From positions 21,390,001 through 21,454,000 of the forward strand of contig OZ260662.1 in the NCBI GenBank assembly GCA_965285935.1: a stretch of 64,000 bases of DNA, in the 5' to 3' direction. Below are positions 1 to 64,000 of this stretch, piece by piece. This stretch comes from Ophelia neglecta (Eukaryota). Positions within the stretch are counted from its first letter, which is position 1; every line of letters begins with the position of its first letter. Below the pieces are notes generated by a model that saw nothing but the letters and a program-made list of their open reading frames with translations, was not told the origin of the DNA and made no database searches. Both the position numbers and the translations under genes were made by a program.

Positions 1-3000
1 TTCAGTAAATTCAAGCAAAGAACAATTTCCTTCATTTCGAATTATGTGTTAGATTCTGATGGGTGTTCATGATTTTGCGGTCCAGTCAGTACTAACTATT
101 ATGACTACATCAAATGACATACTCTTTAATCAGGTAAACGTGGTTTTTGGATATTTTATGGGTTTGAAGACTTTTGTATGCACCACCTGGCCTATGTATT
201 TAAATGCCAGCTGTTGCTCCTCCATCAAGCAATTCCAAAGGAATGCAGCAAACTCTTTCGATTAACGATTACTATTTTCAAACGTCGAACTAAAGAAAGG
301 AAACATTTGATTGGTCCTTATTATAAAATCTGCATGTTGTATCCGTCTGTTTGAGCCTTGCTTTATATGTTTTTCAACCTATGATAAACACGTTTGACAT
401 GAGTAGGACAATGACCTTTACGGACGAATATATTCTGTACGACAGGTAATTTGCTATGGGTTATTACATATGCCTATCACTGCAAGGAGCCTACATAAGT
501 AAGGCCTTGTTCCCTTTGATGACAAACATGTGGCTCGTCAAGGAAAAAATAATATAGATGTTCTTCAAGGGTGATGTTTGACATCCGCGTTCAGTATATT
601 CAATTATGCATGATTTCCCGAAGAAACTAAAGCATTCTAAAGGTCAGTTTTGGTCTGTTAGAAGGTTTTTAATCTGGCAATTAGGCCTTTCTTTGAGGGC
701 AAGAGCGCGAAAGAAAAATGCACTGTACATCAGGCTTGGAAATCTATTTCACACGGTCGATACTATTTTTATTCTTTCTTTAACACACACAAACAAAGTT
801 ACAATGGAACGGTTGCTGTTAAATGTGTGAACAAAAAGGAGAAAGCAGAGAAATGAACCCGCGAAGGCAAGGAAAAAAAGTATTTCGGTAGTCATTCCAA
901 GAAAGAACAAGCGTCAATACAGACATTTCTGCTACACTTGGATATGATACCCAGACGTATATTAAAACAGTTTTACAATTAAGTGTCGCATAAAGTATTC
1001 TAGGAAGCATGCAATAAAAATTAAAATTCCTGGAAATCAGAGGAACACGACGCTACATGACCATTTAAATGCTAAATGGATTCATCTCCATAACTTATAG
1101 TACAAGCATGTAATACATATTATTCAAGAACAGGGAAACGCCCACTAATTAATTTGGCAAGTTTGTATCCAATGGTCAAGGTATTTAAAGTCTGTTACTG
1201 AGAAAAATGACTATTTTAATTTAATATATATACAGGTACGAAATAGGTTCAAGCATGTGTTTTAATATATCAGGTAATCACAAAAGAAAGTAGATCACTG
1301 TTTCGCTGGGATCATGCGATTCGTGGAACAGCATCCTGTTTTTAACTTGTTGATGTATAATTAACACGAATGCTCGTATTGAGCCACTGAATTCGGGATG
1401 TTAAATAACAAGCACATATTATTCCCGCAGGAAGTATGACCTTCTCAGACTGCAAGGACCTTTAAATCCTTCACTTGGTGCTTGTCTATGGCCACATGTT
1501 TTTTCCTTTCACTCACACTTTTGTAAGGAAGCCTAGTCGACTTATATGGTGTATTTATTATTCGTCCTAACGTTGATGTGTCATAGTTTTACTCATTTGT
1601 TAAACTGAATTACACCTATTTGCAAGTCACATATAGGCCTATCAGATTTTATGAAATTTATTTCGCTTAATGACATTTAACATATTCAGTGTTAAAGCGT
1701 AAGTAGAGTTCCGACCCACTCAGTTGATATTTTTAGTATTGACAGTTGTTTGCTCTTCCGGGTTACCATTGATGTTTTTATTCTACATTAACCTTTGACG
1801 AGGAGTAGAGGGAACGGCTGGGGCTATTCGCGATTTATCGTTGGAAGGCTGGTCATTTCTTTACATGTACGTAAGAATATTTTTTGCAACTGTTGTGGTG
1901 AAGTCAATATATGTTCTGAATATCAGTAAGGATGTAATAAGTATTAATGTTATACTCAGATATGACACCTTGTTGATATGTTCGCACTAAACGTCCCTTG
2001 TTTTCCTTTAAGTAATATGTTAATGAATAAGTCCTTGAACCTCCTCCAACATACTTGCGATTCTTTACATCCTGTATTCTAAGTGAAAATCACTTCCCGC
2101 TGTGGGAAGACTAAAAGTCATTACGATCAATCTCACTGGTAAACATGTGGGACGGATTAGGAAGTGTCTTAGTCAAAAAGATATTGTCCTTTGTTCATGT
2201 GATGTTTATACCTCTGAATATAGCTTATATTACCTATGCTAACAACCTCAATTTATTAACCTTGTTAACCTTCACGCCTTTTTCTTTTTTTAGCTGAATT
2301 AATGTTTTCGTATGATCCCTCGCAGCTATATGACATGGTATAATTTATACACAGTATAAATATACATATAACACTTCCTGCCTTTGGAAGCCTAAAATCA
2401 TTAGGAGCAGTATAACCCCAAAATTGAAAATTATTGTGCATAAAAGGTTAATCATATTGAGGTAGACCAATAAAAGCAGGATTTTGCTACTGACAAGTCC
2501 TAAACTTGTGGTGTCCAAATAATGCAATCTCTTAGATTATAAATGACGAAATATTTGCATTTGTGTAACTTTTAAAATATTTAGGTAACAAATCATTAAT
2601 ACATTTAGTAGTCGGTTAACCTTCTGTATTGTGTTAGACCTCGGTTGCACGCACATAAAGTCACTGGTTTTGAAAAACCTCTTTAAACGCTCCCTGTTTT
2701 CTCCTGGGAAATAACATCAATTGAATAAGACGGCTATTGCACCTAGCTTTCGCAATTTAGTTGGCCTTATCATCCCATTTACCTCATTTCCGGTGCTATT
2801 TCTATGATTGGCAAAAATAAAAGTTTATTTACGATATGGACCTGGGATTTATGTTAGCGGTCCTGCCCCCAAAGTGATATTATGGTGTATTCAGCGCTTT
2901 AGAATTGTTTCCTTGGCGCCCCCTCACGTTTTTCTCAACGACTGGAAAATTTAGTATGTGTACCTCAAACAAAATAAAATGATGATTAAGTAATTGTAAC

Positions 3001-4914
3001 ATATCTATCCTGACAATTAATTTCGAGTTGGATTCCAATAGAACGGTTACATATGGTTACGCTTGGGATAGAGTGTGTGGATTTTTCTGCTGGTTTCTGA
3101 TGATTTCGAACTTATTAATAGACTTTTGTTGACCAATGACTTGGCTTTGTCTGCCGTTAATGTGTCTGGAAAATAAATTATTTTACTAACTTTAACGAGA
3201 GATTGACTGCGCTGGTCTGGAGAAAGGTATTCTCTAAGTCTTAGTCGAGTGGCTCATAGCTTCCTAAACCATTACACTCTGTTCTTCAGTACGAACAACA
3301 ATTAGGACATTTGGTAACAAAAAAGACAGAAGCCACCTGATAAGCCCGCACTACTAGGTTTATCCTTATAAAAAATAAATTTATACCGAAATCTTAAAAT
3401 GGTGTATAATTTTCACTGACATACAACCTTAATGATTCTTTATAAAGGAAAATAGATCCTTTATATACCATAATGAGGACAAACATATCCTGACTATGTG
3501 AAACTTCCCACCCTTCAGCAAACTTATCACTAATTCGTTTCCACAAATTGATAGATATATATCTAGATTTTGTAGGCCAAGTGTAAATTTATGTTATCAT
3601 GTGCGCGTTTTGATTAGGTGCGCGCACGCACAGTTTATTATGCATATGTGTAGCAACTCCTAATTCAGTTACACGCATACAATTCTTTTTATGTTTACTC
3701 CCCGGGTACCTTTTGGGCTAAAATTAGTTACAAATCTCTTATCATGAGAGTATTTGTGCAGGGCTGTGGGCTTGTTTTCGTTAGCAAGTGTCTCTGTAAA
3801 GTTCTATCGAGTCATTTTAAGGGAAATAAAGATGACGTAAGATTTTCTTATGACAGATTATATTCTCCAGTATCATGATAATAGGGTAAGGATATTATAT
3901 TTTCGTAGAAGTGTTGTTTCTGACCCAAAAGATACCGGATACGCGTCAGCATTGAGTTGTTGTCTGAACAGTCAATAACCTCGTCGCTAGGGCTTTTAGT
4001 GGCCTTAAGACTTTCGATGCACAGCATGTTAAAATATGGCGTGCTATGGTGAACTCTTATCAATTTGTTCTATGAAACCTTCGGCCTTTTTCCCAGACAC
4101 GTTAAAATGTCAGAGTTCGGTCATGTGTGCGCTCACGATTATACTGTTCCACCTGTTTGAAAACCTTAGCCCAGATTACAGGGGCATGATTTTATGACAG
4201 AGAGAGAACAACTTATCACAAAAAGTTTATTATAAAACTGATGCAAGTACAACAGAAGATAAGATGGATATTCTTAACGGGCATTACGACGCTAGAAATG
4301 GGTTAAAACCATTAATTTTGTTAGGCCCTTTTCTCCAATTCCCAACTGTTCTATTGGGCTGTTATTTTTACGACTACTAATCATTTTGGTATTTCAACAA
4401 AATGCCTGCTAGAGGCAGATGTTGTCCTTTTTACTAAGTGACACAATATAAATGAAAAGCATCCTCTCAAAAGGAATAAATAATAATAATAATATGTAAC
4501 CAGTTTATCTCAATGTACCACTGGCCTTGAGAACTAGTACAATTCCATGAGAGAGTTCATCAGGCCCAAGGAGAGGTAAATTACAGCCGATGACTTTTAG
4601 ACTTTCCTTGTTTAGGTTCTAGTTGCCAAACAGATGGACAGTGATTTACTGAGATCATGGTTTTAAGAAACAATTACTTAGTATCTCCGATGTCGCTAGG
4701 GGCGTTTAGTAAATAACCCGAATGGTAAGATCATAGTTGGTGTCCGAATTCAAATCATTACATTAACTCGAATTATCAGACAACTGCTATAAAGTTTCAT
4801 AGTTTCCTCTCCTTGAACTAGCAAGGCTTAAGGAAGACCAGTACCAGCCCAGTAAGAGGACATATCGGTTTCACAGTATGTACCGTCAACCTGGGATGAT
4901 GAATGTATACTTAC

Positions 4915-4938
4915 CTGAAGTACCTTCTACACTTTTAC
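4915..4938 (-). other. Candidate 24-nt symmetric micro-exon of an unidentified host gene
   Basis: Minus strand reads ttctcctggtcattttttatag|GTAAAAGTGTAGAAGGTACTTCAG|gtaagt: pyrimidine-rich acceptor, consensus donor, length divisible by 3, open in phase 1 (xKSVEGTS). No homology evidence. Confidence 0.3.
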
Positions 4939-7900
4939 CTATAAAAAATGACCAGGAGAAAGATGTGCTCTTACTATATTACCCAGTGAAAGGAAAAATG
5001 TGGTAAAATGTGAAATTTAATTATCAACTGAATCAGACCGGTAGTGTATAGCAAATATCAACAAGGGTAAGCCAGGCACAAAGCAAAGCCCAAGCCTGCA
5101 AAGGGCCTTGAAATGAACATTACTCATAGGAAATATCAAATGATATCCACATATCCAAAACATATTACCCACTGATCTGTTTTATGCCATTATCGTTAAG
5201 CGGCGGTATGTACCCTGATATGGCTTGAGTGCCAAAACGACATAAGATAATGCTTCTTTTTCAATTTTAACTTTTTTTAACTCTTTTTTCATATGATTCT
5301 CTGTGGATTGTTGATTTCAAGCATTGCTTAAGTTCGCGCAGTAAGTAGCCTTATCCCACGTACTGTCTTTTGTGTGATAAGGCTAATACTTTTCGCGTTG
5401 ATATGATTATTGAAACGGTAGCCTACTTCCAGCGCACCACTAGCCTAAATTTCACGGGTAATTAAAAGTTGCGCGAAATTACCCCACTTTACAGGGGTAA
5501 AATGGAAGATGCTGAATAACGTGTAATTTCGCGCAGTAAGTGGTCTTATTCCGGGGCATCCTGCTTGGCATAAGTCTACTTCGTGGTCCCTCTTTGCAAA
5601 CCTATCCTTTTGACCACCTTATAGATCTGACAAAGAGGCGATACCGCAGCTAGTTAAATCAGAAACAAGCCACGCCTGGAGAAAACTAGAGGCTTTGTGC
5701 TGCGCTTTGTGTCTAGGTCGGAACAGACTTGCCGGAAGAAGCACGAAATCCTACCTTAATAAGGTCCTAGTTTTGCTTCTAGAGGAGTCTTTGAAATGGT
5801 ACTTTTTGCCACACTATCCACGTGAGACCAGAAAACCAAATAAACATGAAAGAAGAAGAGAATATTTCCGGGTTTTATTGTGGTAATAGACGTTCGTTAT
5901 GTCTATATCAGTCCATGACAACCTGGGGTTTGCGGGGCACGAGACAAATTAAACAGCTATAGACGTCAACAAAAAGCAAGCGATGAGGTTGTGTCGAATT
6001 TCCCGTTTGCTTTGATGTTGCGAGTATTCAAATGCTTAACAGGCGGACGAGTTGGTAAACTTTTCTTCCTGACTACAGTCATTACCCCGGAACATTGGTT
6101 CCTGTGGCTTGAAAAGACGTATAGTGTATTTACATGACTTTGTTTGGAAATGCCAAGGCTATGTGTTATAAGAAGAAACCTTTTCTATTATACTAATAGT
6201 ATCAACAGTGAGAATGAAATGGTTTGGTATCACACTACACAAATAACATGTTTATTTGGCAAAATGGATTGCAGTTCATCTTACCAAGAAATACGAATAT
6301 AAAGGTGGTTTTAACAACGATACAATAACGTATTAATGTAGTTTCACGTTTTAATAGATACTTCATGTACTTTTTATACAGTTGCGTACTACTAAAGAAT
6401 GTCCGTTAATATAAATTTGATTGTTTGATACAGATTAAAATCATTAAACAATAGCTCCTCTAACATTGCTTCCTCTTCAATGCTATACTTGTTATATTTT
6501 AACAAAATACGCTCATTTGTTTTAGTATCACACATAAATCACCAAATTTTGCTGCAATTTTTGTTCCAGAATAATCCTTGATGAAATAGTTACTCATTAA
6601 TACACAACACAGTGTTTTACACTAATAGAAAAATATAACATACCACGACAAAAGAGAAGTGGCGATTGGAATCCTTAGGATCCGTGTTCCCTTTATGTGT
6701 GTGACCTGTTCAGCTACCAGGTAGGTTAAGAATCAACTTCAAACGAGCCGAAAGCATATGGCTTAGTGACACCTAGCGTGATTTCTGTTTACCAAAGGTT
6801 ATGATCGCAGGCGGGGGGGGGATACGACCACCTAATGATGGATAGGAATTCTAACAAGCGGGAGATTTACACGCATACATAACTGATTTAAAGAAAGTTA
6901 CAAATTACCGTCATTATAAAAGAGCCATTAGATGTAATCATCGTGCGCCCGCTAGGCATACGCTATGAAAAACGACTTGTTTGTTTGATGATGATGAAAT
7001 GGCTTTGCATATGTACTATTTCATCTGGGTTAAAGTGTCAAATTACCGACATGTTGAACATTTTATAACGAAACGTGACATTTGGGAATGTTTCAAACAT
7101 CCATTTTGTCTCTTTATGACACTTGATGCCGTTCTTACTAGTTATAAGTCATTATAAAACAAAGCTCCAAGCGCAATATCGTAATGGTGATTATAAATCA
7201 TAATAGAAACCCAGTTGATTTCCTCTTGTATGCCGATGACTCTCATTTGTGTGCAGCTTTCAATTCTCGTTGCTTCCTGACCAATTTGAGAATTCTAAGG
7301 CCTAGATGGAGCAATGCATTCAGTGTGTCCGTACTGAGTAGATCAAATTCTCTTAACCCAATAATGAATAAATGGAGTTTCTTTCCATGCACCCTAGTAT
7401 TGCTCACAGGTGCAATGAGAATGTCATTATCTGCATTTGCTCCATGAATATCTCACTATGTGGTCCCGCTAGTAATATTGGTGTCCAGTTTCAAGCTAAT
7501 AGTGCACTTGATCAATTCAATATTGTGTGCAAGACAGAGAAACAGCTATAAACATTCATCTAAGCTGAAAATGCTGGAAGCACCCACTTATTTCAACACC
7601 TAAGGAGTGAAAAGCGAAATATATCACTCAAAGCCTTTGCAGTATTTTACCTTGTAGGTGTTAAAACAATGGCACCTAGAACCTACATATAAATGATCCA
7701 AAGAGAGTTATCGATCGTATATTGAGTCTCTTTAAGCTTCAAGCAATACATACTTACTCCCTTCCTACCTAGACAAAATTGCAACGCTCCAGAACGGGCC
7801 AGTAAGATTAATCACGAGATTGAACAGAAATTCTCAAACTGTGCCTTTATTTATTAGGGAGAAAATGCTTAAACCCCCTTGCGCAACTTATATATTTTCC

Positions 7901-9132
7901 GCTCCCAATATTTACCAACATACCACTCTGCCGCTGACATGTAATAATGGGTTAAGGGGATAGTTGCCATTTTAAAAAGCTGCTATTTCATTTAATTTTG
8001 CCGGAAAGTGTGTCCTTATATTATGTTATCTTATTCTTTATGTTTCCGGTCTTCTAAGTTAAGTTTTTTTTGCCATGTACAGCCACAGCTGCGGATTTCA
8101 TAGCTATTTTAATTTTGTTCTTTATTATACTCTATTGTATAGACTTGAACTTTTGAACCTTTGTTCATTGTAAATGTAGGTAACATATATACAAAAGGTG
8201 CATAATATGTCTTAAGTAATGTATTTATATTCCAATGACCTTCATAAGGCCGCACACAATTTGTACAAATGTATAATGGCCACTGCGATATTCTGATAAA
8301 TAAAGTATAAACGGAATAATTAAACATATCAAATAATAACTTGGATATGTAATCCAAATACTTTGTCACGTGAACTAGATAAAAAGTCCAGACTGAGACT
8401 ACTATACCTTGCTATATGTACTAAGATTTGGGGTTCGTCGGTCTATAAATACAAGGTTATAGAGACAGACAAATTATAAGTAGACTTATTTATCTTTCAC
8501 CGTCCTAATTGTCACCTAACTGACAATAGGCTTATATGCAAGTTAAAACTGTTCTCAGAAGAAGAAACCATAAATACTTCGAGCTAAAATTGGTCCAAAA
8601 AATTTGCAGCCAGGCGACTTATTTTTCCAGTAAACGAGACCCGGAGGACATTCCAGCCAGGTACTAGGCTTTATAAAATAAAATAACACATAATGACAGG
8701 ACATCAGATCAAGAAGACCAGCAGGCGGTAACAAAAGCATTTATCAAAATTAAAGCTTTAGATCTAGAACATTCTTTTCCCCGTTATAGCTAGACCTGTT
8801 GGGTTCTATTCACCAGACTTCGTTAAGAATTGCTTTTAGTTGCCACACCTCCGGACGAATGTTTCAGAGGAACACTCCCAGCGAGGTACTATCTGCAAAT
8901 CTTGCAATAGACTGCTATGCTCTTTACTCATACCTGAACGGTGCACCTGACAAATGGGAGGTTATAAAACCAAAGCTCTATTCTCTCTTCTTAATAACTC
9001 TCTTTAAGCAGGACTCCCGGCGGCCTTGTTTGAGGTGTAGGTGACTCGTTGAAATAATACCACCGTAGCCCAATACCACCGAGAGCCCAGCTCGAGATGG
9101 TATTATTTTCAAGAGTCGCCGACACCGAGTTA

Positions 9133-9509
9133 GGGACGGACCATTCAATATCTGGGGGGGGGGAGGGCGACAAATTTTTAAAAAAAAATTGTTTGTTTCT
9201 GGTTATGCATAAAAAAAATTGTTTGTTTCTGACTCTGGAAAAAATAAATTGTTTGTCTGATATTCAAAAAGATTAACAAACCAAAGGCTCCTGCTAACTA
9301 TGAACGCGAACACTGCCTTTATTTTAAAGTTTGATCAAGGCTAGGGAAAAAATATTTGACAGAAATTTGTTAGAAAAAAAATTGTTTGCTTCCCAGATAG
9401 GAAAAAATAAATTGTTTGTTTGTCCAAAGCTAGAACATTTTTTGTTTCACTAGAAAATATTTTGTCGCCCCCCCCCCCCCCCCCCCCCAAATATCTAATG
9501 GTGCGTCCC
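9133..9509. mobile_element. PIF/Harbinger-type (Tourist-like) MITE
   Basis: TIRs GGGACGGACCATTCAATATCTG(G)n..GGGCGACAAA and TTTGTCGCC(C)nAAATATCTAATGGTGCGTCCC; TTA on both sides (9130-9132, 9510-9512); internal AAAAAAATTGTTTG repeats; no ORF. Confidence 0.85.
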
Positions 9510-10599
9510 TTATAAGCTTTATTTGCATGATAACCAAGTGTGGTTCAATTCGAAATTTGTGTCCACAATGAGCCGTTTGGTAAAGCTGGACTTGCGTGCT
9601 TGCAAACATATTGATGCTCGCTCATATATTTTCCTAAATGTCGGATGAACTTATCTAGATTTAAGAACTTTTAGTCAAGTATCAGCTTCTCTTCTTACCA
9701 TTATTGATGTACATATCCCTTTTTGGGTGTGTTTCAATGTGAACACTGTGCGGCTTTGGATGTCAAACAAGTCTTCTCATTTTCAGAACATGTGTTTGTA
9801 TAAACATAATTGGCTTCTCACCAGAGAACAGTATGTTTGATTTTATGGGATTAATGGAAACGAAAATGAAGGAAAAGAGATGATATGATTACTTAGTTTG
9901 TTAGGAACAAACAACAGGTTTGTTCAAACAATAAATCCAATTAAATTCTTGTTATATATACTAAGAATCTTATGAAATAATCGCGTTGCGCTCTTATTTT
10001 CCATCAATTTGGTATTAAATGTATTTACATCATGGCAAATGCTTCTTTTATACTCTCAACATCGAAAATATTTAACATTGTACTGTGCCCTATTTAGTCC
10101 TATTTCAGAATTCGGTGTCATTTTTGCCACGAGTAGAGTTTTAAAATATGACACTGGTGGATGAAATTTGTTACGATTAAAATGAGAGGTATATTAAAAT
10201 TAGTTTGTCATTCTATATTTTTGTTGATACCCAGGTTTAAATTGGCGTTTTTGGAAAATATGAGACTAAGCGGGTTTATAAATTCATGACAAACATGATT
10301 TTACAATTAAAGCATGCTGGCATCTCCCTCTGGAAAATAATAATAGATTAAAATATCAAAACATACCCTGGTTTATACTTGTACTTAAAATTAACAGCAC
10401 CGTATAAGCCATACTTTAGGCATTGTTATGAATCATTTAGTTTGCATACTTGGAAATTACTAGTCCATATCAAAATTTGATTCAATTGCAGCAAAATGCT
10501 TAACATCAATTGTAATTAGAAGAAATGTAATTATAATATAGTTTTTTGTTCTGCGCTTTGTCAAATAATGTATTTACCACGATGAACTGGGTCCGTGGT

Positions 10600-11010
10600 G
10601 GTTGGAGTGGAGCAGGCTGGTTATCACCATCTGCCTCAAACACATCACTCTCCAATGGCAAACATATGCTTTGCAGACAACAAGCAGCCAAGATTATCTT
10701 GTTTAGCTCCTCAATTTCAAATGTGAATCCCATAATTGAGTCTAAAAAACCTGCCCTTTAAGAAACTGAATACACGACTAATGATCTGCCTTTTCGACGG
10801 CAACACATTGTAGCTTGTTACCTTTTGAGAAGGTCATGGTTTCGATATGGGGCCATTATCCAACTTATTAGCGGGTGTCTCCAAGTAGATGATAGTTGTC
10901 ACAATTGTTTGCACCACTTTCCCATAAACTTGATCTTCTAAGAACAGAGGCATCTAGCACACGACCTGCCACTCTTAAGCTGACATTTATGAAAGTACGG
11001 TATTTTCTGG
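10600..11010 (-). pseudogene. Highly degenerate Harbinger (DDE_Tnp_4/HARBI1-like) transposase, C-terminal part
   Basis: Manual minus-strand translation gives FINVSLRVAGRVLDASVLRRSSL (cf. GSVHDARVLRNS), YHLLGD, FLKGRFFRL and NKIILAACCLQSIC (cf. IIxACCxLHNxC), with stops and frameshifts. Boundaries approximate. Confidence 0.6.
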
Positions 11011-14000
11011 AACCAAAAGTATGCATATTCTTTATAAGTCTAGACAACATTTAATCGTATATAATAGACATGAAATTAAGTCGGCCCAGGGTTATAATAT
11101 GACTCTCTCGGTATCGCTGAATTTGTTTGGATGACATGTAAGAGCATGTGTACAGAGAACGAACGCCTTGGGCTAAGTCTTTGACATGTCGTGTCAATCC
11201 ACTTATACAGATCAATATATCGCGAATAGAGCCTTTGGGTCGGCCAACTATGGTTAGTGATCTTCAGCCTGCAGCGCATCACGTCATTATTGGGCGTGGT
11301 TGGTTCATGTTTATGTTGTAAATCGGCGTGTCGTGTCCTTTTAGCTGTTCACTGACAAGGACGAAGACGTCACTATGGATGTCGCCATTTCATTTATGAA
11401 GGGTGAGGAGGAAAGGGGGGGGGGGGGCAGGATTCCAAGAAATGCGACTCAATTCAAGACAATGGCTGTTTTCGATCAAGCACTGCTTTAGATGACACTC
11501 TGTGATTTTTTTATCGAGTTGCTATCGTTCTGTTGACAGTTTTATCGTCAGAAACCGTCTGCTGCCGGGCCCATCAAAAATTAATCCCTATTTCATTAAC
11601 AGTAAATATACAAACGAACTAAATCATGACAAATTCAACTTCAATATATCACTTACAATGAAAAGTAGTGAATAATTTCCACTATGAAATACACCTTAGG
11701 CGAGTCTGTGTCGGACCAAACTTTCCATAGAAGACAGGTCAAGAAGACAGGAATAGAAAAAAAAATCTGCGATTTGGAAATCTTAAGATTGTTATTAGCA
11801 GAGAATATACCGAGTGTTTTACAATATGGTTGAATTAATTTCATGTTTTGCATCTTAATTCTAATATTTTGTTACGAAAGCAAAATTTATGACCCGTACT
11901 GTCGAATAGAAAGAGGACTTGAGGCCATGCACAGAGTCTGACATCCACGCTTAAACCCCCCATGACTGGATCTCCGTAAGAATTATTCTGAGGCGGAGTT
12001 TCAAATACATTACATTTCTTATCAATACGAGCTGCGCATAGAGGGTCACTTTCTTGTCTGTTTAACTATACCATAGGATTTGCTCAATAACTATGTCATT
12101 CAAGATGTACACTATGGAACTTTCCACCTTCTATCGTTTAAGCATACACTGTTTGCAATCGCCCGAAAACGTCAAGAAGAGCTTCGATAAATACGCACAA
12201 ACACGAAGAGCTGACAAACTGGTGAACTTATGGTGAAAACTTATGGAAACTGGTGAAAAATATAGAAGAGAAAAAAACTGAGACTTCGCTAAGAGCTAGA
12301 TAGACTAGCCTCTGTGAGCGAGCCGCACAGAACTCTCCCAGTGGCAGTGTCAGCTTTTCTTCGTAGGGCTTAGAGCACGCTACTCCAATATCTGGTTCGG
12401 CAACCAAACTGACAACAATCGTTGAAAATGCCAATATATTCACGTTGAAGAACGACAAAAAGTTGGATGAAATGGCTGGAGTCCTTGCCCAGGGGCACAG
12501 AAATTCCCTGTTCAAAGCGCGACGCGAATCGCGCAAAACAGGGGATCAAACACCAGGTAGGTCGAATAATAATAACACAGCTATTCATATATTATTTTTC
12601 GCAAAATATCAGAAAAAATTAAGCCCAATGCTGTGGGATTTATTTTTACTGGAGTATTTAAAAATCTAACTGTCCGCTAAAATAGCCCAGGCGGATGTCA
12701 ATGCTATATTGAATAAAATTCAATAAAACACAAACCTTTCAAACTGGGAGGCCACGAGGCACTTTCATTACGGGCCTCGTGTAAACGACGAAAGAAAAAT
12801 CCGCTGGGAAAGCAGCAAAGCCTCTTAGAAAGAGATTGTATGCGAACAATAACAACTCTACCCTAACTCTTTCATATCCGATTTAACGACGCATAAGCAC
12901 CATGTAAGCCATCTAGCGTTTTTAGCTGGGTATATTTCATGTATGTATCAGAAACGTGTTAATTCATATTAACATATAGTAATGGTATCATAATGTAAAG
13001 CTAAAATTTGTTAAAACAAATTTCTAGGTGTACGGATCAGAAATCTTTGATCCTATTTAAATGCATTAGTAAAGGGTCATAAAAAGTTAGTGAGTGAATA
13101 TACAGGTAAAAAGGGATTTTAAACTGCTCAACATTTAAAAAGTCGTTTCTATTTTCGAGATCTACTGCATTTTGAAGTTAAGATCTAATGCTCTTAAATA
13201 TTACAGATCCTTACAAACCGACTTTTTAAGTTGTATACATTATAAAACGGTTTCTAGCTTCCAAGAAAATGAACTCCAAAAGGATATGTTCGATAGTGAC
13301 CTGGCACTGACAACCGTCACAAAATGGTGGATCCTATCTCTTTAGAAGATAAGAGTAAGTAGAATGAGGCGAAATGTTGTCTTAATCATTGTAATTATAG
13401 TTTGGCAGATCGCGTTTAATTTGTTTTCTGTGGCGTGGCCTGATTCCAGGGTGTCAGTCATAGTTTCCGACTATGTTCCTTGATAGGTCTTTCTTAGTCA
13501 GAGAATACATGTTGACAGGAGAGTTTTGAACGTTTGTCTGCACCCTCGTTTACTTTGATGCCTATTTGGCTCGGCACCCGTAGAAGGACAATGTCTTTTA
13601 TCTCGGGTGAGGATTATGTTAATTGACTCTCGCCCGGAAAGAACCAAGGTTTTTGCCCTGTTGAAGCCTTCCAGAGCCTCGAGGGAATACATAGATTCCG
13701 TAGCGATAACAAATCGTCTGTCATGAGACTGAATTGTATAGTCTAGTGCCCGACCGATGTCAGTTAGTTCTCCTGTACCTGTAGAACTATCGACAGGAAG
13801 GCTTAACCGAGAATTGCAGGCCGGCTTGACTGCCTCCGCCGCCACCTTCAGTAACAGTATGAAACAAATGGAAGTGACAATCCACACAAATATTGTCAGT
13901 TGTAACTCTGAAGAATGAAGTTTAGCTTGAACACACCTAGATGCCCTGTGGAGAGACTTTTTGTTCACATTCAGATTCATACTCAGTTGTATTTATTCGA

Positions 14001-14760
14001 CCATAGTAAAATGAACATGTACAATGATGGATGGTAAGTTGAAGTTATAATTATGGTCATGGAGACCCTCACTAAGATTTAGGTAATCGCTAGCGTCGGA
14101 GCCACCATAATATAACACTGAGTGTATATATGGGTACTGGAAATAACAAAATAACTACAAACTATTTGTTTGATAATAAGTCGGGGTAAATAATTTAAAT
14201 AAATTCGCATGCACACATCACACCAACCTATTAAAGTAAAATTTATAATTATATACTGCACAAGTAGACATAAGATTATCCCTGTTACATACAAGGAATC
14301 CTCCCCTTCGCCAAAGGAAGAATACACCAGAGGAAGGATAAGCTACGATGATTAGCCACCAGTGTTGTGAATACTTCCAGCTCGGACGGCATATAAATTA
14401 CATTATGGACAGCCGACCAGTCAATGCAGGAATCACAAAACAACAGTAAATTGCAGTTCCAACGTTGGCAATTTTGTGACTTGCTTAAGCGACACAAAAA
14501 ACACTATTTGCTGATTAAGCTTGCTTTGAGTAGAGCATTAACTTATGAAAAGTGCAGTCATTTGTAGACCCCTAGGACTTCAACTTGTGAAGTTCCAAGT
14601 TTATATTCCGTAAAAGGGCGCCATCAATGTATTGTTTTATATTTGTGTGAGGAGTTGTTAATGGCTTACATTATTCATCGAAAGCAGTTGCTTGGGCACG
14701 TCCGGTCAAATTTTGAGTTCCTAATCATTTTTGAAAACTTCCTGGAACAGTCGCCTTTTA

Positions 14761-15836
14761 CACCCCAGTCACACAGAGCCATCGGTGATAGATCGCTAGT
14801 TTTCTTAGCCAGTTTAGGACGGGAACCGATGCAAACCTATTGACCACCGACATCACCTATTGGTCGCCTGTTTTCCACCGATCAAATGTGATTGGGTAAA
14901 GATGACTTTCGTCGGGGAAAAACTACCGATTGGGATTTTTAAACGTGTTTAAAATTCTCGATCGGTGAAAACATCTTACAAATAACCGATTAACAACCTG
15001 TCTACAACCGATATCACTGATAGGCCACCGATAAGCCACCGATATGCCACCGATGAACTGATACTAACCACCGATGAAATAAGCTGAGAATAAAACTTGT
15101 TATAATTAAAATTAAAAAAAAAATGATTCTGGGAGATATAGGCGTTGCAATAGCTCGTCGAACTTTTCCGGAGTCATCCTCATGTAGTTCTGGAAGGAGC
15201 TGATGTCATCCTCCCTTCGCTCTACATGAATGGTGTGGTACTGCCCAAACTGAAGTATTTTATCCTCGGTTAACCAAGGTCTGGTCCACCATCTTCTTTG
15301 CCTCCTACGGCGCCGCCTTTGCTCGCCTATGGGCTGCTGGGCTACCCGGATGACTTGTCTGACATTGAGAAGAGCCTGCTGTTGCCAAACTGATGGATTA
15401 CCTTTCCATCCTCCATGATTTCAAGCGGCGAAATGTAAGATATTCACCAGTTTTCATCACTTATACATATTTTTTAATAAATGAACCGACAAACACCTTA
15501 AGAGATATGGAAGCTCTTTATCACCTATCTATCCCCGATCGGCCACAGATTACCACACATATCTAACCGACCATATCAGACGAAAAATGATTGGTGACTA
15601 CTGACTTGCTCCCAAACACCGATCGATCGCCGACATACCCGATATAACCTTGACTTACAAGCGATGATAACCGGTCATACCAGCAATGATTTTGACCGAT
15701 TGAACAATTATTCACCACCGATACCCAGTCACACTAAAAGTAAGAAAAGAAATCAATTATGACAACCGATGAGAATGAAATATCATTAGGCCGATTGGTT
15801 GCCGATTTAAGCCCGACCGTCTGTGTGACTGGGGCA
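14761..15836 (-). mobile_element. Internally deleted PIF/Harbinger DNA transposon
   Basis: TIR core CCCCAGTCACACAGA (14763-14777) and TCTGTGTGACTGGGG (15820-15834); flanked by TTA and TAA (TWA-type target, 1 mismatch); many subterminal (C)ACCGAT repeats; contains a transposase N-terminal fragment. Confidence 0.85.
15130..15417 (-). pseudogene. Harbinger transposase N-terminal fragment
   Basis: Manual translation: ...EQRRRRRRQRRWWTRPWLTEDKILQFGQYHTIHVERREDDISSFQNYMRMTPEKFDELLQRL, the typical RRxWVRPW...F.NY.RM...FDELL start of Harbinger transposases. Frameshifted from its ATG and truncated. Confidence 0.8.
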
Positions 15837-16118
15837 TAAGGGCATATTGTAACACGATGAGATGGTATTTCGTAATAAGAGCGCTTTTACTGTATTGTAT
15901 TGATTTGTGTTAAGTGTTGTATCGTAAGCAGTCGCGTGACTAATTTTGTCACAACTTGAGTTAAACATTTTTTCGTAGCGCCATTGTATACAGTTCTGCC
16001 AAAAAACCCAAATGTTCTTTGCAACTGCTGAAGTTCCTCTCATAATATCAACATATTGTAGCTCTTGTTAATTTTTGATAGCTAGTGCCATTTGGTGCAT
16101 TATCTGTTTACCTCCATT

Positions 16119-16333
16119 GTAATCAGTTATATTGTACAATAACACCTTTATGTCACTTTGTGTAATCAGTTCTATTGTAGAATATTACTTTTATGTTACG
16201 TTGGGTTATCAGTTATATTGTAGAATAATACTGTGTTGTCACGTTTGGTAATCAGTTAAATTGTGGAATAATACTGTGATGTTACCTTGGGTTATCAGGT
16301 TTATTGTAGAATAATAGTATTATGTCAGGTTGT
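16119..16333. repeat. 43-bp minisatellite, 5 diverged copies
   Basis: Unit approx. GT(A/T)ATCAGTTATATTGTAGAATAATACTxTxATGTxACxTTGx, tandem from 16119. Confidence 0.9.
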
Positions 16334-19300
16334 GTGTGATTAAGATTTGTTTGCTAATAAAACTGAAGTCAAGTTAATTTTGTTATAATATTTTGTACTT
16401 AAACAATTAGTTGGCAGGGTACGTACTTTTAAGGAATTGTACTTGTTAGCCAACTTAGCTAAGCTAGGTACTCTACCTCACAATGTACCGATAACTGGGT
16501 TTTGGCGCCTTTGCGATTTTTGTTTAATAGGTTTGTATTGGAGCCCCCTTGTTGGTCTTTCCGATATTAGACAAAAGTGCCCTTTCTTTTAGAGTGAGAT
16601 TGACATACAAATAATTGTATAGTTATAATCTAAAATAAATGAATAAGAATAATTAGGAAATATAGTTATGTCTGTACATGCAATACAGGTTTTGATGATT
16701 GTCCTGTCGGATGTTTCTTTTCATTTAAATTGTTCATCGGACAGGTTATCATAGAAATGTCAGTGCAAAGGACAATTTTCAACGAAGGCCATTAATCCAA
16801 ATGCACCTGTTGTACTAATACCACATAAAAGCTAGACTTACAACCAACGCATCGTTTGGCCTCAAGGAAGGAGTCTGGCTTTCCGTGTCGGCAAAAACTG
16901 GAAACAATAATTAAGCGCATGCTGGTTTTCTTTCCATAATGCGATATAATGGTAATCATATTAAGAAAAGGGAGCTGAAACGGCAATGCACACTTACGGT
17001 CATTAGATATAATCAGGTGAATATACGCGGTAGGTGGGCTGGGGAATGTAGTCTGGGTAATTTATGGATATATCAAGCCGCGCAGAGCTCTCCTCCCATA
17101 GTAGACCAGCATGTCACAAAAACTTACTAATATAACAATTTTAAGTTGTCCAAACTCTTGCTCAATTTATAGATGATCGAGAAATATAGTCTTTAAAACC
17201 CTACTTATCGTTTCTCCATAAGCACTTTGTTTTAACAAAAAGTGCTGCATTTATTTGCTAAACTTATTATTTCACAAGTTTGAAAAATTGGGCCATTCCC
17301 TTAAAATTATCTCATACAACAACCCCTACGATTTTAATCAAACACCAATTCAGGATAATATTTTACGACATCTTTCGTTCATTACAACGAATTCATTATA
17401 ACTTGTGATCTGAATCTTACTTGAATTTACTGGTTTCCAAAAGTACACATGATGCCATTCATATACTAATTCATAGCAGGATTTTAAAATGCAACAGAAA
17501 TATCTCAGCACTGCACTGCGAGAGGTATTGCGCCGTAGCCCGTTGTAACTTTCATGTCAAACCTGTGTGGATTCAAATTCGCAGTAAGAGCGTGCTACAA
17601 TATCTTAAAAATCTCGACTTAACTGAATCGTACACTGATCTAAAGCTGCGGCTGACAGAATTCAGAAAACGTTTGTTCTTAATATACATTACGGATTAAG
17701 AAATGTGAAGGCTTCCTGTTCACAATGCGTATGTCGAGGTTGCCATTGTTTTAACACATTAACAAACACTCTCACAAAATGAAAGATCTTATTTCACTTT
17801 TGATTCTCCTTGGTCATAGTTCTTCTCTGCTCTACGATGACTGCTGACTTGTTTTTTTATATTGTGACCTGCATCATGGACCATGGTTGGCCGCTTCTCA
17901 AAGGAAGTGATTACTAATGCTATTTTTGACATGCATCAATTCTTCACAATCTTATCTACCGAAACGGAAATGGGAACTTAGGTTGGTTGGTATGCAACTG
18001 TCGTTTTCCGATAATTTCGTGATGTTTTATTTGACTAGTGTCGATAAATGATATCGCTCTGTCTGCCGGGTACAAAGTCCCGTTTTACCTCTTAGATACT
18101 GAACTGATAATATTCACGCTTAGTCCGTGTTTGTTTCCGCTGTATTGTAGGTTCCGCTAAGGATGACAAGATATCCTAATTGTCATTCAGGACTCATTTC
18201 GCTTCGAAATTCGGGAATTTTCTGGAACCATCGGCCGCAAGCGCACAACAAATAATCCCCAGCATCTCATAAGAACATGCGTTTATAGTAAAATTTAATT
18301 AGTAATAATGAGAAGTTTTCCATGACACGCCTCAGAGTAAAAAAAACTGCCAGTTTGAAAGATAATATATTTTTCACAAAATCCGCCTGTAGCAATGACA
18401 AGGTCATGTGTCAACTATACACTGCAACAGAAATATAATCTGGCTTACATCTGTGGTTATCAGCAATTCCTCTGGGCCGTGTATCCAATTCAGTATTCTT
18501 ACAGCATCGTTTTACCGAGTGGTTGCTTGACAAATCATCTTATTTGAGATGTAATTCACTTTGTAGTCTGTACTCGGGTTTAGTGATCTCAAATAACAAA
18601 CAATATTCTCATATTACTGTAGCTCTGTATTTTTGCGCTGTTGTTCGATCGAATGCGGTATTTTGTATGTGCAGAAGGGCAGCAAGGTGTCCCTAGAGGA
18701 GTGATCATTATTGATTAAGAACGGTTAACATTTCACAGGAGACTTATCAGCCAACGGACGTCTCCATTCCAACCTTCACTGAACCCAGATAAAGAAGCCG
18801 AACTTTATTATTGAATATTAACATTTAATCATAAATGTCAGACAATATAAAAACACGATAGCTCATTATATCAACTAGTAATGTTGGTTTAATACTTTGT
18901 TCGAAAAAATATTTCACAATAGATGATTTCCTTGATGAAAACTGTGATCATCTGCTATTCCAAGAAATTTCGTATTTTTATCATAAGTATGATAAAGAAA
19001 AGGAAATATTTGCAATGACATTCTATGCGCTATTGCCCATTTTCTCCGCTTTCTATATAGATTGTTTACTCTTAAACCGATAATAAATGTGTGCTTATGT
19101 GCCTGTTGTACATTGCAGTATTGCCTTCACTTCTCGGAGGTACGCATTTTACTTTTATCGCTGAAATAAATGGCATGATCATATAAGGGCTATGCAGGGA
19201 TTTCGGAGTTCGGAGGGTACTTTGCTTTGAGAAAAAATACTAGACCGATTCATCCCATAGTAAAGTAGGAGCATTTTACCGTTAAATAACAAGAATAAAC

Positions 19301-20282
19301 ATTTATAAACAACAACGACATTTCTTTGAAGACAATTTATCGACATAACTTTGTCAAGACAAATGAACAGAGAGGCAACAAACAGTTTCTTTTATATGCA
19401 AGTAACCCAATAGGAAACATAATATTTCCCAACAAAACAGTAATCACACAAACTTTATTTTCCACTGAAAGGCATCTGGGCCTCGTATAACAAACCTTAA
19501 TGTGGTCTTGATTGTGACAGATGCCAGTGTGCCAACCACCCTGATTCCCTTCTCACAAATACGTTTATGTTGTTTTATAATGTGCCGACTACTATTTCAA
19601 ACATGGACGTCGTAAATCAATTTTGCTGTCACGCTACTTTGAAAGACGTTTTTGTTTAGTAAAATGCGGCTAATTTGCCGCATACTTTTCCGGTCTTTTG
19701 ATTGCCTACGCCTACAGTGTTATTTGGACTGAATGTCATAGGGTGGTTACGAAGAACAATGAAATCGTCGTAAAAATCATATTATCTGTTCACAGCTGCT
19801 TTGTGGTTAATTCGCAATACAATCAAAAGGACCGTGGTAATCGTATTTAGGTCAGTAGGGATTTCACACTATGTGCAGCTCAAGAAAATTGAAACAGCTG
19901 TGCTTAATACAATATCATTGGGTCTCTCGTAATCAACATATATATCATTTGGTTTCCGACTAATGCGCTGAAACCTTATCGGGGCAGTAAACCGTCCCCC
20001 ACCCCCCACCCCCATAGTGCTTATTTTTCGATTAACCACACACTTAACACACCTGTTTGTGCAATTCCAATCCTGCACATCGGGCAAAAATTATTGGCTC
20101 CGGCACATGCGTTGCCCAGATTGATGTCTTAAGATAATCTTCATGAGGTTATTGTTTGATGTGCTGGATGATAGATAGTTACACGCAGGAACAGCAGTCT
20201 TAATAACATTCAGTCAAATCAGTACATGATGTTATAGGCAGAACTAGGAGCTTAGAAAAAAACGATCTGGTTATTCAATGAG

Positions 20283-20769
20283 TTATTTTTCTCTCGAATA
20301 GGGAATTAATGGCTCCATCTGGTGGCCATTGTCTGTTGAAGGTACTGATGTCGTCTGCTGATATCGAGCCCAAAGTCCTAATACTTCGTGGCGAAAGAGA
20401 CGGTTAAAATACAGGTAAATGGGTCCATTTACTACCGAGTTGATATAGAGGCTGAACTCGTAAGCCCGGTCGTCTGCCTTATAAGGTCAGGGGATCTAGT
20501 ACAAAAACCATCATCATAATTGGGCCCTAACACACATTGTAAATTACAAATATCACTAGCAATTGTATAGCCAGTCGGATTTCATCTCTCTTGATTCTTC
20601 TGCTTCGACCATTAGAATTGTGTTGTCTAATGTTTTGCTTACTTTTACGAAACGCCTTGTATATTTGAACGTAGCAAAAGAATAAAATAATGCATACGAA
20701 ACCATATGTACCGATGATTATGACAATGTTTTAATAATAACTAAAGACGTTGCATATCATTTTTACGTC
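20283..20769 (-). pseudogene. Class A GPCR (melatonin-receptor-like) pseudogene, C-terminal half (ECL2, TM5-TM7, tail)
   Basis: Not in the ORF track. Manual translation: DVKMICNVFSYY*NIVIIIGTYGFVCIILFFCYVQIYKAFRKSKQNI...KRDEIRLAIQLLVIFVIYNVC*GPIMMMVFVLDP, then a frameshift to YEFSLYINSVVNGPIYLYFNRLFRHEV...REK*. Contains the CWxP position (W to stop) and an NxxIY TM7 motif. Confidence 0.85.
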
Positions 20770-21988
20770 GGTTGCACATCAGTGAGTCGCAATTACTCCG
20801 CAGTGCAGTGTACACACTGACCAGTGAGCCGTGCCATGAGTACAAATTGTATAGTATCCCAGGCACCTACCAACACTATTCTAAGCCACGTGTAATATTA
20901 TATTATAACGTATCCTATTATATTACACTATATCAGCATGGCTTCAACAAGGAAGGCAGCCTCCTCCAAAGAGGAGATCATGATATTATTAGATGACTTT
21001 AAAGAGCACGCACATATTTTGTTCTCCACCCTAAAGTCATCAGATACCAACAAAAAGAAGAACAATGTATGGGAAACAATTGTGAGGGAAATTAATGAGA
21101 AGGGGCTGCAGAATAGGACAAAACATGAGGTTAATCACCAATGGAAGGACCTCAAAACTACAGCAAAAAAAAGCTCTGTCCCATCGTAAGAACCCTAAGA
21201 CAGGCGGTGGTTCGTACAAAGAAGGACTTTACACCGATATCCTCCTAGATATCATTGGTCAAGACTCTCCCTGTCATAAACCTTTTTTTTTTTGCTGTGT
21301 ACCAAATATAAATATATTCAGATTTTCTAACCCAAATAACTGTTATTAATTATTTCGGCATTAATTATATATTTTTGTACGAACCCTACGACTGAACTTG
21401 AATACGCTCCGATGCTAAATGAAAAGTGAATCTTCTACATTTTTTGTATATTAATGCCCTATCCGATTCCATTTCTTATTTGAGCAAGCGATATACTAAA
21501 TAAAAAGTTATTATCTTAATTGACCCACACACCGACCTGATAATTCTAGTGGAAAAAGTTTAAATATTTTAATAAAAATTATTGTCTTAACGTTACCCTG
21601 AACTTATCCTTTGTGTCTGGGATATAGCCAGCCTGTTGTGGGAGATAAACATATTGCCTTAAGCGCCTATTATTGCTTGATATCATCGTAGATATCTAGA
21701 GGGTTTCTTCTATCTCGAACAACACGTTCTCTGCGCATTGTCCTTCTGTATGGATTGTCTATGTCCAATAAATGAACTATGCTGGCCATATTGTCAGTTT
21801 ATTATTGCTATTTGCCATTGGCCGATCATATAACGCCTGCTTCGGACTAGACGTTGATTTTGCGACGGTAATCTCCAACTTTAAGACGTTTACGTCGCAT
21901 CAAATGTTTGGTGCAACAGGCGTAAGACGTTAACGTCGGACTTTATCTTAACGCCTCACTAGCGACCCAGTGGTGCAACAGGGCCCAG
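20769..21988 (+). mobile_element. Non-autonomous Harbinger derivative carrying the Myb/SANT accessory gene
   Basis: Right end ...TGGTGCAACAGGGCC|CAG with subterminal TAAGACGTTxACGTCG repeats; degenerate, terminally clipped left TIR CGGTTGCACATCAGTGAGTCGC at 20769 resembling the reverse complement of the right end; internal Myb/SANT ORF. Confidence 0.7.
20938..21275 (+). pseudogene. Myb/SANT-like (Myb_DNA-bind_5 type) DNA-binding protein, Harbinger ORF2, frameshifted and truncated
   Basis: MASTRKAASSKEEIMILLDDFKEHAHILFS...KKKNNVWETIVREINEKGLQNRTKHEVNHQWKDLK; continues after an A-run frameshift as ALSHRKNPKTGGG, matching the W...RT..EV..KW.DLK...TGGG pattern. Confidence 0.8.
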
Positions 21989-22154
21989 AATTCCAGTCAG
22001 GGGTGGCCCAGGCGTGCGGAACATATCATCCGAGGTGGCCATTGAAAGCGCACAGGCCGTGGATAGTACTTTCAATTCAAAACAAATTCATCCAAACAAT
22101 GTCAATTTGATATATTTGCCCACCCCATAAACTGCTTATATTATTGACAATCCC

Positions 22155-24890
22155 ATGAGTGTTGAAAAACTGTCTATGTGTATTTTTAACTCGAGGTCAG
22201 TTAGGAACAAAGAGACACTTATCAACGACCACATTGTGTCCAATGATCATGACATTGTTGCTATAGCTGAAACCTGGCTTCGCCCAAATGATGTGGATGC
22301 AGTGACAATAGGGAATATTTTGCCAGCAGGCTATAGTATTTGCCACCAGCCACGCATGTCAGGAGGTGGTGGGGGTGTAGCTATTATCCATAAAGATGGT
22401 GTTAGTATTCAGAAAAAAGACACTCATATATTTAAGTATTTTGAATTACTTGATGTAACTTTTAAGTCTGCTTCACTAATCCGTATCATAGTTTTGTATA
22501 GACCTCCACCATCAGCTAAAAATCAACTTACTGTGAACGGGTTTCTTCAGGAGTTTAGTGGCTTTTTGGAGTCGCTTGCTGCAGCTCCTGAGAAGATTGT
22601 TGTAGCTGGAGATTTTAACTTCCATGTTGGTGACAGTAATGATACTAATGCTTAAAATTTTCTTGAACTGTTAGCTTATTGCAATTTTGTATTGGGTTTG
22701 GTATGCTCAAAGTCAGAGGACAATATCATCAACAATTTACATGTGTCTTGTCCAATGTCAGACCACTTTGCTATTCACCTATCCCTTGATATAGGCAAGC
22801 CAAAAAATGAAACAAAGGTAGTAGCTTTTAGAAAGCTAAAATTTATGTGAATATAAATCAGATACATGTGAATATAAACCACATGTCCATTCATCCTCTC
22901 TTGCCTCTGTGTTTGAGGAATCTGTTGACTTAAACCAACTGTGTGAGGAATATGATTCAGTTTTAAAGTCCATTTTGGAACATGCCCCTGTCAAGAGCAA
23001 GAGAATTATTGTCCGGCCTGAGTCGTCGTGGTACAATGATACAATTCGTAATGCAAAGCATACTTGAAGAAAATTTGACCGCCTTTGGCGTAAAACAAAA
23101 CTGTCCATTCACCAGGAAATGTACAACGCTCAGGCCAACATTGTGTCTGCTCTGGTGGAGGATGCTAAAGCTAAATATTACACTGAGAGGGTACAGGAAA
23201 AGCCTAAAGATCAAAAAGCATTGTTTAATGTCATAAACTCTCTCCTCCATCGCAACAAAGAATCTCCGTTGCCCAGTCACAGCTCTGTTGGAGAGCTTGC
23301 AAACAGATTCTGCTAATTCTTTTCGGATAAGGTAGAAAAGATTCAGACCGACTTTAACCTGGTTCGCAACTATTGTCAAATTCCTCTCGGCCGAGGGGGT
23401 AAATTCGCTAGTGCCGTGCTTGATGTCTTTGAACCAGCCACATCTGATGAAGTAAATGTAAGTCAATTATAATAAAATCTCCTTCCAAATCATGTGAGTT
23501 CCTGACAGCTTCAAAAGTGCAAGACTTCGACCATTGCTTAAAAAAGTCCAACCTCAGTAAAGAAAAGCTCAAGAATTTCAGACCTGTTTCTAACCTTTCT
23601 TTTTTATCTAAGGTCACTGAAAGGGCTGTGGCTACTAGACTCATGGCTCATATTAATGACAATGGTATGGGTGAAATATTCCAGTCGGCCTATAAGCCAA
23701 TGCATAGTGTTGAAACGGCACTGCTCAAAGTGCAAGACGATATCCTCAAGGCCCTTGATGAAAAGAAGGGCACATTACTGGTCTTATTGGATCTCCCAGC
23801 GGCTTTTGATACTGTGAATCACAGCGTGTTACTAGACCGCCTGTGTAATAGGATTGGCGTCCAGAATGCGGCTCTTGCCTGGATTAAATCCTACATGTCG
23901 GACAGAACTCGGAGTGTGACTATCAGCTCTGTCACCTCAGAGGCTAGTACCCTGTCTTGGGGTGTCCCACATGGCAGCGTTTTAGGACCACTCCTGTTTA
24001 CCATTTATACATTACCACTAGGTGATATACTTAAGGAATATGATTCATTGTTTCATCTATATGCGGATGATACGAAGCTTTATTGCTCATTCAACCCTAA
24101 AATTGGGGGTGGCGCTTTAGCAGCTCTTTCTGGCATGGAGAATTGTGTTGAGTCTGTCAGACTGTGGATGGCAAGGAACTTTTAAAAGTTGAATGATGAC
24201 AAGACAGAGTTCTTAGTTATCCAGCCTAAATCATTTTTAGATGTAAAAGGGTTACATGACACAGTGAAAGTCGGCCAGACTTCTATAGAGGCTTCCCCTT
24301 CCGCTAGAAATATTGGGGTTGTCTTTAAGTCAAATGGGTCATTAGATAAGCATATCAGTTTGGTCTGTAGATCTGCATTCTATCAGTTAAGGAACATACA
24401 CCGTATCAAGAAATATTTGTCACAAGAAGCCCTTATCACAATTGTACGTGCCTTTGTCACTTCTAAGATTGACGGCATGAACTCTCTGTATGCAGGTTGA
24501 CCTGGCAATGTTACTCACAGACTGAGGCGGGTGTTGAATGCTGCTGCCAGGATGATCACAGGTACTCACTATCGAGCTCATATAACTCCAGTGCTTAGTA
24601 GACAGCTTCATTGGATACCTGTGGTTTACAGAATCCATTTCAAAATCTGCCTACTAGCCTATTTGGCGGAACTGTTAACCCCTTATCGATCAGTGAGGTG
24701 TCTTCGCTCGAATAATAAAAACGTGTTGGTTTTACCAAAGGTGCGTACATGCTTATATGGTGAGAGACGGTTCTCACATGTCGCACCGGTTCTGTGGAAT
24801 GCCCTTCCAGAGGAAACAAAAGCAGCTTCCACAGTAAACTCTTTTAAAATCAAACCTAAAACCCATTATTTTAGATTAGCTTTTGATTGA
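22155..24890 (+). pseudogene. L2 ORF2 (APE endonuclease + reverse transcriptase), multiple stops, frameshifts and deletions
   Basis: FNSRSVRNK, AETWL, LYRPP, GDFN (APE); NFRPVSNLSFLSK, LDLPAAFDTVNH, GVPHGSVLGPLLF, YADD (RT); LHWIPV...APVLWNALP...KTHYF (L2 C-terminus). Confidence 0.92.
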
Positions 24891-25101
24891 TTCTTTTTTC
24901 TTTTTAATTTTTTATCAGTCGCAATATATTGGCAACTTAGATTTTAATGGTGTATTAAATACTTAAAAAACTTCCTTATTGTGCCAATTGATCTTTGCAT
25001 TGTGATAAATGTACGCCTAAACTTATTGTGCCATTTCTTTATATTGTACAGCGCCTTGAGCAGTTGTTTTTACTGGATATGTGCGCTTTATAAGAAATAA
25101 A

Positions 25102-25111
25102 ATTATTATTA

Positions 25112-25163
<52 letters not shown>
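25102..25163. repeat. (ATT)n microsatellite, the L2 3' tail
   Basis: About 20 ATT units directly after the L2 3' UTR. Confidence 0.95.
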
Positions 25164-25672
25164 GTAAAGAAGTGAGTTTTGTACTGTGGGTGACAAATGC
25201 TAACATATCGTGTACCGTCGATGGCTCCCATAAACGACATTGAAGCGAAGCCATTCACAATGATAATAAATGCGTAAATGTCACATAAGACGCCCCTGTA
25301 TGCATCATGCCCTCGATTGGACAGAATCGCACTTATTGGAGGGAATGATTGGACGAGGAGCACGAAATCGGCAACGGCCAGGTTCATTATGAAAACATTC
25401 TGAGGACTCCTGAGCTTTTTGCGGATCAGATAGGTGCTGAATATGACTAAACTTGAGAACAGTCCGACGGTTCTAACAAATGTCGTCTGAGCGATGGCTG
25501 CCGGTACAGAGGAATGCTCGACTACGGGTGAGCTTCCATTCGCGGTGAATGGCGGACGGGTCGTTAGACAAACGTACGTTCTACCCCGGTCCGCATCGTG
25601 AACATATCCCCTAGAAAACTTGGATTGAGGTAGTTCTATGAGTCTCGTCTCATTAAATGCAACTGCGTTCAT
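25160..25672 (-). pseudogene. Class A GPCR (melatonin-receptor-like) pseudogene, N-terminal half (N-terminus, TM1-TM3)
   Basis: 170-aa ORF with KKLRSPQNVFIMNLAVAD (TM2), LCDIYAF (TM3 Cys) and TRYVSICHP (cf. melatonin receptor NRYxxICH). Ends at a TAA supplied by the L2 tail. A splice acceptor (ttttttttattttcag) lies upstream near 25776. Confidence 0.88.
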
Positions 25673-36104: not shown

Positions 36105-36836
36105 TCATATAAGATATGGCTCTAAAAATATATTCATCAGAGTTTCTTTGATTCCTGCTTTAATCAAATAGGTTTGCAACATGTTTACTGGACAATTCAA
36201 AGAGTTGGTTTTTGCAATTACAACTTTGTTTCCCTCTCTGTAAACATCGTTTTTGGCAGATTCTACGAATATTTCTACATATGTATCACAAAAGGTTAAA
36301 TCACATCTTCTTATTCTAGACAGCTCATTGTAACGAAAAAATCCAGCATATGCTATTAAACACACAGTGATTGTTCTTAAATCCTTCAAGTTAGCTTCTT
36401 TTGAATCTAATTTCTTAACTAAGTCCGACATTATTTCTGGCGTAACCGGTTGCTTTTTTAGCACTGGTTTGCTTGGAGCCCTTCTCGCAGCTTCCACTAG
36501 TTGCTTACATATCGAATGTTCTGTGGGGTCTGGTGATCCAGCAGTCTTCTGAGCCCATGCGATTGCAAAATAATATCCATTAATAACGTTTTTAGAGTCG
36601 CCCGCTTGAAGCCGCGATAAAAGAAAAAGCGCGACAGAGATATGAGTCGCTGGCATGTGAGTTGATTCCTCGAAATGACCGCACCATTCTTTAAACTTAT
36701 TAAACTGTCTTGAATATGCCTTGATAGTATTTGGTTGCCTGCTAGCCAACACCGTTGCTGGTAGGTCCTCTGCTATTTTTCTTAATGTTGGGTCCTTCAA
36801 CGATCTCAGCTGTGTCCATGCTTCCTGCCTAAACAC
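36105..36836 (-). pseudogene. Tyrosine recombinase, N-terminal part (SAM-like domain and first catalytic Arg), cut by the LINE insertion
   Basis: TIKAYSRQFNKFKEWC, DPTEHSICKQLVEAARR, IAYAGFFRYNEL, SAKNDVYREG, CPVNML; joins 30100-30384 once the LINE and one TSD are removed. Confidence 0.92.
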
Positions 36837-37360
36837 GTCTGAAAATATATCATGATATTAGATATGTATGATTCCGTAATATGGAACTGTTATGCATAAG
36901 CGCCGTTTTCCTCCTCTCTTATCATTAATAAGATAAAAGCGTAGCTCTGATAAAAATCGTAGGTATATCGAAATTCGGAATATTATACCCTTCTTTAATT
37001 GCGTTCTATTTCTATCGACGTTTTCTCTCATTAACAAGGCCATGTATGCCTATTTTCACTTCTATCGACTTAAGCCCGTGGCTACCGTGTCGATGATCAT
37101 GTTATAAAATCTTATAACGTCTTATCTTTCCCCTTTGAATTGACTTAAGCCCGTGGCCACTGCGTCAAATCCCCTTTTCGTATTCTCTATTTATTGTGGA
37201 CTTCCAGAGTTTATTGTTCTTTTATTCAATTACACTTGCTGTAACCTCTTCTTTGATTTGATCAATATATTCAATTTCTGAAAGTATCATTGTTCTAAGA
37301 TACTATAATTCATATAATCTCGCACTGTTATGCTTGCGTCTGTATCAAAATGTACGTTAC

Positions 37361-39256
37361 CTAGGTTTTGAAATCAATGCGGAGGGATATTCCGTCTCCC
37401 TTAAATTTCTGCGATCCAAATAATGATTTTTTATTTTTCCCTTTTCTAAAAGGCTGTTTCAGTACTAAGGAGTGCTTGATGAACTCTTTGCATTTGTATT
37501 GATCTTTTGCAAGAAAGGGCCAGCTTTCACACGATTTCCATAGTGGCATTATGAGAGTACCTCTTGCTCTGTTTTCCCGCAATTATTTTATTACTCTTGG
37601 TATCAGATACAAAGGCGGAACAAGCCAGTTATTGTCTTTGTTCCAATTTTGTGTAAATGCGTCGATTGCTTCTGTTCCGGTATTCCAAAATTTTGAATTG
37701 AATATTTTTGTTTTGTTGTTATCTGCTGAGACAAACCTATCAATATCATACGGTCCCCATTGCATTGACAATTTTTGAAAACATTCTTCTGAAACATACC
37801 AATCATCTAAGTCTATTATTCTGGATAAATAGTCCGCCTTTTCATTTTCAGATCGAGGGATCCAGCTCACATTCAGATCGATTTGTTGTTTATAGCAGTA
37901 TTGTGTGATTTCAATGGCTAATTCCTGAAGATTTTTTTCCTTCTTCCTTTTTTGACTATATTCACAACGTTTTGATTATCGTCAACCATTTGATTTCTTT
38001 GCCAAAAAATATTTGTGCAAAAGATGATATACCGGAACACACGGCTTTCGATTCTCTCCATGTGCTACTCTTTGCCGCGTCTTCTACAGACCAATTGTGA
38101 TGTGAAACCATGTTTCTGTTGTGGCTCCCAGAGTCTACAAAACGGGCACAACCTACGTTACTCGCGTCAGAGTAGATTACCGGACAGGACATTGAAGTCT
38201 TGCTACTGAATGGTTTGCCATTGAATACGTGTATGTTCTCCCGCCAAAATTGTATTGAGCGTTTTGACTGCATTGATAGGTTGACCCATGAGTCCCAGCC
38301 GCCCACTCGTGCGCATATGTCTGTCATCAATGGCTTTGTCAGAATGTGTACTATATCACCGTACGCTGGCCAGCAAGAAGTAATTTTGCCCGATAGTTTT
38401 GCCAATTGTCTGTACGTTAATGTACCGTGTGCGTGGGATTGGCTTACCTTCTCAACCATGTCTATTATGTCAGACAGTTTTGCCTGTGGCACAAACAACA
38501 TGCCTTGGATGCAATCGAACTCGAATCCTAACCACGTTAATACTTGCACTGATACCCTAATATTAAGTCAAATGAAAACATGAAATACCCAGCTTTAGTG
38601 AATTGGCGTGCACATTTAACATCCTCGTATTTTACGGTTCTCTTGTAAACATATTTGTTAACGTGCCTTAGGTCTAGAACTAGCCTCTTTTTTCCTGAAC
38701 TCTTTTCTGACACTGTTCACGGGTTGATCACTGTAGGTTTTTGTTTTTGACACTCTAGAATACACCCTGCTGATAGAAGTTCAGCAATAGTTTCTTCCAC
38801 GAAACTGCTCTCTTTTAAACTTGATCTATTATTCTTCAAATATATTGAGGGAGGCGTGTCTATCATTGGTACTATATAACCTTCTCTAATAACGTGTAAA
38901 ATTTCTTTACTAGCTCCTATGGATTCCCAAAACGTAATTCTATCTTTCAGTCTATTCTTAACGGTGATGGGTTGTCCCGTTTGTTCATACAATTCGTAAT
39001 TATTGGTATGGTAAGTATACTTTTCACTTATCTTATTTTCACTGCTGTTTTCCTCCGATGTTATTGGTACCGTAGTTGATGTTTTGGTCTTGATTTTGTG
39101 GACATCGTCTGGACCAGTCCCCCCTGACCCCGCAAAAGAAACAGATATCTGAATCGCTTGGTTGTTTGGGGCCCATGGGTCTTGGGAATATTTGGGCGTT
39201 GTCCTGGTTGTACGTGTTGAAGCGACGAAAAGAATTATAACTAGGATTGCGGTCAT
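37361..39256 (-). pseudogene. DIRS-type pol: RT (core deleted), RNase H and methyltransferase-like domain
   Basis: FWESIGAS..IREGY, KKRLVLDLRHVNKY, FSFDL, TWLGF, YSDAS, SSTWRE, WIPRSENEKADYLSR (RH), DIDRF...DAFTQNW..WLVPP...MPLW (MT). Several stops and frameshifts. Confidence 0.9.
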
Positions 39257-39717
39257 TTTGCCTCTGAGCTTCTTTTGCCGATAACATTTCGACGGGCAGC
39301 TTCTTCGGACTTCCGAATCTTTTTGTCATCGTCGCTATCTGACGCTAAATCTCGTGAAAGGTATTCTCCAACGACGGCCCAGCCTAATTCTGACTGATCT
39401 GCTAGCTTTATCAGCTTATTTCGTCTTTCGATTAACTGGTTACCTTCGTCTAAGGCGTCTTTGGCTTTTGTGAACTCTCCGTTGTCTAATTGTTTCGATG
39501 CTTCTGTGATATGCTGCTGCACTTTTATGTTGAGCTCGTGCTGTTCCTTGTGTCCTTTCTTTTTGAAAGTGTTAATGGTGCCTTTCACTTTTTTAGACAA
39601 CGCTTCGTAATGTTCTTCTTGTTGTCTTTTAAGACTTTCGAATTTTTGGTCCAAAACTTGTAGTAATTCCTCTTTGGATATTCCGTTTTCACAGCCTTTG
39701 TCCATGCTGGATTTCAT
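39039..39717 (-). pseudogene. DIRS-type gag-like ORF, frameshifted, with degenerate zinc knuckle
   Basis: ERRNKLIKLADQSELGWAVVGEYLSRDLASDSDDDKKIRKSEEAA, then CFFCGVRGDWSRRC (CCHC with H to D) in the next frame. Confidence 0.85.
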
Positions 39718-39741
39718 GGCTCGACTTTATCCACCGGTCGA

Positions 39742-39984
39742 TGTTTGACGTGTGGCTGCCTCGAGAGCTAGGTCCGAACTGACAATCCGCCCGCCTAAAA
39801 CCACACAACCCGAACCTACAGCTCTTATGTCATATAGGCCTAGGCCTAGGCCTTTCAAACCCGTTCTCGTTCACGATGACCCGCTGTACCCTCCCTTATA
39901 CCGTAATCTCTGGATTACCGCATCAAAACTACCGAGAAAACATTTATTCGCTTATTCGTTTCTCAACCGCGAATAAATTATATT
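39742..39984. repeat. Split direct repeat A1 (5' end of the YR element)
   Basis: Copy of 29582-29818. Confidence 0.95.
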
Positions 39985-42884
39985 ATCACAGAACGTGTTA
40001 AGTACATGGAACTATGATTAACAACATTAACCATGATAGTTGGTTACCCTTAGGATCTCATTATTGAAACTGAATTTGTCCTTGCAGATTACTGGAATAG
40101 ATGTAATTCATATACTATTTATTGAACACAATTCTATACAATTCTATACCCTTTCCTTGAGACAATATTTCCCCGAATGATTACCTAATTACAATTTACC
40201 GTGTAAAGATTGCAAACTGCTATTAATAAATATAAAACATATCAAACATTTTAATTTTATTTTCATATTGTGTCATATGATCAAAACCTTATGGAATTTC
40301 TGTTCATGTTCAAAAAATTGTATAGTGAGTATTTTTCGTGGCTAAATGATATCACGTATGTCTGCCTGTTTCATTTTCCGATGCATAAGCACGCAAGGTA
40401 TGGAACTGTCAAATGAATTTCCCTTACAATATATCAAAATGTGCAAAAAGCACATTATCGTTCCTTTGAAATTTTCCCAGAGAAAGTATGGTGCTCCAAA
40501 TTCAACGGCTTGTTCAGCGGCAAAATGAATTTCGAAATGAATTTCCTGTCAATCTGTTGTTTTGAAAACTAAACGTCAACTAGATACGACTTGCAAGTTA
40601 ATCAACTATGGAACTCAGAACATAATCTCTTCCAGAGAAAACACCTCGTGAATATAACGTTTCAATAAAGTCAACTAAATCAGCATTAAGCTTGATAATC
40701 ATATATCCTTAATGTAAATTAACATTCAATCAGCGTCTGTTGTAAATATATTTTAGATTTTGTTCAGACGCCTATAGCTTCTATGTGCCTAGCTGACTGT
40801 GCTTGGCAAAAGTGGCTACTTAATATTCAAACACCTGGCGTATTCAATCAGGATGACAAGACTGCGAATGCGTGTATTTTACATGTGTCCAAAGACACAT
40901 ATGGATTACACACAAATAATATAAAAGATAATACTGCAAATGATAAAATGAATAGTTTTTTTAGTCACTTAGGATAATAAATTCTGCCCACAATAAAGCA
41001 AAATATAATAAACAGCCATAGTCTTAAACTAAATATTGCAGCAGAACATGTTAACACCAATTTAACTCTTTGTTGTTTTTTATAAAGAAATACCATGTGT
41101 TAACTATGCCCAAATTTTCTAAACTAGCACTTTCTCAAGTAAACCGGGCATAGCCTCATATATGTATAATAATAAATCGTGTATGATTCATTAGATAATA
41201 AGGAAAAATTTAGAATTAATTCCTTTCTTCTTAAGTAGCCCTTCTCTGACAGGTTCATATAGTACACCACAGTGACACGTACACTGCCACTTTAGTAGGT
41301 AAACGCGCAGAGCATTCTTTATTTACTTTTGGTGTAAACACTCTTTTGCAGGTTTTGTATTTCTATGGAGCTTAACACTTTATACGCTTTATAATATGTA
41401 GTAACAGGCGTAAATGTTTACGACGCCATATATGAATGATTTGGCACAAGTATGCTATTGGTATGTACATGCAGGTGCCGTGTGTAGCATGCATGGTTAT
41501 CGGGGCGTGCCATTTTATATTGTATCTTCGATAGTAACCCGTTTTTTCACCAACTGTAACTGCCTTTTATATCCTTGAAACATTTTCTTGTCTTGAAGAA
41601 CCTGTCCAAGTATCGCGTAAATTAATTGATGATACTTAGTGGGAGTCCCCCAGACCATATATTATGTGTATTGTTTGAATATAAAAAATTTAAGTAATTA
41701 CTTCAGATATTAAAAATATTCTTTTGAACTACGGAACTTAAGATATACATAATTTCTTAATAATGCCTGTCATCCGTTATTTAACTTTCTATTCTAACAA
41801 ATGAATGGACTATTTTAATAATCACTGATCGGAGCACATATTTTGTTTGTGATTATATCTGTTCAATCGTGGGCTCTTAAGAATGCGACCTTTAGTAAGC
41901 GGCCTACACTTAACTCCATCATTGCGTAAAACATATAGTGAAATATATTATTCACGGCGCATAATTACTTACCTAACTTGCAATATTCCTTTTCTTGATT
42001 TCGTCATCAAGCGTTGCAAAATCACCGAAAGCCAAAGGAATGTGGATATGCTGCACGGTCTTTGTGTGATCGTCGACATTGCTGTGATATAAAGGATAAT
42101 ATTACCTTCAGCAGTTTTCTAGTTATAATACTTTCGGTTTGAAAGATAACAAATGCAATAAAATTCTGGCGCTTTTGATCAGGTTTTCACCTAATAAGAT
42201 AATTCGGTTTGAATATTTCACAACAAATATCATCCAATCCTTATACTTCCATTTGCAATTGGAAAAAAGACAAATTTTCCAGGTATAACACGTGCGTCGA
42301 GTTCTTGCGGAATCCTGCCAAGGATTAAATTAGGCTTAAGAGAAATCAACAAACAAGCGATGACTCTCTGTTGGACAGTCCAATTTCTTTGAGTGGTCGA
42401 TTCAGTTAAACCCATGGCCGGGGGCCACGTGCATGTGCTTCATTCTTAAATACCATCGTATGGAGTAGACGCACGCGGTCAGTCATAACCAAAGCGTGAC
42501 CTGCTTTCTTTATATAGGTATCATTCAATGACACGTCCGTTCGTTTTGTGCTCTGGCTTATTTAATAATTTGGGCGCTTTTGTAACAAATATTTATCTCA
42601 GTACAAATATGGAATGGATCTTCCTTTAAAAATTTGGATAGGGAGTCATTTATATTTATTATTTTTGTCCATGTTAGTAATCAATGTTAAGGTTAGTTCC
42701 TGGATGAATTCAAATCTTGTAAAAGGCCCTGCCCCATAAATGTTGAAAATTGATTTGGTTTGCAAATAATCACTATACTAAGAACCAAGGAGCCTCCGCA
42801 CCCGCGCATTTATTCAAAAAACAAAACCGATTGATTATAACTGAAATGCTGTTCATGCGCTTTGCCTTCAGCGCAATGCGACTT

Positions 42885-43109
42885 GGCTTTGTGTTATCAG
42901 CGAAAGCGAAAGGGGCGGCGAAAGCAGCATTGGTAGCACAATAATCTATAATATCCATCATTTTGTAACCCAACCCTTACCCGAACATATAGGTTTTGTT
43001 CTTGATACAAGGGGGTAAGGGTGGGGATATTATTGTGATCATATTAGCTCATTTTAAGAGGCCAAGCTGCTTTCGTCGCAGCATTCGCTTTCGCTTTTAA
43101 CACAAAGCC
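42885..43109. mobile_element. MITE with about 50-bp TIRs, possibly Mutator-like
   Basis: GGCTTTGTGTTATCAGCGAAAGCGAAAGGGGCGGCGAAAGCAGC versus its reverse complement at about 43062-43109; flanks ATGCGACTT and ATGCGACAA (7/9, candidate 9-bp TSD). Confidence 0.8.
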
Positions 43110-43199
43110 ATGCGACAATCATTTAAGGAAAATTGAAGGCCGCCCTTCCCGCTGGCTAGGAACCTAGGCGATTAAAACGACCAGGGGTTGAAGGTAGAT

Positions 43200-43750
43200 A
43201 ATCAGAATATCTGCTAGGTAACTTGCAACCAACTTCATTAACACGTGCATACCTTAGGGCGTGTGCTTCAGGTTCTCTTTTACAAATATCTTCGTTCAGG
43301 TATCCATATTTCCCGCGTGAATTCAGCCATTCGCTATTACTATCCGATTCAGAGATACACAGAATACAGAAGATGCAAAACTTGAAGCTAGAATGTTATC
43401 AATGGCAAAATCGCAAGACTGTATAGCTGCAGCCCTGAAGTCATTAGATTTGCTTTCAGTAAAATTCACCGTTATAGGTAAAAGCCTAACTTTTACACAT
43501 CGTGTGATTCACGGCTTGGCAACTCGTGAATTCACAGAATTACAGGTGTTTAATTGCTCTGAAAGCAGACATGGTGTTTTGGATAGTAGCATGCTGTTAA
43601 ATAACAATCTAAGCTTTTCAGTTGGTACCATCCTCAAAGTGCCAAAGCCAGGAAGGAAAGCCTACTTAAATAGGGCATCCGTCAGGGTAGCCCTAGTATT
43701 ATGGAACAAGATATCGCAGGAACTATGGAGTATAGGTCGACCACGCCGTA
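43200..43750 (+). mobile_element. Old L2 LINE 3' fossil
   Basis: DCIAAALKSLDLLSVKFTVIGKSLTFTHRVIHGLA...LKVPK...RASVRVALVLWNKIS resembles the L2 C-terminus DHITPxLxxLHWLPV...HGLAP...PxLWNxLP. Confidence 0.65.
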
Positions 43751-45267
43751 TTTTTTATGTGCGCCCCCTTGCATGTTCGAGAGTAACAGGAAGCATTGTA
43801 GACGGCAGATGAGTGCCTGTTTAAAGTAATATTTTGTGAATGTAGTGGAAAGGAAACTCATGGCTGAAGTAAATTTGATGCCAATGATTGGAATTACTAT
43901 TTATATTTTATTACTGTCGAAGCGCTGCCAGTTATAACGACGCTACTTGTTTCTGCTTTTCTTTCCTCTACAAAGTCTTCATCTATATTGACATCTACGA
44001 ATTTGACCTTTATGAGTTCCCTTTCGTACGAATAAAACGCGAGCGGATGTCTGCGAGACACAAACAACGCAAAGCTGGGTTAAAGACTGAATTCATTTCA
44101 TCTATTCAAACACATCCTGAATTGCAGCTCCAGGCTCTACCTATCAATCATCAGCATCCCCGGGGAAATAACCCACAAAGTGTTTCATTTCGAGGCTGCA
44201 CCCCAAAAAATGAAAGAAGCAATAGCATATTTGAATAGTTGTACATATTTGAAGTGATGTAAATTTAAGGATTTGCAGGAACGTTTTGTTCAATTTAATA
44301 CTGTATGCATTAACCCGTATCCCTAGTTAATCGCCTTGGATACTAATTCTAGTTACTCTGGCTAGGTATTTGATTGATGAATCAGGTAGCCTATACCTTT
44401 AATAGGAGATCCTGCACACTACATGTGCATTTCGTCAACAAGTTTGCTGCTGTGGATGTATAGTTGAATATGAACTAGTTATGAAAAATAATTCTAACAG
44501 TTCGAAGTACATGTACTAGTATTGACAATTTGTGCCATATGTATAGATATTAACTTACTAATATATTACAGGAAAGCTCTATATTGTGTGGTTGATATTA
44601 CACTTTCACCTGTGCAAATGACAATGATGGAGGATAAAATTTACCGAACATTCAAGCTTAGTATAATACTTTGCCTTGTTGATACAATTTCGACCTCTTA
44701 ACGACAAAAAGAAAGCCCCTGAATTTGGTAGCTTGGTCATGATAAAGCCGTCTGCTCTATCTGTCCTTGTTTGTTAGATTCACGCCACTTAGTTAATTAC
44801 ACGTGCATGAACATTCATACGAGAGGCCTAAAACTTCAAGTCACGATAATTTCATGATCAAGATTGTACTTCAATTGTATTTTGAGGTTATTATATTGGC
44901 AGATCGCCCAATCAGACAGTTCGTGTTCCTTTGACTGTTAAAAATTTAACTAATTGTCATCTGTGGCGAATAATAATAGATACACAATAGCTCCATCAAA
45001 TTATTACCTATAGACTTCGTGAGGTGAGGTAGCTTAGACACTGTTCTCGGTAAGAACAAAGAGAACTTAAACATTTAGTCAGTAGATTGCAAAATTTGCT
45101 TAACCATCTTCTTCAAAAGCTATCAGTATTTCAACAAGCGAACGTAGAGTGTTTTATTCAACAAAAGGGAATACACCCTACGTGTTGTACAGTCAATACA
45201 TCTAAATGAACATACATGGCGTCAGAGAGACCATTAAATGCTTACAAATTCAATGAATAATATGGAA

Positions 45268-48200
45268 TCAGTAATTATAAGATTTATGTATATCAGATGC
45301 TTTTCTGATGTAAATTGCTAAGTTATTTAGAGTTTTACTATTGGCAGATCTAAGCAGTTCCATCAATTTGTATACATTAGGCCTTACTACATAGTATCTT
45401 GGAATATATCTGGCACGTAGTTCGAAAAATAAACAACATTCCAATACAAAATGGTATTCATCGTCCAACTTATCACATACACTACATTTGCGGTCTGAAA
45501 ACTCTACAGGTGGCCTTTGCCAGCTGCCCCTCTCCACATACAAATAATGATTGCGACACCTAAATCTGCACAGGGTTTTTTTATTCTTGATGCTCACATC
45601 ACAGTCCATATAAGAAGGCAGAACACCAAAGTCTGGATGAACAAACCGGTAAAATATACACTTTGAGGAATCGTTTATATTCCCATGCCAATCTTGCTTA
45701 TAGCAATCAAAGAGTCTCTGTTTAAATAACACTATAAATTGTTTTACATCGGCAACACCTTGATTCAGCCAAGCTTCTCCGAAACCGTATTTGAACAGAA
45801 GAGATTTTACTTTACTGGCCCAATTATCCTGCTGTATTCTGCTGTATAACATTAAATATACTTTTTTCATTAGCTTATTACCACCTACTTGAATAAGTTT
45901 AAGCCACAATTTAATTATATTTAGGTACCTATTAATTTGTAAAGGAAACCGATTAAGCTCCCCATAAACCATTTCATTCTTTGTACTGTCTTTTAAGTTT
46001 AAAATACTTTTACAAAATTTGAGATGAACCCTTTCTACATTCACCCCCCGATGAAAGCCCCATAGTTCAGAGGAATAGTTTAAAACAGGAAGAACTAATT
46101 TATCAAATAAAGAGCACATGTCCGTGGGGCTCATGTTATATCTATATGTGTATTTTTTCAAACAAAAAACTGCTTTCGTGGCCTGCTTCGCCAGGGTCTC
46201 CTGGGCTGCCGTCCAAGAGCCGCCCGCTGATAAGACTAAACCCAAATAAGAAAAGTTCGAGACTACTTCTAATTTTGCTGTTTTATACTTGAACCCCAGA
46301 TTCCCCGGTAACCTACCCCCTTTTCTAAAAACTACTACTTTAGTTTTTTCTGTGCTTAACTTCAATTTCCATGTTTCACAATATGTTTCTAGTGTTTTCA
46401 GTCCTGATTGCAGACCCTCCGGCGTATCTGCCAATATGACGGCATCATCAGCATACAGAAGTATATAGAGCTTAATATAATCAATGCTAATTCCTGTGGG
46501 TTGTTGGCTATTAGATAATTCATGATCAAGATCATTAATGTAAATGGAAAATAAAAATGGAGAGAGGCTTTCGCCTTGACGGACGCCTAATAAACATTCA
46601 AACGACTCACTAATTTCCCCAGTCAAGGACCGAACAGCTGATTTAACACAAGAATACATGCTTTTTATAACATTAAAAAGCTTGCCAGAAATTCCTAACT
46701 TAATAAGTTTATACCAGAGACCATTTCTATTGACATAATCAAAGGCTTTACGGAAGTCAATAAAGCAGCAGTATAATTGTTTTTTAGAATTCAAATAATT
46801 TGATATAAGCCCATGCAGAACAAATAAATTGTCTATTGTACCATAGCCAGCACGGAAGCCTGCCTGACCTTCGATATACACCCCATACTCCTCTGCCCAA
46901 GAAGTCAGGCGATTGTTAAGAATGCGAGTGAACAGCTTTGCCAGTACGCTAAGTAACGTTATCCCACGATAGTTTTCAGCTTGGTGTAAAGAGCCCTTCT
47001 TATGGATGGGTAAAATGATACCATCTGTCCAAGAGGACGGAAAGTCACCTGCACTCAAGATATTGTTAAAGAGCCCCTGCAACGACGGCACCAAATCCTC
47101 TGCATAAATGAATATTTCATTAATCAGTAAGTCGGGCCCTGCCGCCTTACCAGCCTTAAGCTGCCGAATCGCTGACAGAATCTCACTTACAGATATCTCC
47201 GTATCCAATTCACTAAACATAGACTCATCTCTTACATAGTTTTGCACAAATGAGTTATATTCATCAGCAATCTCAAAGTCTTCAATATTTGGGGGGTTAG
47301 AAATAGTTTTGAAGAAATTATAGAATTCAGCCATTTCAATGTTTGGGTAAACACGACTAGCTGAACCTTTCAACATTTTCCAGTATAATCTGGCATTATT
47401 CTTACGGGCATCTAGCAATGATTTTGTTTGACCTACGCTATGTTTCTTTTTACAAATATCAGCGTGCTGAGAGTATTTAGATCTGGCCAATCTCAAATTC
47501 GCTCGAATATCTTCGATACTATTCTGTCTATATAAATCAAGCTTTTCATGAAATTCATCTCGCAAGATCTTGCATTTATTGCACATCCACGCAGGAGTAT
47601 CAATAACTGGTGTAGTTCGTACAACATATGGCCGGATTTGTTTGCCGAGAAGAGGCAACGCGACATCAAGTAATTTATCTGTATATTTAGTAACCTGGAT
47701 GTCAATGCTATCATTGGAGTTAACTATATGATTTAAACTACCGAGAGCACTATTTAATGAGGCTCTAAATTGACCTACACATTCTGAATTCCAAACTAAT
47801 TTAGTACTCATCACTGCAGGTTTGCTCTCCGGCTTATTACCCAATTTTTTAAGTTCAAATTTAAGAGGGCTATGGTCACTCATTACATTTGGGTCACCTA
47901 CAGAAAAACTAGAGAACAGAGCAAAATCTGACTGCTTACACAGTACATAATCTATAACACTTGCTCCGACTCCACCTATATATGTATATTTACCACAATC
48001 TTTATCATTCCCAAGCCGACCGTTTGCAATACGGAGGCCGGTAGCACAACACAGATCTAGTAACCTGTGCCCATAATTATTAACAGTAACATCCATTGAA
48101 GTTCTTGGTAAAGTAGAATCATCAGCATACTCTTCGGGCAGCAATATATGATCAGAAGAATTATTATCGAATCGAACAAAATCATTCAATACCCCAGTTC

Positions 48201-48705
48201 TGGCGTTAAAGTCCCCAGTCACAATATATACATATCTATCTGGTTGTACACTTTCGAACTCTGCAATATGGGACTCCAACAAAGCAAAAACATTCGGTGA
48301 GTCTGGAGCTCTAGTCGAGTCCTGAGGGACATTATAAACCAGAGCGATCAAAATGTCTTTATCACCAACAAAATATACTTTAGACAGTTTTAACCATAAT
48401 ATACAATCTTTTACTTTTTTTAGAATTGTTATTCCCTTCGCCAGATGCGACCGAAAATAAACGGCAATACCACCTGAAAGCCTTTTTGCTCTAGGGTTAA
48501 GTTCTTCTCTATGCGCATAAACTGCGTCATATCCGGGAATATCCAGGTTTTGCAAATCATTGCCCCATGTTTCGGTAAACAACAAGATGTCAGATTGATC
48601 CACAATCTCCAAGAACTGGGGATCTAAAATCTTGGAGTAAGTTTTCGTTGCAAGACCTCTGATATTCCAGACCAGGAAGGACAGATCAGTTACCGATTGT
48701 GGCAC
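45268..48705 (-). CDS. LINE ORF2: APE, RT and C-terminal CCHC-like motif (intact, no initiating AUG)
   Basis: 1145 codons; VWNIRGL, TETW, GDFNART, IDY, SDHSP; NYRGITLL, DFRKAFD, GVRQGESLSPFLF, YADD; CSVC...DEYHFVLEC. Confidence 0.94.
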   Translation of the reverse strand: MPQSVTDLSFLVWNIRGLATKTYSKILDPQFLEIVDQSDILLFTETWGNDLQNLDIPGYDAVYAHREELNPRAKRLSGGIAVYFRSHLAKGITILKKVKDCILWLKLSKVYFVGDKDILIALVYNVPQDSTRAPDSPNVFALLESHIAEFESVQPDRYVYIVTGDFNARTGVLNDFVRFDNNSSDHILLPEEYADDSTLPRTSMDVTVNNYGHRLLDLCCATGLRIANGRLGNDKDCGKYTYIGGVGASVIDYVLCKQSDFALFSSFSVGDPNVMSDHSPLKFELKKLGNKPESKPAVMSTKLVWNSECVGQFRASLNSALGSLNHIVNSNDSIDIQVTKYTDKLLDVALPLLGKQIRPYVVRTTPVIDTPAWMCNKCKILRDEFHEKLDLYRQNSIEDIRANLRLARSKYSQHADICKKKHSVGQTKSLLDARKNNARLYWKMLKGSASRVYPNIEMAEFYNFFKTISNPPNIEDFEIADEYNSFVQNYVRDESMFSELDTEISVSEILSAIRQLKAGKAAGPDLLINEIFIYAEDLVPSLQGLFNNILSAGDFPSSWTDGIILPIHKKGSLHQAENYRGITLLSVLAKLFTRILNNRLTSWAEEYGVYIEGQAGFRAGYGTIDNLFVLHGLISNYLNSKKQLYCCFIDFRKAFDYVNRNGLWYKLIKLGISGKLFNVIKSMYSCVKSAVRSLTGEISESFECLLGVRQGESLSPFLFSIYINDLDHELSNSQQPTGISIDYIKLYILLYADDAVILADTPEGLQSGLKTLETYCETWKLKLSTEKTKVVVFRKGGRLPGNLGFKYKTAKLEVVSNFSYLGLVLSAGGSWTAAQETLAKQATKAVFCLKKYTYRYNMSPTDMCSLFDKLVLPVLNYSSELWGFHRGVNVERVHLKFCKSILNLKDSTKNEMVYGELNRFPLQINRYLNIIKLWLKLIQVGGNKLMKKVYLMLYSRIQQDNWASKVKSLLFKYGFGEAWLNQGVADVKQFIVLFKQRLFDCYKQDWHGNINDSSKCIFYRFVHPDFGVLPSYMDCDVSIKNKKTLCRFRCRNHYLYVERGSWQRPPVEFSDRKCSVCDKLDDEYHFVLECCLFFELRARYIPRYYVVRPNVYKLMELLRSANSKTLNNLAIYIRKASDIHKSYNY

Positions 48706-50082
48706 CTACACTGCCCGCGGCTGTCCGGTGTCGGGAGGAAGGCCTTGATCTCCCACTGGCGGGTTGACTGTTCCCGTACCGCCATCAGCCGAAGGACCCG
48801 CCTCCTGTGTTCCATGCAGAAGATCATTCTGCTGTGTCCGTATGCCAGTGGAGACAGGGACTGTTTGTCCTTCACTCGTACTCCTCATTACTGATGATGA
48901 TGTGGCATTTGGCCTGGGCGCAGCAAACTGTTGATTGCCCGCTAGGTTGACAGACGCAGTTACAGGACGGTCGGCCGGAATCATTCCCGGAGCACGATGA
49001 GCAATCAGCGGAGGTGGCATAACAGGTCCAGTTGTGGGTCTTGCCGCCCTGCTATAACTGGTTTGGGAGGGTAGTTGCGGACGCTGAGTCCCATAGCATG
49101 GTCTCGTTTGTTGGATTGATGCGTCGTATGGACCATAATAATTTACAGACCTGTAGGTATTTTGCGGAAATCCTATTGTTTGCTGATGTAATGGCTGCTG
49201 CGGAGGAGAAAATGCTGCCACACCTGCAGCACCGGCAGGACCACGGTGCCAACTTGTCTCGGGAAGCTCCCTTATTGGGGTTGATGTAGCCATGAAATTT
49301 GCCTGGCCAGTGTTTCTGAATCCAGGAAAGCAGTCAATCACAACCACTGAATCCACCACGAGTGCAGCTGGAAACCTTATTACAGCATGATTTCCTCTTC
49401 TTCTTGCCTCGTGCATCTTGGGAAGGAGAGACTTTCTAGCATCCCTAATTACTTTCGGCAGGTCTTTTGAAATCTCCTTTTCCTTATGCCTTGTGCGGGC
49501 AGCGTCTAGAATATTGTTGACAGCCCATTCATCACGAAAACACGCAATGATCGGGCGCGCCCTTCCCCTCGATGCCCCTAGACGGTGAGAACGCTGGATA
49601 ACAATGCTTTCTACCTGGGCATCAGAAAGGCCCAAATCTACGGAGAAATACGATGCCAGCACATCCCTGGTGTTTTCTCGGTGTCCTTCCTCCCTTGTGT
49701 TATGGAAGATTAGATTAAGCCTTCGTGAGCGTGCTTCCAGGTCAAGCAGTTTGTATTCCATAACACTGATTGCTCGATGTATGTGGTCATTCATTTGTTG
49801 CTGTTGTACAGACCATTGTTCAAGGAGTGTCACGCGCCTATTGTATTCATGAAGGGTGGCTTGCGTACCTTTCACAATGGCCAATACCTCCTTTACATTT
49901 TGGTCAGTGCTGTGCTCAGGATTCATTTCTATTACCGTGTCGTTAAAATTAAGCCTTTTCCTAACCTGGAATGAAGTTTCACTGGTATTAGAAGTGTCCT
50001 GTCTTTGTCTTTTCTTTGTCTCTCTGTTGGTATCCGTAATATTTTCAATAATATTCTCAGTGAAATGAAAGGCAGCTTCCAT
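48706..50082 (-). CDS. LINE ORF1 (coiled coil, L1-like RRM/CTD, Pro/Gln-rich tail)
   Basis: ATG at 50082; LLDLEARSRRLNLIFHN, IQRSHRLG, RPIIACF, ISKDLPKVIRDARKSLLP are L1-ORF1-like motifs. Confidence 0.88.
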   Translation of the reverse strand: MEAAFHFTENIIENITDTNRETKKRQRQDTSNTSETSFQVRKRLNFNDTVIEMNPEHSTDQNVKEVLAIVKGTQATLHEYNRRVTLLEQWSVQQQQMNDHIHRAISVMEYKLLDLEARSRRLNLIFHNTREEGHRENTRDVLASYFSVDLGLSDAQVESIVIQRSHRLGASRGRARPIIACFRDEWAVNNILDAARTRHKEKEISKDLPKVIRDARKSLLPKMHEARRRGNHAVIRFPAALVVDSVVVIDCFPGFRNTGQANFMATSTPIRELPETSWHRGPAGAAGVAAFSPPQQPLHQQTIGFPQNTYRSVNYYGPYDASIQQTRPCYGTQRPQLPSQTSYSRAARPTTGPVMPPPLIAHRAPGMIPADRPVTASVNLAGNQQFAAPRPNATSSSVMRSTSEGQTVPVSTGIRTQQNDLLHGTQEAGPSADGGTGTVNPPVGDQGLPPDTGQPRAV

Positions 50083-50479
50083 CACCGAGCATGCGCACAC
50101 CGAGCGTAACTGATATCCATATTACACACTCAGGCTTATGAGGTCAGCAGGTTTAAACAAGCATTTATCATGTTCGCAGAAAAATAAATTGATAATTTGC
50201 CTATGTATATAAACAGGCGTTGTGGACCTTTGGAATCATATTAAGGACTAGATCAGGCATATGGAATGTTAATATTCTGATGGGTGACTTCTTCTTGAAC
50301 CGTACTTAGTTAGGCCTTAGTTGGCCTTTTTTTTAACATCTGTAGTATACAGCTGCAATTGCTTTGCGAAATATTGCGTTCAGTCTATGGCTAGGACACA
50401 TGTGATCATGTCTCACTCATAAACGAATGTTGCAGATGCCCGTGTTCAGTCACAATAAAAATGAGATTGGTTCTTTACT

Positions 50480-51700
50480 TTAAGTGGAAACAATATTCCG
50501 CCATGCCAGCGCGCCCACCACAAGCCATACCTCGCACCCTCAGTTCCTGCACCACAGAACGCCACCAGGTTTTTGGAGGACGGCCCCTGCGTCTTTTCCC
50601 TTGTGTTCCAGAGAAGCGTGATTTCCAACGCACAGCATCACGGTACATCCATAACATTCCCCAGTGACAAGAATCGTATTATACCCATGTCTGTCACAGT
50701 ATAATTGCTGTTCTGTATTATCAATTTTGATGAAACCTGCCAAATTTATCTAAATCAGCCATTATGGAAGCATGAACGTGACTGTATTTCTCTTTTAGAT
50801 ACTCTGCCGAACTACCTGCTGGATTGAAGTACCATACCTTATTTTAGCTGCAAAAAAAGTCTAATTCTGACTGTTGACCTCTTGTCAATGCAATTTATAT
50901 CAATTTTAGCATGTTTATATGCGTTACAGCTTTATTTACAGTTTGAAAGCTGGGAATTAATGCATGGATGTGGGCTTGTTCTGGTTCCTGATGATTTCGG
51001 GTCAATATAATGAACTATTCGTGATTTATCATTTATCTGTTTCCGCCGGATATTCACTCCAACTGTCTAGATGTTTTTCGTGGAATTTTCTGGACATACT
51101 AGCACAGCCAGGTAGGTGAAGTTTTGTACATACCCCAAGGAAATATTTACGGTGTGTTAGTGGGTTGTTTGCTCTAGGTTCTTGGGTCTTTTATATTATT
51201 ATAAAATCCAATCCATCTATATTTACTTACATCGAACACAGCTTCAGCCTAGTCGGTAATTCCTTGGTTTTTTATCCATTGCTTCTACGGTCATTATGGA
51301 AATATTTAGCAGCGCGCGACAGAAGACTCTGCCGGGAGGGACAGAAGCGCTTTGCTTCTCCAGTTATCAACGCTTCCCCGGTCACCCTTGTTTGGGAGTT
51401 GGATTATCAACACCTTTTACGCCAGTCTTCTGGGAGTTTTGTACCAATCCAAATACTGTTGCACAAATCTGTTAATGCCACTGCTGAGGCTATTTTAGTA
51501 TCCACTGCCGTATGAGTAGCACTGCATGGTGTCCATTCCAGGTGCTTTCATGGAGTTGATGGCCTTGGTAATCTCTCCTTTACTAAATCGATCTGTGTTG
51601 ATGGGTAATGCCTGACTGCCTGGTGTTTCATCAAAGGGGATTGATGGTTCTAGCCTGTTTAGAATAAATCTGCGTCCACTTCACGGATAATTCCAGATAA
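50480..51700 (-). mobile_element. Old RTE-clade LINE fossil (RT region to C-terminus)
   Basis: EITKAINSMKAPGMD, LPEDWRK..IIQLPNKGD..DNWRSKALLSLP, FTYL and C-terminal QGKRRRGRPPKTWWRSVVQEL; many disablements. Confidence 0.75.
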
Positions 51701-51740
51701 TGGCTTTTGGATTGTCTGCCGTCATGCACGTTTGTTTATA

Positions 51741-51886
51741 TAGTGAAATCTGCCTTAACGACCACCGCTTTAATCAGACTGCCTGTCAATTCTCTAATAC
51801 TTGATAACCTGTCCAAACAGACCACTTCCAAAATCAGACCAGTATTTTCCAGTCCCTTTTGTGGTCTGAATTCACAGGTTTCACTG
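51741..51886. mobile_element. Tc1/mariner (pogo-like) MITE, 146 bp
   Basis: TA|TAGTGAAATCTG...CAGGTTTCACTG|TA; internal GACCAC repeats. Confidence 0.8.
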
Positions 51887-52494
51887 TATATCAAGTATAA
51901 AATGGCAGTAGTTAAAAGGCAGATAAAACAAGATCATTAATGAAGAAAAGTCAATTAAAATCCGAATTCCTCAGGAACTATCTGCGGCGGACCATTAAAT
52001 ACCAATGCTCAGCTCCCTGGCAATAAATAAGCGTAACGCGATTTATAGGTAATTATACATGTAAGTAATAAATTGAAAATGGTATCACAGGGATTGAGAA
52101 TTGCTAAACAATTTTGCATGAAACGGGTCAGGGCAGAAAGTAAACTGGCCACGACTAGGCTGAAGCTCTGTCTTAAGCAACCCAATAAAATGGCACAGAT
52201 TTAATAAGAATATGTGGAGGTGAGCCCAAATAGAAACTAGGTTCCTTACTCTCCGGGTCAGCAGCGTAAAGGCCGCAGGAGCGAAAATAGCTACGACGAT
52301 ATCACCCTTTCTTTTGAGAATTTTTAATGCCGAGTATAAAACAAGGCATATTATTTGTATTTTAATAATAAAAAGCGCCAGCAGTAATGTTATGCTTGTA
52401 TGTTGGCCTTTGATATTTGGATGGTGTGAAGCCCTCAAATTGCGTGCATCAGCGCATGCGCCAGGGGTCTCGACCTAGCATGACCCCAAGACAA

Positions 52495-52668
52495 CGCCAG
52501 TTTATAAGGAGAGACACAACAAAGATATGTCAAAACACAGGCTAGTGTATTGTTACAGAAACAGGAAGTACAACAAAACTGACTACTATTAAACACGGAC
52601 GATCCCGGGAACTGCGGTACACACTACCAGTCACCAATATACCACTAGGTATACATACTATACTGGGG
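52495..52668 (-). repeat. 3' LTR
   Basis: Identical by eye to 57647-57820; termini CCCCAGT...ACTGGCG on the minus strand. Confidence 0.95.
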
Positions 52669-52687
52669 CTATCATTTTTTACCTTTT
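52669..52687 (-). other. Polypurine tract
   Basis: AAAAGGTAAAAAATGATAG immediately before the 3' LTR on the minus strand. Confidence 0.65.
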
Positions 52688-52736
52688 ATGAAAAATATAG
52701 CTTATAACGTGAATTTAGAATAAAATTGTTAGACTG

Positions 52737-55700
52737 TTAGACAAAGTCATTGAATCTTGTAGGTTTGCGGCGGATCCGAGAGGAACGTCGAGGGGCCTCC
52801 ACGGCTGGTATTGCATCCTGTGCTTGGGCAGATGGTTCAGGCACCAGGGGATCAAGATCTGGCCGGTTGGTCTCCACGGGGGGCGTCAAAGCTTGAGGAA
52901 TGTCAGGTGGTTCAGGAAAGGTTGGTCGGGGGGCCTGGGTGGGCAACGGGGTCCCGTCATCAATGTCGGAAACATCAGAATCAAACTCTCCTCGCGGGTT
53001 ATGGGTGGGAACTAGGCGAGGGCCCTCCACCAGGATGCAATCAGACCTGCGAACCTGGTACACACGGGCGCGCAACTGGCGACCTGAGAATTTGCGTATA
53101 TAGACCCAGCCATCCTCCACCTTGGTGACAAGATATCGTGGTCTTGCTGTGGTTTTAGAAAGATCAGATGTGATGTAAACAATGTCACCAACACTGACGT
53201 TAGGTACAGGACCTGCATGGTGATCACCAAATTTGGATTTTATACTGAACGGGTGGTTTTTAGTGCGATTTTCATGTTGCTGGTGACCCATGTGTTCATC
53301 ATCCACTGGGATAACATCACCAGTGTGCTGATCGCGCATGGTGACAAACTCACGGGCAGACACTCCTCTGTCGCGATAACGTGAGTTGAGGGTTGACACT
53401 GCGATGGTTAGGTTGTCCATGGATACAGGTTGGGCCATTGGATCCTGTCTAAGGAGCTCTTGTTGAAGTTCCGAAATGGCCTTCTCCGCCACTGGGTTTT
53501 TATTGGGGTTCTTTTCTCTCCCAATGACAAGCCTTATGCGGCACTTCTTCAGATGGTCATTCTCAATCAGGCTCTGGAACCCTGGCGCAGGGTCCACCCT
53601 AACAGTGCTTATCGGACCGCTTAGGGGCACGAGGGGCACGCAGAGATGAATAAGGCCATCCCTCAGGGATGTTGCCTGCTCGTCTGGTAGTAAGCAGGCA
53701 GAAGTATAACTGGAGAGGTTCTCACGCACTACAAGTATCATTTGGCGTGAGCGTCGCATGACATCAGCACTGAAGGCAGTGCCGAATCCAGCAGGGGCAT
53801 CAGATGTAGTGAATTCAGGTAAAGGCTGGGGACATTTCTTAAGGGAAGTACATTGGTGACAACCGAGGCTGGCATTTTTAATGGCCGCTGCGCTGTTGAG
53901 GGCGTAGAAGTATCGGTTGAAGTGGAGGCATAGTTGGTGCTCAGTGGGATGCTTTAACTCCAGATGAATGGATGACAGGATCCCAGGGAGAACACTCCCA
54001 GGTACGACGATGCGCTCACGAACTGGCTGAAGGGGTTCATGGGTACGAACGACCACTAAACCATCATTTGACAGGGTGGCACGCTGCAGCAGACGTTTCA
54101 CATCACCTGCATTCGTGACTTTCTTAGAAGGTCGCGTGCCTTGTTTGAGGTGGGCTCGGGTTCTGCGAAGGGTATGACATTCTGATTGGATATCACGCCA
54201 GGCAGCCCTGGAGGTGTACAGGCATGGGGTGCTTGGGGTATGGCAGATGACAGGCAGGTCCTGCATCTCATTGACAAATCGGCACACCTGACAGTCGCTT
54301 GAGTTGCATTCTATAGGTTGACGACTCAAAAAGTCACTTGGTAAGTTGTGTTTGCCACTGAGGTGTAACAGTGTGACTCCATACCTTGATAGGGTACTGA
54401 GAAAGGTGGTGATTCGGGGGCTCAAGGAAAACTGACCGCGACAGAGTTTGGCGTATGACTGGACGCATGCCTTACTGTCAGTGAGGGCATACGGTTCCTT
54501 CTTGGTCTGTACGAAGCAGGGAGCAAAGTGCTTCAGCGTAGAAGCAATACCCAAGGCCTCCACCTCGCACGGTAGCCAACGAGTTTGGTGGGGACGCAAC
54601 TTGGCGCTGAAGAAGCCAGCGACCAACAGCTTGTTGTTTCTTTCAACAAACAGGGTTCCGCCCACACCAGCGGGGCGGAGGGCTGCATCGCTAACCATCC
54701 AAAGCTGGTCATCGGGACGTGGAAGGACAACTGACTTGGCCTTAAGCAGGGCCTTCTGCGTACTGTGGAAGACTGCGGCAGCCTCTTCAGTCCAGTCGAT
54801 AGGGGTGATGCTTGAAGAGGAAGCGGTCATGTCCTCCAATGGTGCCAAGTGGGAAGCGGCACCCGGAATGACGCGAGACAAGGCCTTAAATGATCCGATA
54901 TAGGAGCGGAGGGCCTTGACATTTTTGGGCAATTCGCATGTGGTAAGGGTATTAAGTGAGTGCCTGCATGCTGATATGGTACCTCCTTCCCACTTCCATC
55001 CTAGGATGACGGTGGACCCAGGGCAAATATGGGTCTTTGTTGGGGAGAGTCGAAGGTTACACTCATGGAGGGTGTGCAGTACAGAACGCCATCTGGACAG
55101 TAATTCAGGGATGGTGTCAGCGCCACACATCAGGTCGTCTGCAATCTTAACGACGTGACCTGCTGCAATCAATGTGCCAAAAACGCGGGACATTAGTTCT
55201 TCAAGCGCCGTCTCAGAACCAGGCATTCCCATGGCTGAGCGGCGGTACACACGTATACCTTTAAAAGGTGAGACAATACCACAGTATTTGAGAGAGTCGT
55301 GGCTTAAAGGTATCTGGTAGAATGCACTTGTGAGGTCGCTTGTTATCAGGTATTTCCAAGAAGCAATGGAGCGAAGTGTAGAGTTAACGTCTGCCATGAG
55401 AGAGGGTTGAGGTTTAGCGTAACGACCAACCTCAGCGAAGGCAGTCACAAGACGGTACCCGCCCTGGGGTTTCCGGACCAAAAAGGATGGATTCAGGTAC
55501 TCCACAACAACTCCTGCGGCTTCCGGGGTGGAGATAATGCCCATGGATTCCAGCTGGTCCAGCTTTTGTTGTAATACATCAAGTCGCTCTCGAGAATACT
55601 GTGGTAGGCGGCCCTTTCGTTGTGGAGGTTGGACCGGCCCCATGTTTACGCGAGCCTCGAATGGGCCAGCAGCTCCATTATAACCAGACAGGAAGGGATC

Positions 55701-57563
55701 GAATACATTGTCGTACTCCTTGTGTAGGTCTCGAAATTGCCTAATCTCTAGTGAGGACAAGACGGTATTGTCGTTGAGGGGTATGCAGCTAGAGAAGAGG
55801 GACTTAGCAGCACAGCTTGAACGAGGCACAGAGGATGGTGCGGGAATGTCAGTCCTCGGTAGTGCTACACTGTCGCAGTCGATCAGGGTTGTCACACTGC
55901 AAATATGGTGCCCTCTTGGTACATATATGGGCTGCGATGACTTGTTGGGCAAGCAGATAGCTCCAGCACGTAGTTCATACTCACCTGGACATGGCCAGGG
56001 CTTGGTACCCATTTGGTTACGGGAGAGGCTATCGGTGCGTGGTTCCACGAGACATGCGTTGGTCTCTGTGTTGATGGAGACTGGGAGATGTAAAATCTCG
56101 CCGGGCCACACAACTGTGGAATTATCAGGTCCCCTGACCACAGAAGTCATGGAGTGGAACACACGGGCCAGACCGGACTTATCACTATTGTACCTAAAGG
56201 TGGAACCGTCTTTAAATACTATTTTCTGCTGGTGGAACACCACAGTTACCTGATTGCTCTCCAAGAAAGGCTCACCCGCCAGGATGGGCACAGCGAGGGA
56301 CTTGCACACAAGTGCCTCAAAGTAGAGGCACAAACTCTTGTGCATGAAACTGAACACAGTTTCACCTATGACTTGCAGGTTTGAACAACCGTCAGCCTGA
56401 CTAGGGCGTTGGGACGTGTTTGATCTAATGTTCAGTCCTAGGCGACGAGCCTCATCTTCTCTTATGCAGTTGCTCTCGGCACCGCAATCCAGCAGTACGT
56501 GAACTGCCATACCCTTATAAAAACCATCTATGTATGGTGACCGCCTGATGGCTACTCGGGAAATTTCGGGGGAGGTGGCTTCATGAGCAGGTATAGAAGA
56601 GGTGCACACGTATGGGTCCTCCTGAGCTCCATCATTGTCGGAGGATTCAAGGTCGTCTTCCACCTCAATCTGGTGAGTGCGTGTAACATAGCGTCGGTCA
56701 TGTTCTGGAAGATGAGAGCACTCGCTCAGGAAATGGTCAGTTCGGCTTCTGCCAGCCTGCTGACACAACGGGCATACTTTTTGACGGTTAGGTCTGGGAG
56801 GGGCTTTGCGGGCCTGGCGGCGATTTTTCTGGGGCTGGGAGACATACATGGATCGCATGGCCTCAGTTGACTGCAGTTCTTCCATTAGTGCCGGTAATGC
56901 CTGCGAAATTTCTGGCTTGATAGACGCAAGTGTGCGTGACCTAAGTTCAGTGCCAAAACGGGTGCCAATCAATGAAGGGAGGTCCTTATGAAGTAATGAC
57001 AACCAGGTGAGAACAACAAAGTTCTCAAGGGAAGGTGATATTTCCTCGTCTTCTATGGGGGCAATACCATGATGAGTGACCCCACCCCCCATGGTGAGCA
57101 GATTGTCCTCAACCATAGAGTTGATCCGTTGGTACAGGTCTTCCGGCTTTTCATCAACACCCTGTTTTATCTCAGCCAACTTGAGAAAATATGCCCCAGT
57201 GTTTTGTAGACCATAGTGCAGTCGAAGGGCAGCCCAAATATCTTTCAAAGAACGGGCTTTCTTAGTGATTGAAGACCGTGAAATTATTGGGCAGTAATTA
57301 GCAATTTGACCCAACATTAACTCAAGACTGGCGCACTTCTGCTCTGCAGTGCGTCGGTTGGGGTGGTCTTCTGGGTCACTTAAAATGCCCCTTGTTTGGC
57401 GAGTGCGACTCTTAGGTTCCCATCGGAAATCATCTTTGAGAAAAGGGGTGAAATTTGTATCGAGACTAAGTACGTATATCAAATTTTGGCGCCAATTCTC
57501 GAAGGATTGGCTTGTTTCGTCTTTTTGGAGGGACCACTGTTTCGGTGCTTTACTCACCGCCAT
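52737..57563 (-). CDS. Gag-Pol polyprotein (gag with CCHC, aspartic protease, RT, RNase H, DDE integrase)
   Basis: Uninterrupted ORF, first ATG at 57563; CPLC..HFLSEC, LLDCGAE, DLTSAFYQ, MGMPGS, IADD, SDAA..CEVEAL..TDSK..SDFLSR, H..H..CHQC, ADV..VDP..AEK. Confidence 0.95.
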   Translation of the reverse strand: MAVSKAPKQWSLQKDETSQSFENWRQNLIYVLSLDTNFTPFLKDDFRWEPKSRTRQTRGILSDPEDHPNRRTAEQKCASLELMLGQIANYCPIISRSSITKKARSLKDIWAALRLHYGLQNTGAYFLKLAEIKQGVDEKPEDLYQRINSMVEDNLLTMGGGVTHHGIAPIEDEEISPSLENFVVLTWLSLLHKDLPSLIGTRFGTELRSRTLASIKPEISQALPALMEELQSTEAMRSMYVSQPQKNRRQARKAPPRPNRQKVCPLCQQAGRSRTDHFLSECSHLPEHDRRYVTRTHQIEVEDDLESSDNDGAQEDPYVCTSSIPAHEATSPEISRVAIRRSPYIDGFYKGMAVHVLLDCGAESNCIREDEARRLGLNIRSNTSQRPSQADGCSNLQVIGETVFSFMHKSLCLYFEALVCKSLAVPILAGEPFLESNQVTVVFHQQKIVFKDGSTFRYNSDKSGLARVFHSMTSVVRGPDNSTVVWPGEILHLPVSINTETNACLVEPRTDSLSRNQMGTKPWPCPGEYELRAGAICLPNKSSQPIYVPRGHHICSVTTLIDCDSVALPRTDIPAPSSVPRSSCAAKSLFSSCIPLNDNTVLSSLEIRQFRDLHKEYDNVFDPFLSGYNGAAGPFEARVNMGPVQPPQRKGRLPQYSRERLDVLQQKLDQLESMGIISTPEAAGVVVEYLNPSFLVRKPQGGYRLVTAFAEVGRYAKPQPSLMADVNSTLRSIASWKYLITSDLTSAFYQIPLSHDSLKYCGIVSPFKGIRVYRRSAMGMPGSETALEELMSRVFGTLIAAGHVVKIADDLMCGADTIPELLSRWRSVLHTLHECNLRLSPTKTHICPGSTVILGWKWEGGTISACRHSLNTLTTCELPKNVKALRSYIGSFKALSRVIPGAASHLAPLEDMTASSSSITPIDWTEEAAAVFHSTQKALLKAKSVVLPRPDDQLWMVSDAALRPAGVGGTLFVERNNKLLVAGFFSAKLRPHQTRWLPCEVEALGIASTLKHFAPCFVQTKKEPYALTDSKACVQSYAKLCRGQFSLSPRITTFLSTLSRYGVTLLHLSGKHNLPSDFLSRQPIECNSSDCQVCRFVNEMQDLPVICHTPSTPCLYTSRAAWRDIQSECHTLRRTRAHLKQGTRPSKKVTNAGDVKRLLQRATLSNDGLVVVRTHEPLQPVRERIVVPGSVLPGILSSIHLELKHPTEHQLCLHFNRYFYALNSAAAIKNASLGCHQCTSLKKCPQPLPEFTTSDAPAGFGTAFSADVMRRSRQMILVVRENLSSYTSACLLPDEQATSLRDGLIHLCVPLVPLSGPISTVRVDPAPGFQSLIENDHLKKCRIRLVIGREKNPNKNPVAEKAISELQQELLRQDPMAQPVSMDNLTIAVSTLNSRYRDRGVSAREFVTMRDQHTGDVIPVDDEHMGHQQHENRTKNHPFSIKSKFGDHHAGPVPNVSVGDIVYITSDLSKTTARPRYLVTKVEDGWVYIRKFSGRQLRARVYQVRRSDCILVEGPRLVPTHNPRGEFDSDVSDIDDGTPLPTQAPRPTFPEPPDIPQALTPPVETNRPDLDPLVPEPSAQAQDAIPAVEAPRRSSRIRRKPTRFNDFV

Positions 57564-57635
57564 GCTTTTCCTGAAGGTTAACTGGGGGCTCAAACGGTGC
57601 TATGGGTGCTCCGGTGCGGGTTCGATTTCATGGAA

Positions 57636-57646
57636 CGCTGCCACCA
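57636..57646 (-). other. Primer binding site, tRNA-Leu
   Basis: TGGTGGCAGCG directly after the 5' LTR, complementary to the ...CGCUGCCACCA 3' end of tRNA-Leu(AAG/TAG). Confidence 0.85.
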
Positions 57647-57820
57647 CGCCAGTTTATAAGGAGAGACACAACAAAGATATGTCAAAACACAGGCTAGTGT
57701 ATTGTTACAGAAACAGGAAGTACAACAAAACTGACTACTATTAAACACGGACGATCCCGGGAACTGCGGTACACACTACCAGTCACCAATATACCACTAG
57801 GTATACATACTATACTGGGG
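57647..57820 (-). repeat. 5' LTR
   Basis: Identical by eye to 52495-52668. Confidence 0.95.
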
Positions 57821-57939
57821 CAAGGTTACAGTTCCTGTCAATAAATCGTCGTACTAAATGGTAAAATATTTGTCTTTACTCCGTTGGCGTTCGCAGCGTT
57901 CTAAGATACCCAGGCTTTGATCTGCTTTCGGAGACTCAC

Positions 57940-58026
57940 CTACGGTTTCCCTGTCCCTCTCTAGATAAACAAAGACATTGAGTGGATGCTGAGCTTCATG
58001 ACAGGTGTCGCTTTTACCTTTACAAT
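57940..58026 (-). other. Candidate 87-nt symmetric exon of an unidentified host gene
   Basis: ttttcattcctcag|ATTGT...CCGTAG|gtgagt; open only in phase 1 (xCKGKSDTCHEAQHPLNVFVYLERDRETV). No homology evidence. Confidence 0.35.
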
Positions 58027-58714
58027 CTGAGGAATGAAAATCTTCGCAGGCTTATTTCGAGCTAAATTTCGGGGTGTCGACTGAGTTAATCAACCTCCCT
58101 ATATAGGTCGCCATGTATAATGTCTACCTGCAGAAATCCACCAAATTCTGACAATTGTTCTAATTGTTGCCCCCAATTCATGTAAAAACGATGGACGTCT
58201 CCCTTCAGCGTAACAGCTACAAAGTATGAGAGATATGTTAAAATTAAATAATCAGAGTGAGGCAATTGAATTAAAATAATGATGAACGTCAATCCACAGC
58301 ATAGCATACGTGTAATTAACAATTGATCCCTGATCATTATATACCCAGGTCACGCATAGGTGCAGGTCCTTGATTTGGTGATTACGATCCGAGAGTAAAC
58401 GACAGAACCGGCTTATAGCCGCCTTATTATGTGTTATATAACATTATCTGCTGCGCCGACATCTCTCAGTAATACTAATAATGAAAAGGAAAGCAACTAG
58501 ACAGCTAATTGGAAAATGCAATTTCGAATTCAAATTCTGATTCCTCGGTTTCAAGTGAAACCAGTCGTCCACTTATTTATTCTACTTATTGTACTTTGTA
58601 ATTGAAATTAAAACGTCCGTCCGCCGTAAGTTTCTCTTACTCTCCAAAACCTGAGATACCCCTTGAAAAAAAGTGAGTTTTTGTCGAGTTTTCTTGTCGA
58701 GACGTCTATTCTGA

Positions 58715-59390
58715 CCCTATCTCCTTGGCTGGTATTTGGATCCCTGGAATCTCTCAGAGCTGGTATTTGGATGTCTGGTATTCTCTGGGCTATGATTTGG
58801 CTTGCTGATATCTCTCCGAGATGGTATTTGTATGCATTTTGTCACTCAGGCCTGTCATTTTGCACCCTGGTACATTCTTGTGTATCTCTGAGCTAGTATT
58901 TGTATCTGAAGTATCACTCAGGTCTGTCATTTGGCTCCCTGGTACATTCTTGTGTCTATCTCAGCTAGTATTTGTATGTATTCTATCACTCAGGTCTGTC
59001 ATTTGGCTCCCCGGTACATTCTTGTGTCTATCTCAGCTAGTATTTGTATGTATTCTATCACTCAGGTCTGTCATTTGGCTCCCTGGTACATTCTTGTGTC
59101 TATCTCAGCTAGTATTTGTATTTATTCTATCACTCAGGGCTGCCATTTGGCTCCTGGTACATTCTTGTGTCTATCTCAGCTAGTATATGGTTCCTGGGTA
59201 TCCCCCTGCTGCTGTTTGGCTCCCTTGTTTTTCTCTGGGCAGGTAATTGAATGCCTGGTATCTCTCTCGGCTCTTATTTAGCGTCCTAGTATATCTGTGG
59301 GCTGTTAATTGGCTTCATGCTATCTCTCTGGGGTCGTATTTGGCTTCCTCGTATCTCTTTGGGTTTGCATTTGCTTTCCTTGTTTCCTGG
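58715..59390. repeat. Tandem array of about 30-bp monomers with a central 72-bp higher-order repeat (about 5 copies, 58822-59185)
   Basis: 72-bp unit GTATTTGTATGTATTCTATCACTCAGGTCTGTCATTTGGCTCCCTGGTACATTCTTGTGTCTATCTCAGCTA, flanked by diverged TATCTCTxxGGCTxxTATTTGGCTxCCTGG monomers. Confidence 0.9.
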
Positions 59391-59467
59391 CCTCTCGCTA
59401 AGCTGATACCCTTATTTTCGAAGAGGGGATATTATTCCCTTAAAGGTAATGCAATGTCATACATAAG

Positions 59468-59667
59468 GGATTTATAGAATAGAATAGTTTCCTGGGTCAA
59501 ACAGCAATTCACACACGGACTAAATCTCCAAAAGTGGCCGCAAATCTTTCAGGAAACAGACTATATACGGATTTATAGAATAGAATAGTTCTTTTTGTCA
59601 CACAGCAGTCCACACACGGACTATATATCCAAAAGTGGACGGAAGTCTTTCAGGAAAGAGACTCTAT
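59468..59667. repeat. Two-copy tandem duplication, about 100 bp
   Basis: GGATTTATAGAATAGAATAGTT...CACACACGGACTA...CCAAAAGTGG...TCTTTCAGGAAA occurs twice. Confidence 0.85.
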
Positions 59668-59859
59668 TTATCGTCTCATTTCCAAATGTATGGGTTTTTT
59701 GTGATATCAAAAGCAAAAGTGAAGCGAATTGTGTGGGACAAAATGATGACCGCCAAAAATCACTTCAATCTCACATACACAAAAACCTGATTCGGCCGGT
59801 GTGTGGTTTGATGCCAATGGATCCGACAAAAAAACGATACACATATCTGCCCTATGTAT

Positions 59860-60300
59860 GAAGATAAACGAAGCCATTTTAGCAGCCATTGAATACGCTC
59901 CACTGGCAGACACCTTTTTAAAAGGAAATGCCTGATTCAGCGTATCAATGGCTTTCTGTAGATCTAATATCTTCATCCCTGTTAGGTAGCCTTCACCCAT
60001 ATGACACGTGACTAAACCGGCAATCTATTGATCAATTCCTGTCTGAAAGCGGACTATCAAGAGTTAATCAGGTTATCTTACATGTGCTGATTAGGTTGGT
60101 TACACACAGCCCTTTCCAAGATTTAAGGACAATACAGAATAAAAGGATTTTTGAATGTTTTTAATCACCCTTTTGTGCCCCCTTCTTTACTGGTATGCAC
60201 CAATCGAGCATGCCTGAAGATGCTGGACACTTCACCATTTCTAACAGACAATTTTCTGTTTTTATGCTAAGATGGATAATATCTTCTCCACACAGGCTGA
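59860..60300 (-). mobile_element. Old CR1-group LINE RT fossil
   Basis: CIPVKKGAQKGD and MGEGYLTGMKILDLQKAIDTLNQ (cf. TG.V.LDLQKAFDTVNH); heavily decayed; may extend to about 60900. Confidence 0.6.
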
Positions 60301-63300
60301 CTGTAGATTCTCTACAAAATCTACATTTGCTGATAGTGTAGCTAATCACCTCTTGTTCGGCAAGATGGTCTCAAAACGCCTTTCATTGTGAGCTTCCAGA
60401 AGGTTATGGCAATGAGACCACATTCGCCTTACCAGTACACTCTCCATGGAAACCGAGTTTCAATGACATATTAAAGAAAAGTATTGTGTTTTTTTACGCC
60501 CATTCAACATGTCATTGGTCAATATGTCGTTTCGAGACACAACAAGCTCTGATAAGCATGGTACCTGCCGTAATACAGATATTGCAGGTGTGTTCTCGGC
60601 CCTCTATTAAGATAACCACTGCCAAGTCCAGACACAGTAACTGTAACATGCTTCGAGCCAAATGAAAGCCAGACAACGTATGTGCTTGGGCTAGATTATA
60701 TTGCCTTCATGTACAAAAGAAGACATCCGTGTTCAACTGATAAAACTTGATGTGCTATAATGTTTTCAGGCAGTATGGAGCTCTATATTGGCCAAACTAG
60801 AATGAAACACCACTAAAATACTGGTCCAATTCGTCGCAGAAACCTTTCAAAAACCCTCATCTTGTATGAAAATGATTTTTAAATTTATCCTTGCTCCTAG
60901 AAGTGAACATAGACAGCCTAAAACCAGTCTGTTTAGTTCATGATATAGTGTCGCCAACTAGAAAGTGCACTATCTATTGTATTGTCACTTTTTTTCTCAT
61001 ATAAGAGGTAAAAGACAATAGACACAACCCACAATTGAGTGATGACATATTATTACAGTATGAATTGCCCTAAGGTGCTAACCTGGGCCGTAGACGAACC
61101 TACAAATCTCTGAAAGACACGTTGAAAGACGGAACGGATGATTTGTCTCTGTCAGGCGGGTATGCACTCCCCTTTTTAAAGTAGGAAATTGGAGTATCAA
61201 GAAATTGCTTACCTCTGGTACAGACCAAACCGAATCAGTTAATGCAAAGCCTCACTCGACCAGAGGACACACCAGGTGAGCGACTGTTTGCATCTGTGTC
61301 ATCAACGCATAATCAAGTAATAGGGATTATTAAAAATTTGCTGATTTACCACTCTTTCGCAAAAAATAAGGCCCAGGTAACGGGCAATTAAAGTCCAATG
61401 TTTGTAAGAGATAGGATATTCGACTAATCAAATTTCTATTGATCACTACATCAATCTCGAGCTCCTAAACACTAAATACACTTGTCACGCAAACGTTAGT
61501 TAATGAAAGCACAAACCTGTTATCACTTGCAAAGAAAAGTAGTCACCACTGGCTTTTGTTTAAAAGCGGAGGCGCGAGCCATGCGGGGGTAAATTCCCAG
61601 ATAAGAACAGAGCGCTAGACCTATTAAACTTGTCTCTTACCCTTTCCCTAAACCTTAAATTAACCCACAGATATAACCCTTGCCTTGCCGATAATTTATT
61701 GCTTTGTGTCACCAAGAAATACCCATGACCTCCGCCTCCGCAGACCCTCCCCCCTACCGCGTTTAATTAATAGGCTCACCACTTGTCCATGATGCGGGTC
61801 AGAAAACAAACCAGTGAGTGGTCGCCGTAGGACAGAGATGAAAATGTTTCCTTGGAGAGACTATAATGTTTAAGCTCTCGCAAATTAAATACAATATGCA
61901 AATATTCCAGTAGAGACATTTGTCAAATCGAGAAGTTTTGTGTGCCACTCAGAAGGTAAATAATTGTCAGAGACGCAATATGGGTTACTTTGTTTGTTAA
62001 CTTTGTTTTCATTGAAGTACATTTGCCTTCACAATGGGCCAATGTGCTTGGCGCCCGGCTTGGCAGCAGGTTTGGGGCAGTTTTCCGGCCTTAAGGACAC
62101 TCACTAACTGTTCCTACAAACCGATGAATAGCAAAAATGTAAAGTCGTTTGTCCATTCCTTAGATAGCATGTTAACAGGAAGATTAAAAAACCTTTCCAT
62201 CTTCAACCTGTCACTCAGTGTAGGGCGACTGCAGCAGAGTCGTCCGATTTATCTTCCGGTCCGATGCTTATTCCGGAAGCTGTTGACACTAATTACTGCA
62301 AAACTGCCTTCTCTCTATCATGATCCGAGGGAACTAGGGACTATGAATGAACGTATTGTCATTGGCTGTGGTTGGGGTGGTTGGATCCCGGTGGCTTGAT
62401 GCAGGCCAGCCACCGAAATAGTCAGGTCCCTCAAGAGGCCAGGTACACACAAAAAAACACATATTCGATTCAGTCCGCACTGCTGGTTTTTTTTCTCAAA
62501 CGAGGTCCCACTCCTGATGCTTACGAAGGAGCTGAAGGACAATGATCAGATGAGTTGATTTTGTCAAAGGATTTCTCCATCTTTTTTGCTAAAAGATGCA
62601 AAATCATGAGAAAAATTATCCTATTTGTACAAGTAGCAGCTGACAAGTCAATATGGTTAGAAAAAATGCAACAACATATATCATTTTTCTGAATTCATTT
62701 TTTGAAGATTGAGCCCACTTTTCTCGCATAGGGCGGGTTTGCGCCAAATCACTCGAAGCCTTCTTTGACCATCTAGTAGCATTCATTGTTGGTACAGTTT
62801 GGGCCCTGCACCGTATAGCTCTGGTTATTTTTTATTAACTGATACTACCAACTACTGTTCACCATTGTTTTATTCTGCCAACGGTCGGTTGGCCTAGTTC
62901 CAAAATGTCGTCGGCCTGTGAACGCGACCAAACCTGTTGCATATCCTCCAATTATTCCAAGTATGCGATCAGTTTTCTGTCCAATACTATGTCTAGATAT
63001 AGGCCATATCACGTTGATGGAAAAGAGGGTCTATATGTGAAGATGAAGTTTGAGTTCAAAATTTCCCTTGGGAACTTCTTTATGACTGTTGACCACGAAT
63101 TCAAACTAAAGGGACTTGTTGCGATTTCTCACCCTGCGCCGCGCTTGTCAACTGCACTTGGCTTGCATCTCATGTGGTGACGTCATAAGGTCACTTCACC
63201 AAATGAAAAGCTCTATATAAACACTGGCGAGCCGTATGTTCATAGTTTGCCAAAATGGGACTTTACTTAAGACAAAATATAAAATCAACAAATGGATAAA

Positions 63301-64000
63301 CCCACCTCAAAATTCTGTCGCTATATCCACCTTCTGCACCGGTCTAACTATTTATGCGCCAACTTATGCACTGGTCTAAAGCATGTGCTGTAAGGCTAAT
63401 GGACAGAGTGCCCAAATAGTTGGCCAGCAAATCTTGTTTTTTTTTCAGTTTGAATATCCTTTGATCAGTGATTTTTTACAACCTCATTCCCCTAATAATA
63501 TTTTTATAGATCATTTTATGCAGCTGTCAATCTGACTGTGCATTGCATATTCTATATATATGTATGTACATGTATATTTATATTGGTGGTTTGAATTTCC
63601 AGGTGGTCTGGTTGGAGAGGTAACCTGTAAAGGTTTTATACTCAACGTTTCGAGTCTACGTTTTTATTACCTATTTTTTTATACAAATGTTTAAAACAGG
63701 TTTTTCAAGTTTTGCATAAAGTTTATTTTTATTTTCAAGTTTTATTTTTTATTAAAAGGTTTCGTAAAATTGGTTACATAATTTTTTATTCACATTTGCC
63801 TTACATGTTTGTGGTAATATTATTGTCACATATTAAAAAGGTACTTACAATATTGTTTAACGTTTCGAGTTTACTTTTTAACACTCATTTAGATAATTTT
63901 ATATACATTTAAAACGTTTGCCTTAAATTTTGTGGCTAACCTTTTTATTTAATATAAAAAAAGGTGTTTATAACATTCTTTTGACTTTTTGTTCTGAGAG

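Follow-up and report, generated by a model that had tools for sequence, protein, structure and literature searches.

Our analysis indicates that the LINE carried in the window, the 64,000-nucleotide stretch of Ophelia neglecta DNA studied here, probably makes its ORF2 protein (ORF2p) by programmed low-level readthrough of a UAG codon, as a 1,604-aa ORF1p–ORF2p fusion. This reading is based on the layout of the element, on the lack of a usable AUG for ORF2 and on the conservation, in relatives, of the frame, of the identity of the stop and of the +4 base. An earlier note on this DNA had proposed readthrough giving a fusion of about 1,600 aa as one of two possibilities; judged from sequence comparisons, it is the best-supported reading, the in-frame UAG-G being conserved across a deep clade.

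Layout of the element and type of its ORF1

The features of the element are given below by their positions in the window, in the order in which they are met on the minus strand.

50105..50108, minus strand: TACG, upstream member (5′) of a probable target-site duplication of 4 nt, microhomology being an alternative; it can be placed on either flank of the joint
45143..50104, minus strand: full-length LINE, 4,962 nt, skipped by the empty-site contigs
48709..50082, minus strand: ORF1, 458 aa, ATG at 50082; L1-type, with a Pro/Gln/Gly/Ser/Thr-rich tail
49324..49740, minus strand: RRM–CTD core of ORF1, residues 115-253, from the core alignment
48706..48708, minus strand: single in-frame UAG, then G; predicted readthrough site, TAG-G conserved in relatives
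48667..48705, minus strand: AUG-free linker, 13 codons between the stop and the first Asn of the endonuclease, GTG first
48659..48697, minus strand: proposed stems and possible weak pseudoknot (hairpin 48697-48685; pair 48689/48659), at chance level
47872..48672, minus strand: APE-type endonuclease domain, ORF2 residues 12-278; Pfam PF03372 (Exo_endo_phos), E 4e-12
48094..48096, minus strand: first ORF2 AUG, codon 204, within the endonuclease
46234..47007, minus strand: reverse transcriptase (RT), ORF2 residues 567-824, YADD at 751; PF00078 (RVT_1), E 1e-35
45433..45486, minus strand: C-terminal Cys/His motif of ORF2, CxxC...H...CC, spotted in the translation
45268..48705, minus strand: ORF2 frame, 1,145 codons plus TGA, AUG-free before codon 204
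45147..45267, minus strand: 3′ UTR, AATAAA at 45158-45153
45143..45146, minus strand: TACG again, 3′ member of the probable duplication, from the joint contigs and flanks

The LINE in the window is intact, recently inserted and of an RTEX-like clade. It is a discrete insertion without LTRs, with TACG on both sides and AATAAA near its 3′ end, and it encodes an APE endonuclease followed by an RT, both Pfam matches above the cut-off, as an APE-type LINE does; the solved proteins nearest to its ORF2 are R2 and L1 ORF2p. In contigs of sequencing runs X2 and X3, position 45142 runs straight on to 50105, minus the 4,962 nt, and because this empty site exists, we conclude that the insertion is recent and came from an RNA bearing the TAG. 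Within the window, the single match of this copy is itself. A sister contig has a 1-nt deletion in ORF1 at 49436 and may be a dead copy.

ORF1 (48709-50082) and ORF2 (45268-48705) share one frame across the TAG, and the junction reads, on the minus strand, CGG GCA GTG TAG GTG CCA CAA TCG GTA ACT GAT CTG. As the earlier note had described, a single UAG separates the two ORFs and ORF2 has no AUG of its own: the TAG at 48708-48706 is the sole internal stop in the 1,605 codons of ORF1 plus ORF2. The first ORF2 Met, which had been placed about 200 codons in, past most endonuclease motifs, is codon 204; the motif residues N14, E45 and D165 precede it, and D252 and H278 come after. In the sister contig, the +4 G is replaced by C, making CTG, not ATG, where the window copy has GTG, and the TAG is unchanged among the differences listed, so that neither of the contrary findings named beforehand (an ATG at the GTG or a sense codon at the TAG) was seen.

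By its predicted domains, ORF1 is of type II (L1-like), which is defined by a coiled coil, an RRM and a CTD (PMC4120745). A profile of the window ORF1 and eight relatives matches the human L1 ORF1p structures 2ykp and 2yko (E 5e-10 and 8e-10), the values for these nine sequences against 2ykp, 2yko and 2ldy together running from 5e-10 to 3e-9; no single ORF1 member reached the Transposase_22 Pfam match. The RT tree groups the element with LINEs that carry an esterase-like ORF1, an esterase ORF1 being reported for RTEX (PMC3905857), and its length of 4,962 nt compares with a mean of 4,937 bp for curated bivalve RTE-X elements (PMC10294476). A named relative comes from Mercenaria. The RTEX label, absent from the supplement of PMC11203168, fits the element indirectly, the tree being one without named RTEX references. 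In an ATG-start sister lineage, three of five ORF1 pieces match Lipase_GDSL_2 below the cut-off (E 2e-5 to 9e-4). This esterase-like lineage starts ORF2 with ATG, whereas the lineage of the window has an L1-type ORF1 and no ATG; the tree does not settle the branching of the ATG-start lineage relative to the in-frame lineages.

Conservation of the in-frame junction

We compared 159 related loci, namely 80 metagenome loci (set 1) and 79 loci (set 2) fetched by RT motifs from a separate collection, to which the profiles built from set 1 were applied. The sorting of set 1 was done by eye, with the data already in view. Families were separated at <60% endonuclease identity, with one representative per family. 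Set 1 comprised 39 families, 13 of which were set aside (7 ATG-start, 1 fused, 5 unreadable); the other 26, including 8 in which a confirmed in-frame ORF1 core is missing, were combined with 14 families of set 2, 10 of them from one assembly, to give 40 in-frame families. These families are kin, and the p-values therefore overstate significance. Scans of viral contigs and a first scan of genome contigs contained no related copies, and a weak search with an ORF1-alignment query found no long fused ORF1–ORF2 proteins among 8,000 candidates.

Of the 80 set-1 loci, 59 contained the first endonuclease motif together with a stop upstream, and 31 of these 59 had an ORF1 core. Twenty-two of the 31 ORF1s end exactly at the junction stop, in frame; the remaining loci are stop-free (2), in frame but with a further stop inside the motif (3) or out of frame (4, two with ORF1 far upstream and two frameshifted copies). 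Set 2 held 16 loci with an ORF1 core, of which 12 end in frame at TAG-G; of the other four, two are broken copies and two are outgroup elements. The frame is kept across linkers of 6-247 codons in relatives, and in L004, L005 and L006 the DNA is divergent up to the TAG and conserved beyond it.

The 40 in-frame families show TAG-G in 35 cases, TAG-C in one, TGA-C in two, TGA-G and TGA-T in one each, and TAA in none. The junction stop is TAG in 36 of 40 families as against 21% among the other stop triplets of the same loci, which are followed by G in 18%. A G occupies +4 in 36/40 families (30% expected at codon position 1) and a purine occupies +5 in 34/40. The terminal stops of 17 whole ORF2s, including that of the window, are 8 TAA, 5 TGA and 4 TAG. 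Two families include deviating members, with TAG-T in L044 and TAA-G in L060 and L061. In the RT tree, the window copy falls in a clade with a support of 99 whose 7 rows all have TAG-G; the trees are quick IQ-TREE runs with SH-aLRT support only, 13 frameshifted or short rows being left out for the endonuclease. In 38 of the 40 family representatives, no ATG lies at least 7 codons ahead of the endonuclease Asn. Among individual loci, L033 has an ORF1 CTD that continues stop-free into an intact ORF2 of 1,152 codons, with CAG near the expected place of the stop, L025 is stop-free through a 27-nt deletion, and L046, from one of the families set aside, has an intact ORF2 without an in-frame long ORF1 and without an ATG. 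Taken together, these results confirm that the in-frame junction with UAG-G is conserved across a deep clade, beyond chance; conservation of stop and frame across related families, which the earlier note had asked for, is thus borne out.

Stop context, downstream structure and other routes to ORF2p

The hexamers listed for type III readthrough are UAGGGV, UAGGUA or UAGGAU, and the MoMLV pattern is UAG GGR NGU CAG (PMC13517186). An in-frame UAG followed by G, as in the type III signal, is found in the window and in 35/40 families; 14/40 carry an exact type III hexamer and 1/40 an exact type II one. The hexamer of the window, UAGGUG, is absent from this type III list, and its context, UAG GUG CCA, has no G-rich run. 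The families resemble the gammaretroviral signal in having a purine-rich run after the stop; L036 (TAG GGG TGT CAG) fits the MoMLV pattern, and overall the MoMLV spacer is matched loosely, at 2.7 of 7 positions versus 1.9 expected. Two of the four UGA families, L075 (UGA CGG) and L022 (UGA CGA), are like type II readthrough, known from alphaviruses (UGA-CGG/CUA) and from a zebrafish endogenous retrovirus for which UGACGA is given (PMC13517186). Unlike in type II readthrough, this context is a minority in the LINE clade and the extended stem-loop was not found.

The earlier note had also pointed to stems after the stop. They are present in the sequence, but at chance level: the first 100 nt in the window contain 17 stems of at least 5 bp versus 17.1 in shuffled sequences, and the +12 hairpin reaches only -1.1 kcal/mol. 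The sister contig disrupts this proposed hairpin (G-U to A-C) but retains an alternative +12/+38 stem. A gammaretrovirus-type stimulatory structure 8 nt downstream, suggested at the same time, is not supported, as 26 and 40 families showed no excess of folding or pseudoknot potential. Fold z-scores over three spans starting at the stop of the window were +0.3, +0.1 and -0.4, the mean z downstream of the stop was -0.1 to -0.2 for the window and 26 families taken together, pseudoknot and stem ranks in 40 families were 0.50-0.57 (0.5 being chance), and no common long-range pairing partner was found across 18 whole elements; these scans are simple ones (local fold, H-type pseudoknot, long-range duplex), which could miss a distant or protein-bound stimulator. 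It is apparently the context of the stop, and not a local pseudoknot, that serves as the signal: UAG-G-purine followed by a stretch rich in G as far as about +15, with UGA-CGR or UAG-C as variants. The leak is therefore probably low. Type III contexts are described as weak absent downstream structure (PMC13517186).

Free ORF2p could also arise if ribosomes terminated at the UAG and restarted in frame just behind it without an AUG, either as post-termination ribosomes or at a GUG/CUG; this is the main rival to readthrough, although we regard it as unlikely. Termination–reinitiation is the tested route for both L1, with a 63-nt spacer and an AUG, and SART1, with an overlapping UAAUG (PMC5972666, PMC2881922). 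Here, no AUG overlaps the ORF1 stop or follows it shortly. The GTG of the window and the CTG of the sister contig are both near-cognate starts, the +4 G resembles Kozak +4, no stimulatory structure was detected in window or clade, and L1 ORF2 reportedly needs no AUG, as Alisch is said to have found in 2006. However, GTG comes first after the stop in only 2/40 families, and ATG, CTG and ACG never do; most have GGN, GAN or GCN, which speaks against GUG reinitiation, the other possibility raised earlier, as a general mechanism. Moreover, the whole linker is devoid of near-cognate starts in 12 of the 26 set-1 families, and there is no Kozak-like excess of purine at -3 (26/40, p 0.44 over kin families). 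A restart also leaves unexplained that UAG is found in 36/40 families and UAA in 0/40, and that the exceptions are known leaky contexts (UGA-CGR, UAG-C).

It is far less probable that TAG/G serves as a 3′ splice or trans-splice acceptor, with an upstream AUG spliced onto ORF2. TAG/G fits the YAG/G consensus of 3′ splice acceptors and is conserved in 35/40 families, but no polypyrimidine tract precedes it (pyrimidines make up 0.43 of the 20 nt ahead of the stop in 26 families, whose local value is 0.44; the window has 0.40), the UGA variants cannot be acceptors, and splicing would not require ORF1 in frame. Given cis preference, a spliced RNA that was copied back would lose ORF1, and no joint at the stop occurs among the DNA-contig joints listed. 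A-to-I editing of UAG to UIG (Trp), as at the amber/W site of hepatitis delta virus, with the fusion made from edited RNA, deserves slightly less credence still. Editing likewise predicts an in-frame UAG, and UAG with a 3′ G is a favored ADAR context; yet it requires a duplex over the stop, and none above chance was found. Editing would further be expected to leave TGG-fused daughters (0/40 in-frame families), the two stop-free loci are otherwise derived (the deletion in L025, CAG in L033), and the UGA families cannot be covered. An altered code that reads TAG as sense, or a nonsense mutation that struck the once-fused ORF of a dead copy, would suit a single copy viewed alone and is refuted: TAG occurs once in 1,605 codons, where Gln codons number 65, and it terminates both the ORF2 of the other LINE in the window and 4/17 ORF2s, and a stop at the same junction recurs in 40 families from several assemblies.

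A predicted ORF1p–ORF2p fusion and its meaning for LINEs

Under the readthrough model, most ribosomes would stop at the UAG and release ORF1p, and a small share would insert a residue, at leaky UAG codons Gln, Tyr or Lys, and proceed. The fusion may join ORF1p trimers through its coiled coil, which would deliver the enzyme to the RNA from which it was translated, and the long low-complexity tail of ORF1 could act as a tether. It would presumably stay uncleaved, because no protease is encoded. The arrangement is like gammaretroviral Gag-Pol (MoMLV; type III of Beier and Grimm) in that structural and enzyme ORFs lie in one frame with UAG-G, and unlike it in being a non-LTR element with no protease and no pseudoknot detected at +12. 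With human L1 and silkworm SART1 it shares a bicistronic layout, an ORF2 with APE endonuclease and RT and, as predicted for the LINE in the window, an ORF2 output coupled to ORF1 translation, its ORF1 being L1-type; unlike both, it lacks a spacer and an AUG, and its frame is fixed. For L1, basal readthrough of premature ORF2 stops has been proposed as sufficient for low Alu mobilisation (PMC4176336).

How a bicistronic LINE RNA yields ORF2p has long been asked; answers exist only for L1 and SART1, and in both it is reinitiation. Our literature search turned up no account of readthrough at the ORF1 stop of a LINE, though subscription papers, Repbase Reports or Dfam notes may hold one. With a recoding signal spread over 40 families of <60% identity, natural variants (UAG-G, UAG-C, UGA-CGR, stop-free and ATG-start) offer a direct test. 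On balance, we lean towards a deep, widespread LINE clade that uses structure-free UAG-G readthrough to place an uncleaved, Gag-Pol-like fusion within the ORF1p trimer. This would be a third way of making ORF2p, next to stop-start and scanning reinitiation, and one that the sister lineage with the esterase-like ORF1 either lost or never acquired. Four of the five closest database proteins begin behind the first endonuclease motif; if the model is true, database proteins of this clade would be annotated with starts too late. It would likewise mean that a LINE polymerase is active as an uncleaved ORF1p fusion, that UAG-G readthrough operates without the structure needed by viruses, and that the fusion offers a physical route to cis preference and sets the ORF1p:ORF2p ratio.

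Structure and mobility of the window element

The features identified in the window were as follows:

50104 to 45143 (-): LINE, 4,962 nt, delimited by empty-site contigs and flanks
50082 (ATG) to 48709 (-): ORF1, 458 aa, by translation
48708-48706 (-): TAG between ORF1 and ORF2, from the sequence
ending at 45268 (-): ORF2, 1,145 codons in the ORF1 frame, to a TGA, by translation
ORF2 residues 12-278 and 567-824 (-): APE endonuclease and RT, by domain matches
30530-35600 (-): second, distant LINE (25% RT identity) with an intact 1,184-codon endonuclease and RT ORF2
52737-57599 (-): LTR-type gag-pol, a single intact ORF (1,620 codons) matching protease, RT and RNase H-like profiles
about 36050-39800 (-): degenerate element, RT-like pieces upstream of a recombinase-like ORF; DIRS-like in appearance, by eye
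36105-36857 (-): tyrosine-recombinase-like ORF, weak Phage_int_SAM_1 match
22131-24185 (+) and 25160-25687 (-): pieces of a third LINE, matching endonuclease and RT, and a rhodopsin-family GPCR exon, by domain matches; the exon indicates an animal host

The one-frame layout described in the earlier note, with a single UAG and no usable AUG for ORF2, was borne out: across the 1,605 codons of the joint frame, which include 65 Gln codons, no internal stop occurs other than the junction TAG, and the first Met of ORF2 is codon 204. Since the endonuclease motif residues N14, E45 and D165 precede Met204, an ORF2 begun there would, from the known APE fold, have an inactive endonuclease. A profile of the window ORF1 and eight relatives matched human L1 ORF1p structures (E 5e-10), and by the class description in PMC4120745 its sequence places it as a type II ORF1. 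Its C-terminal tail spans 196 residues, 68% of them P, Q, G, S, T, A or R. The 5' UTR is just 22 nt long, and an out-of-frame ATG 10 nt ahead of the ORF1 ATG opens an 11-codon ORF that overlaps the ORF1 start (50092-50057, -). The second LINE of the window has the conventional layout, its ORF1 being broken and overlapped at its end by the ATG of ORF2.

In contigs of one sample, from two sequencing runs, 45142 is joined directly to 50105, and the four letters TACG fit either side of this joint. This empty site shows the insertion to be so young that it is still polymorphic. One sister contig (1,534 nt, 36 differences from the window) covers the junction, and neither of the changes that the earlier note would have counted against its reading, a sense codon at the TAG or an ATG at the GTG, appeared: no change to the TAG is among the differences listed, and the GTG reads CTG, with codons four and six changed synonymously. 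This contig weighs little, because a 1-nt deletion in its ORF1 (49436) suggests that it may be a dead copy.

In-frame junctions among relatives

Alignment of the endonuclease retrieved 80 metagenome loci, of which 59, representing 39 families at 60% identity, allowed placement of both the first endonuclease motif and an in-frame stop upstream of it. An ORF1-core profile seeded from 17 in-frame ORFs detected the core in 31 of the 59, and in 22 of these 31 ORF1 ends exactly at the junction stop, in frame. The other nine comprise two stop-free run-ons, three in frame with an extra stop inside the motif, and four out of frame (cores 1.9-3.6 kb off in two, frameshifted copies in two). Classed by eye from one representative each, the families divide into 26 with an in-frame junction, seven with an ATG start, one stop-free and five unreadable; a confirmed in-frame ORF1 core is absent from eight of the 26. 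Exceptions inside the in-frame clade include L046 (420-540), which has an intact ORF2 and lacks both an ATG and a long ORF1 in frame, and L024 (313-480), which has an overlapping ATG.

Alignment of ten ORF2 proteins retrieved, via RT motifs, 79 further loci from genome assemblies, which were scored with the profiles of the first set. The endonuclease motif was found in 21, with an upstream stop in 20 of these; an ORF1 core lay within 1.5 kb in 16 loci and ended in frame at TAG-G in 12 of the 16. The remaining four are the broken copies L089 and L105 and the distant-outgroup members L141 and L148, the last with an L1-type ORF1 and conventional layout. In L089 (1400-1570), a further exception inside the in-frame clade, ORF1 ends out of frame at TAG CGG. 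This set yielded 14 in-frame families (including L085, L098 and the hand-read L082), none common to the first set and ten supplied by one assembly. The loci are evidently host DNA binned with bacteria; many are whole eukaryotic LINEs inside bacterial genome-bin contigs, over a dozen in a single bin. From these loci, species-representative genomes carry host contamination.

A quick RT tree with 47 rows puts the window element inside a 99-supported group of seven rows, all with TAG-G, and in-frame junctions are scattered across all of the ingroup. A single group (support 94) is made up of six ATG-start elements, and three of five ORF1 pieces from it gave GDSL esterase matches below cut-off. Because RTEX is reported to carry an esterase ORF1 (PMC3905857) and curated bivalve RTE-X elements have a reported mean length of 4,937 bp (PMC10294476), the window element likely belongs to RTEX. 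Junction type tracks ORF1 type in the tree, as a single lineage contrast that is not evidence of co-evolution.

Stop context and competing routes

The stops of the 26 metagenome families are TAG in 23 (TAG-G in 22) and TGA in three, followed by CGA, CGG and GAT; those of the 14 assembly families are TAG-G in 13 and TGA-T in one. Over all 40 families there are thus 35 TAG-G, one TAG-C, two TGA-C, one TGA-G, one TGA-T and no TAA. As background in the first set, TAG makes up 21% of other stop triplets and is followed by G in 18%, and 17 whole ORF2s terminate at TAA (8), TGA (5) or TAG (4). Variants within TAG-G families are TAG-T in L044 and TAA-G in L060 and L061. Position +4 is G in 36 of the 40 families, against 30% expected, +5 is a purine in 34, and G is enriched at +8 and +10 to +15, with p-values that count related families as independent and so are overstated. 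In the first set the first post-stop codon specifies Gly, Glu, Asp, Ala, Arg or Val, a variety indicating that constraint acts on the base, not the residue. By eye, the DNA of three loci (L004, L005 and L006) is unalignable up to the TAG and conserved past it. The post-stop linker runs from 6 to 247 codons; the longest (L027, L098 and L102, at 247, 136 and 103 codons) are all open in frame, and that of L027 consists of Asn/Asp/Cys-rich repeats.

By the readthrough stop-context classes given in PMC13517186, the exact type III hexamer occurs in 14 of the 40 families and the exact type II in one; the window UAG GUG is neither. At 48754-48740 (-), 46 nt ahead of the stop, GGA GAT CAA GGC CTT resembles the post-stop sequence of relatives, e.g. 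L022. Possibly the stop of the window family has shifted position, and this might account for the atypical context there. Type III contexts are described as generally needing downstream structure (PMC13517186). The stems proposed earlier as a stimulatory structure proved to be at chance level: 17 short stems follow the window stop versus 17.1 expected, the suggested hairpin has only -1.1 kcal/mol, and local folding gave z near zero in the window and 26 families. Stems and pseudoknots after the stop also ranked at chance in the 40 families, and no long-range pairing partner was common among 18 whole elements.

An AUG-independent restart in frame behind the UAG is unlikely. Reinitiation is the reported route of L1 and SART1 (PMC5972666, PMC2881922), and the GTG or CTG after the stop in the window subfamily is near-cognate; however, GTG comes first after the stop in just 2 of the 40 other families, which argues against GUG reinitiation as a general route, and a restart leaves UAG-G, UGA-CGR and the absence of UAA unexplained. 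Splicing to TAG/G is highly improbable, as no pyrimidine tract precedes the stop (pyrimidine fraction 0.43 vs 0.44 locally), and RNA editing of the UAG slightly more so, with no duplex over the stop and no TGG daughter copies found. An altered code or a dead copy was ruled out by the lone TAG against 65 Gln codons, the use of TAG as ORF2 terminator in 4 of 17 and the same junction in 40 families.

Probable readthrough at the ORF1 stop

Layout and conservation suggest that UAG readthrough is probably how ORF2 is expressed. Most ribosomes would terminate at the UAG, releasing ORF1p, and a small share would pass it to make a 1,604-aa ORF1p-ORF2p. Acting uncleaved, this protein would co-trimerise with ORF1p and so bring the enzyme to its own RNA. 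Low readthrough may suffice; one proposal for engineered stops in L1 ORF2 is that basal readthrough sustains Alu mobilisation at a low level (PMC4176336). Two stop-free loci bear on the fusion reading and are suggestive only: L033 (466-4446), which is 5'-truncated, has a stop-free ORF1-ORF2 join and an intact ORF2 of 1,152 codons, and L025, compared with L068, has lost 27 nt between short direct repeats, the TAG among them, which leaves a stop-free join; the ORF2 of L025 is broken.

Readthrough is already known from retroviruses and RNA viruses. The literature searched contained no description of it at the ORF1 stop of a LINE; Repbase, Dfam and subscription journals were outside this scope and may mention it. 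We conclude that the LINE junction is real, clade-wide and directly testable and that, within the literature searched, it would be a previously undescribed variant of a known recoding mechanism.
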